A DNA stretch of 64,000 nucleotides from Candidatus Campbellbacteria bacterium (GCA_024653945.1 JANLIT010000003.1:162936-226935); one strand, 5' to 3'; numbered from the stretch's first letter, positions 1 through 64,000 are shown. Numbers and translations: made by a program. The notes: generated from the sequence alone by a model not told the origin.

Positions 1-70
1 CCAAAAGTCACTACGTTCCATCATTGCCTCAATACCTTCTATTTTTTGTTTGATTTCGTTTTCGTCCATA
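1..70 (-). CDS. partial CDS (N-terminal 23 codons only; gene continues beyond window start)
   Basis: Minus-strand ATG at 70..68 followed by open frame MDENEIKQKIEGIEAMMERSDFW running off the window; too short to assign product. Confidence 0.25.
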
Positions 71-79
71 TTTTTACTG

Positions 80-152
80 AGCCGCCTCCCAGATTTGAAC
101 TGGGGACCTACGGTTTACGATACCGTTGCTCTACCAGCTGAGCTAAGGCGGC
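80..152 (-). tRNA. tRNA-Thr (anticodon CGU)
   Basis: Reverse complement folds as cloverleaf: acceptor GCCGCCT/AGGCGGC, D-arm GCTC..GAGC, anticodon stem ACGGT/ACCGT with loop AT-CGT-AA, T-arm CCCAG TTCAAAT CTGGG; no encoded CCA. Confidence 0.85.
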
Positions 153-210
153 AAGATGCTTCTTCCAACTACCAACCTCTCACTCCCAACTTCTAACTTC
201 CACTACTTTG

Positions 211-484
211 AGCCGATGGCCGGGATTGAACCGGCGACCCCGTCCTTCGTATACACCCTCATTTAAAAACACACACGTATTGAGGGACTAGACTGTATCT
301 TGTACGTGCATAATAGCGACGCATCCCTTGTCAGTCGTTCGAGCCTCCACCTCATGTGGATGCTACGGTCTTGGCCTTGTGTGTAGGTTATTAACCGTTA
401 TTCGGGATACAAAACGCGCATTTCTACGCGAACGGGCAGAATTTCTCCACCATGGACGTGCTCTACCATCTGAGCTACATCGGC
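211..484 (-). tRNA. tRNA-Thr (anticodon GGU inferred) interrupted by a group I intron in the anticodon loop; exons 484..449 and 247..211
   Basis: 5' half (484..449) GCCGATG TA GCTC AGATGGTA GAGC A CGTCC AT-GGT and 3' half (247..211) AA GGACG GGGTC GCCGG TTCAATC CCGGC CATCGGC T pair perfectly (acceptor 7/7, anticodon stem 5/5, T-arm 5/5); halves separated by 201 nt. Confidence 0.75.
248..448 (-). ncRNA. group I intron (201 nt) inserted between tRNA positions 36/37
   Basis: 5' exon ends in U, intron ends in G (..GUAUACG) before exon AA; internal elements resembling group I P7 (GACUG / CAGUC, cf. conserved R-like UCGAACGACUGACA and S-like AAGAUACAGUCUAGUCC) and a P9 hairpin CCCUCA..UGAGGG just before omega-G. 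Confidence 0.65.
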
Positions 485-501
485 TTTATCCTGTTAAGAG
501 A

Positions 502-1107
502 TTACCTTATTTTCTTCATTTTTTCAATCTCACCGACCAGAATATCTCTGAGTTTTTTGTTGTTAAAATAAATGGTCAAAACCCCGTATTGTGTTTTCTT
601 CCGATACGTTCCCACACCAAGTGTCGGAGTAATAATAATTTTCTGAAATTGTTTTTCTTCTATGTTGAGATGTTTTTTCCAAAACTCTTTTGCATCCACG
701 GCTGACATGTCGCGAAAAACTTGAAGTCCGAAATGTAATTTTTTCTCATCTATTTCGTAGCACTTTTTTAGAAATAACAGAAACATTTTAATAAGATGTG
801 GGTCAGTATTACCAAGACGTACAGAATGTGTATTGCTTTTTGTGCCCTCGCCCCAATACAAACCAATTCCTAATCCAAATAAGAACCAATCTTTGTGTGA
901 CACAAGATTCTTACACATAAACGGATTTCCGTTTGGATTATATTTTATGTAGAGCGCGTCTGACCTATTACGACGCGGTAGTTTGTATGTATCCATCCAG
1001 TAACAAATCGTATGTGTTGAAACACCAATAATTTTTGAAATCTCTTGAAGAGACCTCTTGTCTTGAAAATAGAGGCGTTGTATATCTTTTTTTGCAAGAA
1101 AAACCAT
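502..1107 (-). CDS. LAGLIDADG-type homing endonuclease-like protein with N-terminal HTH
   Basis: 201 aa; motif FGLGIGLYWGEGTK matches the LAGLIDADG pattern (G-L-x-x-G-E-G-T); N-terminal HTH-like segment SLQEISKIIGVSTHTICYW; lies immediately upstream of the intron-containing tRNA. Confidence 0.45.
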   Translation of the reverse strand: MVFLAKKDIQRLYFQDKRSLQEISKIIGVSTHTICYWMDTYKLPRRNRSDALYIKYNPNGNPFMCKNLVSHKDWFLFGLGIGLYWGEGTKSNTHSVRLGNTDPHLIKMFLLFLKKCYEIDEKKLHFGLQVFRDMSAVDAKEFWKKHLNIEEKQFQKIIITPTLGVGTYRKKTQYGVLTIYFNNKKLRDILVGEIEKMKKIR

Positions 1108-1189
1108 CTCTTCAGTAAATCATTTTAGAGATAAAATTTTTCTAAAGAGGTAATACTAAAAAACGCTATTTGGAGTAAGTCTGCAAAAA

Positions 1190-1834
1190 TTAATGTACAG
1201 GAGTTGTTGGTGCCACCGGCTCCATTTGTACACCCTTTTCAAGTTCACGATAGAGATACGTCAACACAAGGAGAGAAAGTGGTGCTGTCACAAGAAGTCC
1301 CAGACCAAATGTAACAAGGGCACCGAACACATTAATCAGAATAACGAGAAGGAAAAAACCAAACAAATTCCATTTGTATCCTTTCGTTAAACGCCAACTC
1401 TCTTTGAGTGATGCAATGGGTTGCATGTTTTTATCAAGAATAAGGAATGGAACAAACATAAGTCCAACTTGTACTATAATTCCGGGAATAATAAGCAGCA
1501 CAAGACCGACAATAACACAGAGACCGGAAAGAATGACAGCAAGTATGTAGTGCCACAATGTCATCCCTCTTTCTTTAAACAACATGTCAAAAGAAATGAT
1601 TCCACCCGCGTACGCTGTCATCGCGATACGAATAAAACCAATGTAGAGCCACCACGACAATACCGCCCCCGCAAGACCGATAATAAAATCTCCGGGACCG
1701 CTGTCTTTGCCTACTTGATTCATAATAAACGATATCGCCCCAATAAGTGCCGTTGAACCAACAAACACCCACACATGATTAGAGAATATTCTCCACGCTG
1801 ACCCGAATGCCTCCTTAATTGATAGTTTTTTCAT
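1190..1834 (-). CDS. integral membrane protein (hypothetical, ~6 TM helices)
   Basis: 214 aa ORF with multiple long hydrophobic segments; no recognisable catalytic motif. Confidence 0.6.
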   Translation of the reverse strand: MKKLSIKEAFGSAWRIFSNHVWVFVGSTALIGAISFIMNQVGKDSGPGDFIIGLAGAVLSWWLYIGFIRIAMTAYAGGIISFDMLFKERGMTLWHYILAVILSGLCVIVGLVLLIIPGIIVQVGLMFVPFLILDKNMQPIASLKESWRLTKGYKWNLFGFFLLVILINVFGALVTFGLGLLVTAPLSLLVLTYLYRELEKGVQMEPVAPTTPVH

Positions 1835-2018
1835 GCGATTTCACAAAATCGTGTCGCGCAACTGTCCGCTAAGGCGCGACTATTGTTGTTATTAATTAAA
1901 GCTTAGTAATGGTATTCTCTAGTATATCGTTGCGAGGTGTACAATTCAATGAATTGCGAGTAGTGGTTGTTTATTGTAAAGTAGTACCACTGTCGGTGTA
2001 ATCGGGCCGTTGGCCCTC

Positions 2019-2153
2019 TTGCATCGACAGCATTCGGGGAACATAGATGCTCACGCTCCTCATTTCCTCAAAGTCGAGAGAAAACAAAAACAAGCTCTTC
2101 TTTTCTCTCTTTTTTCGGAAATACGCGCTCGCATCTGCGTACAACCCTCATTT
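2019..2153. repeat. ~135-bp tRNA leader repeat, copy 1 (directly abuts tRNA-Met)
   Basis: Near-identical to 2491..2625 (..ttcggggaacatRgatgctcacgctcctcatttcctcaaagtcgagagaaaacaaaaacaagc..ggaaatacgcg.tcgcatctgcgtacaaccctcatttg), each ending exactly at a tRNA 5' end; likely promoter/leader module. Confidence 0.8.
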
Positions 2154-2228
2154 GTCGGTGTAGCTCAGGTAGTTAGAGCGAGGGACTCATAAGCCCTAGG
2201 TCGCAGGTGCAAGTCCTGCCACCGACAC
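2154..2228 (+). tRNA. tRNA-Met/Ile2 (anticodon CAU), elongator type
   Basis: GTCGGTG TA GCTC AGGTAGTTA GAGC .. anticodon loop CTCATAA .. T-arm GCAGG TGCAAGT CCTGC, acceptor CACCGAC; G1-C72 paired (not initiator). Confidence 0.8.
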
Positions 2229-2400
2229 AGGAATGAAAATAGTCGAGCCTTGTGTTCGGCTATTTTCGTTCCTTGTGTGTTTGTTTACAGTAAGGACTTG
2301 CAGATCGGAGCCAGTACTCAACTATTTGAGTGCTGGCGAGATGGGGCCGAGAACACTTAGGATTTTGGCGCAAATGCGCAAAAATCCTTAGAGATTCGTG

Positions 2401-2425
2401 GCCAAGTCCTGCCACCGACACAATT
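2401..2425 (+). repeat. duplicated tRNA 3'-end fragment (copy of 2206..2228, ..aagtcctgccaccgaca)
   Basis: 23/25 identity to the 3' end of the tRNA-Met at 2154..2228, no matching 5' half; resembles an att-site scar. Confidence 0.6.
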
Positions 2426-2490
2426 CGTTGATTTTGGGAGTATTTTTGGTATAGTATGACGACCTGGGGTTGTAAGTTGTAAGCAGTAGC

Positions 2491-2625
2491 TTGCGACTCC
2501 GGCGTTCGGGGAACATGGATGCTCACGCTCCTCATTTCCTCAAAGTCGAGAGAAAACAAAAACAAGCTTTTCTTTTCTCTCTTTCTTCGGAAATACGCGT
2601 TCGCATCTGCGTACAACCCTCATTT
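2491..2625. repeat. ~135-bp tRNA leader repeat, copy 2 (directly abuts tRNA-Asp)
   Basis: See copy 1. Confidence 0.8.
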
Positions 2626-2699
2626 GGAGTCGTAGCTCAACTGGTTAGAGCGCCTCCCTGTCACGGAGGAGGTTGCGGGTTCGAGTCCCGTCGATTCCG
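2626..2699 (+). tRNA. tRNA-Asp (anticodon GUC)
   Basis: GGAGTCG TA GCTC AACTGGTTA GAGC G CCTCC CTGTCAC GGAGG AGGTT GCGGG TTCGAGT CCCGT CGATTCC G. Confidence 0.85.
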
Positions 2700-2708
2700 C
2701 CTCAAACA

Positions 2709-2739
2709 AAACCGACTAGCATATGCTAGTCGGTTTTGT
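2709..2739 (+). terminator. rho-independent terminator after tRNA-Asp
   Basis: Hairpin aaccgactagcat/atgctagtcggtt followed by TTTTG. Confidence 0.7.
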
Positions 2740-2751
2740 CTTGTGTAGATA

Positions 2752-2779
2752 TCGAATCGGCGGGACTCGAACCGAGGAC
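2752..2779 (-). repeat. inverted degenerate copy of tRNA-Asp 3' end (T-arm + acceptor 3' strand)
   Basis: Reverse complement ggttcgagtcccgccgattcga matches tRNA-Asp 3' region ggttcgagtcccgtcgattccg; no intact cloverleaf (T-stem does not pair). Confidence 0.5.
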
Positions 2780-3014
2780 CGACGAAGCCCGCCGCAGGCG
2801 GCGGTCCGAGTGGGGGTCGATGGAGTGAGATTTTTGTGAGTTGTAGACAAAACAAAAATCCACGAGAGTGACCGAGTCCCTCTGAAAACTCTTTGTGACC
2901 GAGTCCCCTCCCTTGTAACCAACCCACACCTTCACGATATATATGAACGTGCGTTATACTGGTGACACCCACTTTTTATAAAGAAGCATTTTATAAATTA
3001 TTAATTATATAGAT

Positions 3015-3791
3015 ATGTATTCACAGCCAACATATTCGCGAGGTATGACAACGGGTGTTGTTGTCCTTGGTATGCTCTTGCTTGCAGGAGTTATTACCGT
3101 AGCCATTATTCGCGACAAAATTGTTGCTCAAGACTGGCAACAAGTAAGTATCACGGGAACAGGAAAAGTCCCCTACACACCCGACGAAGGTACAGTAACC
3201 CTCGGTGTGCATGTTGATAATGCAGTAACTGCACAAGCTGCACTCACACGATTGTCAGACACCATTGCAAAAGTTATTCCCGCGATCGTTGCACTTGGTA
3301 TTCCTGCAGAAGATATTTCAACACAAGCATACAATTTGTTTCCTCAATATTATTATCCTGAAGGAAAACCTGCCGTGATTAGTGGGTACAGCGCTGACCA
3401 ACAACTTTCCATCAAACTCACACTCCAAAATGGCGCCTCTGACACACGTATTGGAAAAGTTATTGAAACAGCAAGCGCACAAGGTGTAAACCAAGTTGTT
3501 GGTGTGGCGTTTACCGCATCAAATATTGAAGACCTCCAACAACAAGCGCTCCTTATTGCCATTGCAGACGCGAAAGGACGCGCGCAAGAAACCGCAGAGG
3601 CAGCGGGTGTTCGACTTAAAGAAGTTATTTCATGGTGGGAAAATCCAATTAGTGTTCCTGGCCTTGTTCCTCAGTATGGTGGAGAAATGGGTATGGGATA
3701 CGGTGGTGGAGATATGAAATCTTCCCCAATGGTTTCTTCTGGAACACAGGAAGTTATCGTGCAAGTAAACCTCAACTACTCGATAAAATAA
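3015..3791 (+). CDS. SIMPL/DUF541 family periplasmic protein (YggE-like)
   Basis: 258 aa; N-terminal TM anchor, then sequence typical of the SIMPL family (..QAYNLFPQYYYPEGKPAVISGYSADQQLSIKL..). Confidence 0.65.
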   Translation: MYSQPTYSRGMTTGVVVLGMLLLAGVITVAIIRDKIVAQDWQQVSITGTGKVPYTPDEGTVTLGVHVDNAVTAQAALTRLSDTIAKVIPAIVALGIPAEDISTQAYNLFPQYYYPEGKPAVISGYSADQQLSIKLTLQNGASDTRIGKVIETASAQGVNQVVGVAFTASNIEDLQQQALLIAIADAKGRAQETAEAAGVRLKEVISWWENPISVPGLVPQYGGEMGMGYGGGDMKSSPMVSSGTQEVIVQVNLNYSIK

Positions 3792-3837
3792 GGCTAGAAC
3801 TTGCCTTGTGCGTATCAATGCTCTATACTTCCCCACA

Positions 3838-3908
3838 GCGGGGTAGAGCAGTAGTAGCTCGTCAGGCTCATAACCTGAAGGTCGTAGGTGCAATTCCTAC
3901 CCCCGCAA
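3838..3908 (+). tRNA. tRNA-Met/Ile2 (anticodon CAU), elongator type
   Basis: GCGGGGT..GAGC AGTAGTA GCTC G TCAGG CTCATAA CCTGA AGGTC GTAGG TGCAATT CCTAC CCCCGC A; perfect anticodon stem, no GGG/CCC initiator signature. Confidence 0.75.
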
Positions 3909-3920
3909 CAAGAATAAAAA

Positions 3921-3946
3921 AACACCCCATAAGGGTGTTTTTTTAT
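3921..3946 (+). terminator. rho-independent terminator
   Basis: Hairpin acacccc ataa ggggtgt followed by TTTTTTT. Confidence 0.7.
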
Positions 3947-3950
3947 TCCT

Positions 3951-3990
3951 CCATCTGTGGTTTTTCAATAGTGAGTGTTTCAACACCCGC
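3951..3990. repeat. ~40-bp duplicate of the rmuC 3' end (matches 4664..4703)
   Basis: ccatctgtggtttttcaatagtgagtgtttcaacaccc vs ccatctgtggtttttcaatagagagtgtttcaacaccg; brackets the inserted ORF 4053..4595. Confidence 0.8.
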
Positions 3991-4052
3991 AATAAGTAAA
4001 TAAAGAAGAGGTGTGCCCATTAGACACACCTCTAGAGTTTCAAGAAGAGCGA

Positions 4053-4595
4053 TTACTGTATGTGCCACAAAATCTTGATTCCGATAAGGAACACCCCGCC
4101 TCCATCGCCTTGTCGAAGAAGTTCAGGAATAGTTCCTAGTCCAACCTCGCCGATAAGACACCTGAACGAAGTGAACGGCCGACAGCCATTTTGATTGAAT
4201 GAGGCCCACGAGTCGTGTGCTGAACCCACACGCTCTCCATTTACACACGGAGTTCCGTGTAACCTACACTCACGAAAGCTTTCTCCGTAAGCCACAACGT
4301 ATGAGCCAAAGGAACGAAGTTCTTTCCACTCACCCCGAGATTCTGCGATGTGCAGTTCCATCCCCACCAACCGTACAGTTGGAAATTCTTTACCAAAGTG
4401 CTCTTTTCTTTCAGCAACAGCCCTCCTAGCCGTTGTCTCCTCCTCAAACAACATAAATCCGTTTGAAGTGATGTTCTCTGAAAGAAATTCAACGCCGTCA
4501 GATACAGACGGTCCAAAGAACACCGCAAGTCCGTTTGGCGTTCGCGGATTCCTTTTCTTAGACATTACGATGGCAAAACCACTCTTATTTTGCAA
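4053..4595 (-). CDS. hypothetical protein on an inserted, higher-GC (~50%) segment
   Basis: 180 aa ORF with no recognisable motif; local GC above flanks; flanked by duplicated rmuC 3'-end sequence and adjacent to a tRNA. Confidence 0.5.
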   Translation of the reverse strand: MQNKSGFAIVMSKKRNPRTPNGLAVFFGPSVSDGVEFLSENITSNGFMLFEEETTARRAVAERKEHFGKEFPTVRLVGMELHIAESRGEWKELRSFGSYVVAYGESFRECRLHGTPCVNGERVGSAHDSWASFNQNGCRPFTSFRCLIGEVGLGTIPELLRQGDGGGVFLIGIKILWHIQ

Positions 4596-4654
4596 GGCAG
4601 TCCTCCTCTCAATTCATTATCTGGGGAAATAGTACACCAACGGGGTGAAACCGC

Positions 4655-5719
4655 CTACTCTTCCATCTGTGGTTTTTCAATAGAGAGTGTTTCAACACCG
4701 CCTGTTTCTCCAGCAATACGGACGACGTCTTTATCAATTTTTGCTAACTCTTTGTGTGCAGTGTTAAAATGATTGACTGTTGTTCCGAGTGCAGTTCCTA
4801 ACTTCATCATAAACACATTGTAGTTTGTAATATGACGACCTAATTCACCAACTCGCTTCTGAATTTCTTTTGCTTGATCTTCAATTTGTAAACTACGAAG
4901 TCCTTGCAACACTGTCTGCAAATATGCGAGGAATGATGTTGGTGAGACGATAATTACTTTCTTACCAAACGCATAGTCAATCAAATCGCGCGTGGATGTC
5001 TTCACTGCACCCACTTGATTGATGAGTAAATCGTAGTACACACCCTCAGACGGAATAAACATGAACGCAAACTCCATCGTATTTTCTGCAGGACGAACAT
5101 ACTTACTTGTTTCATCAATACGATTTTTAAGATCTTGTTTAAATGTTTTTTCATACTGCTCACGCTCGGCAGGATCACGGGCTTCAAGAATACGGTTGTA
5201 GTTTTCCAACGAAAATTTTGCATCAATTGGAACAATTTTATCTTTGACAAACACCACGGCATCAACAATTTCACCATTCGCAAATGCATACTGCATTTGA
5301 AACGTTCGTGGAGGAAGCACATTTTGCAAGACGCTCTCAAGATAATACTCACCCAAAATACCTCGTTGTTTTGGATTCTTAAGAATATCTTGGAGGTTTT
5401 GTAGTTGGTCGGCAAACGATACCACTTGTTTGTTTGTCTCATCAAGCTTCGTCAAACCCTCCGTCACCTCTTTGACGATACGCGTTGACTCAGACAGCTG
5501 AGAGCGCATAGAATCATGCATCGTTTTTGCACTCTCACCGAGCTTGGCGTCCACCGTTCGAGACATCTCATTGAGCTGCTGAAGGATGAGTGAGAGCCCT
5601 TTATCTTCCCCTACAGCCTCTTTTTTACGCATAGAGAGCAACACCTGCACACCTATAGCAGTAAGCACGAGGATAGACAATATAATCAATAAGATATCAG
5701 TCATATAGATAGTATACAC
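4655..5719 (-). CDS. rmuC: DNA recombination protein RmuC
   Basis: 354 aa; N-terminal TM, coiled-coil, and RmuC-type nuclease-like C-terminal region (..QRGILGEYYLESVL.., ..IVDAVVFVKDKIVPIDAKFSLENY..). Confidence 0.8.
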   Translation of the reverse strand: MYTIYMTDILLIILSILVLTAIGVQVLLSMRKKEAVGEDKGLSLILQQLNEMSRTVDAKLGESAKTMHDSMRSQLSESTRIVKEVTEGLTKLDETNKQVVSFADQLQNLQDILKNPKQRGILGEYYLESVLQNVLPPRTFQMQYAFANGEIVDAVVFVKDKIVPIDAKFSLENYNRILEARDPAEREQYEKTFKQDLKNRIDETSKYVRPAENTMEFAFMFIPSEGVYYDLLINQVGAVKTSTRDLIDYAFGKKVIIVSPTSFLAYLQTVLQGLRSLQIEDQAKEIQKRVGELGRHITNYNVFMMKLGTALGTTVNHFNTAHKELAKIDKDVVRIAGETGGVETLSIEKPQMEE

Positions 5720-5722
5720 GTT

Positions 5723-8386
5723 TTATACAAAGGCTTGCGCTGGGCGAATGGCTCCCTCACGCCTTCTTTTGAACACAAGAAGTTTAACGATTTCAATAAT
5801 GGCAAGGTTTAGAGCAGCCGAAACTACGAACAAACCCCAGCCAAATGCTCCCGGTGAAACGACTGAGAGAAGATTCTGGAGAACTGGCACGGTAAGGGTC
5901 AACACAAACAAGAGTGTGTTTGTAACGACTGCCCAAAAAAGATACGGGTTGTTGAAAAGTTTGATGCGCCACACTGGCTCCGACAAACTTTTAAGAGACA
6001 GTGCGAACACGATTGCACCAAGAGAAAGGACACCGAACATGAGTGTTCGAATGTATTCAATAGAGAAATCAAACGACGATAGAGCTATAAAAATACCAAA
6101 TGCCAGCGCCCCAGACACAACACCACTTATAAGAATCATCTTCTTCACGTTTGATGAGAGGAGTGTTTTTACTCCCTCACTTTTTGGATTACGTCGTAAC
6201 ACATCACTCTCAACGGGTTCAAACGCAAACGCAAACGACAACACACCTTCCTCAATAATATTGAGCCACAAAATTTGTACTGGCAAAATAGGCAACTGCA
6301 TGCCCGCAATAATTGCACCGATAATAATCATAATTTCTCCGAAGCTCGTAGAAAGAAGGTGTGTCACCATTTTCTTAAGGTTGTCCATGATGCGCCTTCC
6401 CTCTTCAATAGCGGACACAATGATGGAGAAACTATCATGAATGAGAACAAGATCAGATGCCTCTTTAGCAACCTCTGTGCCACTTCCAAGCGCAACCCCG
6501 ATGTCCGCTGCTTTGAGTGCTGGCGCGTCGTTAATACCATCTCCGGTCATAGCCACCACCTCACCTGCATCCTTCAACACCTTTGCCATGCGCATTTTTT
6601 GTAATGGAAGCACGCGAGCAAAGACACTGTGTGTTTGTAGTGCTTGTAATAATTCACTATCTGACATAGGCTCAATCTCTACTCCTGTCAGTACTGCATG
6701 TGCGCCATTAATTCCAACGGCTGCCGCGATTGTTGCTGCTGTTTTTTGATTATCTCCCGTAATCATACATACACGTGCACCCGCACTCTGTACGCGCAGT
6801 ACTGACCCACGTGCATCAAAACGAAGTGGATCTTCGAATGAAATAAGCCCGCCAAATACAAGGGTGTTGAGGACAGTCTCTCGTGTAAGATGTTGTACAT
6901 CAAACGTGTGTGGGACATCTTTCCACGCAACCGCAATAACACGATACCCCTTCTCACTTTCTCGTTCAAAGAAAGCATGCGTTTCATCTCTCTCTTCCTT
7001 TGATAGTTTCTGTTTTCCGTCAGTACCTTGCCATGTTGACGCATGTAGTAAAATTTCTGGAGCTCCCGCAACATACATACGTCTTTTTTTGGTCTCAGTA
7101 TCAACACGAACATAGGCAGCAAATCGTTCCTTTGAATTAAAAGGTACAGCCCCAACGGTTACGTGCGTATCAAACACAGCGCGTGGAACACCGAGAGCCA
7201 GCGCGCTTTCGGTCATAATTTTTTCCATTGGACGTCCATTCACATGTACATCGGTTTCTGTGGATGATTCAAACACAACATCCGATGCGAGCATGCCGAG
7301 ACGGAGAACGTGCTGTGCAGTACTTCCGAGTGAAAGCGCACCTTCATCTGCCGTGTATACATTTCTAAACGTCATTTCTGCCCGCGTGAGTGTTCCTGTT
7401 TTATCAGTCAAAATAAATGTCGTACTCCCCAGTGTTTCAGCAGTTATCATCGTACGCACAAGACCACCTTTTTCAAGTAGTCGTTCCATACCAACGGCAA
7501 GTGACACCGCGACCGCAGCGGGTAATCCTTCTGGAATCGCTGATACTGCAACAGCAACAGCGAGCAAGAGCATCGCACTGATAGATTCACCACGAAGTAT
7601 ACCGAGCACAAACACAACTGCCGTTACACCAGCAACCACAATGGAAATGAACCGAGCGAGTTTTGCAATATTTTTTTGAATAGGTGTCTGGTCGTCGCGC
7701 GTGGTGAGTAGTTGTTCTGCAATATTTCCCATCGCAGTTGCTGTGCCTATTGTCGTAACAAGTCCACGGGCATTCCCCGAAACCATAGATGTTCCCATCC
7801 ACACCATATTTTTTTGCTCTGTCAGTGGTGCATTGTAAAAAACAACTTCTGTTGTCTTTTCAACAGGCATAGGTTCACCTGTCAGTGGTGCTTCATTACA
7901 AAAAACATCCCGCGCATCAAATAGTCGCGTATCAGCGGGAATCACCTCACCGGCTCGAATAACCACGATATCTCCTGGAACAATCTGCCGTGAAGGTATT
8001 CGAACAATACGCCCATCACGAACCACCAACGAAAAACGTTCCTGTGAAGATGTGAGGCGCTCAAACGCTCTGTCTGTTCTTCCCTCTTGGAATACTCCAA
8101 TGGCAATGTTAATGACAATGGCAAGTGCAATAACAATTGCATCTGTGTATGAGCCCAAAAAAAGAGTCGCCACAAATGCCAGCCCCAGTATAAGAACAAA
8201 GGGGCTTTTGAGGTAGCGCCACACTTTTCGAATAAACGACAGCCGAACACCTTTCTCAAAGTGATTTGGTCCAAAGAGTTTTTGACGACGATGTACTTCG
8301 TCAATAGACAATCCTTTGGTGGTATCTGCGCCGAGCCATTCGGCAACATCTGCTATTGGGTGTGCGTGCCATGCTCGTGCCTCCAT
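5723..8386 (-). CDS. cation-transporting P-type ATPase (type II, Ca2+/Mg2+-like)
   Basis: 887 aa; DKTGTLT phosphorylation motif, TGDN, GDGINDAPAL hinge, N-terminal cation ATPase domain, 10 TM. Confidence 0.9.
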   Translation of the reverse strand: MEARAWHAHPIADVAEWLGADTTKGLSIDEVHRRQKLFGPNHFEKGVRLSFIRKVWRYLKSPFVLILGLAFVATLFLGSYTDAIVIALAIVINIAIGVFQEGRTDRAFERLTSSQERFSLVVRDGRIVRIPSRQIVPGDIVVIRAGEVIPADTRLFDARDVFCNEAPLTGEPMPVEKTTEVVFYNAPLTEQKNMVWMGTSMVSGNARGLVTTIGTATAMGNIAEQLLTTRDDQTPIQKNIAKLARFISIVVAGVTAVVFVLGILRGESISAMLLLAVAVAVSAIPEGLPAAVAVSLAVGMERLLEKGGLVRTMITAETLGSTTFILTDKTGTLTRAEMTFRNVYTADEGALSLGSTAQHVLRLGMLASDVVFESSTETDVHVNGRPMEKIMTESALALGVPRAVFDTHVTVGAVPFNSKERFAAYVRVDTETKKRRMYVAGAPEILLHASTWQGTDGKQKLSKEERDETHAFFERESEKGYRVIAVAWKDVPHTFDVQHLTRETVLNTLVFGGLISFEDPLRFDARGSVLRVQSAGARVCMITGDNQKTAATIAAAVGINGAHAVLTGVEIEPMSDSELLQALQTHSVFARVLPLQKMRMAKVLKDAGEVVAMTGDGINDAPALKAADIGVALGSGTEVAKEASDLVLIHDSFSIIVSAIEEGRRIMDNLKKMVTHLLSTSFGEIMIIIGAIIAGMQLPILPVQILWLNIIEEGVLSFAFAFEPVESDVLRRNPKSEGVKTLLSSNVKKMILISGVVSGALAFGIFIALSSFDFSIEYIRTLMFGVLSLGAIVFALSLKSLSEPVWRIKLFNNPYLFWAVVTNTLLFVLTLTVPVLQNLLSVVSPGAFGWGLFVVSAALNLAIIEIVKLLVFKRRREGAIRPAQAFV

Positions 8387-8433
8387 ATATGAGGTATGAT
8401 ACCATACTGACTATAACCACTAAGAAAAAATGT

Positions 8434-8886
8434 ATGTCGCTACACACAACTATAAAAGAAGGTATCAAGGACGCCATGCGCGCAAAAGACGCTGTTCGGC
8501 TCTCTGTATTGCGCGGGCTTCTTGCTGCATTTGTTAACGAGCTGGTCGTTATGAAGGAAAAACCAGATGGGGAGCTTTCTGATGACGTCGCTCTTACGGT
8601 GATTTCTCGAGAAGCAAAGAAGCATAAAGAGTCTATTTCTCAATTTGACGCCGCTGGACGAACAGATTTGTCCGAGGGCGAAAAGGCAGAGCTGGCTATT
8701 ATTGAAACATTTCTCCCTGCACAAATGAGCCGTGAAGAAATTGTGGCTGTTGTACAGAAGAAAAAAGAAGAACTTAATGCTGATGCATCACAAAAAGGTG
8801 TGTTCATTGGCGCTGTAATGAAAGAGCTCAAAGGAAAAGCTGACGGCAAAATTGTGCAAGAAGTGGTGAATGAAATACTGAAGTAG
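8434..8886 (+). CDS. GatB/YqeY domain protein
   Basis: 150 aa from ATG 8434 (upstream GTG at 8356 less likely); typical YqeY sequence ..EGIKDAMRAKDAVRLSVLRGLLAA.. Confidence 0.8.
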   Translation: MSLHTTIKEGIKDAMRAKDAVRLSVLRGLLAAFVNELVVMKEKPDGELSDDVALTVISREAKKHKESISQFDAAGRTDLSEGEKAELAIIETFLPAQMSREEIVAVVQKKKEELNADASQKGVFIGAVMKELKGKADGKIVQEVVNEILK

Positions 8887-8917
8887 ATACTAGAGATTGG
8901 AAACTAGATACTAGAAA

Positions 8918-8945
8918 ACCGCGCGAAGTATCGCGCGGTTTTTGT
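8918..8945 (+). terminator. rho-independent terminator (convergent intergenic region), flanked by ~33-bp inverted repeats 8882..8915 / 8957..8990
   Basis: Hairpin accgcgcga agta tcgcgcggt + TTTTTG; flanks gtagatactagagattggaaactagatactaga / reverse complement of tccagtatccaatatctagtctccagtatctac. Confidence 0.7.
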
Positions 8946-9173
8946 ATTTTTTAAATTTCCAGTATCCAATATCTAGTCTCCAGTATCTACCCACCTAGCA
9001 CTCCTCTCCTGTATTTGTAATACATGTACTGAATGGGATATCCGTTTCTGCATAGCGTGGAAATAATTGCATAAAATAATTCACCACGAAAAGAACCACA
9101 AAACTAAACAAGAGAACCATAACAAAACCAAACATGAAGTGAAAAAAACTGTGATTAAAGAGATTCTTCATAC

Positions 9174-11207
9174 TTAGAGGTTCTTCAATTTAAGAACAGA
9201 AATGACTGGAAATTGTTTTGCCTGTTTTTCAATGTAGTCCGCTACTTCTTGAGAAAAGACTATATCTGGATTTGTACCAAGACTTTCCTTCATAATCAAT
9301 CGTGCGCCAACAATATCACCGGCATATAGCGTCACGAGCGCATCCATAACGGGTGTGAGTGGATTTCCCGGAGAAAGCGGTCGTGCCATTTCCACTTCCT
9401 GCCGCGCTTCTTCAAGACGATTTTTTCCATACACCGTCTCAACCATAAGCAGGTAGGCATAACTCATGTGTGCGCGGTAATCAGTGGGCATAATTTCAAG
9501 ATATGTCTTATATACGACACCATACGCATCCAGTTGTTTAAGAACCACACCAAGAACCTCGCCTTGTTTTTCTAGAGCAGTTTTCGGAATAAAATCGAAT
9601 GACCCACTAATAAGCGAGGCAGACGCAAGGCGCATTGCTTCAAAATTAGACCTTCGCGAAAGTGCTTTTTCAATATGCTCAATTTGCGTGGCGGTATCTT
9701 TTGCGTCAAATATCTGGAAGAGCGCCTTTTGACGCCCATACTCTTTTCCTACAAGAACCCAGAAACCAAAAATACCCGCGAGCATAAGTGCCACACCAAT
9801 ACTTTTACTTAAAAGAGCGTACTTTTCGGGAACATTTTTTGACGGTTGTGGTAATGCAACCGTTTCTTTTTCAAGCCAGAGGCCATACCCGAGAAGAATT
9901 CCCAGAATGGTGTATGTGCTGACGGTATCAAACGCCGTCTGAAGCTGGAGAAAATGTGCAAATGGAAGAATGGCTAGTAGACATGCTTCCCCATATCCAA
10001 TCAAACCCACACGATGCGCACAAAATATCGTTCTCAAGAAGAACCCCACAAGAAGAAGTATGCTAAGTGCGCCAAGAATACCAACTGTCACAAGTGTATC
10101 AACAACAACGTTGTGTGCGCGGTCAAACCACACCTCTCCGAGGTTCTCTTTACTATAGAGCCGGCTATCAAAATATTGTTCGTGTGCAAAACGGAAGTTT
10201 TCAGGACCCCACCCAAGAAGAGGCCGCTCCGCAAATGCACGGAATCCTTCCTCCCACACAATAATACGTGCAGCGGAAGATTGTTCAACATATTTCTCTT
10301 GCACAATACTCCCCGGAACAAAAAGAAGACCGATGGCACTAAAGACTCCAACAAAAATAAGAGCGCTCCATACCCACGATGCACGTGCTTTATACGACAC
10401 AGTGACAAAACGATGGATCAGCATAAGACCCACACAGCACAACACAACGAGAAACATGGTGACACTTGATGCACGAGCGGCGCCAAGTATATTTACAGGA
10501 TCTGACAGCAAACCGGAAACACCCTGCAATCCTCTCCATATGCGTTCCCCAAAAAGAAGCGGGGAAAGCATCTGTACTACCACAAGCGTTCCAAAAACAT
10601 AACGTGCTCGTGACCTTTTTTCAGACCTCGTCCACTCAATTGCCGTAACCAAAAGAGCAATAAGTAAATACGCGCCAGCAAATGTTGTGTTTGTAAATGT
10701 GAGTCCTTGTATTTCAAAATTGATTGTAAATAAACGTCCAATCACACCCAAACCATTTGCACTAAAATACGTAAGGAGAGCAAAGAGTCCGCTTGAAACA
10801 GCAATTGTTCGACGAACCATACTCCAATCACGAACAGTTAACATTTCACTCGCACAAAACGCAAAAAGAGCAACAAATGAGAGAAAGAACAAACCTGAGG
10901 AACGAAGGATGTCAGACCATAAAGAGGCTTCTGGAAAAACTCCAAAAAATACTGAGAGATAAAAAAACACTACAGTTACAAAAAGTGCTCCAAGAAGCCA
11001 ACGTTTTTGTAAGAGAATGGTGTGTTTTTTCAAAACCAGCAGATATGCAGAAAGAAAGAAAATCACAGAAAACACAAAATCAACGAAGAAAAATTTTGCA
11101 TTTGTCCCACCATACACAAGGTGGCGAGAGACAACAAAAGGAAAAACAAGTATACATAGCGTGGTTATAATTCCCATGAGGCTCATTTTTTGTTGAACAT
11201 TTTTCAC
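9174..11207 (-). CDS. O-antigen ligase/polymerase (Wzy_C) family membrane protein with C-terminal TPR-like region
   Basis: 677 aa polytopic membrane protein; Wzy_C-like loop region (..GWGPENFRFAHEQYF..), C-terminal soluble helical repeats. Confidence 0.55.
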   Translation of the reverse strand: MKNVQQKMSLMGIITTLCILVFPFVVSRHLVYGGTNAKFFFVDFVFSVIFFLSAYLLVLKKHTILLQKRWLLGALFVTVVFFYLSVFFGVFPEASLWSDILRSSGLFFLSFVALFAFCASEMLTVRDWSMVRRTIAVSSGLFALLTYFSANGLGVIGRLFTINFEIQGLTFTNTTFAGAYLLIALLVTAIEWTRSEKRSRARYVFGTLVVVQMLSPLLFGERIWRGLQGVSGLLSDPVNILGAARASSVTMFLVVLCCVGLMLIHRFVTVSYKARASWVWSALIFVGVFSAIGLLFVPGSIVQEKYVEQSSAARIIVWEEGFRAFAERPLLGWGPENFRFAHEQYFDSRLYSKENLGEVWFDRAHNVVVDTLVTVGILGALSILLLVGFFLRTIFCAHRVGLIGYGEACLLAILPFAHFLQLQTAFDTVSTYTILGILLGYGLWLEKETVALPQPSKNVPEKYALLSKSIGVALMLAGIFGFWVLVGKEYGRQKALFQIFDAKDTATQIEHIEKALSRRSNFEAMRLASASLISGSFDFIPKTALEKQGEVLGVVLKQLDAYGVVYKTYLEIMPTDYRAHMSYAYLLMVETVYGKNRLEEARQEVEMARPLSPGNPLTPVMDALVTLYAGDIVGARLIMKESLGTNPDIVFSQEVADYIEKQAKQFPVISVLKLKNL

Positions 11208-11320
11208 AGGAATATGTTATCACACCAGCACAAAAACCGCCCCTAGACCGAGCGGTTTTTGTTTACATGCAGTAAGTGTGTGGCTTTTCAAACTTTTTTA
11301 ACTCACTCAATACAAAAACC

Positions 11321-11343
11321 GCCCCGAGGGGCGGTTTTTGCTA
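11321..11343 (-). terminator. rho-independent terminator for 11376..13394 (palindromic, usable on either strand)
   Basis: aaaaaccgccccgaggggcggtttttg. Confidence 0.7.
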
Positions 11344-11375
11344 TCTACTCTAACTACACGCTAGCAAAAGCTAGA

Positions 11376-13394
11376 TTAGTTGAGAGATACTGGAGTTGTC
11401 TTGAAGTCGTCAAGGTCAAACGTATATGTGTTTGCCTTAGCATCTCCAGTGTCAACGTCCCAACCAATTGCCTTAAGAAGCACTTGGAAGATACCTGCGT
11501 CTCCAACGTCATCGTTGGTTCGAGCAACAGTGAGTGTAAATTCAGTGTACTCACTGTCTGCTAGCTCAACATCGCCGGTTGCGTCAGTACCACCACCTGT
11601 TGTAGAGAAGGTAACGAGGTCTGAAGCATCATCAACAGTTGCTGTGCCACCCAATGTAATGTTGTAGAGGGTTGCGCCAGTTGCATCTGTTTGTGATCCA
11701 AGGATAGTTGTGCCAATCGTTGGTGCTGCAGTTGCTGAAACAAAAACTGTTCCATCAAATGCTTCAACGCGGTACTTCAATGTGAATGTACCAACATCGT
11801 TGTTTGCACCTGTGCTTTCACTAATATCTTCGTCTGCTGAAACAAAGGTAACAATGATACCGATATCGCGAACTTCTGACGCTGTTCCTGCAACCGTACC
11901 TGTCTTGTCACCGTTTATCAAGTCCTCACCTGACTCATCTTCAGCGTCAAAGCTAGCAAGTTCAGTTTGTGTCTCACCAAATGTGGCAAGAACGGTGTCA
12001 CCTGCTGCTAGGTCACCAGTGTCGGTGATACCAAAGAAGTCTGCTTGAACGAGGAATTCGTAGTCCTGACCTGCATCAAGTGTGAGGTCAAGATTGTCGA
12101 AGAGATAGGTTTCAGCTGTACCTACAGCCACACAGTCTGCGTCTTCACCAGTAGCTGCGTTACAGTCATCAGCCATAGATGCTGTTCCGACTTCTTCTCC
12201 GTCCATCAAGAGTGTAAGACCGGAGATCATTTCGTCAACGTTGTCTTGGGCTCCTCCCACTGCAATGTTAACAGGAATCGCATCAAGTACGACGTCTGAA
12301 TCTCCTTCTATCTCTACGTTGAATGAGAGAATGTCCTCATTGTCTGTTGAGTCAGTAGCGTGCACGTTAATAATGTGCGCGTCATTGACAGTGTTTTCAT
12401 CCGCACCATCAGAAATCTTAAATTCTGTGCTTGCTGCTGCAGCGAACAACTCAAATGAGAAAGTCGTTACAGCCATACCTGGGTCTTCAGAAATAAGAGA
12501 ACCATCCGCATCCTCAAAGCGAATTTGGCGGAAATCAACGTTCCACTCATCGCCGTCGTCGGCTGTGTCAAGGTTACTTACTCCTGAAAGAGCTACTGTG
12601 AGCTCTCCTGTTTCATCTGCGAGGATGATTGCACCATCGTCAAGTGAAACGGTCTTTGTCCAGTCGTTGTCGTCGTTAAACGCATCTGCGTCAACACGTC
12701 CAACTTCTTCACCGTCAAGCCAGATTGAGACCTCGTTTGCGTAATCCTCAAAGTCACCTGTAGCTCCCGTACCTTCATTGAAGACGAGGCGAACTGCTGT
12801 AAATGCGAGGTCTGACCCTTCGTCAACCTCCATTTCAAGTCCAGCAACTTCTACGTCCTCTTCATCTTCTCCAACTTCTTCGTTGGAAAGACTTGACATG
12901 AGGTTATAGTCAGCGACTGAACCTGCGCCACCTTCAAGCACGTTGCTTGATGTGTCATCGTCATCATCATCATCGTCACCTGCTGGAGGTAGTGGTGCGC
13001 CACAAACTGATGCGTATTTTGCTCGAGAAATCGCACCGAAGTATCCAGCTGCTGGCATAACACCATTAGCTGTTTGCCATGAAGCAACCGCTGCCTTTGT
13101 AATAGGACCAAAGAATCCTGTTGGAGCAACTGCGAACATGCCCTTTTCTGCAAGATAGCTTTGGAGAGCTGAGACGTCAGCACCCGAAACGCCATCTGTA
13201 AGATCGCGTGTGAACGCGTAACATCCGATGCTACTTGACGCACCACCCTGTAATTGAGCGATTTGTGCAAGAAGCGCTGTAATCTGCGCCTGGAGTTCGT
13301 CTGCTGTTGCTGCTTGTGCCTTAGGAGCAAATCCTCCGGCAACCAATGCAACTACAGCGAGAAGTCCCACCAAGCTGAGTTTTTTAAATAACAT
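11376..13394 (-). CDS. secreted acidic Thr/Asp/Gly-rich surface protein with N-terminal peptidoglycan-binding (PG_binding_1-like) domain
   Basis: 672 aa; signal/TM anchor, ..GADVSALQSYLAEKG..GFFGPITKAAVASWQ.. PG-binding-like segment, poly-Asp linker (DDDDDDDD), long low-complexity acidic domain. Confidence 0.55.
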   Translation of the reverse strand: MLFKKLSLVGLLAVVALVAGGFAPKAQAATADELQAQITALLAQIAQLQGGASSSIGCYAFTRDLTDGVSGADVSALQSYLAEKGMFAVAPTGFFGPITKAAVASWQTANGVMPAAGYFGAISRAKYASVCGAPLPPAGDDDDDDDDTSSNVLEGGAGSVADYNLMSSLSNEEVGEDEEDVEVAGLEMEVDEGSDLAFTAVRLVFNEGTGATGDFEDYANEVSIWLDGEEVGRVDADAFNDDNDWTKTVSLDDGAIILADETGELTVALSGVSNLDTADDGDEWNVDFRQIRFEDADGSLISEDPGMAVTTFSFELFAAAASTEFKISDGADENTVNDAHIINVHATDSTDNEDILSFNVEIEGDSDVVLDAIPVNIAVGGAQDNVDEMISGLTLLMDGEEVGTASMADDCNAATGEDADCVAVGTAETYLFDNLDLTLDAGQDYEFLVQADFFGITDTGDLAAGDTVLATFGETQTELASFDAEDESGEDLINGDKTGTVAGTASEVRDIGIIVTFVSADEDISESTGANNDVGTFTLKYRVEAFDGTVFVSATAAPTIGTTILGSQTDATGATLYNITLGGTATVDDASDLVTFSTTGGGTDATGDVELADSEYTEFTLTVARTNDDVGDAGIFQVLLKAIGWDVDTGDAKANTYTFDLDDFKTTPVSLN

Positions 13395-13891
13395 ATCTAA
13401 TTCATTTTCTCTCGTTAGAGAGTAATTGATAATCTACTAATAAATGCTTATAACGTTTAACTAACTCCTTCACTCACAACGCCCCACATGGGTGCTGTGC
13501 TTAAAGGGTAGCTCACAAGAAGTAGGGGCCGGCTCACGGCTAGTGTCTTACAAAGCGCGTCATTCATTCTGAAAAAGCGTACTGAAATTGTGTGATTTCT
13601 GGGTTATGAAATTGTTAAGGAACAATCGTTCTGAAATAACATCCGCCACTGCAATACACCATTATATGTTCACAAGCGTACACTACCAAAGTACTTTGTG
13701 GATAACGCAAAATTCTTTGTTGTAGTTGTACCCTTATATTCCCAATTAACGGCTCGTCCACTATACCACGAAACACCTTTCTTTACCAAGTGTTTTGGCA
13801 CACCCGTGGTCTGATGTGAGTATACACGAAAAATGGCCTGAAGTTACATGTTTGGGGGTGTGTTTAGAGGCCTAGAACAGGCTTCTGTAAT

Positions 13892-14671
13892 TTAGGCCTC
13901 GTGGACAAAATACGTTGTCCACCGGCGTTCTCCACGTTTCTCAAGAAGTCCTTGAGATACAAGATCAATGAGATCGCGCTGGATAGTTTTTTCACTGCAG
14001 TTAGGAATGTGCTTAGAAATGTCCTTTATCATTACATTTCCTTTTTCTCGCACAACAGAGAGAATCTTGTCCCTTCTTTCATTAACACCTGACTCACCTT
14101 TTATTGAATGCTGTTTCTTTTTAAAGACATTTTTTACATGCTTTTCTTGATATCCTTGATTAACAACATGTCCTTTATACATAGCTGGCAGAGGTTTGAT
14201 TGTAAGTCCACCAGAAAAAAGTGATTCCAGTGAGGAGCTGTGGATATCTGATATCTTTGCATATGTATCAAAAGCAACAATAAGAGACCGGAGCTCTCGT
14301 ATAAGGATATCCCCATTCATGGGTGAGATGACACCGGAGGAAGAACCAACCTCTATTAAAGACACTGCCTCTTTGGTGGCGCCCATGACGTCAAGGGAAG
14401 ATACGTTCGTCTTTTTGTCGTTGAGATTTGAGTATGAAGAGATAAAAGACATTATATCAAGAGCTTTTAACCTGAGGCGATTTCTGAGCGGGTCCTGAGT
14501 GTCCATGAGACCTGTTACAAGATATATGGCTGTTACTATCTTTTGTGAGTAGGAAGAGATTTCGTCATGAATTCCATTTTTAGGTACAACAGGAAATACT
14601 TCCGTTGAAATGTCCTTTTTGTTGTCCTTTTGATGAAACATATGTCTTTTATTCAATGACGTAAGAGACAT
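13892..14671 (-). CDS. hypothetical protein with C-terminal DeoR/winged-helix HTH
   Basis: 259 aa; C-terminal ..RRDKILSVVREKGNVMIKDISKHIPNCSEKTIQRDLIDLVSQGLLEK.. is a typical wHTH. Confidence 0.5.
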   Translation of the reverse strand: MSLTSLNKRHMFHQKDNKKDISTEVFPVVPKNGIHDEISSYSQKIVTAIYLVTGLMDTQDPLRNRLRLKALDIMSFISSYSNLNDKKTNVSSLDVMGATKEAVSLIEVGSSSGVISPMNGDILIRELRSLIVAFDTYAKISDIHSSSLESLFSGGLTIKPLPAMYKGHVVNQGYQEKHVKNVFKKKQHSIKGESGVNERRDKILSVVREKGNVMIKDISKHIPNCSEKTIQRDLIDLVSQGLLEKRGERRWTTYFVHEA

Positions 14672-14770
14672 TCAGAATAATACTCCACCTTGTTTAAAAG
14701 ACAAGAAGGTCAGGGACAAAACATGTAGCATGAAACATGTAACAAAACCTGACAAGATACGGGGCATACG

Positions 14771-14896
14771 GAGCGAGCCCCGCCCTATACACAAACCCCT
14801 CGCCTGCCTGCCGGCAGGCAGGGAGCCCGTGAGGGCGAGAGCGAGTGCGTCCGCCTTAGGCGGGCGACACGTGTTTGTGGGAGGGCGGGGCGAGCG
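14771..14896. other. GC-rich, highly structured ~125-nt element upstream of ftsK (candidate small structured RNA)
   Basis: Local GC ~70% against ~43% genome; long-range pairing ccccgccct..acaaac / gtttgtgg..agggcgggg enclosing hairpins ctgcctg-ccgg-caggcag and gtccgcc-tta-ggcgggc. Confidence 0.3.
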
Positions 14897-14971
14897 TAAA
14901 GTTATCCACAGGCACTTTTTGCACCCGATCAACACCAGCAACACCGCCGTGGCGTGGTACAATTCGCTTAT

Positions 14972-17170
14972 ATGTCAAAGAAAAAAAGAGCAGAAAAGAA
15001 GGGGCCCTTCTTCAAACTTGGTCTTCAGGAGGAGACGAGGTATGCGGTACTGTCTGTCATTTTTTGTGTTTTCGGTGTATTCCTTTTACTCTCCGCATTT
15101 ACGAAGGCAGGTATCGTTGGGGAAAAAGTATTTTCACTTTTTTCAGGCCTCCTTGGTGTTGGCTACTATCTCCTCCCCACCCTCTCCTTTATTCTTGCAA
15201 TTGGCTATTTCAAAACAGAAAAAGCAAATATTGCATTGACCAACATCATTGGCTCGCTCTTCTTTGTTGCATCGGGCCTCGGCGTTATTGAACTACTTTT
15301 TCCACAAAGTGCCGGATATCTTGGTATATGGATTGCACACCCACTCGTGTACTTGTTTGCGACATCGGGAGCAATAGTGGTCCTTGTTGCCCTCTTCTTC
15401 ATTTCAATTTTAGTGCTTTCAAACACACACCCACTCTCTGTCATTAATGCGTGGAAGAGACGCCGAGATGAAAAGTTGGCAGCGATCGCGCTCGCACAGA
15501 CCGATGTGAATGCGTCTGTAGCTGCAGTTGAAGAAAAACAATCTCACGAGAAACTGGAGGTAGCATCCCAAGGAGATACATCAAATACATCTGGTGAGAA
15601 AAAGGAGGGAGGCCTCTTCTCATTTACAAAAAAGAAAGCGGATGGCGAGCCCGAGTTCTCACCCATATTTGCCACAATGGCAGGAGCGTATATCCCTCCC
15701 CCACTTTCTATCTTCTCTAAAGATTCTGGAAAGCCCGGTGTTGGTGACATCAAGGCAAATGCAAACATCATCAAACGCACGTTACAAAACTTTGGCATCG
15801 ATGTTGCGATGGATGAAATTTCTATTGGACCATCGGTTACTCGATACGCAATGAAACCTGCGGAAGGTGTGCGTCTATCAAAAATTCTTGGACTTCAAAA
15901 AAATCTTGAACTTGCACTTGCGGCGCACCCCGTTCGCATTGAAGCGCCGATTCCCGGAAAGGCACTCGTTGGTATTGAGGTGCCTAATTCTGCAAAGACG
16001 ACCGTTGGTCTTGGAAATCTTCTCTCAACTGAAGAGTACACATCATCTGAACATCGACTCTTTATGACACTTGGTCGTGATGTGGATGGTAAGGCAATCT
16101 TTGCAAACCTCGCCAAAATGCCACACATACTTATCGCAGGTACCACAGGTTCGGGAAAATCAGTCACCATTCACGCGCTCATCAATTCCCTCCTGTTCCG
16201 CAACGGGCCAAATGTCATGCGTTTTGTGATGATTGACCCAAAACGTGTGGAATTAACGATGTACAACGGCATTCCGCACCTCCTCACCCCTGTTATTACT
16301 GACCCGAAAAAAGCTATTCTTGGACTCAAATGGCTTGTGAAAGAAATGGAGCGCCGCTACAACGTTTTGGAAGAGTCAAGGGTGCGCGACATCGCCTCGT
16401 ATCACAGCACCATTCTCTCTCCTGCCCTTGAAAGATTTAAAGGTGCCAATGAAGAACTTTCTATTGATATGCCCGAGACGATGCCGTATATCATTGTGGT
16501 TATGGATGAACTCGCCGACATTATGAGCACCTATCCACGTGAGCTTGAGGCCGGTATTGTTCGTCTTGCTCAAATGTCACGCGCTGTGGGTATTCACCTT
16601 ATCGTTTCAACACAGCGACCATCGGTAAATGTCATCACAGGACTCATCAAGGCAAATATCCCTGCACGTATTGCCATGCAAGTATCTTCACAGATTGATT
16701 CGCGAACCATCCTTGATACGTCGGGCGCCGAAAAACTTCTCGGTGCTGGAGACATGCTCTTTATGTCTGGAGATATGGGTAAACCAAAACGTATTCAGTC
16801 CGCATTCATTTCAGAGGATGAGGTAAAGGCCGTGACTGAATTTTTGAGAAAACATGACAACGGAGATACGGACACAGAGCTCTCGCTTGACCTCAACGCT
16901 CCGACTACATCGGGAAGTGGCGAGTTTGGTGATGAGGATGAAATAGATGATGACCTCTTTGAGGATGCGCGCGAAACGGTTGTGCAGGCAGGAAAAGCAT
17001 CAACATCATACTTGCAACGAAAATTGCGCATTGGATATTCTCGTGCGGCTCGTTTAATGGATGTGTTGGAAGAACGCGGAGTTATTGGGCCAGCAGACGG
17101 TTCTAAGCCACGCGGTGTACTTGTTGGGAAACTAGGTAGCGAAACAGATTCTAATGAGAGTAATGAATAG
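14972..17170 (+). CDS. ftsK: DNA translocase FtsK/SpoIIIE
   Basis: N-terminal 4-5 TM, linker, FtsK motor with Walker A GTTGSGKS, C-terminal gamma (wHTH) domain; ATG 14972 preferred over upstream GTG 14954. Confidence 0.9.
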   Translation: MSKKKRAEKKGPFFKLGLQEETRYAVLSVIFCVFGVFLLLSAFTKAGIVGEKVFSLFSGLLGVGYYLLPTLSFILAIGYFKTEKANIALTNIIGSLFFVASGLGVIELLFPQSAGYLGIWIAHPLVYLFATSGAIVVLVALFFISILVLSNTHPLSVINAWKRRRDEKLAAIALAQTDVNASVAAVEEKQSHEKLEVASQGDTSNTSGEKKEGGLFSFTKKKADGEPEFSPIFATMAGAYIPPPLSIFSKDSGKPGVGDIKANANIIKRTLQNFGIDVAMDEISIGPSVTRYAMKPAEGVRLSKILGLQKNLELALAAHPVRIEAPIPGKALVGIEVPNSAKTTVGLGNLLSTEEYTSSEHRLFMTLGRDVDGKAIFANLAKMPHILIAGTTGSGKSVTIHALINSLLFRNGPNVMRFVMIDPKRVELTMYNGIPHLLTPVITDPKKAILGLKWLVKEMERRYNVLEESRVRDIASYHSTILSPALERFKGANEELSIDMPETMPYIIVVMDELADIMSTYPRELEAGIVRLAQMSRAVGIHLIVSTQRPSVNVITGLIKANIPARIAMQVSSQIDSRTILDTSGAEKLLGAGDMLFMSGDMGKPKRIQSAFISEDEVKAVTEFLRKHDNGDTDTELSLDLNAPTTSGSGEFGDEDEIDDDLFEDARETVVQAGKASTSYLQRKLRIGYSRAARLMDVLEERGVIGPADGSKPRGVLVGKLGSETDSNESNE

Positions 17171-17173
17171 ATC

Positions 17174-17641
17174 ATGCTCTTGAGACGAACACGAACATAT
17201 GGTTTTGTCTTACTGGTGGTCGCTCTTTTGGTGTCGTATGCGTACTATGAATCGCGTGCGTACATTCATGGACCACAATTAATTATTACGGCGCCTATTG
17301 ACGGATTTTCTGTGAAAACGGAAATGCTTACCATTGAAGGAACTGCTACCAACATCACCGCCATAACCCTCAACGACAGACCTATTTTTGTTGACGAGAC
17401 AGGACATTTTAAGGAAGACGTTTTGCTCATGTCGGGATATAATGTGCTCACACTTGCTGTTACCGACCGGTATGAAAGAAAGAAAGTGCAGTATGTACGT
17501 GGTATATACACACCATCTCCCGAAAGCATGTTGGAGGTGGGGTCTAGTACACGTTCTTTGGAAGACGGTGGTACGAGAAGTGAGGAAGATAGTGTTGGAA
17601 CAAGTAGCACAACAACACTGGAAGCAAATACGACACTTTAG
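17174..17641 (+). CDS. hypothetical membrane-anchored protein
   Basis: 155 aa, single N-terminal TM, 4 bp downstream of ftsK. Confidence 0.45.
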   Translation: MLLRRTRTYGFVLLVVALLVSYAYYESRAYIHGPQLIITAPIDGFSVKTEMLTIEGTATNITAITLNDRPIFVDETGHFKEDVLLMSGYNVLTLAVTDRYERKKVQYVRGIYTPSPESMLEVGSSTRSLEDGGTRSEEDSVGTSSTTTLEANTTL

Positions 17642-17689
17642 AAAAATTTTATTACCAGCGAGTATACTAATGGCTCATTACACATATAT

Positions 17690-18721
17690 ATGGCATTCAA
17701 CAAAAAACCAAAAGCCCCAAAAGAACTGAAGAAAACCGTTGGACAAATTGAAGACGCACTTAAGCAAATCAAAACAAAATTTGGTGAGGATGCCATTATG
17801 ATGTTGGGTGCTCGACCACACGTTGATGTTGCGGCAATACCAACTGGATCGCTTTCCCTTGATGCGGCGCTCGGTATTGGTGGTATTCCACGCGGACGCA
17901 TTGTGGAAATTTATGGACCAGAGTCATCTGGAAAAACGACACTCGCACTCCATATCGTTGCTGAGGCACAAAAATTGGGCGGTGTGTGCGCCTATGTTGA
18001 TGCTGAACACGCCATGGACCCAGAATATTCAAAACGCCTCGGCGTTAAAATTGATGAACTTCTTATTTCTCAACCGGACTTCGGTGAGCAGGCACTTGAA
18101 ATCGTAGAGTCCCTCGTGCGCACAGGAAAAATTGATGTGATTGTTGTTGACTCTGTTGCGGCACTTACTCCAAAAGATGAAATTGAGGGCGAGATGGGGG
18201 CACAGCACGTTGGTAAGCAGGCACGCCTTATGAGTCAGGCACTGCGCAAACTCACAGGCATTGTTGCAAAGAGCAAGACGGTGGTTATCTTCATCAACCA
18301 AATCCGTATGAAAATTGGTGTCATGTTTGGTAATCCAGAAACTACCCCGGGAGGAAACGCGCTCAAATTCTATGCCTCAGTTCGTCTTGATGTTCGACGT
18401 ATTGCCCAAATTAAAAAAGGTGAGGATGTTGTTGGTGGTCGTGTGCGAGTGAAAGTGGTAAAAAATAAAGTTGCTGCACCATTTAGACAGGCGGAGTTTG
18501 ACCTTGTCTTTCCAAACGGTATTTCTCGCGAAGGTGAACTCATTGCACTTGGAGAAAAATACAAACTCATTGAAAAAAGTGGTGCATCGTATAAGTACGG
18601 CACCGTTGCTCTCGGACGCGGGTATGATGCAACACGACAGTTTCTTATTGAAAACAAGGATATCGCTAAAAAACTCACTAAAGAGATTATGGAGAAATTG
18701 AACGGTGTAGAGGAGGTTTAA
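17690..18721 (+). CDS. recA: recombinase RecA
   Basis: 343 aa; Walker [10 protein letters not shown], canonical RecA sequence throughout. Confidence 0.95.
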
Positions 18722-18796
18722 ACTTGCCATTCTATCATTTTTTTGGTACGGTAGGGACGCCCACCCACGCTGAGGTGGGCGTTAACGTGAGATTTT

Positions 18797-19357
18797 ATGC
18801 TTACATACAACGAAATCCGCAACGGAAAGGTCATTCTTCTCAACAACGAGCCCTATATAGTGCTCGATTCGCACGTGTTTCGTAAACAACAACGAAAACC
18901 GGTTAATGCTACTAAACTGCGAAATCTCATCACGGGAAAAGTGACCGAGTACTCATTCCATGTATCAGAAAAAGCTGAGGAAGCTGAAATTGAAAGTCGA
19001 CCACTTATTTTTATTTACAACAGTAAGGGACAGTGGTGGTTTCACGCCGTCGGAAAACCAGCAGAGCGCATAACACTTGATGAAAACATACTTGGTGACC
19101 AGGGAAAATTTTTGAAAGAAAAAATGGAGATTGTTGGTTTATTTTTTGATGATAAGCCAATTGGTGTCAAACTTCCTATCAAAGTGCAATACAAGGTTGT
19201 TGAGGCACCTCCAAATATTCGAGGCAACACATCCCAAGGTGGCAACAAACTCGTCAAACTTGAAACGGGCGCAATGATTAACGTTCCCCTCTTTGTTGAA
19301 ATGGGAGATGTTATTGAAATCAACACGGAAACTGGCGAATACGTTTCTCGAGTGTAG
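18797..19357 (+). CDS. efp: elongation factor P
   Basis: 186 aa; typical EF-P N-terminal KOW-like and two OB domains. Confidence 0.9.
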   Translation: MLTYNEIRNGKVILLNNEPYIVLDSHVFRKQQRKPVNATKLRNLITGKVTEYSFHVSEKAEEAEIESRPLIFIYNSKGQWWFHAVGKPAERITLDENILGDQGKFLKEKMEIVGLFFDDKPIGVKLPIKVQYKVVEAPPNIRGNTSQGGNKLVKLETGAMINVPLFVEMGDVIEINTETGEYVSRV

Positions 19358-19385
19358 GGTATTAAAATATCAAATATCAAATATC

Positions 19386-19416
19386 AAAAAACTCGTCCAA
19401 TTGGACGAGTTTTTGT
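19386..19416 (+). terminator. rho-independent terminator after efp
   Basis: aaaaaactcgtccaattggacgagtttttg. Confidence 0.75.
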
Positions 19417-19616
19417 TTGAAGTTAAAGCGTGTTTAAAAATTCCAAACGCGAGATGACTGCGTCTCATAGGTATAGATAAGTACAATTAACGCGCGGTTA
19501 AAAATTCCAGATACGAGGCACGGGAAAACGAGGAGCACAGGCGTACTTGAAGTACGACGAAGCGACGAGCTGGGGCCCGTAACAAAGTAGATGGAAAATT
19601 TTAAGCGCACGTTCGT

Positions 19617-19820
19617 CTAGCCAGCGATATAAGGGAGTAGTCCCATAAAACGTGCCCGCTTAATCGCAACAGCAAGTTCGCGCTGGTGTGTACCACACAC
19701 ACCCGTATATCGTCGTGTCTTCATACGTGAGTATGGGTTGATGAAACGACGCAACACCTTGATATCTTTGTAATCAATGTGTTTGATGTTTTGTTCTTTA
19801 AAAAAGCAACTTTTTTTCAT
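19617..19820 (-). CDS. rpsR: 30S ribosomal protein S18
   Basis: 67 aa; ..VLRRFINPYSRMKTRRYTGVCGTHQRELAVAIKRARFMGLLPY.. Confidence 0.9.
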   Translation of the reverse strand: MKKSCFFKEQNIKHIDYKDIKVLRRFINPYSRMKTRRYTGVCGTHQRELAVAIKRARFMGLLPYIAG

Positions 19821-19838
19821 ACGAATTTCTCTTATATC

Positions 19839-20309
19839 TTAAAATGGGATATCTTCTGGATTAATGCCTTCGTCTTGTGCGTCTGGATACTGAATGGTAT
19901 CTATCGCTGGGGCGTTTTGCTGTTGTGCATTTCCTTTATCTTGAGGACCTGCAAATGATTTTCCTTCTGTTGAAGAGCCACCCGAACGAGGACCAAACTG
20001 GACGCGATCTGCAATGACTTCTGTTCGATACTTCTTTGAACCATCCTGCGCATCCCAACTTCGTGTTACCATTCGCCCCTCAACAAACGCTGAAGAACCT
20101 TTGCGGAGATATTGAGAAACAGTTTCTGCCTGCTTACCAAACACTACGATATTGTGAAAATCTGTTGACTCTTGCTTGTTACCCTCTTTGTCCTTCCACA
20201 CACGATTTGTTGCAATACTAAATGTAGACACAGAAGAACCTGATGGGAGCGATTTGAGCTCCGGATCGCGTGTGAGGTTGCCATACAAAAGTGCTTTGTT
20301 GATATACAT
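19839..20309 (-). CDS. ssb: single-stranded DNA-binding protein
   Basis: 156 aa; OB-fold N-terminus, Gly/Gln-rich tail ending in acidic DIPF. Confidence 0.9.
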   Translation of the reverse strand: MYINKALLYGNLTRDPELKSLPSGSSVSTFSIATNRVWKDKEGNKQESTDFHNIVVFGKQAETVSQYLRKGSSAFVEGRMVTRSWDAQDGSKKYRTEVIADRVQFGPRSGGSSTEGKSFAGPQDKGNAQQQNAPAIDTIQYPDAQDEGINPEDIPF

Positions 20310-20310
20310 G

Positions 20311-20436
20311 GTTTTTAAATTCGAAATCCGAATATCGAAATCCGAAACAAATCCGGAGTTTCTAGTTTTAAAGTTTTAAACATTTGAATTTTGGTTATTT
20401 GAATTTGTTTCGAGTTTGGTGCTTCGACATTCGTGC
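20311..20436. promoter_or_regulatory. intergenic element with 4 tandem CGAAATN heptads (copy 1; paralog at 48900..49024)
   Basis: taaattcgaaatccgaatatcgaaatccgaaaca..agttttaaacatt..ttcgtgctta, homologous to the ileS-recO intergenic region. Confidence 0.45.
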
Positions 20437-20991
20437 TTACACAACCAACTTCTCTATTTCAACATCCATTTGTTCGGTCGTCATTGGAACAACAGCCTCA
20501 GCGGTTTCTACTTTCTTTTCTTCATGAAGAATCTCCTTTTCTTCAGGGGCTTTGTGGTCTGTGTGACCCGCGTGAACTGGATGACGAACAACTGGAGCAT
20601 CGGCGTATGTTTTAACAAGAAGGTGGCGCAAAATGTGTTCATTGCGACGAGTCTCTTCCTTTATCATATGTGCTTGGTCTGGAAGTGCTTCAAAAACAAC
20701 CCATCCAAAATATGCAGTCGTACAGGTGTGTCGTGTGCGGGCAATATCGCGCACAAGAGGATATGCAAGTGTCATAAGTTGTGGCCATTCCTCACTGATA
20801 ATCTTGGCACCGTTCTTTTCAAGCATTGCCCGAAGAACGTCTACCTCCTTTGCAAGGCCGGCTTCACCAACCTGAGGCACAATATGAAAGCCCAGCTCGT
20901 AGAAACGGCTGTCTGCATCTGTGTCTATTTCAGTTTGTATTTCTTTCTCTTCTACCATAGGCGTCCTAGCGTAGCATATGTTTTTGCCCAT
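20437..20991 (-). CDS. rpsF: 30S ribosomal protein S6 (with extensions; start possibly at internal Met 20958)
   Basis: ..RFYELGFHIVPQ.. core S6 sequence; conserved rpsF-ssb-rpsR gene order. Confidence 0.75.
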   Translation of the reverse strand: MGKNICYARTPMVEEKEIQTEIDTDADSRFYELGFHIVPQVGEAGLAKEVDVLRAMLEKNGAKIISEEWPQLMTLAYPLVRDIARTRHTCTTAYFGWVVFEALPDQAHMIKEETRRNEHILRHLLVKTYADAPVVRHPVHAGHTDHKAPEEKEILHEEKKVETAEAVVPMTTEQMDVEIEKLVV

Positions 20992-21069
20992 CGCAAGAGG
21001 GATTTTTGATATCCTTTATCAAAATTTCATATTTCTACTGGGTAGTATGGGATTCTTTACGTGCCCGCA

Positions 21070-21897
21070 TTACAGCACCTCTCCATCAATATGGAATGCC
21101 CGAAGGGCATTTTTAGTGAGCATACGAGAACACTCCTCAACCGAAATTCCACGAAGAAGAGCTATTTTTTCAACAACGTAGCACACATAAGGCGGTTCAT
21201 TACGTTTTCCTCGAAATGGTGCTGGGGCTGCAAATGGAGCATCTGTTTCAGCCATAATCATGTTATCCGGCACAAAGCGAATAACCTCATCATAGTCACT
21301 CGCAAATGTAATCGGACCATCAAAAGAAAGCGAGAACCCGAGGTCAAGAAAACGTCGCGCAATAGCAACAGAGCCCGCAAAAAAGTGCACATCTCCTTGT
21401 GTCGTGCTTCGTGCTTCATGCTTCGTGCTTTCGAGCAGTGCGAGAATATCTTCATACGCATCCATGGAACCTTTTGATGGTCGTGCATGAATCATCAGCG
21501 GAAGCGCGTGCTCACGCGCAAGTTCAATGTGTTGGATAAAAAGTTGTTTTTGTTTTTCTTTGATAGTTGCTATTTGTCCTTCTGGATTATTTTCGGTAAT
21601 CCGAAAATAATCCAGCCCGCACTCCCCTATCGCAACAACTTTTGGATGCCCGACAAGTTCTGGAAGTCCAGCAAAATCAGCATGCACACCTCCGTGCGCA
21701 GGATGGATGCCAACAGTTGCAAAAATATGCTCGTGTTCTCTGGCTAGCGCAATGGAATCTTTAGATGTCTGTATATCTGTCCCAACGGCTATCGTACCAA
21801 TTCCTGCAACCCTCATGCGCTCTATAATGTCGTCCCTGTCTACGTCAAAATCAGCAAAGGTGAGGTGCGAGTGAATATCAAAAAGAGAATACTGCAT
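21070..21897 (-). CDS. tatD: TatD family metal-dependent deoxyribonuclease
   Basis: Starts MQYSLFDIHSHL (ATG 21897); ..AIGECGLDYFR.. and conserved His/Glu/Asp positions of TatD. Confidence 0.85.
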   Translation of the reverse strand: MQYSLFDIHSHLTFADFDVDRDDIIERMRVAGIGTIAVGTDIQTSKDSIALAREHEHIFATVGIHPAHGGVHADFAGLPELVGHPKVVAIGECGLDYFRITENNPEGQIATIKEKQKQLFIQHIELAREHALPLMIHARPSKGSMDAYEDILALLESTKHEARSTTQGDVHFFAGSVAIARRFLDLGFSLSFDGPITFASDYDEVIRFVPDNMIMAETDAPFAAPAPFRGKRNEPPYVCYVVEKIALLRGISVEECSRMLTKNALRAFHIDGEVL

Positions 21898-21904
21898 GGA
21901 GAGC

Positions 21905-22963
21905 TTACACTTTGTCCACAAGAGCTCGTCGTCTTGAATCCTGTATCAATTCCATGAGAACTGCCGCCAAAGGAACAGAGAGAAGTGCTCCGAGAAATCC
22001 TCCGAGTTGCGCCCCTACCACAAGTGCAAGAATAACCACAATTGCTGGAACACCAACAACCTTGTTTACCACAAGCGGATAAATGAGATGATTTTCAAAT
22101 TGTTGGATGATGACAAAAAGTCCAACAATAAGTAGTGCAAAAGATAAACCTGCTTGTGTATACCCAACCAGCACCGCTGGAATACTTGAGAGAATAGGAC
22201 CAAACAGAGGGATAACTTCAAACAATCCAGATAGCACGGCAAAGAGAAACGCGTGTTTAACACCAAGAATAGTAAGTCCAAGATACACCAGCACGCCCAC
22301 CAACAGCATAAGAAGGAGTTGGCCCTGCATCCACTGCCCTATTTTTCGCTGTGAACGTTTCCACAGCTCTAACACATACGCAATATGTGTGTGGGGAGTA
22401 ATAATCCGCAAAAAGTCGGAGATACCATTTTCTCGAACGGTGAGATAGAACGACAACACAATCATAAGAACAAATGAAAAAACGCCACCAAAAACAGTAC
22501 TCAGTACACGAAACGCGCCTCCAGGAATAGTGACGAATGAACGCACCGAGGAAAGCAAGTCTCCCGCAGAAAGAGTATTTGAGATGTTTTGAATAACCAT
22601 TGAGGATTCTGGAACCCCGAGCCCCTCAAGAATGGGACGTGTATCAAGGGAGCCAATGTAATCAGGAATTTGAGAAAGGAAATTTGCTGAGTCGCTCAGA
22701 AGTGATGGCAACAGAAAGTAGATAAGTCCGGAAAGCGTTATGGCAATGATGAGATAAATAATGACCACCGCAAGTGTTCGTGGAAAATGATACTTCATAA
22801 ACCACTTCGCGGCTGGTTCAATCGCTGATGCAATTACAACCGCAGTAAGCACCACCAAAACAATATCTTTTAAAAGATAGAGCACATACACCCCCACAAG
22901 AATAAGGAGAACTTTTAACACAGAAAGAGTGTCTATCGAAAATCGAACATTTTGTGTTTCCAT
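21905..22963 (-). CDS. AI-2E family transporter (PerM/UPF0118)
   Basis: 352 aa, ~8 TM, family-typical hydrophobic profile and sequence. Confidence 0.75.
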   Translation of the reverse strand: METQNVRFSIDTLSVLKVLLILVGVYVLYLLKDIVLVVLTAVVIASAIEPAAKWFMKYHFPRTLAVVIIYLIIAITLSGLIYFLLPSLLSDSANFLSQIPDYIGSLDTRPILEGLGVPESSMVIQNISNTLSAGDLLSSVRSFVTIPGGAFRVLSTVFGGVFSFVLMIVLSFYLTVRENGISDFLRIITPHTHIAYVLELWKRSQRKIGQWMQGQLLLMLLVGVLVYLGLTILGVKHAFLFAVLSGLFEVIPLFGPILSSIPAVLVGYTQAGLSFALLIVGLFVIIQQFENHLIYPLVVNKVVGVPAIVVILALVVGAQLGGFLGALLSVPLAAVLMELIQDSRRRALVDKV

Positions 22964-23049
22964 ATTTAAAAAGTATACCCCGCACTACGCTTTTTTCCAA
23001 AGCGTAGTGCGGGGTATACCACAGGAAACCCTAACGAAAAGGGTGCCTC

Positions 23050-25008
23050 TTATTCAACAACACGACTCCATGTCCCCTCAAAACCTGGGTCTGAATTCAA
23101 ATTAGTGTTCACCTCGGGCGCCGTGTCTCCAACAGTGCCTCCGACAGCGCCATCTGTTGCTGACAACGTTGCATCCTCTATAAGAATTGGAACCGTGCCT
23201 ATTTGAGTTGCTGATGGAGTTAACCCGACCTGGAACGCAACGGTCTTTGCTGGAGTACTAAAACCAGTTCCCGCACGAATTTTTCCAGGACTCCACACCA
23301 CTTCTTTTGTAGAACTTTCAAATGTAATATCTTCTGAACTTGGGCTTGTGACATTCTCCCACGACACATATGCAGGAAGCACCGCTCGCACCTCTGTCTT
23401 TGTGAGATCGTTGACCGAGTTTGCTATTGACCAGATAATTGTGTACGTCGTTTTTTGTTCAACAGCGGGTGGCACTGGACCGGAGTTTTCTAGTGGACCA
23501 ATGGTGCGCACTGCTATGCTTTCCAAACGCACATCGGAGGCAACATGAATAATCTTCGTGGTGTCTGATCTCACTTCCTCTGGAGTCTCGCCTTCTGAAA
23601 CTGCTGTTGCAGTAAATGCAAGGGCGAGGGTAATTTCTGGATCAATTCGTCCCGAACCAGATGCGTCAGTAGAAAGAATATCAAAAGAGAAAGACACCTT
23701 TCCTTGTGAGCCCGAGTCAATGGTTTTTAAGGAATGGGTATCAATTTTATTCCACGTAATAGTATTCTTCGACGAGTTATAAAAACCGTCCGCAGATGTA
23801 ACTCTTTTCTCGTTGACCGCCTCTCCTTCAAGGGTAACCACTATCACTCCGTCAGTAAGTTGTGTTGAAAGATTGTTATTCCATGTAATGTCTACTTTTG
23901 CAGTCCGGCCTGGGTACATGGTGACTGAATCATCCGAACTTCCATTAATAACCATACTGGTATCAATAAATGAGCGTGCAACCTGTATTGTGTGATCTAT
24001 TTGTGCAAATACTGCACCTAATTTTGTCGTGTCACCCGCAGTTGCAATACCCGAACTAAACCTAAAAATACGATCTTCTTCATCTTGACCAGAGAGTGTG
24101 CCCCGTATCTTAATGGTTCGTTTCCCTTTTGGCTCAATATCGCCAAGCGACCATGTGGTGTCACTGAATGTTGCATCTGGACTGGCACTTACAAATGAAA
24201 ATCCGAAGGGATAATTTGCAGCAACGACAACATCCTCAAGGATAATCGAGGTGTTTGAGGTCACATCTAACGTCAGTTCAATATCTTGTCCAGAATTGAT
24301 AGATTTTGGTGCGCTGACTTTGAGCGTCAACGGGCTTGCGCCGATACGCACAGAAAAACTACTTTCTTTAGAGAAGATGGCACTTGAACCTGCAACGCGA
24401 TATTCAAGACTCACAATAATCTTTTGCTCGCTTCCCTCTTCGCTAAATAAAATAGCCTTGGTAGTTGTTGAAACATGTCCACCTGACGGAATGGTCCCCA
24501 GAGATGCACGATATCGATACAGTTCTGTCGTCACGTCGTCTGGTACGCGTGTTCCTGGTGGATATTCGATTAATAAATCTGCCAGCTGTAGTGCTGTTGC
24601 ATTTGTATTACGAACCTCTATGGCGAGTGGGAGTATTTCTCCCGCCGCAGCGACAACTGGTCCTGTTACAATAATTTCTATTTTGTTGGCAGATACAAGG
24701 TTTCTATCTCCACTAAAGAAGAAGAAGGCTGCAAGGAGAGATGCGAGAAAAAAAATGATTGCCCCGACAAAAAACCATTTTACTGGTGTGTGGTGGCGAG
24801 AAATTTTTGACATAATAATTGAGGGTTGGTGTGTCTGTTCATGGAAAAAATCACTCGGTACCTCGCCAAATCTTTCCTCATGAAACCCGGCACGGTGTAG
24901 TTCTGACAACGATTCATGTCCTGGGGTGTTGAGTTTTTTTGACAAGGACTCTATCGGACTATCATTGTCTGTAATGGGTTCTTTCATGCTTTCAGTATAA
25001 CGTAACAA
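23050..25008 (-). CDS. large membrane-anchored surface protein (hypothetical)
   Basis: 652 aa; cytoplasmic N-terminal ~75 aa, one TM, large beta-rich extracellular region. Confidence 0.45.
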   Translation of the reverse strand: MLRYTESMKEPITDNDSPIESLSKKLNTPGHESLSELHRAGFHEERFGEVPSDFFHEQTHQPSIIMSKISRHHTPVKWFFVGAIIFFLASLLAAFFFFSGDRNLVSANKIEIIVTGPVVAAAGEILPLAIEVRNTNATALQLADLLIEYPPGTRVPDDVTTELYRYRASLGTIPSGGHVSTTTKAILFSEEGSEQKIIVSLEYRVAGSSAIFSKESSFSVRIGASPLTLKVSAPKSINSGQDIELTLDVTSNTSIILEDVVVAANYPFGFSFVSASPDATFSDTTWSLGDIEPKGKRTIKIRGTLSGQDEEDRIFRFSSGIATAGDTTKLGAVFAQIDHTIQVARSFIDTSMVINGSSDDSVTMYPGRTAKVDITWNNNLSTQLTDGVIVVTLEGEAVNEKRVTSADGFYNSSKNTITWNKIDTHSLKTIDSGSQGKVSFSFDILSTDASGSGRIDPEITLALAFTATAVSEGETPEEVRSDTTKIIHVASDVRLESIAVRTIGPLENSGPVPPAVEQKTTYTIIWSIANSVNDLTKTEVRAVLPAYVSWENVTSPSSEDITFESSTKEVVWSPGKIRAGTGFSTPAKTVAFQVGLTPSATQIGTVPILIEDATLSATDGAVGGTVGDTAPEVNTNLNSDPGFEGTWSRVVE

Positions 25009-25099
25009 CTAATCACTGACCACGTATATTTAGGAAAACTCTTCTTTTTATTCCTTACATACCAGCCACTACATACTACTTTCTACTTACTACCCTACT

Positions 25100-26017
25100 T
25101 TATATGTAATCAAACTCTCGAAACACCGTCCGAAAGAGATCGATAACACGTTTTACTTCTCGATGTGTGAGGATGAAGTCAGATCCTTGGTGTGCAATTC
25201 GATTACGGATTTTGTGTGCCTCCCACGCTTCATCAAGTGTTGTGAAGTCACTTTTTTCTATTGCTTTGAGCCGGTCCCCGAGCGTTTGTCCATCATATCC
25301 CATACTGATGAGTAGCTCTTCAAGAAGAACATCTGCTTCAATAATAGCAATACGCCAATCTCCAGGATTTTCCGACGCAGTAAGTTTTTCTACCTGCTCC
25401 CAACGTTCATTGTGTGAAGTAATGTCTTCCCCTACGAGTTTCTTTTCAAGCGCCCGCATATCTTCTTTGTGTTTTTTTATAATGTGCTGCCACTTCCTCC
25501 ACGAATACAGCGCTAGAAGTAAACCTAGAAGCGTAACACTGCCTGAAACCCACAAAAATATAGAACGAACACTCCCCATCCATCCTGAAACTTGTTTTTC
25601 TAGACTACGGGCGTACACCCACCCATCAGGATTTGATTCAAAATCAACATTAAAAAGAACATCACTTCCATACAGCACTGGCTTTGAAATAAGCACTCCA
25701 ACAGCACCTTTTTCGTGAATACCGAGAATGCGGTCGAGTATTGAGGACGCCCACACATCAACTCCCTCTTTTGTGTTTACACGTACACCTTCAGGGGTGT
25801 ACTCATCTACTTTTGACGAAAAAGTAAAAAGTACACTGCGCACCCAGGTATCGGGCTTAAATTGGCCACCACCCGCAAACCGATTTTGTAAAACACCTAA
25901 AAAGAACATGACACAAAACAATGCAACAAGAATGCCAACAATGGTGTTTGTAGCATTTGGCGCCGGTGGTGGCGCGCTTGGTTTTTTTCCTCCTTTGTCT
26001 TTTGGTTTGTCGGCCAT
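25100..26017 (-). CDS. membrane protein with C-terminal HEPN-like (DUF4145/Abi-type) domain
   Basis: 305 aa; two TM helices flanking an extracytoplasmic segment; C-terminal ..TLDEAWEAHKIRNRIAHQGSDF.. contains an R-x4-H HEPN-type motif. Confidence 0.45.
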   Translation of the reverse strand: MADKPKDKGGKKPSAPPPAPNATNTIVGILVALFCVMFFLGVLQNRFAGGGQFKPDTWVRSVLFTFSSKVDEYTPEGVRVNTKEGVDVWASSILDRILGIHEKGAVGVLISKPVLYGSDVLFNVDFESNPDGWVYARSLEKQVSGWMGSVRSIFLWVSGSVTLLGLLLALYSWRKWQHIIKKHKEDMRALEKKLVGEDITSHNERWEQVEKLTASENPGDWRIAIIEADVLLEELLISMGYDGQTLGDRLKAIEKSDFTTLDEAWEAHKIRNRIAHQGSDFILTHREVKRVIDLFRTVFREFDYI

Positions 26018-26077
26018 ATGTGGTAAATAGTATGTGGTAGCTGGTATGTAGGATGTGATATGTAGTATGTAGAGATG

Positions 26078-27505
26078 CTATTTCTCGCCTAAAAACTTTT
26101 TACCAACCGAAAATAAACGTGATTCACCCATATGCGGAGCAATAATCTGAAGTCCGAGCGGAAGTTCAACACCGTCTTCCAGAACTTTTCCTGATGGCAC
26201 TGACATCGCGGGCATACCTGTGTGATTTGATGAAACAGTGAAGATATCCTCAAGATACATCGCAACTGGATCATTCACCTTGCTTCCGATTTTGAACGCC
26301 GGACCAGCTGTTGTTGGTGTCACAATGACATCACACTTCGTGAATGCGTTCACAAAGTCTTGTGTAATACCGCGTCGCACAGCATTCGCCTTGTTATAGT
26401 ATGCATCGTAATAGCCAGAGGACAACACATAGGTGCCAATCATAATGCGTCTTCGTGGTTCAGGACCAAATCCTGCACCGCGTGTTTTGAAGTAATCCGC
26501 AATCAAATCATCACCATCGGTGTGCAAACCATATTTTACACCGTCAAAACGCGCGAGGTTTGAAGATGCCTCAGCGGGCAAAATAACGTAATACGTCGGC
26601 ACAGAATATTTTACAAGTGGAAGCTCAATATCAACAAGTTCGTATCCGAGGTCTTTCAGTTTTTTAAGTGCGGCATCGAAATTCGCTCGTACATCATCGC
26701 GAAGTTTGTTCTCATCTAAGAATGTGCGCGGTACACCTATTTTTTTCACTTCCGTTGGAACACTTGGATAATCAGAGGCATCAACTGTTGTTGCATCCAT
26801 GGTGTCTTTACCAGAAATTGTTTCAAACACAGCTTCAACGTCGCCAACCGTTTTTCCAAATGGACCAATCACATCAAGTGATGAACCGAGAGCAATCAAA
26901 CCGTGACGCGATACACTTCCATACGTCGGTTTTAGACCAACAAGACCACACAATGCCGCTGGCTGTCGAATAGAACCTCCTGTATCAGAACCAAGAGACA
27001 CAAGTGCACCACCCATCACCACAGCAGCTGCAGAACCTCCTGATGAGCCTCCGGGAACGCGTGATGTATCAAGTGGATTTTTTGTCGGACCATATGCAGA
27101 CTGCTCGGTTGAACTTCCCATCGCAAATTCATCCATGTTTGCTCGTCCAACAATTACGGCTCCTGCAGTTTTTAATTTTGCAACAGCGGTTGCATCATAC
27201 GACGCAATATATCCTTCTAAAATCTTTGAACCGGCAGTTGCTGTTTTTCCTACCATACACATGTTGTCTTTCAAAACAATTGGAATTCCTGTGAGTGCCG
27301 TTGCTTTCCCTTCCACAATCAGTGCATCTGCTTTTTTTGCCTGCTCTCGTGCATCAGTAAATACTTCAAGAAATGCGTGAATTTCTCCATCTTTTGCTTT
27401 GATGTTGGCGAGACACGCGTCCAGAAGTTCCACCGCAGTGAATTCTTTTGCATTCAATTTCTTTCGTACCTCCACAATTGATAATTTCGTCACATCTATC
27501 GTCAT
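26078..27505 (-). CDS. gatA: Glu-tRNA(Gln)/Asp-tRNA(Asn) amidotransferase subunit A
   Basis: 475 aa amidase-signature protein, ..GGSSGGSAAAV.. Confidence 0.9.
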   Translation of the reverse strand: MTIDVTKLSIVEVRKKLNAKEFTAVELLDACLANIKAKDGEIHAFLEVFTDAREQAKKADALIVEGKATALTGIPIVLKDNMCMVGKTATAGSKILEGYIASYDATAVAKLKTAGAVIVGRANMDEFAMGSSTEQSAYGPTKNPLDTSRVPGGSSGGSAAAVVMGGALVSLGSDTGGSIRQPAALCGLVGLKPTYGSVSRHGLIALGSSLDVIGPFGKTVGDVEAVFETISGKDTMDATTVDASDYPSVPTEVKKIGVPRTFLDENKLRDDVRANFDAALKKLKDLGYELVDIELPLVKYSVPTYYVILPAEASSNLARFDGVKYGLHTDGDDLIADYFKTRGAGFGPEPRRRIMIGTYVLSSGYYDAYYNKANAVRRGITQDFVNAFTKCDVIVTPTTAGPAFKIGSKVNDPVAMYLEDIFTVSSNHTGMPAMSVPSGKVLEDGVELPLGLQIIAPHMGESRLFSVGKKFLGEK

Positions 27506-27789
27506 AGAATATTTTTTACCTTCACAAAGTTGCCTTCGCGAGTAGGCGCATTATTCAAAAGTGCTTCAGTGTATACCCCACTTTCGTGCGGATGTGCGTC
27601 TTCACGAAGCACATTATGTGGCACACCGACCGATGTGTGGTCATCCAAGTTCACCTTGGCGCCCTTGAGCTCGTCCACAAACGCAATAATGGCGTCCATG
27701 TCTTTTGCCAAGGATTCTTTTTCACCTTCAGGAAGCTCTATACGGGCAAGTTGTGCAAGTTTTTCAATATCTGCTTTAGAAATACTCAT
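27502..27789 (-). CDS. gatC: Glu-tRNA(Gln) amidotransferase subunit C
   Basis: Starts MSISKADIEKLAQLARIEL (ATG 27789); overlaps gatA start by 4 bp. Confidence 0.8.
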   Translation of the reverse strand: MSISKADIEKLAQLARIELPEGEKESLAKDMDAIIAFVDELKGAKVNLDDHTSVGVPHNVLREDAHPHESGVYTEALLNNAPTREGNFVKVKNIL

Positions 27790-27849
27790 GTCTGTATTGT
27801 ACCAAATATGTGAAAACCCCGCCCTGCGCGAACGCAAAGGCGGGGTGAA

Positions 27850-28660
27850 CTTGAGAACTACACGGTCATCTTAGGCGACCTTGCGAACGACCAGGACTTA
27901 GTTGTTGAGTTGCTACTACCTGCGGAGACCGGCGGGCTCGCGGTAATTCCACCTGTCATTGAGCCAGCGCCAGGACACGCTCGGCTGTTTGACACCGCAG
28001 TCCATGTATGGGACATGGAGCTCGTCTTCGTCGTCGCGGACGACCGAGGCCCAGCCATAGACCACCTTTCCGCGCCAATCGGCGGGGATGCAGTTGGGAT
28101 TCGCCTCATACCACTTCAGGTCACCGAACGACAGCGATCGCCCGAGAAGATCCACCGCCCTGAGACCGGCGTACACCTCGTGACCAGTCGGCCTGTTGCT
28201 GGTCGGCTGCCGCAGGTCGAGCCAGATACCGGTCTCGCCGGGATCGCGAAGCGTTGGCGCCTCGAGCCCCGGCGTGAGGTGCTTGCGCACCCAGTTGGGG
28301 TACTCGAGCACCGACCTCTTCACCACCTCGACGATGCGGATTGTCTTCCCCTGCCTGATTGCCTCGAGGGCAATCGGAATGACGGCATCAGGACCCTGGA
28401 GACCTCTCTCCTGAAAAACCTTGGCCGTAATTCCTACAGCACGTGCCTGTCGTGCAACCTCTCGTCCTTGTCCGTCTGTTGCGAGCGCACCCTGCTGTCT
28501 TGGCATAGGAAGCTCCTTTCGTGTGTGGTCACCACAAGCATCAGCCCGAATGGCCGTGCGCCGTGGTATCCGGTTGGTCCTACCTTAAGAGCATTCGATA
28601 GAACAATACGCCCCTTGGAGTTTCTGTCAATATTTGGGAATATTTTTTTAATTGGGATTT
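27850..28660. other. GC-rich (~60%) segment, probable horizontally acquired insertion between gatCA and ligA
   Basis: Compositional shift against ~43% background; long ORFs on both strands as expected for high-GC DNA. Confidence 0.55.
27916..28506 (-). CDS. hypothetical protein encoded in GC-rich island (strand assignment uncertain; overlapping + ORF 27910..28662)
   Basis: 196 aa ORF, more globular-looking than the overlapping + strand ORF; no recognised motif. Confidence 0.35.
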   Translation of the reverse strand: MPRQQGALATDGQGREVARQARAVGITAKVFQERGLQGPDAVIPIALEAIRQGKTIRIVEVVKRSVLEYPNWVRKHLTPGLEAPTLRDPGETGIWLDLRQPTSNRPTGHEVYAGLRAVDLLGRSLSFGDLKWYEANPNCIPADWRGKVVYGWASVVRDDEDELHVPYMDCGVKQPSVSWRWLNDRWNYREPAGLRR

Positions 28661-28696
28661 GAAGATTATTTGTACCATGACATACTATAGTTAGAT

Positions 28697-28897
28697 TTGT
28701 TTGGAAAGGAGATGTATATGTGTCGACACAAGACACGCAAACCAGCTACCAAAGGAAGGCGCAAACTGACACCCCTCAAGCCTGTGAGGATCAAATTCGA
28801 AGACTGGCCGGAATACGAGAAAAAGGCACTTGAAGAAATCGACCGTTCGGAGAGACGTCCTCAGGGCCCGAGAGGCAACCCCATCATCAACGTCTGA
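28697..28897 (+). CDS. small basic hypothetical protein
   Basis: 66 aa Lys/Arg-rich ORF ending just before a terminator. Confidence 0.3.
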   Translation: MFGKEMYMCRHKTRKPATKGRRKLTPLKPVRIKFEDWPEYEKKALEEIDRSERRPQGPRGNPIINV

Positions 28898-28906
28898 CTT
28901 CTTTTT

Positions 28907-28929
28907 TCCTCCCCTTGTGGGAGGATTTT

Positions 28930-28932
<3 letters not shown>
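28907..28932 (+). terminator. rho-independent terminator
   Basis: cctcccc ttgt gggagg + TTTTTT. Confidence 0.65.
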
Positions 28933-30996
<2,064 letters not shown>

Positions 30997-31009
30997 TTAC
31001 GGAAGAGTT

Positions 31010-32281
31010 TTAATACGTCGCGTGAAGTGCGCGTTCAAGACGACGATTACTATTTGGTACACACGTGTTATATCCACGAGAATTGATTTCCGTGCTGGAA
31101 TTATCTACCGCAATAGCTCTTTTCGTTACCTCAACAAGAGCACAAGTGCCATCATCAAACGATATATCAAAAAATGTTATTGATTCATCAAGAGGCTCCT
31201 CGCCGAGAATAATCTTCCAATTCCCATCTCCGCCCGCTGGCACCCAACCTGTTGTTCCATCTTCTCTAATAGTTGTCTCATTAATGATTGTGCCTGCACA
31301 CGTCAGTGGAATGCCATCGTCTTCTATAGAAGCAACTGGAGGCACAAACATATTGTTTGAGGTCCCTGAAAACAGTGCCGTAATCTCGTCTGAAGAAAGT
31401 TCCCGATTGTACACACGCACATCATCAAGTTCTCCGTTAAAGTATGCATCTCCTTCAACAAAAGGCAGCCCAAGGGTAAGTTGTGGTGCGGGTAAGCTTA
31501 CAAAATTTGCTGGTGTGGTTCCAAGTGATTCATTGTTTACATATACCGCAAGACTTGTTCCGTCATACGTCACAACAACATGATTCCACCCAAGTCCAAG
31601 GGGCTTCGTCGCTATTGGTGTTTCTTCCCACCCACTCACCTGCAATATCCCGTCGGTATCAATAAGCCACTGGTGACCTTTGCCAGTATCACCAAGAAGA
31701 AGCACCCACTCATTTTGACCTTTGACCATAGGTAATCCGTTCACTTTTACCCGCGCACTAATAGTGTGTTCATTATCAGTTCCAAGAGAGAGTTTGTTAT
31801 TAGTATTAAAAAAATCATCCACACCATCAAATGGGAGTGCGAGGCCAATTTGCCCATCCGTTCTTGTTATTTTGTCGTTAAGAGTACCATCATTCCCTTG
31901 TCCGCTACTATCAAATGCCTTGTCAAGATTTGAATCCACCACTTCCTCAAACCGCCAATAGCCGACGAGTCCACTGGCAAGCGAGTCACCATAAAATCCG
32001 AATGCTGGCGCACCACTACCGTCGTGCACATAATCCCAGTAGAGGGCACATTCAAGAGCTGAATCTGCGGCATAAAAAGCACCCTCTGATTCACGAACGC
32101 CTGAAGTTAAAATAAACTCTTTGTACGTAATATTAAAAATAGCAAGCCCAATGGAAAGCAGGAGCGACGAAATAAGCATTGCGTAGAAAAGAGTGAACCC
32201 GCGTGAATAGTAGGAAGTAGTAGGTAGTACGAAGTATGGGAACTTCTTTTTTTGTATTGTGTTGTTGTTTGTATTTTTCAT
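31010..32281 (-). CDS. pseudopilin-like protein with LamG/concanavalin-like domain
   Basis: 423 aa; N-terminal ..RGFTLFYAMLISSLLLSIGLAIF.. prepilin-like hydrophobic segment (no Glu5); LamG-like ..FDGVDDFF..GWNHVVVTYDGTSLAVYVNNESL.. Confidence 0.55.
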   Translation of the reverse strand: MKNTNNNTIQKKKFPYFVLPTTSYYSRGFTLFYAMLISSLLLSIGLAIFNITYKEFILTSGVRESEGAFYAADSALECALYWDYVHDGSGAPAFGFYGDSLASGLVGYWRFEEVVDSNLDKAFDSSGQGNDGTLNDKITRTDGQIGLALPFDGVDDFFNTNNKLSLGTDNEHTISARVKVNGLPMVKGQNEWVLLLGDTGKGHQWLIDTDGILQVSGWEETPIATKPLGLGWNHVVVTYDGTSLAVYVNNESLGTTPANFVSLPAPQLTLGLPFVEGDAYFNGELDDVRVYNRELSSDEITALFSGTSNNMFVPPVASIEDDGIPLTCAGTIINETTIREDGTTGWVPAGGDGNWKIILGEEPLDESITFFDISFDDGTCALVEVTKRAIAVDNSSTEINSRGYNTCVPNSNRRLERALHATY

Positions 32282-32342
32282 TTTTCTTTTTTGCCTTCTA
32301 CTTACTACATCCTACTTACTACTTACTTCTTACTTCTCCCCC

Positions 32343-32855
32343 CTACTGCCAATTAAATAACTCCTCGTGCAGTACAAAAGACCTATTCACCAACACATCA
32401 TTCCACGACACGGTAATGGTTGCTGAAATTTCCCTATCGCGGTCTTCTCCATATGACAGCGAAACTGTTCGTGTAAATTTGGTATCTACCCAACCATTCT
32501 CATATCCATACTTACCCGTGGCGTCGTCAAACTGTAGAGCGGGACAGACGGTCTCATTTACACCTTCACATTTCGTAATTGTATTTTGAGGAATATCTAC
32601 TGTGCACGAACTAGGACTAAAACAACCCTCAGGAAAAACAGAAAGCCAATCACCTGTACCGGTAATTGCACCACTGTCGCGTTTAAATCGTAAAAATTCA
32701 ACCCCCTCTTGTGCAAGATAATTCGCCACTATCTGGTCACGCGCAATACGTGCCGCTCGGAGACCTTGTGCCGCAAGAGACAGCGGAGCAACCACAGAGA
32801 CAATGAGCACCGCGATGGCAACAATAGTTTCAACGAAGGTGAACCCAGTATTCAT
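32343..32855 (-). CDS. type IV pilin-like protein (prepilin N-terminal G|FTFVE)
   Basis: MNTGFTFVETIVAIAVLIVSVV.. from ATG 32855; ORF-track extension to 32963 covers the conserved upstream repeat. Confidence 0.75.
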   Translation of the reverse strand: MNTGFTFVETIVAIAVLIVSVVAPLSLAAQGLRAARIARDQIVANYLAQEGVEFLRFKRDSGAITGTGDWLSVFPEGCFSPSSCTVDIPQNTITKCEGVNETVCPALQFDDATGKYGYENGWVDTKFTRTVSLSYGEDRDREISATITVSWNDVLVNRSFVLHEELFNWQ

Positions 32856-32965
32856 GTAGCATGTAGCATGTAGCATGTAGCAATTTGATTCTTGTATTTT
32901 GTTATTTGTTTTGTGCTTCATGGTACATGTTGTGTGTTTCATGGTACATGTTTCGTGTTTCATTC
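32856..32965. repeat. conserved pilin 5' region repeat, copy A, with (CATGTAG)n heptamer tandem repeats
   Basis: Near-identical ~90-110 bp blocks precede all three tandem pilin genes (32856..32965, 33509..33598, 34193..34287). Confidence 0.8.
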
Positions 32966-32971
32966 AAATTC

Positions 32972-33508
32972 CTATCTCTCCAAAAATCTCTGTGTTATGA
33001 GTGTCTGTAAATTGAAGGCTACCTCTGTTCTGGGTGTTTTTCCTGCAGTTCCACGCATAATAATAAGCACTCGTGGCTGTCCACCATCATTCTCAAGATA
33101 AAATTTGAGCGTAGTAACATTAACGTCTGGAGAAGTCACGGGAAGAAAACCCCCACCTTCTCGGTCGCGCATAATTTGTCCTCTACCCTCTACTGTTGTT
33201 GCTAATTTATACGTCACTGGTACGACGGGCGCGCTGTCGGTATCGTTGAAAGAAAATATTTCAGAGCCACTCGCACAGTCTGCAAGCGCATCACCTGGTG
33301 TTGCTGAACATGAATAACCTCCTCCCACACGAATGGCGCGCGTCATGGCATCAAGTGAAAAATTGAGATTGTTCATGACCGTTTTTGTTGCCTGCGCCTT
33401 TCTGTTTGCATCAAGCATGCTTATTACTGCAGTTGCAGCAACAATCATCACAATAGAAAAGATAAAAAGCGCAACAATCATTTCTACGAGCGTGAAACCA
33501 GCATTCAT
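32972..33508 (-). CDS. type IV pilin-like protein (G|FTLVE)
   Basis: MNAGFTLVEMIVALFIFSIV.. from ATG 33508. Confidence 0.75.
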   Translation of the reverse strand: MNAGFTLVEMIVALFIFSIVMIVAATAVISMLDANRKAQATKTVMNNLNFSLDAMTRAIRVGGGYSCSATPGDALADCASGSEIFSFNDTDSAPVVPVTYKLATTVEGRGQIMRDREGGGFLPVTSPDVNVTTLKFYLENDGGQPRVLIIMRGTAGKTPRTEVAFNLQTLITQRFLER

Positions 33509-33598
33509 GTGGCGTGTAGCATGTAGCATGTAGCAATTTGATTCTTGTTTTTTGTTATTTGTTTTGTGTTTCATGTTACATGTTGTGTGTTTCATTTA
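33509..33598. repeat. conserved pilin 5' region repeat, copy B
   Basis: See copy A. Confidence 0.8.
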
Positions 33599-34192
33599 AA
33601 TCCCCACCTCTTCTACCCCCGCTGGTGCTTCTTCCAATCGAGAAACTGAAATTTGTCCTGTTGATTCCACAACAACAAGCCGACTTCCTCCGCGTGGAGT
33701 AACTAATTCAATACCGACAGCACCAAGCGCTCTTGTTACACCACCTGAGACTGTGTTTATAATTGCATCTGGATTAGGGCGTTCAAATATAATATTCGCA
33801 TTTTCTAGCTCGCTGTCGCATGTTTTCGCGGTTGAAAAATCACATAAACGCGCCACGGTGAAACCACGTCCTAGCGTAAATGTTTCAAGGGTTTCTTCTG
33901 GGCTACTACTATATGCGTAATTACCGTCAAGATCGAGAAAGAGTTTGTATGTTGTGGCATCCGTGCCTGCTTCAAAATACACACCATATGCATTATCAAA
34001 ATTAGTACCCTGTCCCAGCACATGAATACCGTAATTTTGCGCCTGTCTAATAGAGAGCGCCACATCATATGCCACATCTGCAAGAAGCACCTCGTTATCA
34101 AACTGACTATTGCGCACAAGAACCACGGTGGAAATGAGGGCAAAAATACTCACCGTTACAATGAGTTCCATGAGGGTGAACCCGGCATTCAT
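33596..34192 (-). CDS. type IV pilin-like protein (G|FTLME)
   Basis: MNAGFTLMELIVTVSIFALI.. from ATG 34192. Confidence 0.75.
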   Translation of the reverse strand: MNAGFTLMELIVTVSIFALISTVVLVRNSQFDNEVLLADVAYDVALSIRQAQNYGIHVLGQGTNFDNAYGVYFEAGTDATTYKLFLDLDGNYAYSSSPEETLETFTLGRGFTVARLCDFSTAKTCDSELENANIIFERPNPDAIINTVSGGVTRALGAVGIELVTPRGGSRLVVVESTGQISVSRLEEAPAGVEEVGI

Positions 34193-34287
34193 GTAGCGCG
34201 TAGCATGTAGCATGTAGCAATTTGGTTCTTGTATTTTGTTATTTGTTTTGTGTTTCATGTTACATGTTTTGTGGTACATGTTTCGTG
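34193..34287. repeat. conserved pilin 5' region repeat, copy C
   Basis: See copy A. Confidence 0.8.
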
Positions 34288-35103
34288 CTACCCCATTAAA
34301 TACGCCACAAGATTTATGTTGAAGAAAAAGACAATTGCAAAACCAAGAATAAGAAAGGGGGCAAACGGAACTTCACTCTTCATTGTAAAGCGTCCGTGCA
34401 CTTCAGACAATGCACAAGCATGTGCATATTGAGCATAATCAACACACACAAGAACAATGCTCACCACGGCGCCAATCCAAAATGCAAAAAAGAGCGCCGA
34501 GAGTCCGCCTGTAATTCCGAGGACCCACCCAATACCGAGTGCAAGTTTTGCATCACCAAATCCCATCCATCGCCCGCCAGATACCAACCACAAAAACGCA
34601 AAGGGCAGAGCAATGAGTGGGCCGGCAAGTAAAATATTCAGAGACGGCGAAGCAAAACTTTCTCCGGTATGCGCGGGAAGAAAAAGCGCAATAAACGAAA
34701 AAGCGATAAATGCATATACAAACGCATCTGGAATTATTTTGTGTCGCATATCGTATACAAGTATCACAACAAGCAATGCCCAGATGACGAGTGAGAAAAC
34801 GAAAGTTGTTAGATTTTCAATACCGAAACGGTAATAATTTAAAACAAACAAAATAGCTGTGAGGAGTTCAACGAGAGGATATTGCCATGAAATTGATGAG
34901 CCACACGTACGACACTTCCCTTTTTGTATGAGAAAGCTCCCGATAGGAAGTAATTCAAACCAACGCAGTTGTGCTCCACACTGTGCACATCCTGAACGAC
35001 CAGCAATAGTTCGTCCTGTGTTATAGCGAAGAATGACGACATTGAGAAAACTCCCCACAATTGCACCGAGACAAAAGATGAAGAAGAACGAGAGAAATGT
35101 CAT
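34288..35103 (-). CDS. pilD: prepilin peptidase (A24 family, PilD)
   Basis: Starts MTFLSFFFIF (ATG 35103); N-terminal CxxC..CxxC domain plus polytopic A24 peptidase region. Confidence 0.85.
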   Translation of the reverse strand: MTFLSFFFIFCLGAIVGSFLNVVILRYNTGRTIAGRSGCAQCGAQLRWFELLPIGSFLIQKGKCRTCGSSISWQYPLVELLTAILFVLNYYRFGIENLTTFVFSLVIWALLVVILVYDMRHKIIPDAFVYAFIAFSFIALFLPAHTGESFASPSLNILLAGPLIALPFAFLWLVSGGRWMGFGDAKLALGIGWVLGITGGLSALFFAFWIGAVVSIVLVCVDYAQYAHACALSEVHGRFTMKSEVPFAPFLILGFAIVFFFNINLVAYLMG

Positions 35104-35124
35104 GCCCTTAAGTATAGCATTTAA

Positions 35125-35161
35125 GGGGTTTAACCCCTCAGCCCCTGAGGGGTTAAACCCC
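35125..35161. promoter_or_regulatory. 17-bp perfect inverted repeat (ggggtttaacccctcag ccc ctgaggggttaaacccc) in a cluster of hairpins upstream of pilD
   Basis: Region 35104..35190 holds four consecutive palindromes (ccttaa..ttaagg, aggggtt/aacccct, the 17-bp IR, ggagttcaactcc). Confidence 0.5.
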
Positions 35162-35197
35162 TGACACCGGAGGAGTTCAACTCCTATAAATTCCACA

Positions 35198-35230
35198 TAA
35201 CAAAAACCCGCCAGAAGCGGGTTTTTGTTT
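35198..35230 (-). terminator. terminator downstream of pilA (palindromic, T-runs on both strands)
   Basis: caaaaacccgccagaagcgggtttttgtttg. Confidence 0.7.
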
Positions 35231-35251
35231 GCAATAGAGTTTCTAGAGAAC

Positions 35252-35782
35252 TTAAGGTGTTACGTCGTAACAGAGATCTGTTGCACCTGTTGCAGTAGCA
35301 TCAGAGGCACAGCCCGCAGCAATACTAACTCCGTCAAAAGCTGCAACTGCGACACAAGCGTCTGCACGAGCTTCGTTAGCTATACTCAATTCAAGATCGG
35401 AGTCACTAGACAAAACTTGGTGACCAGTTTGCTCCAAAACAGTACCTATGTGGTAACTCGTACAAGAAGCGTCGAGACCAGTGTACTGATATACACCTCC
35501 TAGTGGGTCAGCCGGCATTGCTGACAAATAATCACCGAATGCTACACCAGTAGGACAACCATTGTTTGCCGTTGCAAGGAGTGCGTCTGGATACTGACCA
35601 CAAGAATCAAAGTACAATTCAAGGGCTAACTGAACGTTCTTGACGTCAGAAACACGCTTTGCGTCTCGACTTTTTTCACGTGCGCTGTTAAGAGATGCCA
35701 AAACAACTGATGAGAGGATGCCGATGATTGCAATCACGACAAGCAACTCGATAAGGGTAAAACCTCGTGTGAATTTCTTCAT
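35252..35782 (-). CDS. pilA: major type IV pilin (PilA-like)
   Basis: MKKFTRG|FTLIELLVVIAIIGILSSVVLASL.. canonical class III signal and N-methyl-Phe/Glu5 helix. Confidence 0.9.
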   Translation of the reverse strand: MKKFTRGFTLIELLVVIAIIGILSSVVLASLNSAREKSRDAKRVSDVKNVQLALELYFDSCGQYPDALLATANNGCPTGVAFGDYLSAMPADPLGGVYQYTGLDASCTSYHIGTVLEQTGHQVLSSDSDLELSIANEARADACVAVAAFDGVSIAAGCASDATATGATDLCYDVTP

Positions 35783-35935
35783 AATTTTTTTGCGAACTAA
35801 TAAATCGCTTACGTTAATAAAGCCCTTTTATTATAGGCGCTATTAGGAAAAGCGGAAAGAGCCCTGTGTATAACTCTTCACTTGCCTTTATTTTCAAGGG
35901 CACGCGTCCATTTCTCCTGAAATAGCGCTCGCATT

Positions 35936-36049
35936 CCCGATTTGTCCCTGTCAACAGGGCTACAAATCGCAATCTTTTAGGGCTCGGCCTCTTCGGCCTC
36001 CCGATTTGTCCCTGTCAACAGGGCTACAAATCGCAATCCTTTAGGGCTC
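35936..36049. promoter_or_regulatory. two tandem ~50-bp direct repeats (35936..35985 and 36000..36049) in the pilA upstream region, each carrying hairpin ccctgtcaacaggg
   Basis: cccgatttgtccctgtcaacagggctacaaatcgcaatcYtttagggctc repeated with a 14-bp spacer; a + strand-oriented terminator-like hairpin (36076..36110, ccgaacttttgctctgcaaaagttcgg+TTTTTG) follows. Confidence 0.5.
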
Positions 36050-36167
36050 CGAGAGTTTCTCGTACGCCAGGACTCACTCCGTACCCCGAACTTTTGCTCT
36101 GCAAAAGTTCGGTTTTTGTTATTTACTATTGGTTATTTGCTATTGGTTATTTGCTATTTCCCCACCC

Positions 36168-37373
36168 CTATATTCCCGCAGAAATGTTGTAAATTGGGAC
36201 AAGAACGGCTGCTAAGAGTGTACCGACACCAAGACCGAGGAGCACAATCATGGCTGGTTCAATAAGGTCAACGAGTGTATCAACGGCATTTTTCACTTCT
36301 CGTTCATAGAAGTGCGCCAACGTTTTAAGAATTCCTGCCAATTCTCCTGTTTCTTCACCGATACGAATCATCTGCGTCATGATATTGGGGATAAGATCAT
36401 TTCCGGCGAGCGAATCTGCGACACTTGAACCTCCACGCACACTCTCAACCGCCTTTTTAAGCAAATCTTCATAGAGCATATTGCCCACAACCACGGAACT
36501 GATTTCAAGTCCCCGAACCATCGGAATACCGGACGAGAGCATGGTGTTCATGTTGTCTGCAATACGAGAAAGGTAGAGTTTGCGGTACAAAGAACCAAGA
36601 TACGGCAAGGAAATTTTTAATCGTGAAAAAGACATCTGTCCCGCACCTGTCGTCAGGTACTTCCAAAGCCACACACCACCAATTGCCAGCAGTATGACAA
36701 AGAAAATGCCGTAATTCACCAAAAATGAACTTATTGCAATAACCACCTTGGTATATGCAGGTATCTCTTGCCCACTATCCTCAAGAATTGAACCAAGTTT
36801 TGGAATAACGGTTGTAAACATCAACACCATCACGATAATAAAAACAGAAATAACAAATGCTGGATAAATGAGCGCATTTCGCGCCTTTGATGTTACTTCA
36901 TATGTACGGTCTAGATAATCGGCAAGATATAAAAATGTTTGGTCCAATTTTCCCGATTCTTCTCCAGCACGAACCATGTTGATATAAAAGAGTGAAAAGA
37001 TTTTTGGGTGTTTTTCCAACGCTTTTGAAATCGCACTTCCTCCCTGCAAATCATTTGAAATTTCAAGAAGCGCGTACTGCAACGCTGGTTTTTCTGTTTC
37101 TTCAGCAAGCAAACGAAATACGCGGAGCGCTGACACCTGCGCTTCAAAGAGTGTCGCAATCTGACGAGAAAGAATAACGAGGTCTTTGTTGGAAACACTA
37201 CTACCAAACGTAAATGTTTTTCCAAGACCTCTGTCGGCATTGACCGCCTTGATTGATGAAATAACCAAACCGCGCTCTTGCAAAGAACGAATCGCGATAC
37301 CATCATTAATCGCGTCTATTGTTCCGCTCTTTTCATTCCCCTCTGTATCAAGTGCTGTGTAAGAAAAAATCAT
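36168..37373 (-). CDS. pilC: type IV pilus assembly platform protein PilC (GspF family)
   Basis: 401 aa, two GspF repeats, 3 TM. Confidence 0.9.
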   Translation of the reverse strand: MIFSYTALDTEGNEKSGTIDAINDGIAIRSLQERGLVISSIKAVNADRGLGKTFTFGSSVSNKDLVILSRQIATLFEAQVSALRVFRLLAEETEKPALQYALLEISNDLQGGSAISKALEKHPKIFSLFYINMVRAGEESGKLDQTFLYLADYLDRTYEVTSKARNALIYPAFVISVFIIVMVLMFTTVIPKLGSILEDSGQEIPAYTKVVIAISSFLVNYGIFFVILLAIGGVWLWKYLTTGAGQMSFSRLKISLPYLGSLYRKLYLSRIADNMNTMLSSGIPMVRGLEISSVVVGNMLYEDLLKKAVESVRGGSSVADSLAGNDLIPNIMTQMIRIGEETGELAGILKTLAHFYEREVKNAVDTLVDLIEPAMIVLLGLGVGTLLAAVLVPIYNISAGI

Positions 37374-37451
37374 ACTAGATATTATCCGCCAATTTTAAGA
37401 AGTGCGAGTAGTACAACAAGTCCGATACCAATATACAGAATAACTTTCATA

Positions 37452-38525
37452 TTAAATAAGCCGTTCCAGCACCGCGGGATTGAGGGAGTGAATGCGAGCT
37501 GTCTCAACAGTAATATCTCCACGGCGAACGAGCTCTGCGAGAGAACGATTCATATCTATCATGCCGTATTCAGAACCTGTTTCAATAACGGTGTCTATTT
37601 CGTGCGTGCGGGCCTCGCGAATCAGGTTTGCCGTTGCTTTCGTGTTAATGAGCAATTCGTATGCAGGAACAAGACCACCAGACACGCGCTGAACCAAACG
37701 CTGAGAAAAGATTCCAATCAATGAACCTGCAAGTTGAAGACGCACTTGGTCTTGTTGTTCAGGAGCAAATGAGTCAATAATACGGTCAATTGTTTGTGAT
37801 GCACTGTTGGTGTGTAGTGTTGAGAGCACGAGGTGTCCTGTTTCGGCGGCCGTTACGGCGGTTGCGATGGTTTCTTGTCCACGCATTTCTCCTACCATGG
37901 CAACATCAACATCCTGACGAAACATTTGACGAAGTGCGATATGAAAATCTTCAGTATCAATGTGAATCTCACGCTGATTAATCATTGATTTCTTCGGTTC
38001 AAAAATATATTCAATAGGGTCTTCAATCGTTACAATGTGGTCAGCTCGCTCAGAGTTAATCACATCAATCATTGCGGCAAGTGTTGTTGATTTTCCGTGG
38101 CCAACAGGACCCACCACAAGGAAAAATCCTTGTTCACGTCGTGCAAAGTCCGCCAAAATAGATGGCAGTGCAAGTTCTTCGATGGTGCGAATCTTTTTAG
38201 GAATAAAACGCAACACAATATCAATTGTTCCTCGAGAGTATGAGCAGTTTCCACGAAAACGCGCTTCCCCATCTTTAAAACTGTATGAAAAATCTATTTC
38301 TTTGTTGCGTAGAAAAATATCGCGGTTCTCTGGTGTGACAAGTACACCCATAAGACCTTCCGTGTCTTCGGGTGTAAGAACATCTTTCTTCACCAATGGA
38401 ATGAGTGTGCCAGAAACGCGAATGGTTGGATTGTACCCGGGGGAAAGGTGCAAATCAGAGGCACCTTCTTTAACGGTGATGTCGAGTAAATCAAAGAGTT
38501 CTTGTGCGTAGTCGTGTGATGACAT
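37452..38525 (-). CDS. pilT: twitching motility ATPase PilT
   Basis: 357 aa; Walker A GPVGHGKSTT, Asp/His boxes, PilT-typical sequence. Confidence 0.9.
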   Translation of the reverse strand: MSSHDYAQELFDLLDITVKEGASDLHLSPGYNPTIRVSGTLIPLVKKDVLTPEDTEGLMGVLVTPENRDIFLRNKEIDFSYSFKDGEARFRGNCSYSRGTIDIVLRFIPKKIRTIEELALPSILADFARREQGFFLVVGPVGHGKSTTLAAMIDVINSERADHIVTIEDPIEYIFEPKKSMINQREIHIDTEDFHIALRQMFRQDVDVAMVGEMRGQETIATAVTAAETGHLVLSTLHTNSASQTIDRIIDSFAPEQQDQVRLQLAGSLIGIFSQRLVQRVSGGLVPAYELLINTKATANLIREARTHEIDTVIETGSEYGMIDMNRSLAELVRRGDITVETARIHSLNPAVLERLI

Positions 38526-38537
38526 ATGTGCGTATTA

Positions 38538-40334
38538 TTATACCACGGGTGTGTCCTGTTCTTTTACATTCTCAACAGAGAATGTTTCATCTGCTGTATC
38601 GTAGAGTCCTCCAAGGGTATTTACCTCTTCGAAAGGAACTTCTTTGCGCATGCTCTTCATAAGTGCATCTTCGCGCATAGTAATCATACCGTGCGCACGT
38701 GCGGCTGTGAATAGTTTTGGTTCAACAGGATCGGTGAGAATAATGTGTTCAAGCTCTTTGGTCATTTCAGCAACCTCAAATACTGCCACGCGTCCACGAG
38801 TTCCATTTGGACAATCGTCTGTTGGCTCTAAACCATACAAATCAGTTGATGTGGGTATTTCGGAACGATACTCCTTTGGTAAATCAGCAAATTGTCTGTC
38901 AAACATCGCCTGCAAACCACCTTCCATGGGCATTTTCTTTCCTGTGTCTGGGCACAATTTACGCACAAGACGTTGTGCCATAGTTAAAATAAGTGTTGGA
39001 CCGATCAAAAACGGGTCAACACCCATATCAATAAGACGTGGAATAGCTCCGATGGCATTGTTTGTGTGAATCGTAGAAAAAACGAGGTGGCCAGTGAGTG
39101 CGGCTTGAATGGCAAGCTGTGCAGTTTCCTTATCTCGAATTTCTCCCACCATGATGATATCTGGGTCCTGGCGGAGTGTTGTGCGAAGTCCTGACGCAAA
39201 CGTGTATCCGATTTCCGGACGTACTTGGGACTGGTTCATGCCCGCGATGCTGTACTCAACTGGATCTTCCAGCGAGAGCACGTTTTGTGTTTCCCTGTCC
39301 ACTTCTTGCAACATTGAATACAGTGTCGTTGTTTTTCCTGAACCCGTTGGACCAGAAATAAGAATGAGACCGTACGGGCGCGTGATTGCGTTACGAATTA
39401 TTTTAAGATTTCGTTCAGAAAAACCGATTTGTGAAAGTGGCAACACGCCTTTTTCTGAGTCAAGAATACGCAACACCACTTTTTCTCCGTAGTATGCGGG
39501 AAATGTTGAGACACGAAAATCTATTTTCCGACCACTGATTCGTGCCGAAAATCGGTTATCTTGCGGTTTGCGCCTCTCATCAAGCTTCATGTTACAAAGA
39601 ATCTTGATACGAGCGACGATAGCACTGTGCACACTCAAAGGTAAAACAAGGTTTGTTGAGAGCGCGCCATCAACACGAAAACGAACTCTGACATTTTCTG
39701 CCGTGGGTTCAATGTGGATGTCTGATGCGTCTCCTTCAATGGCATGTTTCAAAATGGTTGCTACAATTTTTGTTACCGGCGCATCTTCTACCAACGCCGT
39801 TTCTGAACCATCTTTGCCTTTTTTTCCTGCCTCTTGTAGTTTGCGGGACAATTCTTCTTCTTCATCAGAAAGCTCCGTTTCCAAATCAGTGAGTGCCTTT
39901 GTCACCTCTCCCGTCAAGCCTTCGTAGTTCTTGAGAATACCTTCAAAGTCGGATTGCGATATGAGAAAAAGCTTGAACGGCATATCTATCTTTGATGCAA
40001 TAAACTGCAATGCGTCGCGTGCTTCCGTATTGTCAGGGTCAACAATACCAACTTCTAGTGCCCCATCTGTAACGGAAAGTGGTGCAATTTGATAGTGCTG
40101 TGCGGACTCTTCTGGAATGTACTTTAAAATCTCAAATGAAATGGGTGCGGTAATTGCTTTTGTAGGAAGGCCAAAATGCACCCCTTTTGCCAAGAGAACT
40201 TCTTCAGGCAAAACGCCATGGGCACGAACAACGTCCTCTATACTTTTGCCTGTTGTTTGCGCCTCTTTCTCAAACGCACTCACAGACAACTCATCAATAA
40301 CACCTTTTTGTGCAAGTTCGTTTAAAAAAGACAT
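38538..40334 (-). CDS. pilB: type IV pilus assembly ATPase PilB (GspE family)
   Basis: 598 aa; N-terminal T2SSE_N domain, Walker A GPTGSGKTTT, tetracysteine region. Confidence 0.9.
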   Translation of the reverse strand: MSFLNELAQKGVIDELSVSAFEKEAQTTGKSIEDVVRAHGVLPEEVLLAKGVHFGLPTKAITAPISFEILKYIPEESAQHYQIAPLSVTDGALEVGIVDPDNTEARDALQFIASKIDMPFKLFLISQSDFEGILKNYEGLTGEVTKALTDLETELSDEEEELSRKLQEAGKKGKDGSETALVEDAPVTKIVATILKHAIEGDASDIHIEPTAENVRVRFRVDGALSTNLVLPLSVHSAIVARIKILCNMKLDERRKPQDNRFSARISGRKIDFRVSTFPAYYGEKVVLRILDSEKGVLPLSQIGFSERNLKIIRNAITRPYGLILISGPTGSGKTTTLYSMLQEVDRETQNVLSLEDPVEYSIAGMNQSQVRPEIGYTFASGLRTTLRQDPDIIMVGEIRDKETAQLAIQAALTGHLVFSTIHTNNAIGAIPRLIDMGVDPFLIGPTLILTMAQRLVRKLCPDTGKKMPMEGGLQAMFDRQFADLPKEYRSEIPTSTDLYGLEPTDDCPNGTRGRVAVFEVAEMTKELEHIILTDPVEPKLFTAARAHGMITMREDALMKSMRKEVPFEEVNTLGGLYDTADETFSVENVKEQDTPVV

Positions 40335-40359
40335 GTGGTATACCGCGTGTGCGGAAACA

Positions 40360-40743
40360 TTACAGACCCGTGCTCTCTACACTGGACGTTCCCTGTTGAG
40401 TAGGTTGAGTGGTAGTGCGCTCTACCCCATCCGAGCCAATAGGAGCAAATGGATTTGGTCTTTGTCGTGGCTCCAGTGTGAGGCTAACTGAAAAATCCGT
40501 GAGGGAAAGGAATAATTGGTCAGAGAAGAAGGCTCCGTCAAGGTCGATGGTCTTGAGTTGAGAAAGTAATAACAACAGTTCGTTGTCAGCACTTGGAACG
40601 GTTGATGTATTGCTAGATGTCAGAGTCGCCTCTGGTGCTTTTTTGAAAAACATAGAGTACAACACAAAAAGTATGAGAATACCGAGGACCACACCAATGA
40701 TTTTTTTATATTTTTGAAACATATCAGTAATTAGCGAAGCCAA
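40360..40743 (-). CDS. small membrane protein in pilus operon (hypothetical, possibly PilP-like)
   Basis: 127 aa, one TM, Thr/Ser-rich. Confidence 0.4.
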   Translation of the reverse strand: MASLITDMFQKYKKIIGVVLGILILFVLYSMFFKKAPEATLTSSNTSTVPSADNELLLLLSQLKTIDLDGAFFSDQLFLSLTDFSVSLTLEPRQRPNPFAPIGSDGVERTTTQPTQQGTSSVESTGL

Positions 40744-41279
40744 TACGTTTTTGCACGAATTGCATATGTCGTCATTCCAGTGATAGGATTTTCTTCCCCG
40801 AGCGTAACGGAGTCCACATCAATCAAACGGAGGCTGTTTTCAAGGTCTCCAAGAAATGACTTAAATCGATCGTATGATGTCGTTATGTTAAAAGAGACCA
40901 GAATGGTGCCGTACGGTTTTTCTTGTGGTCCTATAGTGGTTTTTTTTGAACTTGTGTCCGCAGCACCATCAACAACAATGTTGAGAACAGTCAAATCGTG
41001 CCGGCGGGCAATGCCGTTGATATCAATAATAAGACGGACGGTATCAATAGTATTAGGAAGAAGTGTGTCAAGACGATGTAGGTCGTTTTGTGAAAACGAA
41101 TTGAATTTCTCTTTGAGAGAATCGCGGAGTACAGCCAAATCGCTTGCCTTTTGAAGAGCATCGTCAAAACGAGCTATTTCCAAGCGCACGTCTTTGGTTT
41201 TTTCATACCTGCCATTTGTAAAACCAAAAAAGATGGCCAGAGAAAGAATTATGAAAATGATACTTGAAATAAAACGCAT
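40731..41279 (-). CDS. type IV pilus assembly protein PilO-like
   Basis: 182 aa, N-terminal TM, coiled coil, operon position between PilN-like and pilB. Confidence 0.55.
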   Translation of the reverse strand: MRFISSIIFIILSLAIFFGFTNGRYEKTKDVRLEIARFDDALQKASDLAVLRDSLKEKFNSFSQNDLHRLDTLLPNTIDTVRLIIDINGIARRHDLTVLNIVVDGAADTSSKKTTIGPQEKPYGTILVSFNITTSYDRFKSFLGDLENSLRLIDVDSVTLGEENPITGMTTYAIRAKTYWLR

Positions 41280-41285
41280 ATATAT

Positions 41286-41981
41286 TTATCCACCAATAAC
41301 TGTTGTGGCATCTTGTGATATTGTTGTTCCGCTTGCGGGTGTATCACTATCCACCGCCGTACTCACTGTGTCTGGCACCACCTCAACGCTCACCGCCCCA
41401 ATCCCACGCTCTTTCCGCTCAGTAAAGGAAACAACTGATGGATTCACAATCGCCGTTACTGAAAAATTAACATTTCCTCGCTCATTCAACTGAAACGAGG
41501 AGAAAACTGCTTCACTCAAAGCGCTACTTTTTCCAAATTCATCCGATTGCAGAGCAACTGATGTAAATGATTGACCCTCACCTTTAAGTGTAACCTGTAT
41601 ACCCTCGTCGCCTTGAGAATATACCAAGTTGGTAAAGCGAACTGTTTTAAGAGTTAGGTCTTGCAACAATTCAAAAATACCCGTTACCGATACGTGGCCT
41701 TTCAAAAGTTGCTGTGACGTCGCCAACTTACGGTCCAAACGCGCCATGTCACGAATAAGCTCTGGTGCAAATGCCTCTCGTTGTTGTTGGAGATCTTCTT
41801 TTTTGCTCGCAAGGGAGCTGGTAAGATACTTTTCATAGAGCAACACCCCACCAACAGATGCAAGAGAAATCACCAACAATACAATACTAATGGTAAGAAA
41901 GATGCCCACCATCGAAACGTGGTTACTTTTTTGTTCCACCACCTTCTTTGGAATAAATGATGTTTGAAATTGCTCAGCCAT
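41286..41981 (-). CDS. type IV pilus assembly protein PilN-like
   Basis: Starts MAEQFQTSFIPKK (ATG 41981); single TM then coiled-coil periplasmic domain. Confidence 0.5.
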   Translation of the reverse strand: MAEQFQTSFIPKKVVEQKSNHVSMVGIFLTISIVLLVISLASVGGVLLYEKYLTSSLASKKEDLQQQREAFAPELIRDMARLDRKLATSQQLLKGHVSVTGIFELLQDLTLKTVRFTNLVYSQGDEGIQVTLKGEGQSFTSVALQSDEFGKSSALSEAVFSSFQLNERGNVNFSVTAIVNPSVVSFTERKERGIGAVSVEVVPDTVSTAVDSDTPASGTTISQDATTVIGG

Positions 41982-42200
41982 AAATAGTGGATGTTGGAGG
42001 TTAGAGGTGAGAGGTTGGTGGTTGGTTTGGAAGATTTTGAAAATACAGACACACCACAAGCATAGTATAAACCACAGAACCGCTTCAAACGACAACCACT
42101 GTGTATAAAGTGTGTTCCACACTTTGCTAGCTCCTCGGCTCGGAAATGAAAATATATGTATTTTCACTTCTCTCGCTCTTCGTCGCTAGTAAACCCTTAT

Positions 42201-43328
42201 TTAGCCCTGCTCTTCAAGTCGCCGTAGAGCCACACCAACTGCCACATCGAATTCGGGACCAACTTGTCGCAACACATCTGCAAGAAATGCAGGGGCTTCA
42301 ACTTTTCTGAATGGATTAGACACAGTAATATCCGCTTGAAATGTTTCGTGCGCCCGCTCGTTCATTCCAGGAATGACCACACCACCACCCGTGAGAATTA
42401 CTCGTCCAATATTACGTGCGTGTTTACGTTGATACGACAACATAATGTGTTGGGCTTCAGCAAAAATAGAATCTACAACAAGAGACACGATCTGACCAAC
42501 GTCGGGGTTGGGCCCGTCTTTAAGAACTCCATAGGTGCGCTTCATTTCATCAGCCTGTCGTTCAGGAATACCCAAACCTTTTGTAAGAGCGAGAGTTATT
42601 TCTTGAGAGCCACGACTAATCACATGGGACTCGCGTAAGACTTTCCTGTCCACAATGTAGATTTTTGTTGTTCCAGCACCGAGACCGACAATCATTGTTG
42701 GAGCAAGTTCTTCTTCAAGAGCTGCTCGAATAGTGCTGAACACTTCAATCTCAAAAAAGCTTGCGTTCAAATTCGCTTTTTGTACAACCGTGTTGTACTT
42801 GGAAATAGTTTCTTTGTGAATTGCGACGGTCAGTATCTCAACCTTTTTTTGCTTCGTTTCATCCACTTTCTGCTCTGTTCTATCTTGGGATTCAACTTTT
42901 GGAACAATGCGCCAGTCCACCATCACCTCGTTGATGCTCACGGGAACATATTTTCGTAATTCAATAGGAACCATTTCTCTAAGTTTTGCTTCGCCAACAT
43001 CGGGCATTTCAATAATATTAATAAGACTTGCAGAGAGTGGGATAGCAACACCACACATGTTTGTGCTTACTTTTGCCTCCTTCATCAGATCTGCAACGGC
43101 CTCACCAAGTTTCTCAGCCGAGAGACTGGTCGCTTTTCCTGTTTCAATACCCGCATACGAACCGAGGGCAAGCTCGCCATATGTTTCAAGGACCGCACGT
43201 CCGTGCTTTCTCCCAAGTTGAACTACCTTGATGGTTGAAGAGCTCACATCAAGTCCCAGCACGCTTCCCCCTTTTGGCTTAAAGAGGTCGCCAGTAATGT
43301 TTTTAAGTGTGTCTGAAAAAGAGGACAT
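42201..43328 (-). CDS. pilM: type IV pilus assembly protein PilM (actin-like ATPase)
   Basis: 375 aa; ..SVLGLDVSSSTIKVVQL.. actin-fold N-terminus. Confidence 0.85.
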   Translation of the reverse strand: MSSFSDTLKNITGDLFKPKGGSVLGLDVSSSTIKVVQLGRKHGRAVLETYGELALGSYAGIETGKATSLSAEKLGEAVADLMKEAKVSTNMCGVAIPLSASLINIIEMPDVGEAKLREMVPIELRKYVPVSINEVMVDWRIVPKVESQDRTEQKVDETKQKKVEILTVAIHKETISKYNTVVQKANLNASFFEIEVFSTIRAALEEELAPTMIVGLGAGTTKIYIVDRKVLRESHVISRGSQEITLALTKGLGIPERQADEMKRTYGVLKDGPNPDVGQIVSLVVDSIFAEAQHIMLSYQRKHARNIGRVILTGGGVVIPGMNERAHETFQADITVSNPFRKVEAPAFLADVLRQVGPEFDVAVGVALRRLEEQG

Positions 43329-43369
43329 TTTATCCGTTCATTATGACTGTAGTATAGCATTCCTCACAT

Positions 43370-44050
43370 ATGAAAAACACACTCGTATCAGTATTGGAAA
43401 AATTCCTGCGTCTATGTGCCAATGTGCTCTTCTCTCATGACCCATTTTCCAAAATACTCACTCACGCAACACTTGAGACATTTACTGCGTATGCCCGTCC
43501 ATATACAGAAAAATACCCGCTACCTCTTCCCCATGTGTATGTGTTGTACTTTTACCGAGATCCATTTGTACAAAATGCCATTCACGCAGCAAAGTACCGA
43601 AATCGAAAAGATCTGTGCATTCTTTTTGGGGAGCTTCTTTGGCACACGTTTGGAGAAGAGCTCTCTCACCAAAGTATCATGCTTGGAACACCGTGGGTTG
43701 TTGTGCCAATACCACTATCCAAACAACATCGACGAGTCCGTGGCTACAACCAAACAGAAAAAATTGCGGAGGGATTTTTAAAATATACTGATGCTTCTGC
43801 GTTTACACTTTTAAATGAAGCATTGTGTATGGCGTCGGCGCACAAAAAACAAACACACGCCATCAGAAAAAGTGAGCGAATACACAATATTGTTGACTCC
43901 TTTACTCTACCTGACAGCAATCTTGTGCGAGGAAAAAATATTCTTCTTATTGATGATGTGCTAACTACAGGCGCGACATTACAAGAAGCCTCCCGCACGC
44001 TTCGTGCGGGAGGCGCCCGTCATATTTACTGTCTTGTGATTGCTCACTAG
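43370..44050 (+). CDS. comF: ComF family protein (competence; phosphoribosyltransferase-like)
   Basis: 226 aa; C-terminal PRTase motif ..NILLIDDVLTTGATL.. Confidence 0.8.
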   Translation: MKNTLVSVLEKFLRLCANVLFSHDPFSKILTHATLETFTAYARPYTEKYPLPLPHVYVLYFYRDPFVQNAIHAAKYRNRKDLCILFGELLWHTFGEELSHQSIMLGTPWVVVPIPLSKQHRRVRGYNQTEKIAEGFLKYTDASAFTLLNEALCMASAHKKQTHAIRKSERIHNIVDSFTLPDSNLVRGKNILLIDDVLTTGATLQEASRTLRAGGARHIYCLVIAH

Positions 44051-44469
44051 CGCCAGAGTGTCAGAATCACACCCGATGTAATGAGAGCAAGGAGCAAGTA
44101 CCCAACATTAATGAAGTAGTATTCCCAAGATTTTTTCTCCCAGAGCACCATACCAAGCATACTTGGCACAACAAATCCAATCCACATCCAGAGGGCCGTT
44201 GAAATACCGTCTCCAATACCGTACGCGCCCATGTAGAAAAGTGTTCGGGCCAACACGCCAACCATCACCACGAGGCTCACGAAGTACAGCACCATTGATT
44301 TTGTCATTTTTTTCTTGTCGCCTGACATTTGTTGGTGCGATTCTTCAGAAACATTATTTAACGTGCGCCAACGACGACCAAAAATAAAATCGCTATACCA
44401 CAACCACCCCAAAAGAAACGACGCAACACTTGCTGCAAAAATCGCCGTAAAATTTATGTAGATGTACAT
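44047..44469 (-). CDS. DUF1761 family membrane protein
   Basis: 140 aa, 4 TM, ..FLLGWLWYSDFIFGRRW.. typical of DUF1761. Confidence 0.55.
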   Translation of the reverse strand: MYIYINFTAIFAASVASFLLGWLWYSDFIFGRRWRTLNNVSEESHQQMSGDKKKMTKSMVLYFVSLVVMVGVLARTLFYMGAYGIGDGISTALWMWIGFVVPSMLGMVLWEKKSWEYYFINVGYLLLALITSGVILTLWR

Positions 44470-44509
44470 ACAAAATAATGGCTAATTACTAATATCCAAT
44501 ATCAATTGA

Positions 44510-44956
44510 CTATTTAGGTTCTAAATCTAAACACACAGAATTAATACAATACCGCTTTGTTGCTGGCGTACCATCATTGCGAAGAATTGCCTGCCCCGAG
44601 CCTGATTCAGTAGAATCACCTACTGGGCTAGCCGAGGGGTCGTCAAAAACATGTCCGAGGTGTCCTCCGCACTTTGCACACACAACCTCTGTTCGATGCA
44701 TCGGGTCATCCTCATCTTTTTGTAACTTGGTTGCACCTGGGAGCGCTTGGTCAAATGATGGCCACCCTGTTTTTGAGTCAAATTTTGTTTCCGAAGAAAA
44801 GAGCTCGGCCCCACACGACACACAGCGATACACACCTTTTTCATTTGTATGAACATACGCACCTGAAAAAGGTGCCTCTGTTCCTTTTTCCCACAGAACA
44901 TGCCGTTGTTCTGGGGTCAATGCACCTCGCCAACCTTGTGTGCGTTGTTCTGACAT
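44510..44956 (-). CDS. msrB: peptide-methionine (R)-S-oxide reductase MsrB
   Basis: 148 aa; CxxC..CxxC zinc site, ..GHLGHVFDD.. and catalytic RYCINS motif. Confidence 0.9.
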   Translation of the reverse strand: MSEQRTQGWRGALTPEQRHVLWEKGTEAPFSGAYVHTNEKGVYRCVSCGAELFSSETKFDSKTGWPSFDQALPGATKLQKDEDDPMHRTEVVCAKCGGHLGHVFDDPSASPVGDSTESGSGQAILRNDGTPATKRYCINSVCLDLEPK

Positions 44957-44968
44957 ATGTACGTATTG

Positions 44969-45475
44969 TTATTCTTGTGGAGGAACTGGGGAGAAAACAA
45001 TATCCATGGGAATGGTGAAGGCGGCATCATCAACCTTCCATGGCTGACAATCAAACGTATAGTCCTTACCAAGCTCGCCTGTTTGTGGAGTATTCTTTTG
45101 TGCCTCTTTCTTAAGCTCACTCAAATCCGTGCGAATACCAATAGGCGCAAGGCTTGTCCATGCATAGAAAAACTCTCCGTCACTTAGGGCCTGCGCGGCA
45201 AGGGTTATAGAACCCGACGAACTTATAGTTTCACTTTTGAATTTTTTTCCAGAAATAAAGATGTTTCCTTGTGCGTTTAAGTCACTTGTCTTCTGCTCCC
45301 ATGTACATTTCCATTTTCCTCCACGATCAAAGAGGTCAAACATTGTTCCAGAAAACGGACCCGCCTGTCCTCTCGCAAAAAACTTCACACCACCAATAAT
45401 GATGACGAGAACAATAATACCAATAATGATTTTTGTTTTTTTTGATAGCGATGACATATTTAATACAATTAACAA
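44969..45475 (-). CDS. hypothetical membrane-anchored secreted protein (paralog of 45605..46123)
   Basis: 168 aa, N-terminal TM. Confidence 0.45.
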   Translation of the reverse strand: MLIVLNMSSLSKKTKIIIGIIVLVIIIGGVKFFARGQAGPFSGTMFDLFDRGGKWKCTWEQKTSDLNAQGNIFISGKKFKSETISSSGSITLAAQALSDGEFFYAWTSLAPIGIRTDLSELKKEAQKNTPQTGELGKDYTFDCQPWKVDDAAFTIPMDIVFSPVPPQE

Positions 45476-45604
45476 ATAATATATTTTCTTATCAACTCTA
45501 TTCTAGCAAACACGCGCTTGTAATGTAAGAACAAACAAACACTCCACAATGGAGTGTTTGTTTCATATAAACGAACCGCGTATTTAACGCAAACCGCCGT
45601 GTGC

Positions 45605-46123
45605 TTAAAACTCACCACCCATTACAGATAAGTCCGTAAACGTGACGCTGGATGGAGGAGTAAAGACACCATCATTCCCCGACCATCTATCACAATCCAT
45701 TTGAAGATTTGCTCCAAAATCAACTTGTGAGTTGGGGTTTATGCCGGCCGATGGATCTGCGGCATCTTTCGCTACAGGTATCTTTATACCTTGATTTGTT
45801 CCGTCATTTGACCACATGTACTGAAAATTTTCATCAATGAGTATGTTTGTTTTTGTTTCCTGACCGCCAACGGTGGATGTGTTCTCCATGTACATTTTCT
45901 TTCCATCGTAGTACACAGTACTTGTTTGGTCGAATCCATCTCCCGCCATAGTGTACTGACACTTTGCCGGCTTTCCTCGAGACATCAATTCACTTAAGGA
46001 CGACACAGAATCTGAAGTATCACCAAGAGGTCCCCCACCAATGGGTGATTTTCCTCGAGAAAGCATAAAACCTCCAATAAGAACTACAACAACTACGATT
46101 CCGATAATAACTTTTTTATTCAT
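45605..46123 (-). CDS. hypothetical membrane-anchored secreted protein (paralog of 44969..45475)
   Basis: 172 aa, N-terminal TM. Confidence 0.45.
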   Translation of the reverse strand: MNKKVIIGIVVVVVLIGGFMLSRGKSPIGGGPLGDTSDSVSSLSELMSRGKPAKCQYTMAGDGFDQTSTVYYDGKKMYMENTSTVGGQETKTNILIDENFQYMWSNDGTNQGIKIPVAKDAADPSAGINPNSQVDFGANLQMDCDRWSGNDGVFTPPSSVTFTDLSVMGGEF

Positions 46124-46262
46124 ACAGTTTTATGATTAGTAATTACTTTTTAATGCCCTTTTTAATATAGAAAGCATAGCGACTAATAATGGCGTAAGTA
46201 TACACCTTTATTAGAAACAATTGAAAAGTGGCTTCTTTTCAGGCATTATGTGCGGTATGGAG

Positions 46263-46350
46263 AGGTGGCAGAGCGGATTGAAGGTGTATAGACACCTTTA
46301 ATCTGAACCCGATGAAATCGGGTGAAGTGGACGAACTTGTTCGAACGCTC
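46263..46350 (+). pseudogene. tRNA-like sequence / probable tRNA pseudogene (5' 18 nt identical to adjacent tRNA-Ser)
   Basis: GGAGAGGTGGCAGAGCGG.. then diverges; no acceptor-stem complement at 3' end; retains TTCGAAC T-loop-like motif. Confidence 0.4.
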
Positions 46351-46372
46351 TACCATATTTCCCGAAACACCT

Positions 46373-46460
46373 GGAGAGGTGGCAGAGCGGTCGAATGCAG
46401 CATCCTGCTAAGATGCTGACCGGGAAACTGGTCCGAGGGTTCGAATCCCTCCCTCTCCGC
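46373..46460 (+). tRNA. tRNA-Ser (anticodon GCU)
   Basis: GGAGAGG..anticodon arm GCATC CTGCTAA GATGC, long variable arm, T-arm GAGGG TTCGAAT CCCTC, acceptor CCTCTCC G. Confidence 0.85.
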
Positions 46461-46468
46461 AGAATCAG

Positions 46469-47290
46469 ATGAAGCTTAGCGTTTTTAAAAAAGCCATTTG
46501 GAAATACTACCAAACGCATGGCCGTATATTGCCGTGGAGAAAAACACACGACCCCTACAAAATACTTGTGTCAGAAATAATGCTCCAACAAACACAAGTG
46601 GACCATGTGATACCGAAATATAGTTTGTTCGTTAAAAAGTTTAATAGTTTCAAGGTTTTAGCGAATGCAAAAACATCTGATGTTATTAAGGCCTGGCAAG
46701 GTTTGGGATACAACCGCCGGGCACTCAATCTGCAACGTGCAGCTCGAGAAATTGTACAAAAACACAACAGTAAACTTCCATCCTCCTACAGTGAGCTAGT
46801 TTCCCTTCCTGGAATTGGTCCATACACCGCAGGTGCTCTTTTGGCATTTGCATACAACAAACCTGTTGTATGTATTGAAACAAACATTAGAAGTGTGTTT
46901 CTCACACACTTCGCTGATTTACGCAGATTGAAACGCAAATCAACGCGGATGATTCACGATAAGGAATTGCTTCCACTGATTGAAAAAACTCTTGACCACA
47001 AAAACCCACGAGAATGGTACTGGGCGCTCATGGATTATGGTTCACACCTCAAAAAAACACTTCCCAACCCAAGTCGCAAGAGCACACACCACACAAAACA
47101 AAAACCTTTCAACAATTCAAACCGACAACTTCGTGGAAACATACTTAAACTAGTGTCTCAAAAAAATGTTTCCGAAAAAACACTTTTCACACGCATACAA
47201 AGAAAACCAATTGAAATACGAAGGGTACTCAAAACGCTTAAGAAAGAAGGGTTCATAAAAAGACAAGGAAAAAATATTTCTCTTGTATAA
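46469..47290 (+). CDS. HhH-GPD family DNA glycosylase (MutY/EndoIII-like N-terminal domain, no Fe-S cysteine cluster, C-terminal wHTH-like tail)
   Basis: 273 aa; ..ILVSEIMLQQTQV.., HhH ..LVSLPGIGPYTAGALLAFAY.. Confidence 0.7.
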   Translation: MKLSVFKKAIWKYYQTHGRILPWRKTHDPYKILVSEIMLQQTQVDHVIPKYSLFVKKFNSFKVLANAKTSDVIKAWQGLGYNRRALNLQRAAREIVQKHNSKLPSSYSELVSLPGIGPYTAGALLAFAYNKPVVCIETNIRSVFLTHFADLRRLKRKSTRMIHDKELLPLIEKTLDHKNPREWYWALMDYGSHLKKTLPNPSRKSTHHTKQKPFNNSNRQLRGNILKLVSQKNVSEKTLFTRIQRKPIEIRRVLKTLKKEGFIKRQGKNISLV

Positions 47291-47297
47291 GAAAAGT

Positions 47298-47335
47298 CCG
47301 TGTTCCGGGAGTTTGAACCCCAGAACACGGACTTG
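47298..47335. terminator. bidirectional terminator hairpin between convergent genes
   Basis: aagtccgtgttc-cgggagtttgaaccccag-gaacacggactt. Confidence 0.6.
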
Positions 47336-47340
47336 AGCAG

Positions 47341-48150
47341 TTAGAACCTTGTGAACAGTCCGGTGGCGATTTCGCCAGTGCGATCGTCCCAGTCGGGAAG
47401 GTTGATGCCTCGGGAGTAATTCACTCCCACGCCAACCGATAACGAGCCGACCTCACGTGCGATTTCGGTGGACGCTCTCCAGACGAGCCCTTCTCCGGCG
47501 CCAAACGCACCGGTGTCGTGCAGAACTTCGAGACTCGATGTCGAGGACCACTTTCCGAAGGTCTTTCCGACCTCCGCACCGAGGTGAGTGTTCCACCCGG
47601 CCAGAGGTTCGATGCCCTGAAGCGGCCAGTAGTAGTCAATCTTGAGATATCCCTTGATCGACCACCCCCGTTCCTTGTAACTCGATGTGAAGAGGTCAAC
47701 ATAGACCCAGCCCACATCCGAAGGTGAGAGGTGCGACACCAAGAGGTAGGCAACTCCGAAATCAATGAAATCGTTCGGCGCACAGCCGACCGTGATGTCG
47801 ACTTCGTCGCCATACGAGTTCAACCAGCGCCCCCTGGCACGAGACCACCAAAGGTCTCCGTAGCACCCACTTCTGAAGAGAAGTGTCATGTTGCCTTGTA
47901 GCACTGGCTTGTCATGGAACACTCCTCCGGTCGAGCCGAGGTACTTGCTCCACAGCTCGATGCCACCACTGAAGGTGACGGCCGATTCCTGCTCGATTTC
48001 CTGGCTGTGCGCCGCGCACGAACCGAAGATCACGGCGAGAAGGATGGTGACGACCGCCAGAATGAAACCCACCAAGAACGAACGCGAACGAGCCTTCCGA
48101 CTGTCGTTCAATTGCGAACCGAGTCGTTGCTCTTCCTGTTTGTTTCGCAT
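47341..48150 (-). CDS. GC-rich (~58%) ORF encoding an OMP-like beta-barrel protein (N-terminal TM/signal, C-terminal ..TRF)
   Basis: 269 aa; alternating beta-strand pattern rich in Gly/Tyr/Trp, C-terminal aromatic residue as in outer-membrane beta-barrels; strong GC shift against flanks. Confidence 0.5.
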   Translation of the reverse strand: MRNKQEEQRLGSQLNDSRKARSRSFLVGFILAVVTILLAVIFGSCAAHSQEIEQESAVTFSGGIELWSKYLGSTGGVFHDKPVLQGNMTLLFRSGCYGDLWWSRARGRWLNSYGDEVDITVGCAPNDFIDFGVAYLLVSHLSPSDVGWVYVDLFTSSYKERGWSIKGYLKIDYYWPLQGIEPLAGWNTHLGAEVGKTFGKWSSTSSLEVLHDTGAFGAGEGLVWRASTEIAREVGSLSVGVGVNYSRGINLPDWDDRTGEIATGLFTRF

Positions 48151-48307
48151 CCCTGCCTCCTTTAAAAATCGTCGACTGAAATGTCGAAGATCAATTTCCA
48201 GTATCTATTATAGCAAGAATAACGTATTTGTCAACCCAGTGTGTTGTCATCAAGGTTAAACCTCGATACCCCCACCGGGTCAATGCTTTACCGGAAAACA
48301 CGGGACC

Positions 48308-48898
48308 CTACAGATGACTTGCTTCAAGCGCTCGATTGATTTCAACAAGTGCTTTTCGGTGTGTGGGTGCAAAAGATGAAATGTGTTCAAGAGAGAAATG
48401 ATACGGTCGAGATAGGTGTTCTGTATAAGCAGAGTCACCTTGTACATAACCCAGCTCATGCAAAATACGCAACACAAGAAGAACTTCAAACGAAGCGAGG
48501 TTGTCTTGTGTGACATCGGGACCAGCGAGGGCTGAAAGTCCATTCCACACTAAATCAAACACAACACTTCCCTGCTCTTCATCAACAACCAATCGTCGAA
48601 CTAGTTGTAAAATGCGTACTGCAAGCATTCTTTTTTGTCTATCTTCGTGTGAGAAAAAAACTGACGAGAGCGGGGTTACATTGGTAATACGCCACCCATC
48701 ACGCGAACGCACGAGTGACACATCAGAAACAGAAGAAAATTGTAAACCATACCGATGGCGTGAACGAACTTCGCGGGATGATTGACACCGTGCAAGTACC
48801 ACTCCCATATCAGATGTAAACAATCGGTACGTGCGACTCGCCTCACCAACATTGTATGCGCCGAGAACGATTGCTTTTGTGTGGTGCTTGGAATACAT
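48308..48898 (-). CDS. recO: DNA repair protein RecO (short form)
   Basis: 196 aa; N-terminal OB-fold ..KAIVLGAYNVGEASRTYRLFTSDMGVV.. and helical C-terminal domain. Confidence 0.7.
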   Translation of the reverse strand: MYSKHHTKAIVLGAYNVGEASRTYRLFTSDMGVVLARCQSSREVRSRHRYGLQFSSVSDVSLVRSRDGWRITNVTPLSSVFFSHEDRQKRMLAVRILQLVRRLVVDEEQGSVVFDLVWNGLSALAGPDVTQDNLASFEVLLVLRILHELGYVQGDSAYTEHLSRPYHFSLEHISSFAPTHRKALVEINRALEASHL

Positions 48899-48899
48899 A

Positions 48900-49024
48900 A
48901 AACTAAATTCGAAATACGAATACCGAAATACGAAACAACACTGGGTATCCTCTATTGAAAGTTTTAAACATTAGAACATTCTTATTTTGTGCTTGTTTCG
49001 GATTTCGTGCTTAACTATTCGTGC
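48900..49024. promoter_or_regulatory. intergenic element with 4 tandem CGAAATN heptads (copy 2; paralog of 20311..20436)
   Basis: taaattcgaaatacgaataccgaaatacgaaaca..agttttaaacatt..ttcgtgctta. Confidence 0.45.
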
Positions 49025-52000
49025 TTAATGTATACTGAAAATATACAACTCTGCACCTATGTCCCCAACGGATGCCGTGAGATCTTTGAGATTGGTGGAT
49101 TTTATGAGTGCTTCTTTGTGTTCTTCAATAAGTTTTTTGCCTTCTTCATTTGTCACAACAGAAAGTGTTGGTGTGTCAGACGCGGTCAAACCTGATGTCT
49201 TTCTAAAGTCCTGAATAGCACGCATCAAATCACGCACATCACCTTCTTTTTTCAACTCGGGCGTTACCGCCGTATCAAGTTCAACATCCCAGCCCGTATC
49301 TTCTTTAAACAATACCTCTTTTACGTTTACTTCGTCGGAAATCAAAGCAACCAGTTCTGGAAATTTCTGCAGTGTGAGATTTCCTCCACGAAGCGAAAGT
49401 GATGCGAGTGGCTGACGAACCTTAATTCCCGCAGACATGCGAGCTTCAAGTGCCCGTGAAGCAACATCCCGTATCTTTTGCATGCCCGTAATAATCTTTT
49501 CTGGTTTGTTTTTTACTGTTTTGGTATACGAAGGCCACTCCTCTAGGTGCACACTTTCCAATTCACCCCCCGCTGAGCTGTACATTTCCTCAGCAAAAAA
49601 TGGAGTGAACGGCGCCATTGCTGTGGCAAGTGTTTTGAGCACGTGTCTCGTTGTTCCCAACGCATGTGCTTTATCCTCTGCATCATCTGATTTAAATCTA
49701 TCTCGTGACCGACGAATATACCACGTAGAGAAATCTTGAATAAAATCTTTAATTGCCCGCGTGGGCTCAAATGTGTGGTAGGTGTTGAGACCTTCCGTTA
49801 CTTCCGTGAGTAGTTCATCGAGTCGGCTCAAAATCCACACATCAAGTACATGCTTTGATATTTGATATTTGATATTTGATATTGGTGTCTCTTCTTTATA
49901 CATCTCATAAAACTTCACCACGTTGCGCGCAATCATAAATACCTTCTTGGATACTTCGTCCACCGTCTTTTCATCAAAGTTTTTTGTATCACCCGGCTGA
50001 TTAACGGAGTACATCCAAAAACGAATAACATCCACGCCATGTTTTGCCATCGCCTCCCATGGATTAATGACGTTCCCAATTGATTTACTCATCTTCTTAC
50101 CTTGAGCATCCAAAATGTGCCCAAGACAAATGACGTTCTCAAACGCTCGTCCCTTCCCCATGAGCACACCGACGGCGTGCAGTGTATAAAACCATCCGCG
50201 TGTTTGATCAATTGCTTCAGAAATGTACTGCGCAGGATAGCCTTTTCCATCAACCCACTTCTCGTTTTCAAACGGGTAGTGATCTTGTGCAAATGGCATT
50301 GAGCCAGAATCAAACCACACATCCATTACTTCTGGTGTGCGTTTCATCTCAAATTCGCACTTTGGACATACAACGGGCACTTCATCAATGTATGGTTTGT
50401 GTAAATCAATATCGTACGAAGCGTTGTGTGGAAGCGGCACAAAAGCAACGGGTACTGCACAAGCGAGTTCCGGATCGGGCGACGTCAGTAAATGCTCGGC
50501 CCGTTTGTCGTCGGCGCCTTCCAAAATCGCCGAAATGGTAGGAAACGCAACGCCGTGCGTTACCACGATGACGTGTGTGTGTTCATGTTGAGAATCAATG
50601 TCATACAAAAACTCTGAAAAACGACGACGTACATCCAAATAACTCTCCCCGTTTGGAAGTTTATCACCATACTTCAGTCCGTTGGTTTTTCTATACAAAT
50701 AAACGTCGTGGTGTGGTTTTGTATTGAAATCACCATACTTAAGCTCTTGTATCCGTTCGTCAACAACAACCGCATCTGCCACAAGGCCGAGTTCTTGTGC
50801 AATGATGTCGGCGGTCTCCCGTGTACGCACGAAAGGCGACGTGTAGATTTTTGTTACACCCTCTTTCTTTATTTTTCTGCTCACGTGCATGACCTGCTCC
50901 TTTCCTTTTTCGGTCAAATGGTCTGGAGCATTCGGGTCTGCACTCGCGATATCCAAAATATTATTGTTGGCCTCTCCGTGCCGAACAAAGGTAAACGTAT
51001 TTCCGCGTGATTTCGTTATTTTTTTGAGGTGCTCAATAGACCCAACCACCTCTGTGTGGTGGCAGTGTTCGCAGTTCCAGACAGGAAGTGGTGTGCCCCA
51101 GTAGCGGTCGCGAGAAAATGCCCAATCCTTCACTTCGCGTAGCCATTCTCCAAAACGTCCTTCTTTAATGTGTTCTGGTACCCAGTTAATTTTTTTGTTC
51201 TCCTTCACCAAATCATCCCTCAATTCCGACATGCGGATGTACCACGAATCACGGGCGTAATAAATCAGCGCCGTGTGGCAACGCCAGCAATGTGGGTATG
51301 GATGTTCAAATTTCTCTCTCTTAAAAAGAAGACTACTGGGCTTGCGCGCTAAAAGGTCTTTAATGACCTCAACGGCCGTGGACTCATCACGTACAAACAA
51401 ACCTTCGTATAATCCCGTACCCTTCACAAGGTGCCCTGTCTCATCAACGAGATGCCACTTTGGCAAACTAACTTTGTTACCCAATTCAAAGTCCTCCTGT
51501 CCGTACATAACCGCTGTGTGCACAATGCCCGTACCGTCTGTCGTCGTCACAAAATCTGCTGGATACACCTTATATGCATTTCCTATTTTTTCTTTTTCTG
51601 GACCAGAAATAAGGTTTTCAAGAAATGGGAAGAGTGGTTCGTAGGAGAGACCAACCAAATCTTTGCCCTTTAGTGGAGTACTCAGACCATCTTCAATATA
51701 TGGCATCCTTGTATCCTTACCCCCATATTTGAAATCACTTCCAATAGGATCAAATAGTGGGTGTTTATTATCTTCTACCGCCTTGTCAAAAATTTCTTTA
51801 GAAAGAATTAAAAACTCTCCCCGTAGAAAGATTTTTACATAATCAATGTCCTCTCCAACAGCAAGTCCGACGTTTCCTAAGAGCGTCCACGGTGTTGTTG
51901 TCCATGCGAGAAGATACGTATTTTCTTCTCCGACAACTTTAAACTTCACATACACCGAAATATCCTTCACATCTTCATACCCCTGCGCAAGTTCATGACT

Positions 52001-52582
52001 TGAAAGTGCTGTACCACAACGCGGACACCAGGGGAGGACTTTGTAATCTTTATACAAAAGATTCTGTTTGTGTACATGTGCAACAATACTCCACAATGAT
52101 TCCATGTAACTTGGATAGTACGTAACGTATGCGTCATCTAAATCAACCCAGTACCCCATACGCTGTGTAAACAAACTCCACTCGTCAATATATTTCCAGA
52201 CACTTTCTTTACACTTTTCATTAAACTGTGCGATGCCGTATTCCTCAATTTGTTTCTTTAGTGTAAAACCGAGTTGTTTTTCAACTTCAATTTCAACAGG
52301 AAGGCCGTGGGTGTCCCAACCCGCTTTTCGACGCACGTGAAAGCCGCGCATCGTTTTGTACCGAGGAATAACGTCTTTAAATGCCCGCGAAATAAGATGG
52401 TGAATTCCAGGACGGCCATTTGCCGTTGGTGGGCCTTCATAAAACACGAACTCTCCCTCTGGAGATTCTTTTGCAAGCGTTTTTTGGAAAATACCCTTTT
52501 CCTGCCAGTGTTGTAGTATTTCCTCCTCCTTTTTCGCCACATCACTTTTTTCGTACTCTTCATGTGCCATAGCAACCATCAT
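49025..52582 (-). CDS. ileS: isoleucyl-tRNA synthetase with an inserted histidine phosphatase (PGAM-like) domain
   Basis: 1185 aa; HIGH-like PPTANGRPGIHH, WTTTPWTL, KMSKS (GKKMSKSIGNV); ~180-aa insertion between the Zn-knuckle (..PLPVWNCEHCHH..) and ..DVWFDSGS.. carrying RHGE (FVRHGEANNN), SPFVRTRETA and VIVVTHG histidine-phosphatase motifs. Confidence 0.85.
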   Translation of the reverse strand: MMVAMAHEEYEKSDVAKKEEEILQHWQEKGIFQKTLAKESPEGEFVFYEGPPTANGRPGIHHLISRAFKDVIPRYKTMRGFHVRRKAGWDTHGLPVEIEVEKQLGFTLKKQIEEYGIAQFNEKCKESVWKYIDEWSLFTQRMGYWVDLDDAYVTYYPSYMESLWSIVAHVHKQNLLYKDYKVLPWCPRCGTALSSHELAQGYEDVKDISVYVKFKVVGEENTYLLAWTTTPWTLLGNVGLAVGEDIDYVKIFLRGEFLILSKEIFDKAVEDNKHPLFDPIGSDFKYGGKDTRMPYIEDGLSTPLKGKDLVGLSYEPLFPFLENLISGPEKEKIGNAYKVYPADFVTTTDGTGIVHTAVMYGQEDFELGNKVSLPKWHLVDETGHLVKGTGLYEGLFVRDESTAVEVIKDLLARKPSSLLFKREKFEHPYPHCWRCHTALIYYARDSWYIRMSELRDDLVKENKKINWVPEHIKEGRFGEWLREVKDWAFSRDRYWGTPLPVWNCEHCHHTEVVGSIEHLKKITKSRGNTFTFVRHGEANNNILDIASADPNAPDHLTEKGKEQVMHVSRKIKKEGVTKIYTSPFVRTRETADIIAQELGLVADAVVVDERIQELKYGDFNTKPHHDVYLYRKTNGLKYGDKLPNGESYLDVRRRFSEFLYDIDSQHEHTHVIVVTHGVAFPTISAILEGADDKRAEHLLTSPDPELACAVPVAFVPLPHNASYDIDLHKPYIDEVPVVCPKCEFEMKRTPEVMDVWFDSGSMPFAQDHYPFENEKWVDGKGYPAQYISEAIDQTRGWFYTLHAVGVLMGKGRAFENVICLGHILDAQGKKMSKSIGNVINPWEAMAKHGVDVIRFWMYSVNQPGDTKNFDEKTVDEVSKKVFMIARNVVKFYEMYKEETPISNIKYQISKHVLDVWILSRLDELLTEVTEGLNTYHTFEPTRAIKDFIQDFSTWYIRRSRDRFKSDDAEDKAHALGTTRHVLKTLATAMAPFTPFFAEEMYSSAGGELESVHLEEWPSYTKTVKNKPEKIITGMQKIRDVASRALEARMSAGIKVRQPLASLSLRGGNLTLQKFPELVALISDEVNVKEVLFKEDTGWDVELDTAVTPELKKEGDVRDLMRAIQDFRKTSGLTASDTPTLSVVTNEEGKKLIEEHKEALIKSTNLKDLTASVGDIGAELYIFSIH

Positions 52583-52628
52583 AGCAAAGAGAGCGTCTTT
52601 TTAAAACGTATGAGGAGAACCAAAAAAT

Positions 52629-53528
52629 CTAATCCTTCTTTGGAAAATGTTTTGTGTGTACCCCTTTTTTGATTGTTTCAAGAATGCGGTCAACACCCTC
52701 TACAGAAGTTGAGAGCTCTTTAATTACTCCGCGTAATACAGTCTCTTGGTCTGGGGTAATGTTTTCACGAGATGCAATGTCTCCTATTTTTGGCAATACA
52801 TCTGTCAGCGGTAATCTAACGTATTCAGTAAGAAGAGATGCGGTGTTGGCGTGTGAAGTGAGTATTTCTTTTTCTTTTCTGCGAACACGAAGGCCTGTGT
52901 ATACGATGATAAACATGATAAATGTGAGAAGTGCTGGAGTAGCAGTGCCAAATAAGACATGCGTGTAAAACATCCGTGCGTCTATGTATACACCAAGTCC
53001 CGCCACAACCTTTCCATTTTCATCTTTGATTGGTGCAATACCCGCTACCCACGTTCCCCACCGGTCTTCTTTTGGACCCTCAGTAAAAGGCAGACCTGTT
53101 TGAAATAGTTTCTCAAATTGTATTGTTGCCTCTGGATATTTGTCCCCCGGTGGTGAGTAGTCCGGCGAGGCGGGGTCCTCAGAATCTAAATAGATGAAAA
53201 CATTTTCATTTTTATTACCAAAAATATAGACGAACCTCACATCCTCATTAACACTCCGTATTTTTTGTAAACGTGCCTTTAAATTTATATATACTGGACT
53301 GGCAAGGTCACTGGCGTCCCCTTTCAGAGAAAGAATGTCCGAAACGTCAATACTTGCCGCTATCGTCTCTGCACGACTGTACAAAGATATGAATTCTGAA
53401 TACCAATACAACCGGAGCGCGAGAAGGGTTCCAAGAACTCCGACACAAAGAATGGCGACGAGAACGCCACGGTGAATCGCGTGAAGCGAGCTAATCCGTT
53501 TTTTGTTTTGTAATGTATTCATATACAA
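52629..53528 (-). CDS. two-TM membrane protein with extracytoplasmic sensor-like domain (no output domain)
   Basis: 299 aa; TM near N-terminus and at ~200, extracytoplasmic domain between. Confidence 0.4.
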   Translation of the reverse strand: MYMNTLQNKKRISSLHAIHRGVLVAILCVGVLGTLLALRLYWYSEFISLYSRAETIAASIDVSDILSLKGDASDLASPVYINLKARLQKIRSVNEDVRFVYIFGNKNENVFIYLDSEDPASPDYSPPGDKYPEATIQFEKLFQTGLPFTEGPKEDRWGTWVAGIAPIKDENGKVVAGLGVYIDARMFYTHVLFGTATPALLTFIMFIIVYTGLRVRRKEKEILTSHANTASLLTEYVRLPLTDVLPKIGDIASRENITPDQETVLRGVIKELSTSVEGVDRILETIKKGVHTKHFPKKD

Positions 53529-53531
53529 CTA

Positions 53532-54629
53532 TTATGAACCACTTTTTGTTGGTTCTTTATAATTTTCATGGTCGTGTTCGTACACACGGCGAAGTAATAT
53601 CATTTCAAACACGAGAAGTCCGACGACACCAAGAATGAGGAGAATAATCACCATTAAGAGCATCTCTGGAATACCGATACCCCCCACTGTTACCTCAAAC
53701 GCCTGCGTCGGTGGTGTTTCTACACCTTCCACAACCGCTCCAAGCCAAAATTGATACGGAATACCCCGCAGTGATCCACCCAGACCCGAAAGCACCGTTG
53801 CCTGCAAAAGAGGCACGAGATTCTTCGTTGAACCATACCGATATGAAAAGTTGCCCGCCTCATCACTTGCTATAGTGTACTGTTTTGGGTCACCACTTGA
53901 AAGTTTAAGCCAGATATTAACTTTCGCATTTGGATATGTTACTCCTTGTACAAAGAAATCTGCCAGATTTTTCGGACGGTTTGTATATCCCGTAATCACC
54001 GGTGGACGAAGTGAGCTAAGTACTAATGAAGATTGGTCCAGTGGGAGCTCTGTCTTTCCATCGGTGCCACGAACAATGGGAGATGAAATACCTGAAATTT
54101 CATATCGCGCATCAGCGAGCGTTTCCAAAATATTTGTTCCAAATCCGTCATTGGCAAGTGTCAGTCCTGAAGAAAAAGCGATGACCGGCGAACCCGTTCC
54201 TAACACCTCAAAGTACACAGTCAATACTTTTCCACGCCCAGAAAAACCAGGATTTAACACCAATCCTTCAAATGAAATTTCCGACCTCTCCGCAGAAATA
54301 CTTGGCTGTTGTATCCAGAGCGTTACAATTGAATCGTTCTTTTTTACTGATGTGGGTTTTACCACTCCTTCCGGAAACTCTAGTGTCCCTGAAATCGCAT
54401 TTATTGTTTTGCCGTCAGTATCAACAATAACGTCAACGGGGATAATTGACCCAACTGCGTACGTTCCACTGCTTGGGTTAAGAAACAACGACGAAGCACG
54501 CGCCATAGAAACTGGTGTGAGAACACTAAACAGAAGAAATAATATTGGGAGAATACTAATTATTCTCGAATCTTTTTGTCCGAGAGAGCCTTGCATAGCG
54601 ATGATGTTTGCGTCGGATGAAGACCACAA
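53532..54629 (-). CDS. secreted beta-rich protein with C-terminal TM anchor (paralog of 54556..55446; candidate cohesin-like)
   Basis: 365 aa; signal peptide, ..DTDGKTINAISGTLEFP.. module, C-terminal hydrophobic anchor. Confidence 0.4.
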   Translation of the reverse strand: MWSSSDANIIAMQGSLGQKDSRIISILPILFLLFSVLTPVSMARASSLFLNPSSGTYAVGSIIPVDVIVDTDGKTINAISGTLEFPEGVVKPTSVKKNDSIVTLWIQQPSISAERSEISFEGLVLNPGFSGRGKVLTVYFEVLGTGSPVIAFSSGLTLANDGFGTNILETLADARYEISGISSPIVRGTDGKTELPLDQSSLVLSSLRPPVITGYTNRPKNLADFFVQGVTYPNAKVNIWLKLSSGDPKQYTIASDEAGNFSYRYGSTKNLVPLLQATVLSGLGGSLRGIPYQFWLGAVVEGVETPPTQAFEVTVGGIGIPEMLLMVIILLILGVVGLLVFEMILLRRVYEHDHENYKEPTKSGS

Positions 54630-55446
54630 TCAATAATAACACTAGTGCTAGAAATACCAGAGTATACAGTGAGCGTTCAAGGGGAGAACGCAGATCCCCG
54701 TCATACCGCACAATAGTGCTATTTCCTGCGTTGTCATACGCCCGCACAAAAATATACTTCGTTTTTGTATCGGAAAGAACAAATGGGCTCTGTGCGAGAG
54801 TCCACAATAACTCGCTCGGTGTATCGTTCTCTGTTTCTTGTACTTCGTAGTAGCTCATACCACTCTGTTCATCGTGTGTTGCAAAAATAACAACCCGTTT
54901 TCCTTCAAACGACGCGTCGTCTTCAACAAGCACGATTGAAAAAGACTCTGGCGGTGTAGTGTCAGGTACAGTCACAGTGATTGGTTCGTTTCCGATACGC
55001 GTAACAATATCAATAGTGTTTTCTTGCACGCGTGCTTTTTGAGCCGTCCCTTCCCCGTCGTGAAGAAATACCGTGAATGTAGGAACACGTAGAGACGCAA
55101 CACCCTCACGAACTCCCGTTACCTCTATTTGGGCGATGATTCCCTTCCCTATAAAACCACCTGGAATAATCCCAGAAAAATGAACAATCCCCTCTTTGAT
55201 TGATGGTGTCTCCGTCCAAAAACTAATAACAGAGTTCGCATCTTGCACACTGTTAATAGTGAGAAATTCTTGAGGTAGTGCGACATCACCCTCAATAGTG
55301 TTTATCTGCTCTCCTTCTGTATCAAGAGAAACGGAGATTAATTGTGTGCCTCCTACAAAAACCGAACCAGTTGACTCAATAGTAACAACTGTTGCCGAAG
55401 CAAGAAGTGGACTGAGAAGAAAAATAAGTGTAAGAAGTGATTTCAT
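54556..55446 (-). CDS. secreted beta-rich protein with C-terminal TM anchor (paralog of 53532..54629)
   Basis: 296 aa; signal peptide, ..DTEGEQINTIEGDVALP.. module, C-terminal anchor; overlaps the neighbouring ORF by ~70 bp (alternative starts possible). Confidence 0.4.
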   Translation of the reverse strand: MKSLLTLIFLLSPLLASATVVTIESTGSVFVGGTQLISVSLDTEGEQINTIEGDVALPQEFLTINSVQDANSVISFWTETPSIKEGIVHFSGIIPGGFIGKGIIAQIEVTGVREGVASLRVPTFTVFLHDGEGTAQKARVQENTIDIVTRIGNEPITVTVPDTTPPESFSIVLVEDDASFEGKRVVIFATHDEQSGMSYYEVQETENDTPSELLWTLAQSPFVLSDTKTKYIFVRAYDNAGNSTIVRYDGDLRSPLERSLYTLVFLALVLLLIVVFIRRKHHRYARLSRTKRFENN

Positions 55447-55455
55447 ATTATAGGA

Positions 55456-56736
55456 TTATCCTGTCCAGAAGAATGTGAGAATACTAAAGTCCGCAAGTGT
55501 AATTTCTCCGTCACTATTTAAATCAAACCGTGCTGGCACATTTTCTCTGTCATGCCAGTACGCAAGTATTGAAAAATCGGTCAGATTGACACGACCATTG
55601 TTATTAAAATCACCTCGGAGTACACGTGGTCCGTACTCATCAACAAATTTTAGCGCAACACCAAATGGACTTCGCATATCCCCTACCGCCGCGAGTGAGC
55701 GTAATGTTGTTTGCACTTGTGTAAGAAATTCCTTTGAGAAAAAGAATTCATAGAATCCTGTGTTTGAAGCAGTTGCGGTGCGTGTCTCTGCCCCTGCACC
55801 ACCTCGAGTAATGGTCACCACAACCACTGAGTTTGGAAGTGTTGAACCAACAACGCGCACCGTGGACGTATCGTCAGTTTTTTCAAATGAAATAGTGGGA
55901 GGAAGAAAAATTCCCTGTAATGACACGAGTAACCGCCGTGTATAAAAAACAACTGGAAATGAAAGCACTCCTGATTTTACCCCCTCATTATCAACTCCGT
56001 AGAGTGTCATGTTGTATGAGCCAAACGGTATATCGCTCAATGTGATGAGAAATGTTCCGTTGTTAGCAACAGGTATCTCTCCAACTCGTACGCCATCACG
56101 GAGAACAAACACTGTTCCGTCTGGATGTGCAAACCCACCAATAGAAAGGGTTCCTGATGTTGCAGTTTGCACGGTGCCACTTGTCCCACCATCATCATCG
56201 TCACCAGGCTCAGGCGGACTCCCTGGTATTGCAAGACTTGCTGGCGACGACGTGCCGATTGCATTTCCAAATGCGTCGTTCACCACCGTTACAAAGTAGT
56301 ACGTGGTGCCAAGTGTAAGTCCTGTTGAAGTTGCCACAAGGTCTGTTCCAACAGGTGTGTATGAGTACGGCCCAGAAGAGTTTGTGCCAATACCGTGCGT
56401 ATAACTCCCCACACTCCACCCGAGGTATGCCTGCGCAGGAGTCCATGTCACCACAGCTGTGGAAGTTCCCACCAATGACGCCGTTAAAACCGGAGTTGTA
56501 ACGAAAGGAAAATATAAAAATCCAGAGCGAACCTCGTAGAGAGCAGATGTACTTGTTGCAATTGCGGGTTGCGACACACTTCCCCACAATCCAAAGCTCG
56601 TTGATGTACCATACCCGCTTGAGAACATCACCGGATCAAGAACACGATAGCTTGGTGATGTGTACTCATCTGCACGCACAAAAACTGCTGTAAATATCGT
56701 TCCACACAAAAGAAAAATGAAGAAAAACCTTTTCAC
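55456..56736 (-). CDS. secreted protein with C-terminal type I dockerin domain
   Basis: 426 aa; signal peptide; C-terminus GDFNNNGRVNLTDFSIL..DLNSDGEITLADFSIL = two dockerin Ca-binding repeats. Confidence 0.6.
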   Translation of the reverse strand: MKRFFFIFLLCGTIFTAVFVRADEYTSPSYRVLDPVMFSSGYGTSTSFGLWGSVSQPAIATSTSALYEVRSGFLYFPFVTTPVLTASLVGTSTAVVTWTPAQAYLGWSVGSYTHGIGTNSSGPYSYTPVGTDLVATSTGLTLGTTYYFVTVVNDAFGNAIGTSSPASLAIPGSPPEPGDDDDGGTSGTVQTATSGTLSIGGFAHPDGTVFVLRDGVRVGEIPVANNGTFLITLSDIPFGSYNMTLYGVDNEGVKSGVLSFPVVFYTRRLLVSLQGIFLPPTISFEKTDDTSTVRVVGSTLPNSVVVVTITRGGAGAETRTATASNTGFYEFFFSKEFLTQVQTTLRSLAAVGDMRSPFGVALKFVDEYGPRVLRGDFNNNGRVNLTDFSILAYWHDRENVPARFDLNSDGEITLADFSILTFFWTG

Positions 56737-56922
56737 AAAATAGCGCGGTTATTGTATTATCTCTAGGGTCACAGAGAATGGCTTCTTGTGCAGATTGGTA
56801 AATAAGCACTTTGTCCCCTTTTTTGCGTCTCTAAACGATTATGTGAGTACAAAAACCCCACATACCGATGTATTCAGTATATCACCCTACAAAATATCTG
56901 TGAGTGCTTATCCACGTCGTTT

Positions 56923-57438
56923 TTACTGGGATTCTTCGTTTGACCCGAGTGAGGCAACTTCAACAATAATATTTTCTGCAGGGTCATAGAGATACGCTTT
57001 TCGAGCAACCGCATAAAAAAGAACAATATTCCCCTCTTTTGCGTTTTTAAAAAAAGCCTGATCTTCAAGATTTGATGTATCACTCACCGTAGCAAGGACA
57101 GGCGTCTCTCCACTTGGCACATCAATGAGTTTCTGAACCCGTGCAACAACCTCTTTTGTTTTTTCTTCACTAAACGTCTGAGGATTTTGACGAAGCGAAT
57201 TCCATTCCTTATAAAAGTGTCCCGCTACACCAAATACACCGAGCAAAAGAATACAAAAGACAAGAAAAGTTATGCGAGAACGACCCTGAAGACGTCGTGG
57301 TTCATCCATCAATGAAGCCGAGCCTGAAATATCATATGTAGGTATTTGAGGTTCCTCAATAATTGTTGTTTCCGCACGAGTCGGAGCACGCATATCCATA
57401 TCATTATTTCTTTTTTTGGAGATTATTTTTCCTGCCAT
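56923..57438 (-). CDS. hypothetical membrane-anchored protein (tandem paralog of 57444..57863)
   Basis: 171 aa, shared ..QNPQ..ATVSD..KAYLYDP.. sequence. Confidence 0.45.
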   Translation of the reverse strand: MAGKIISKKRNNDMDMRAPTRAETTIIEEPQIPTYDISGSASLMDEPRRLQGRSRITFLVFCILLLGVFGVAGHFYKEWNSLRQNPQTFSEEKTKEVVARVQKLIDVPSGETPVLATVSDTSNLEDQAFFKNAKEGNIVLFYAVARKAYLYDPAENIIVEVASLGSNEESQ

Positions 57439-57443
57439 ACAGC

Positions 57444-57863
57444 TTATTCTGTTTCTCCAGATGCCGCTCCTGACGTGTTGTCTGAAACATCTACTGACTC
57501 TTCGAGTCCTGCATCGGTATTTACACTAATGGGCGCCACTTCAAGGATTCGATTAACAATCGGGTCATATAAATAGGCCTTCTGTGCCTTTGCATATATC
57601 AACACCTTGTCTCCTATTTTTGCTTTTGCAAAAAAAGGTTGGTCTTTAAGTTTTTCTGGGTCGCTTACTGTTGCAATAGTAGGAACTTCATCTTTTGGAA
57701 GAATGATGAGTTTTCCAACAACCTTAACGAGTTCCTCAGCCTCTTCTTCTGCCACAGCCTGAGGATTCTGTTTTAATGTTGCTACTTCTCGGTAAAAATA
57801 AAACGCTACACCAAGAGCACCGACAAATACAAAAACAAAAATTATTACAAAGGATTTTTTCAT
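57444..57863 (-). CDS. hypothetical membrane-anchored protein (tandem paralog)
   Basis: 139 aa. Confidence 0.45.
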   Translation of the reverse strand: MKKSFVIIFVFVFVGALGVAFYFYREVATLKQNPQAVAEEEAEELVKVVGKLIILPKDEVPTIATVSDPEKLKDQPFFAKAKIGDKVLIYAKAQKAYLYDPIVNRILEVAPISVNTDAGLEESVDVSDNTSGAASGETE

Positions 57864-57928
57864 ACAGGTATATCTATAATCCTATTATATAACGCATAGC
57901 GAGATGAACAAGAGTCCTTACATGCTTT

Positions 57929-58921
57929 TTAGTCTTGGCCATACTGTCTTTCTATCTCTTTATAAACAAATGTGGAGATGTCTTTAATTGCAGAAATAAG
58001 TTCTTGTGGATTTTCTCCACGAGTCATAATGCAGAGCATGTAAGGGTGATCTGGGAAGTAGACAACGCCACAATCATGGAATTGTTGGATATCATTAGTA
58101 ATTTTTCGCTCCCCAAATTTATGGGCAACGGTGATCTCCTCTGGAACTCCTGCACGAATTCCGCCTGTAAACGTGGTTTCGGTGAGTAATTTTAGGGCGT
58201 ACTCAGAGTGCGTCCGAGACAAAAAAGATGCATTAAAAAGAATGCGAAAAAAAATACTATAACGTCTCACTGAAAGTACTGCTTTTGGATCTGTAATAAG
58301 ACTGACATCAATACCAACCAATCGAAAGAGATCTTCCTGATATTTGCTTGGTAGACGATTATAGAGAAGGAGGAGGGCTTGGTTATCAGAATATCTAACC
58401 ATATTCTCAATGAGATCTTTCGCTGAGTACGTTTTTCCAATTTCAAGAGGGACAAGCGGAGCAAATTCTTGAGTAAATCCTAAGTCCATAGGTGTCTCAT
58501 ACAGAATCCTTTCTTCAAGTACATCTGGTTCATCTTCAGACCACTTAAGATATGCAATCATGACAGGAACCTTAAGAAGACTTGCTGGAGCATAGAGCTC
58601 CTGTTGATTTACACCAATCACAGGGCCGTTGTTTAAATCGCGGAAGTATACAGCGATATCGGAGATATTTGTTGATTCCTTTAATTCTTCAACAAAATCT
58701 TCCAGCTCTGGAGTAAAGTCCTCTTTACGAGAAGTGATTGTGGACACAGCAATCTCACACTCAAGAAGTGGGTTTGTAAGTTTTCCTCCCAAACGAAGTT
58801 CTGAGGAGAAATCGCTTAATTCTCTATTTGGAATAGTTTTTGAAATGTTACCCACAAAAAAACCAAGCACAAATAGAAGTACTCCACCAAGGTACATGAG
58901 GCTAATATTTGTTTTTTTCAC
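57929..58921 (-). CDS. serine hydrolase of the beta-lactamase/penicillin-binding fold (class A-like)
   Basis: 330 aa; N-terminal TM; S-x-x-K (ASLLK), SDN (RYSDNQA) and KTG-like (HKFGER) motifs. Confidence 0.55.
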   Translation of the reverse strand: MKKTNISLMYLGGVLLFVLGFFVGNISKTIPNRELSDFSSELRLGGKLTNPLLECEIAVSTITSRKEDFTPELEDFVEELKESTNISDIAVYFRDLNNGPVIGVNQQELYAPASLLKVPVMIAYLKWSEDEPDVLEERILYETPMDLGFTQEFAPLVPLEIGKTYSAKDLIENMVRYSDNQALLLLYNRLPSKYQEDLFRLVGIDVSLITDPKAVLSVRRYSIFFRILFNASFLSRTHSEYALKLLTETTFTGGIRAGVPEEITVAHKFGERKITNDIQQFHDCGVVYFPDHPYMLCIMTRGENPQELISAIKDISTFVYKEIERQYGQD

Positions 58922-58989
58922 ACAATAAGTATACGTGGTTTCCGCTCAAACAAAAACACCCCTTTCATGTGGGTGTTTTTGTTTATTTT

Positions 58990-61900
58990 CTAGATTTCAG
59001 ACTCAGGTTCGGGAGTAGGCTCTGGTTCAGGTTCTGTGACAGGTTCCTCATCGGGAGTGGGTCCTGGAGTTAGTTCGGGTTCAGGTGTTGGTTCCGGCTC
59101 GGGTTCGGACTCGGGAAGAACTTCAGGATCTGGGTCAGGAATTACCTCAGGGTCTGGCACAACTTCGGGTTCAGGGATTATTTCAGGGTCTGGCTCGGGA
59201 AGAACTTCTGGTTCAGGTTCTGAGACAGGTTCTGAGACAGGTTCTTCCTCTGGTGCTGGTTCGGGTAGAACAATCTCGCCCAATCCTTCAGATTCAATCG
59301 TTCGCGCCCCTTTCACCGCAAGAGCTATCCAGTTGAACATTATGTCTTCCTCGGCTGGTTTGTTGAGGATAATAGTGAATCCTGTTGTAGACGCAGTATC
59401 AATAAGGAATCGTACGTCATTTCCAAAGAACGCTTGAATAACGGCCGCGCTCGCACCGTCTCCAGCTGAAATTCCATCAGATGTTGACATACTTGCGTTC
59501 ACCACCGGTTTCTCAAGATACTCTCTCTCGAATGGAATGTACACCTCGGAATCACCTTCCTGTATTATAGCGAATCCGGCAGTATCCGTTGTAAAGTACG
59601 GAGTTCCAAAGAAGATGACATCCGATTCAAAAAGTACCTGATCATTGAGTGCCGACACTGTATCGACAGTCAAACCTTCTGTAATGACATGTGGTGTGTA
59701 GATTTCAAACGCCGCAACAAGTCGGTCGGTAAATATCTCAGAATCAAGCTCTATGTCTCCACCTATACGTGCATCCTTAAGATATTCAAGGATTTGATGT
59801 GCCCCATCTTCTTCATCTTCATCATTAAGAATCTGCCCGGGTGTTGTTGTCGCGACTGTTTCAACAAGTGTAAACCCTTCGTTGCAAAGCCCATCGGCAT
59901 TTGTGCTCGTTGCTGTGCCAGTTTCATCAACACATGATGCAACAACCGCCGGTTCACCGACCACAAGACCTTCCTCCATCTCACTCATAAGAACAGACAG
60001 TGACATACCTGAGTAGTCAACGAGGTTGACGAAGACAAGTACCTGTCCACACTGTTTGCTTCCCTCTTCTGCATCAGGACAATCAACACGCATCTCAGGT
60101 GTAAAGTCCTCCATCACAACTCCAAGTACCCTGCCAGCCTTTGTTGCACGCATACCATATCCAGCACGTGATGATGTCGTAATACGATCCCCTGCTTTAA
60201 TTGAGCCGTTTTCAAGCGAAACGTTCACTGGCACACGACCGACAAGTGCAACAGGAAATGTATTTTCTGTCTGGGGACCGAGGATAATTCCAGGGTATGT
60301 TGCAACAACACCAATAACATCTCGTTGATATGTCTCCGTTGATGCCTTGACTCCGTTCGGAATTGCAGTATCAAGCCCAACGATTGTACCTGCTGTAAGT
60401 GCTTCTTGTGATGGATAGTACTCAGCAAGGTCAGCACCTCCGAGAAATCCTCCTTCTGGGGTTGTTCCAAGAAGTCCGTCCACCAAAAGCTCCATCGCAA
60501 TTGAGTTCAAGTTGTTGTTGATGAGGTCAATGGTTTGTTCAAGACTTTGATCCACTTTTTCAAGCCACAAGTGCTGTAGTGAGCCAATAGCAAGTGTTCC
60601 GTTAACTGCACCAATCGCCGTAACATCATCCGCGTCTCCCGCTGACCATGCAACCCCCGCATCAGTCGTCTTTCCTGCGTTTCCATGATATACATCTGTC
60701 ACATATGTATTTCCATACCCTTGGAACACGGTAACACCACCAACGTCCGAGCCATTACTTGTTCCCACATACATTTGTCGCATTTTTCCAATAAACGCGT
60801 TCTCAAAGACGGAAATTGACGTAACAGAGTCTGTGCCACCATAGAGTTGTTCTGGAATAACTTCAAAGTCTGATGTTGCATCAGGCGTTGTCGTCCATGC
60901 TGGAGAGACAGTAAGTGTTGTTGCGGTATTCGAGATGACCCGACGAGTTTGGTCAACACCAGTGTTTCCCGTAATCTCAACCAAACTCCCTGCAAACTGA
61001 TTAGGAGTCCACCCAGCACCTGTCTTTCCAATAGTTGTTCCAGAGAAGATATCTCCGTCTGTTTGGCGAGTTGAACTTCGTGATAATGCCTGCCTACCAG
61101 CAGCGTATTTACGTTTTACCTGTGCTTGTATGAGCGAACTGTCGGTTGTGGCGGCGGCGGCTGCAAAGTACACATCATCAATTTCTCCTGCCCAGAAGTC
61201 TGCTCCGGCCGCACCACCACCGTCGGCGCCAATAAAAAGAGGCTGTGAGGCGTCAAGAGTAAGTGTCGCTGCAAGTGTCGCATCACAGGCTACTGCAAGA
61301 CGGCCATCAATATACAGACAGATGGAGATGTCTGTGTTGACCGCCACAAGGTGGTGCCATTGGCCATCCGCGTAATCAAGCGTTGATATGACAGAGTCGT
61401 CGTATCCCGCCGTTGCCGCTGTGTCTTGAATACCATACACAATCTGTCCAGATGTATTCATTTCAACTCGATATCCAATACCCTCCGTACCGTTTAATGC
61501 GGTGTATCGCCTATCAACAAGCACATCGTTCGTGGTAACGGGATTTGTCGCGGAGTGCTTGAACCACAATTCAATCGTGGATGAGAGCAAACCGACGTTA
61601 AAGTCCGCGTCCGTGTCGCAGGTACCGTCATTGTTTGCATCAGAACACAGGTAATCACTCGTTCCATTGAATGAAAGACCTGTTCCGTACACACCGTCAA
61701 CACTATATGTTGGTGGGTCTTCCGCCTCAAGGATACTGTTTCGTATCGTGGAGTCTGTAAGGTCACCTGTTGTTTCATCAAAACCAAAGTATCCACGCGG
61801 TGTTCCTGACATATACCCTGTTTCACGGCTCGTTGAATAGAATTTTGACCATCCTATGTTTGTTGCACTCACCACTGCAATGTCATGAATTTGAGTCAAC

Positions 61901-63303
61901 CCTTGGCTGTGTCCAACAAACAAAACCTCTCCTTTTCCTGTTGTCTCAAGAATATCAGCATACGATTCACGCTCAAGAACCCAGAATGCATCGGGGTTTG
62001 TTGAAAATGTTGGAGCTGTCTTAAAGGCATGCGGTGTGTTTGCCGCCTGTTCATCCCAAATATCATTTGGTGCGTTGTCAATTGCGGTCGCGACTTCAAT
62101 ATCATCATAACGCTCAATTTCAGCAAGTGTCTCGTTAGTGAGATACAAACGTCCTCTCTTTGTGACCCATACTTGGTTTGTGTCGTCAGTAGCGGCACCG
62201 TCAGCGTAGCGAATAACTCTTCCTGCTGAAAGGTTAATGAGTGCCACCGATTGATCTGTTGCAGCGGCAATGAAGGTATTACCGTTCACCGCCAAGTTCA
62301 CACCACCTGTTGAACCTGATATGACAGCCCCGTGGACATCGTTAACAATGTTGTCTGTAATTGATAGATCAGTAATGGCATTTGTTGCATACGTAATAGC
62401 AGTGTTTCTCTTGGCTATGTCTTGATCGCCTTGTGTTCGGTCAACAGAGTCATAGTTAAAGAGTCGGTCTTGGAAGAAATCAAAAGCATACAGACCAGTA
62501 CCGCCCGTACCGTTTGTACCAACATACACAACACCATTGAGTGCAAAGACACCAGACGGGTTGTTGTTTGTGTCGGTTCCAAGGGCAAACGTACCACCCG
62601 TTTGTGTAAATCGCATCCACATGATATTTGTCATTGCATCAAAGATGTAGACATCAGTTGGCGTGGAAACGATAACCGCCTTTTTCGGGAATGAGGACGT
62701 TCCACAACGATCATCTGTTGTGGGAACACAAGGATCCCCAATTGCATCGTCCTTCGCTTCTATGTACCAGCTTTTTCCTATTGCCAAAAGATCGTTGGTC
62801 CATTTACCGGCATCGCTGTCCCTCGTTGTGTCGTATACGAATATCGAGTTAATCGTAGGAATTGATGTACTTGCGGTAAATCCTTTTTTGATGATTTCAC
62901 CGTACACCTCAATATCTGCGCGTGTTGTTTGGCTTCCCACATCCACAGCACCATTTTCCGCAACTGAGAAGAGGTCAGAACCCGCATCATCTTCAATAAG
63001 GAGCGGATACCCCGTCACTTGCGACTGGTCAACGAGAATATGAAGTCCATTACCTGTATTCGCGTTTGCATCCACAGCATCCATGGTGATTTGAAGAGCA
63101 TCCCCTGAAAACGTACCTCCCGTTGCTGAGTTTGCGGTAAGCTGCAACAAATCATGCGTCATTGCTGAACCTGCGGTTTCGGTAATCACAACAGGTGTCG
63201 CTGCCGCTGTCTCAATTGTTGCACCCGTATCGTATGCAGTCTGTAAACTACCCCCCCTCCAGCTGATGATGTTGCTGCGGCTATCCATGCTCCAGCACTC
63301 CAC
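58990..63303 (-). CDS. giant secreted surface protein with LamG domain and C-terminal Pro/Glu-rich (PEPE/PxPE) repeats
   Basis: 1437 aa; LamG-like ..[33 protein letters not shown]..; C-terminal [21 protein letters not shown].. repeats. Confidence 0.6.
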
Positions 63304-64000
63304 ATAAGCACTTGTCCTGGTGTTGCATTTCCTGCACTGGCAATAGTTGATGACGCGGTAATGTAATAGTCAGCCGATGTTGTTGAGAAGGCTCCATCTG
63401 CGGCACCAATAATGTTGAGTGTGGATGTTGCGACCGAAACCCACTTGCTTCCATTCCAAGAAATAAGGTTGCCAGAGGTGATGCCTGATGGATTTGCGAT
63501 TGTTGACGATGCGTTGATATATGTAGCAACTCGGGTGTCAGTGTAGAAAAGATTGGTGGCGCCGAGAGTAATATCGTCAGCAAGAATTTTGAATGTTGAT
63601 GTTGCAGCAGAAATCCACGCGCTTCCGTTCCACGAAATAACATTGCCTGTTATTGCATTACCCGCATGAGCAATGGTGCTTGATGCCCCAATGTAATAGT
63701 CGGCTGATGTTGTTGAGAATGTTCCGTCACCAACAGCTGTGATGTTGAGTGTTGAGGTGGCAACAGAGACCCATTTCGTTCCATTCCACTGGATGAGATT
63801 GCCTGAGGTTATACCACTTGGATTGGCAATGGTACTTGATGCATTGATATATGTGGCAACACGAGTATCCGTGTAGAAAAGGTTGGTGGCACCCAGCGTG
63901 ATGTCGTCAGCAAGAATCTTAAATGTGGAGGTTGCGGCCGATATCCACGCACTTCCATTCCAAGAAATGACGTTTCCTGTTACCGCATTCCCCACATGTG
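63186..64000 (-). CDS. 3' part of an upstream ORF (partial) with ~122-aa tandem repeats; probably the N-terminal portion of the same giant gene, joined by a frameshift
   Basis: ORF overlaps 58990..63303 by 117 nt in another frame; nucleotide tandem repeat of ~366 bp (63300..64000); repeat ..[60 protein letters not shown].. Confidence 0.4.

What the first reader, a model, noticed from the sequence alone, without database searches (positions are those of the whole stretch)
49025..52582. Isoleucyl-tRNA synthetase carrying an inserted histidine-phosphatase (PGAM-like) domain
All IleRS hallmarks are present (HIGH-like PPTANGRPGIHH, WTTTPWTL, KMSKS, Zn knuckle). A ~180-aa insertion between the Zn knuckle and DVWFDSGS contains RHGE (FVRHGEANNN), SPFVRTRETA and the C-terminal catalytic His segment VIVVTHG. 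These are the defining motifs of the histidine phosphatase (phosphoglycerate mutase/SixA) superfamily, not of an intein. A phosphatase domain embedded in a class I aaRS catalytic core is, to my knowledge, not described. It could act on a phosphorylated small molecule or protein, or be an editing or regulatory add-on.
Basis: partly seen in the sequence, partly recalled or inferred. Interest (0 to 1): 0.7.

Follow-up and report, generated by a model that had tools for sequence, protein, structure and literature searches.

The report
Isoleucyl-tRNA synthetase with nested phosphatase
This gene from a tiny uncultured bacterium (Candidate Phyla Radiation) encodes the enzyme that loads isoleucine onto tRNA with a complete, apparently active phosphatase enzyme inserted into one of its surface loops; this pairing is conserved across the whole bacterial group, sits unremarked in public databases, and I found no paper that describes or explains it.

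Summary
ORF 49025..52582 (-), 1185 aa, is a complete type-2 IleRS (TIGR00392 845 bits, cut-off 621). It carries a complete histidine-phosphatase domain (Pfam His_Phos_1, E=1.9e-30). About 197 aa (residues 522-718) replace a roughly 3-residue loop at the tip of a CxxC...CxxC zinc knuckle, 33 residues before the second half of the Rossmann fold.

It is not an artefact and not a one-off. The protein is already in NCBI (Ca. Campbellbacteria MAG, "class I tRNA ligase family protein"). About 200 clusters at 50% identity share the architecture. All 21 insert-bearing species-representative loci are Patescibacteria or unclassified, apart from one MAG labelled Gammaproteobacteria. None of 59 non-CPR type-2 ileS loci has the domain.

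The catalytic Arg-His...Arg...Glu...His set is essentially invariant in 153 copies that are only about 35-45% identical overall. AlphaFold2 gives a discrete, confident domain closest to small-molecule phosphatases (PhoE, PspA, CobC).

New here: in one CPR clade the same phosphatase is a separate gene 3-58 nt upstream of an insert-less ileS. Other relatives carry 2-4 copies at three different sites, and one is a ValRS. So the phosphatase is a selected partner of IleRS. Its substrate is unknown. I found no paper describing it. Verdict: a real, widespread, uncharacterised variant of aaRS domain accretion.

The parts
49025..52582 (-). ileS ORF, 1185 aa: type-2 isoleucyl-tRNA synthetase with a nested histidine phosphatase
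   Evidence: ORF list. TIGR00392 ileS 844.9 bits, cut-off 621.4. Pfam tRNA-synt_1, His_Phos_1, Anticodon_1 and DUF5915. 100% identical to NCBI protein P0154 from a Ca. Campbellbacteria MAG.
52397..52408 (-). Class I signature motif in the swapped form G59-I60-H61-H62 (GxHH rather than HxGH)
   Evidence: Sequence. It aligns to 'PGVHH' of the 8c8w hyper-resistant HIGH-motif mutant. For the meaning of GXHH see PMC10485003.
51881..51904 (-). WTTTPWTL threonine-rich motif of the CP1 editing domain (aa 227-234)
   Evidence: W227-L234, H355 and D364 are invariant in the 59-sequence alignment A2.
51275..52027 (-). First four-cysteine site, bracketing CP1: CPRCG (aa 186-190, 52013-52027) and CWRCH (aa 432-436, 51275-51289)
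   Evidence: C186, C432 and C435 are invariant and C189 nearly invariant in A2.
51062..51073 (-). N-terminal half of the zinc knuckle, C504-x-x-C507 (WNCEHCHH)
   Evidence: It aligns to 'CEGC' of PmIleRS2.
50429..51019 (-). The insertion proper, aa 522-718 (about 197 aa), absent from insert-less IleRS2
   Evidence: Alignment gap against 8c8w: query 521->719 corresponds to chain 476->480. Also absent from the CPR insert-less IleRS of L081. pLDDT blocks 83-97.
50492..50992 (-). Pfam His_Phos_1 match, aa 531-697
   Evidence: E=1.9e-30, 106.4 bits. Best PDB sequence match is PhoE 1EBB/1H2E at 57 bits. Foldseek TM 0.77 to 1H2E.
50975..50983 (-). R534-H535-G536: the RHG motif carrying the presumed nucleophilic histidine
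   Evidence: R and H are 153/153 invariant in embedded copies. They align with the RHG motif of PhoE.
50825..50827 (-). R586, second phosphate-binding arginine
   Evidence: 152/153 conserved.
50744..50746 (-). E613, presumed general acid
   Evidence: 143 Glu and 9 Asp of 153.
50555..50557 (-). H676, second catalytic histidine (VTHG)
   Evidence: 153/153 invariant.
50357..50368 (-). C-terminal half of the zinc knuckle, C739-x-x-C742 (CPKCE)
   Evidence: It aligns to 'CPVC' of PmIleRS2.
50300..50323 (-). DVWFDSGS: start of the second half of the Rossmann (HUP) core
   Evidence: The PmIleRS2 core resumes at residue 513 (PMC10485003).
50081..50095 (-). KMSKS loop (aa 830-834)
   Evidence: K830-K833 are invariant in A2.
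49409..49843 (-). Anticodon-binding domain (Pfam Anticodon_1, aa 914-1058)
   Evidence: E=3.4e-29.
49088..49327 (-). Type-2 C-terminal domain (DUF5915, aa 1086-1165)
   Evidence: E=2.3e-14.
48308..48898 (-). recO-like gene immediately downstream. It is a conserved neighbour of ileS in both the inserted and the split forms.
   Evidence: RecO_N E=5e-8. The same ileS->recO order is seen in L081, L082 and the P0284 contig.

Best explanation
The gene encodes a bifunctional protein. One part is a complete type-2 isoleucyl-tRNA synthetase of a Patescibacteria (Ca. Campbellbacteria) bacterium. The other is a complete, catalytically competent PhoE-like histidine phosphatase nested at the tip of the zinc-knuckle hairpin of the connective peptide, just before the second half of the Rossmann fold. 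The phosphatase folds as a separate globular domain and leaves the synthetase core, editing domain and anticodon-binding domains intact. The pairing is a selected, lineage-wide trait of the Candidate Phyla Radiation. Most lineages carry the domain inside IleRS, sometimes in 2-4 copies or at other loops, and one clade encodes it as a separate gene directly upstream of an insert-less ileS. I therefore infer that the phosphatase works together with IleRS as a tethered or co-expressed partner. It probably hydrolyses a small phosphomonoester, most likely a nucleotide-type substrate (a nucleoside monophosphate, or a 2'/3'-phosphate on a nucleotide or tRNA end), near the aminoacylation machinery, and does not act in amino-acid editing. 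Shown: identity, boundaries, conservation of the catalytic residues, discrete fold, taxonomic spread, split/inserted complementarity. Inferred: actual phosphatase activity, functional coupling to IleRS, substrate class. Unknown: the substrate.
For: The domain is complete and closest to small-molecule phosphatases: PhoE 57 bits; insert-only model pLDDT 90.1, with Foldseek best matches PspA, PhoE (TM 0.77), GpgP, CobC and HFP, and no protein phosphatase in the top 50. Purifying selection on catalysis is clear: R534, H535, S582 and H676 are 153/153, R586 is 152/153, E613 is 143 Glu plus 9 Asp, and E646 is 152/153, in copies only about 35-45% identical. The full-length model shows a discrete folded excursion (pLDDT 87.3, pTM 0.79, insert blocks 83-97), and the IleRS scaffold superposes on PmIleRS2 at TMt 0.81. 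The IleRS hallmarks, including the editing motif, are invariant in relatives. It is not an artefact and it is widespread: 202 representatives at E<=1e-30, 107 of which cover flank, insert and flank in one stretch; all 120 best full-length hits carry PF00300. 21 of 21 insert-bearing GTDB loci carry the domain inside ileS, and all are Patescibacteria or unclassified apart from one MAG labelled Gammaproteobacteria; 0 of 59 non-CPR type-2 ileS loci have a copy within +-6 kb. Linkage beyond fusion: the closest standalone relatives (P0001 family, 167-187 bits to the family HMM) lie 3-58 nt upstream of an insert-less ileS (948-1011 aa) followed by recO, in 3 contexts plus 1 truncated one. No locus has both an inserted and an adjacent copy. 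Recurrence: copies occur at three sites, there are tandem pairs conserved as orthologues, one ValRS has four copies, and inserts occur in both deep IleRS2 branches.
Against: The multiple insertion sites and variable copy number argue against a fixed geometry or substrate channelling. The closest characterised relatives are metabolic phosphatases with no connection to translation, and none of their NCBIfam equivalog cut-offs is reached, so the substrate class is a guess. Fusions of His_Phos domains to unrelated enzymes exist, for example the bifunctional RNase H/acid phosphatase NF005567, so physical linkage does not prove functional coupling. The split-form contexts all come from one clade, 64-75% identical to P0001, so they represent one evolutionary event. 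The NJ tree is rough and has no support values.
Confidence: 0.6

Rival explanations
1. Fusion of convenience. The domain is an ordinary metabolic phosphatase or mutase (phosphoglycerate mutase, phosphoserine phosphatase, alpha-ribazole phosphatase or a broad-specificity PhoE). It has lodged in a permissive loop of an essential, constitutively expressed gene in these reduced genomes. It gains co-expression from this but has no mechanistic link to isoleucylation.
For: The best family and structure matches are metabolic enzymes: dPGM_arch 86.5 bits, CobC 71 bits and PspA 63 bits; PhoE, PspA, GpgP and CobC by fold. Fusions of His_Phos to unrelated enzymes are known as a family (NF005567). Variable insertion sites suggest that geometry relative to IleRS does not matter.
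Against: All curated equivalog cut-offs are missed by a wide margin. The host is almost exclusively IleRS, with one ValRS, among the top 150 of 1.84 billion representatives. Insertion or duplication recurs at three sites and in two deep IleRS branches. 2-4 diverged copies in one protein are hard to explain by the need for a single metabolic enzyme. When the gene is not inserted, it stays directly upstream of ileS.
Confidence: 0.25
2. Non-catalytic module. The His_Phos fold has been co-opted as a phosphate-binding or RNA-binding appendage (for example gripping a tRNA backbone or 5'-phosphate) or as an allosteric metabolite sensor. It would bind a ligand without turning it over.
For: aaRS commonly acquire extra tRNA-binding modules, for example the INS subdomain of IleRS2 that contacts the D-loop (10.64898/2026.02.03.703510). 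The insertion sites all lie in or next to the catalytic domain.
Against: The full catalytic set, including the nucleophilic His and the general-acid Glu, is conserved in 153 copies. That level of conservation is more than ligand binding alone usually requires. The standalone split form is a normal-looking enzyme of about 205 aa.
Confidence: 0.08
3. Guard or repair module. The tethered phosphatase removes a blocking phosphate from the translation apparatus itself. The target could be a 2'/3'-phosphate on a damaged tRNA 3' end, or a phosphate placed on IleRS by a toxin kinase. The GNAT and HD inserts in relatives would be parallel protective modules.
For: The domain is specifically and repeatedly recruited to IleRS and ValRS and retained as an operon partner. 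Relatives also carry other small hydrolase or transferase domains: GNAT in P0094 and P0051, and HD in P0220. From my own knowledge, not tested here: the HD domain of E. coli CCA-adding enzyme has 2',3'-cyclic phosphodiesterase and phosphatase activity, and HipA-type kinases inactivate aaRS by phosphorylation.
Against: The structural neighbours are small-molecule phosphatases, not protein or RNA phosphatases. There is no PADLOC defence-family match. Nothing explains why IleRS in particular would need this. The idea is entirely inferential.
Confidence: 0.07
4. Artefact or selfish insert. The apparent insertion would be a chimeric assembly, a frameshift-merged pair of genes, an intein or another mobile element.
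For: None found. Relative P0051 does carry an IS200-like Y1_Tnp domain in frame in CP1, which shows that mobile-element-derived sequence can end up inside these genes.
Against: The ORF is continuous, with IleRS sequence on both sides. The same in-frame architecture appears on hundreds of independent contigs from NCBI, JGI, ENA and Logan. There is no Hint, intein or endonuclease domain. Copies are anciently diverged, at about 35-45% identity, yet keep their catalytic residues. The fold is confident.
Confidence: 0.01

Closest known systems
Type-2 isoleucyl-tRNA synthetase (IleRS2), e.g. Priestia megaterium IleRS2 (PDB 8C8U/8C8V/8C8W/8C9D) and Thermus thermophilus IleRS (1ILE)
   Same: Same enzyme family and domain order. 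Scores are 781 bits to 8c8w and 737 bits to 1ile, and the model superposes at TMt 0.81-0.88. It has the GxHH form of the signature motif, KMSKS, the CP1 editing motif, both four-cysteine sites, Anticodon_1 and the type-2 C-terminal domain.
   Different: It carries about 197 extra residues forming a histidine-phosphatase domain where the solved enzymes have a loop of about 3 residues. No solved IleRS contains this domain; the best TMq is only 0.72. It also has an extra low-confidence loop of about 30 aa in CP1.
PhoE/YhfR broad-specificity phosphatase of Geobacillus stearothermophilus (1EBB, 1H2E), and the related PspA, CobC and GpgP small-molecule phosphatases of His_Phos branch 1
   Same: Same fold and same catalytic residues (RHG, Arg, Glu, His). 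Best sequence match in the PDB is 57 bits, and Foldseek gives TM 0.70-0.77 at 20-26% identity.
   Different: Those enzymes are free-standing. This one is nested inside another enzyme, or in the split form is encoded immediately upstream of it. None of the curated equivalog cut-offs is reached, so the substrate cannot be transferred from them.
NCBIfam NF040702 'isoleucine--tRNA ligase, N-acetyltransferase domain-containing' (ileS_w_GNAT)
   Same: It is a recognised precedent for an unrelated enzyme domain embedded in IleRS. Relatives of the window protein (P0094, P0051) carry GNAT domains as well as His_Phos.
   Different: The window protein has no GNAT domain and scores 278.6 against a cut-off of 1999. 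NCBIfam gave no dedicated model for the His_Phos-containing form in my scan. NCBI names these proteins only 'class I tRNA ligase family protein'.
Bifunctional RNase H / acid phosphatase (NF005567, Rv2228c-type)
   Same: A His_Phos (CobC-like) domain is covalently joined to a nucleic-acid enzyme. The insert matches the phosphatase half at 64.6 bits.
   Different: That protein is an end-to-end fusion, not a nested insertion. The partner enzyme is different, and the cut-off of 326 is not reached.
Known idiosyncratic insertions of class Ia synthetases (CP1 editing domain, the INS subdomain of IleRS2, the leucine-specific domain of LeuRS)
   Same: The principle is the same: a discrete module is nested in a loop of a class I aaRS without disrupting the core (PMC10485003 and 10.64898/2026.02.03.703510).
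   Different: Those modules serve editing or tRNA binding and are aaRS-specific folds. Here the module is a member of a large independent enzyme superfamily with its own complete active site.

Membership tests
Isoleucyl-tRNA synthetase (TIGR00392 ileS equivalog; type 2) | Whole-protein score above the curated cut-off | tested here: met
   844.9 bits against a cut-off of 621.4, in two stretches split by the insert.
Isoleucyl-tRNA synthetase (TIGR00392 ileS equivalog; type 2) | Class I signature motifs HxGH (or the IleRS2 variant GxHH) and KMSKS | tested here: met
   G59-I-H-H62 and K830-M-S-K-S834. GXHH is a functional natural variant in IleRS2 (PMC10485003).
Isoleucyl-tRNA synthetase (TIGR00392 ileS equivalog; type 2) | CP1 editing domain with the threonine-rich motif and conserved His/Asp | tested here: met
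   WTTTPWTL at 227-234; H355 and D364 are invariant among 59 relatives.
Isoleucyl-tRNA synthetase (TIGR00392 ileS equivalog; type 2) | Anticodon-binding domain and type-2 C-terminal domain | tested here: met
   Anticodon_1 E=3.4e-29 and DUF5915 E=2.3e-14. The model superposes on full-length PmIleRS2.
Isoleucyl-tRNA synthetase (TIGR00392 ileS equivalog; type 2) | Isoleucylation of tRNA-Ile | not testable with these tools
   Requires an enzyme assay.
Histidine phosphatase superfamily, branch 1 (Pfam PF00300) | Score above the Pfam gathering threshold over most of the profile | tested here: met
   106.4 bits against 21.7, profile positions 2-168 of 194.
Histidine phosphatase superfamily, branch 1 (Pfam PF00300) | Catalytic RHG histidine, two arginines, general-acid Glu/Asp and second histidine | tested here: met
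   R534, H535, R586, E613 and H676 align to the corresponding PhoE residues and are invariant or nearly so in 153 copies.
Histidine phosphatase superfamily, branch 1 (Pfam PF00300) | The alpha/beta fold of the superfamily | tested here: met
   Insert-only AF2 model has pLDDT 90.1, and Foldseek gives TM 0.77 to 1H2E with probability 1.00.
Histidine phosphatase superfamily, branch 1 (Pfam PF00300) | Phosphomonoesterase or mutase activity through a phospho-histidine intermediate | not testable with these tools
   Requires an enzyme assay.
Cofactor-dependent phosphoglycerate mutase (NF038349 dPGM_arch and other dPGM equivalogs) | Score above the curated cut-off | tested here: not met
   86.5 bits against 225. 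Other dPGM models score lower: GpmB 63.1 against 261, PRK01295 35.2 against 316.
Alpha-ribazole phosphatase CobC (TIGR03162) / phosphoserine phosphatase PspA (NF045917) / SixA (TIGR00249) | Score above the curated cut-off | tested here: not met
   71.3 against 162.9, 63.2 against 350 and 31.9 against 74.5. A genuinely CobC-like standalone relative (P0289) sits next to cobS/cobU rather than ileS.
Intein | Hint/intein splicing domain, with or without a homing endonuclease | tested here: not met
   No such Pfam family at E<=0.01. The insert is fully accounted for by the His_Phos fold.
IleRS with embedded GNAT (NF040702) and mupirocin-resistance IleRS MupA/MupB (NF000257/NF000258) | Score above the curated 'exception' cut-off | tested here: not met
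   278.6 against 1999, 757.4 against 1900 and 744.8 against 1900.

The most novel reading that the evidence does not exclude
The IleRS-tethered histidine phosphatase performs a previously unknown step in tRNA-Ile charging or its protection that is specific to the Candidate Phyla Radiation. For example, it could remove a blocking 2'/3'-phosphate from the tRNA acceptor end, or reverse an inhibitory phosphorylation of the synthetase. It is important enough to be kept either inside the enzyme or as its immediate operon partner across a whole superphylum, and to have been inserted repeatedly at different loops and into ValRS. The GNAT and HD inserts in relatives would be parallel accessory chemistries on the same platform.
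Probability: 0.15. Interest if true: 0.85.

Novelty: new variant of a known kind. Interest (0 to 1): 0.6.

Why it matters
Aminoacyl-tRNA synthetases are among the most conserved enzymes known, and their accessory domains usually reveal extra requirements of translation such as editing, tRNA recognition or regulation. Here an independent enzyme with an intact active site is nested in the catalytic region of an essential class I synthetase. The pairing is maintained across the Patescibacteria, a group comprising a large share of bacterial diversity whose biology is mostly inferred from genomes. The pattern of inserted versus adjacent gene, the repeated insertions at several loops and the multi-copy variants all indicate selection for keeping this phosphatase with IleRS, yet no known feature of isoleucylation needs a phosphatase. 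Finding the substrate could uncover a new link between translation and phosphate or nucleotide metabolism, or a new tRNA or synthetase maintenance activity. On the practical side, these proteins are currently annotated only as 'class I tRNA ligase family protein', so the bifunctionality is invisible in genome annotations and in metabolic reconstructions of CPR organisms.

Tried and rejected
- **Artefact or intein:** rejected; see the rival explanations.
- **Other His_Phos copies in the 64-kb window:** none found by six-frame hmmsearch with a family HMM.
- **Regulatory RNA near ileS:** Rfam at gathering thresholds found only the five tRNAs.
- **Defence-system link:** PADLOC gave nothing meaningful for the insert, the split-form phosphatase or the two unannotated neighbours.
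- **Word-index search with the insert alone:** only 3 hits. The exhaustive search was needed.
- **More distant standalone relatives as functional clues:** P0289 is CobC-like (next to cobS/cobU) and P0290 sits next to a pseudouridine synthase in what look like non-CPR contigs. Neither bears on IleRS.
- **Recent intragenic duplication as the source of multi-copy proteins:** rejected, because copies within one protein are only 33-36% identical, and tandem pairs are conserved as orthologous pairs (54% and 41-42%).
- **Geometry of the phosphatase site relative to the synthetic, editing and tRNA sites:** could not be measured, because model coordinates are not exposed.
- **AlphaFold database search for the same architecture:** library unavailable.
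- **Organism names for the odd relatives:** not provided by the cluster look-up.
- **Literature:** nine full-text searches and targeted reading of two IleRS papers found no description.
- **'GN' linker motif:** my regex test for this motif upstream of RHG was poorly defined (57 of 152), so I do not rely on it.

Full report
**1. What is in the sequence**

ORF 49025..52582 on the minus strand is uninterrupted and encodes 1185 aa. Pfam finds tRNA-synt_1 (E=8e-116, in two stretches), His_Phos_1 at aa 531-697 (E=1.9e-30, 106 bits against a gathering score of 21.7), Anticodon_1 and DUF5915. No intein-type family is found. NCBIfam places the protein in the ileS equivalog TIGR00392 (844.9 bits, cut-off 621.4). 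The best phosphatase-family models (archaeal dPGM, CobC, PspA, GpmB, SixA) all fall far below their cut-offs.

**2. Where exactly the insert sits**

Against the solved type-2 IleRS of Priestia megaterium (8c8w, 781 bits), the alignment stops at query 521/chain 476 and resumes at query 719/chain 480. So residues 522-718 (about 197 aa, window 50429..51019) replace a loop of about three residues. The insert lies between the two halves of a four-cysteine knuckle. These are C504/C507 (WNCEHCHH) and C739/C742 (CPKCE), which correspond to CEGC and CPVC in the reference. According to PMC10485003, the second half of the catalytic HUP core of PmIleRS2 starts at residue 513. The insertion point is thus in the connective-peptide region, about 33 residues before the core resumes at DVWFDSGS.

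**3. Is the IleRS intact?**

The signature motif is present in the swapped GxHH form (G59-I-H-H62), together with KMSKS, the WTTTPWTL editing motif, the conserved H355 and D364, and both cysteine sites. These positions are invariant or nearly invariant in an alignment of 59 full-length relatives. The AlphaFold2 model (59-sequence alignment) has mean pLDDT 87.3 and pTM 0.79. Its scaffold superposes on PmIleRS2 (TMt 0.81), T. thermophilus IleRS (0.88) and the yeast IleRS-tRNA complexes. No solved structure contains the extra domain.

**4. Is the phosphatase intact?**

The closest solved sequence relative of the insert is the broad-specificity phosphatase PhoE/YhfR (1EBB/1H2E, 57 bits). The RHG, Arg, Glu and His catalytic residues align.

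In 153 nearly complete embedded copies collected from the exhaustive search, conservation is as follows:

| Residue | Conservation |
|---|---|
| R534, H535, S582, H676 | 153/153 |
| R586 | 152/153 |
| E613 | 143 Glu + 9 Asp |
| E646 | 152/153 |
| N541 | 138/153 |

The copies are only about 35-45% identical overall. That is strong purifying selection on catalysis.

A separate model of aa 516-721 has pLDDT 90.1 and pTM 0.87. Its best Foldseek matches are PspA, PhoE (TM 0.77), mycobacterial hydrolases, GpgP, the riboflavin-pathway HFP and CobC. All are small-molecule phosphomonoesterases, and no protein phosphatase appears in the top 50. In the full-length model the insert blocks have pLDDT 83-97, so it is a discrete, well-folded excursion.

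**5. Not an artefact, not a one-off**

The identical protein is in NCBI as 'class I tRNA ligase family protein [Candidatus Campbellbacteria bacterium]' on a 228-kb contig. All 120 best full-length hits (53-80% identity; NCBI, JGI, ENA, Logan) carry PF00300. Where named, they come from Campbellbacteria, Paceibacterota, Nomurabacteria, Taylorbacteria, Parcubacteria or 'Patescibacteria group'.

An exhaustive HMMER search of 1.84 billion representatives with flank-insert-flank (aa 481-782) returned 202 proteins at E<=1e-30. In 107 of the top hits, one alignment stretch covers both IleRS flanks and the insert.

In GTDB species representatives, 21 loci have the long form, and all carry the domain inside ileS. 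They include Saccharibacteria, Paceibacteria, Yanofskybacteria, Spechtbacterales, Minisyncoccia and Peregrinibacteria/Peribacteria. One MAG is labelled Gammaproteobacteria and several are labelled only 'bacterium'. The 59 other retained loci are insert-less type-2 ileS of Firmicutes, Cloacimonadota and others, and none has a copy within +-6 kb.

**6. The family is more elaborate than the finding suggested**

Most copies sit at the same site as in the window (site A). Others lie between D-W-F-E-S-G and DQTRGWF (site B; P0101, P0149). Others lie between the end of the catalytic domain and the start of the anticodon-binding domain (site C; P0104, P0128, P0138, P0149, P0117).

Peregrinibacteria/Peribacteria and related proteins have two tandem copies at site A that are conserved as orthologous pairs. 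P0061 is a ValRS N-terminal half followed by four copies. Copies within one protein are only 33-36% identical, so these are old events.

Relatives also carry GNAT domains (P0094, P0051), a C-terminal HD domain (P0220) and an in-frame IS200-like Y1_Tnp domain (P0051).

Among 229 site-A proteins, 133 keep both cysteine pairs, 66 have neither and 30 have only one. The zinc site is therefore dispensable, while the hairpin and the insert are kept.

**7. The split form**

The closest standalone relative of the insert (P0001, 204 aa, 37% identity, 183 bits to the family HMM) ends 3 nt before the ATG of an insert-less ileS (1011 aa). That ileS aligns to the window protein on both sides of the insertion point and is followed by recO, the same ileS-recO order as in the window.

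Relatives of P0001 (55-75% identical to it) show the same phosphatase-ileS-recO arrangement in two further contigs. In a fourth contig the downstream gene, 12 nt away, is cut by the contig end.

No locus has both an inserted and an adjacent copy. These contexts come from one clade, so this is one evolutionary event. It still shows that the association survives when the covalent nesting does not.

In a rough NJ tree of the IleRS core (His_Phos masked, 896 columns, no support values), the split-form enzymes nest inside an insert-bearing clade. The C-terminal tails of the split-form phosphatases (F-x-F-x-P-x-x-V-N-x-D-F-E) resemble the junction that follows the embedded domain (F-x-P-L-P-H-N-x-x-Y-E-L-D-L-H). 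Both observations suggest that the split form derives from an inserted one. This step is an inference.

The same tree places insert-bearing enzymes in both deep IleRS2 branches (PPFATG..HxGH and PPTANG..GxHH/HxGH). It places P0104, which has only the site-C copy, with the insert-less non-CPR enzymes. That implies more than one gain or transfer.

**8. How it most likely works**

- Shown: a complete IleRS, a complete phosphatase with a conserved active site, a discrete fold, lineage-wide conservation, and complementarity of the split and inserted forms.
- Inferred: the protein is bifunctional, and the phosphatase is a selected partner of IleRS rather than a passenger. I put about 0.6 on functional coupling and about 0.25 on a metabolic 'fusion of convenience'.
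- Substrate: the structural neighbours point to a small phosphomonoester. A nucleotide-type substrate or a phosphorylated tRNA end would make sense of the association, but nothing here tests that.
- Geometry: the multiplicity of sites and copies argues against tight channelling with the synthetic site.
- Editing: a role in amino-acid editing has no support. The CP1 editing site is intact, and histidine phosphatases act on phosphomonoesters, not aminoacyl esters (the latter point is established knowledge of the superfamily).

**9. Comparison with what is known**

The scaffold is a bona fide IleRS2 and the insert is a bona fide His_Phos branch-1 domain. It is not a member of the dPGM, CobC, PspA or SixA equivalogs, nor of the GNAT-containing IleRS exception family. 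Precedents for the principle exist: the CP1 and INS modules, NF040702, and the RNase H/acid phosphatase fusion. I found none for a histidine phosphatase nested in a class I synthetase. Nine full-text searches found nothing relevant, and two recent IleRS structure and evolution papers do not mention it. The sequences themselves have been public for years with automatic domain annotation.

**10. Verdict**

It is not peculiar to this genome. It is the normal state of IleRS in much of the Patescibacteria, and it is an uncharacterised variant of aaRS domain accretion. Linkage evidence is good that the phosphatase belongs with IleRS, but the substrate is unknown. Interest 0.6; novelty: new variant of a known kind.

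Noticed in passing
window 52397..52408 (-), aa 59-62: The class I signature motif is G-I-H-H (GxHH), not HxGH. PMC10485003 reports that this swapped motif occurs naturally only in IleRS2 and confers hyper-resistance to mupirocin. Most close relatives share it (A2 consensus 'RPGIHH'), whereas the other CPR IleRS branch has canonical HYGH.
   Followed up: partly
L081 5299-9569; L082 6001-10198; contigs of P0284 and P0281: Split form of the system. A standalone His_Phos gene of the same family lies 3-58 nt upstream of an insert-less ileS (948-1011 aa), followed by recO, within a conserved tmk-argS-pif1 neighbourhood.
   Followed up: yes
relatives P0101, P0149, P0104, P0128, P0138, P0117, P0134, P0103, P0142; loci L018-L021: His_Phos copies occur at two further sites in IleRS (after DxWFESG, and before the anticodon-binding domain). 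Tandem double copies occur at the zinc-knuckle site and are conserved as orthologous pairs in Peregrinibacteria/Peribacteria-type enzymes.
   Followed up: partly
relative P0061 (1161 aa, ENA, 3.9-kb contig): A ValRS N-terminal half (NF004349, 411 bits) is followed by four diverged His_Phos copies, so the module is not strictly limited to IleRS. The protein is probably truncated by the contig end, and only one representative was seen.
   Followed up: partly
relatives P0094, P0051, P0220: Other enzyme domains are nested in or appended to CPR-type IleRS alongside His_Phos: two GNAT acetyltransferase inserts (P0094, found on contigs up to 2.1 Mb), a GNAT plus an in-frame IS200-like Y1_Tnp domain in CP1 (P0051), and a C-terminal HD domain (P0220).
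   Followed up: partly
window 51674..51772 (-), aa 271-303: An extra segment of about 30 aa in the CP1 region does not align to PmIleRS2, and AlphaFold2 predicts residues 280-299 with pLDDT below 50. It is probably a disordered lineage-specific loop.
   Followed up: no
P0154 and other NCBI entries: NCBI names these proteins 'class I tRNA ligase family protein' or 'hypothetical protein', although they exceed the ileS equivalog cut-off in my scan. The phosphatase domain is not reflected in the product name, which leaves an annotation gap for CPR genomes.
   Followed up: no
window 79..3909 and 46373..46460: Five tRNA genes are present: Thr(CGT), Met(CAT) twice, Asp(GTC) and Ser(GCT). One of the two CAT tRNAs could be the initiator or a tRNA-Ile2 that needs lysidine. 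I did not examine this.
   Followed up: no
window 52629..56736 (-) and 58990..63303 (-): Upstream of ileS is a run of ORFs with no Pfam match (299, 365 and 296 aa, with hydrophobic N- or C-termini), followed by a 426-aa protein with Big_6 and dockerin-like segments, a beta-lactamase-family protein (57929..58921) and a 1437-aa ORF. This may be a cell-surface gene cluster.
   Followed up: no
229 site-A relatives: The zinc-knuckle cysteines flanking the insert are facultative: both pairs are present in 133 proteins, absent in 66 and partial in 30, while the insert is retained in all.
   Followed up: yes
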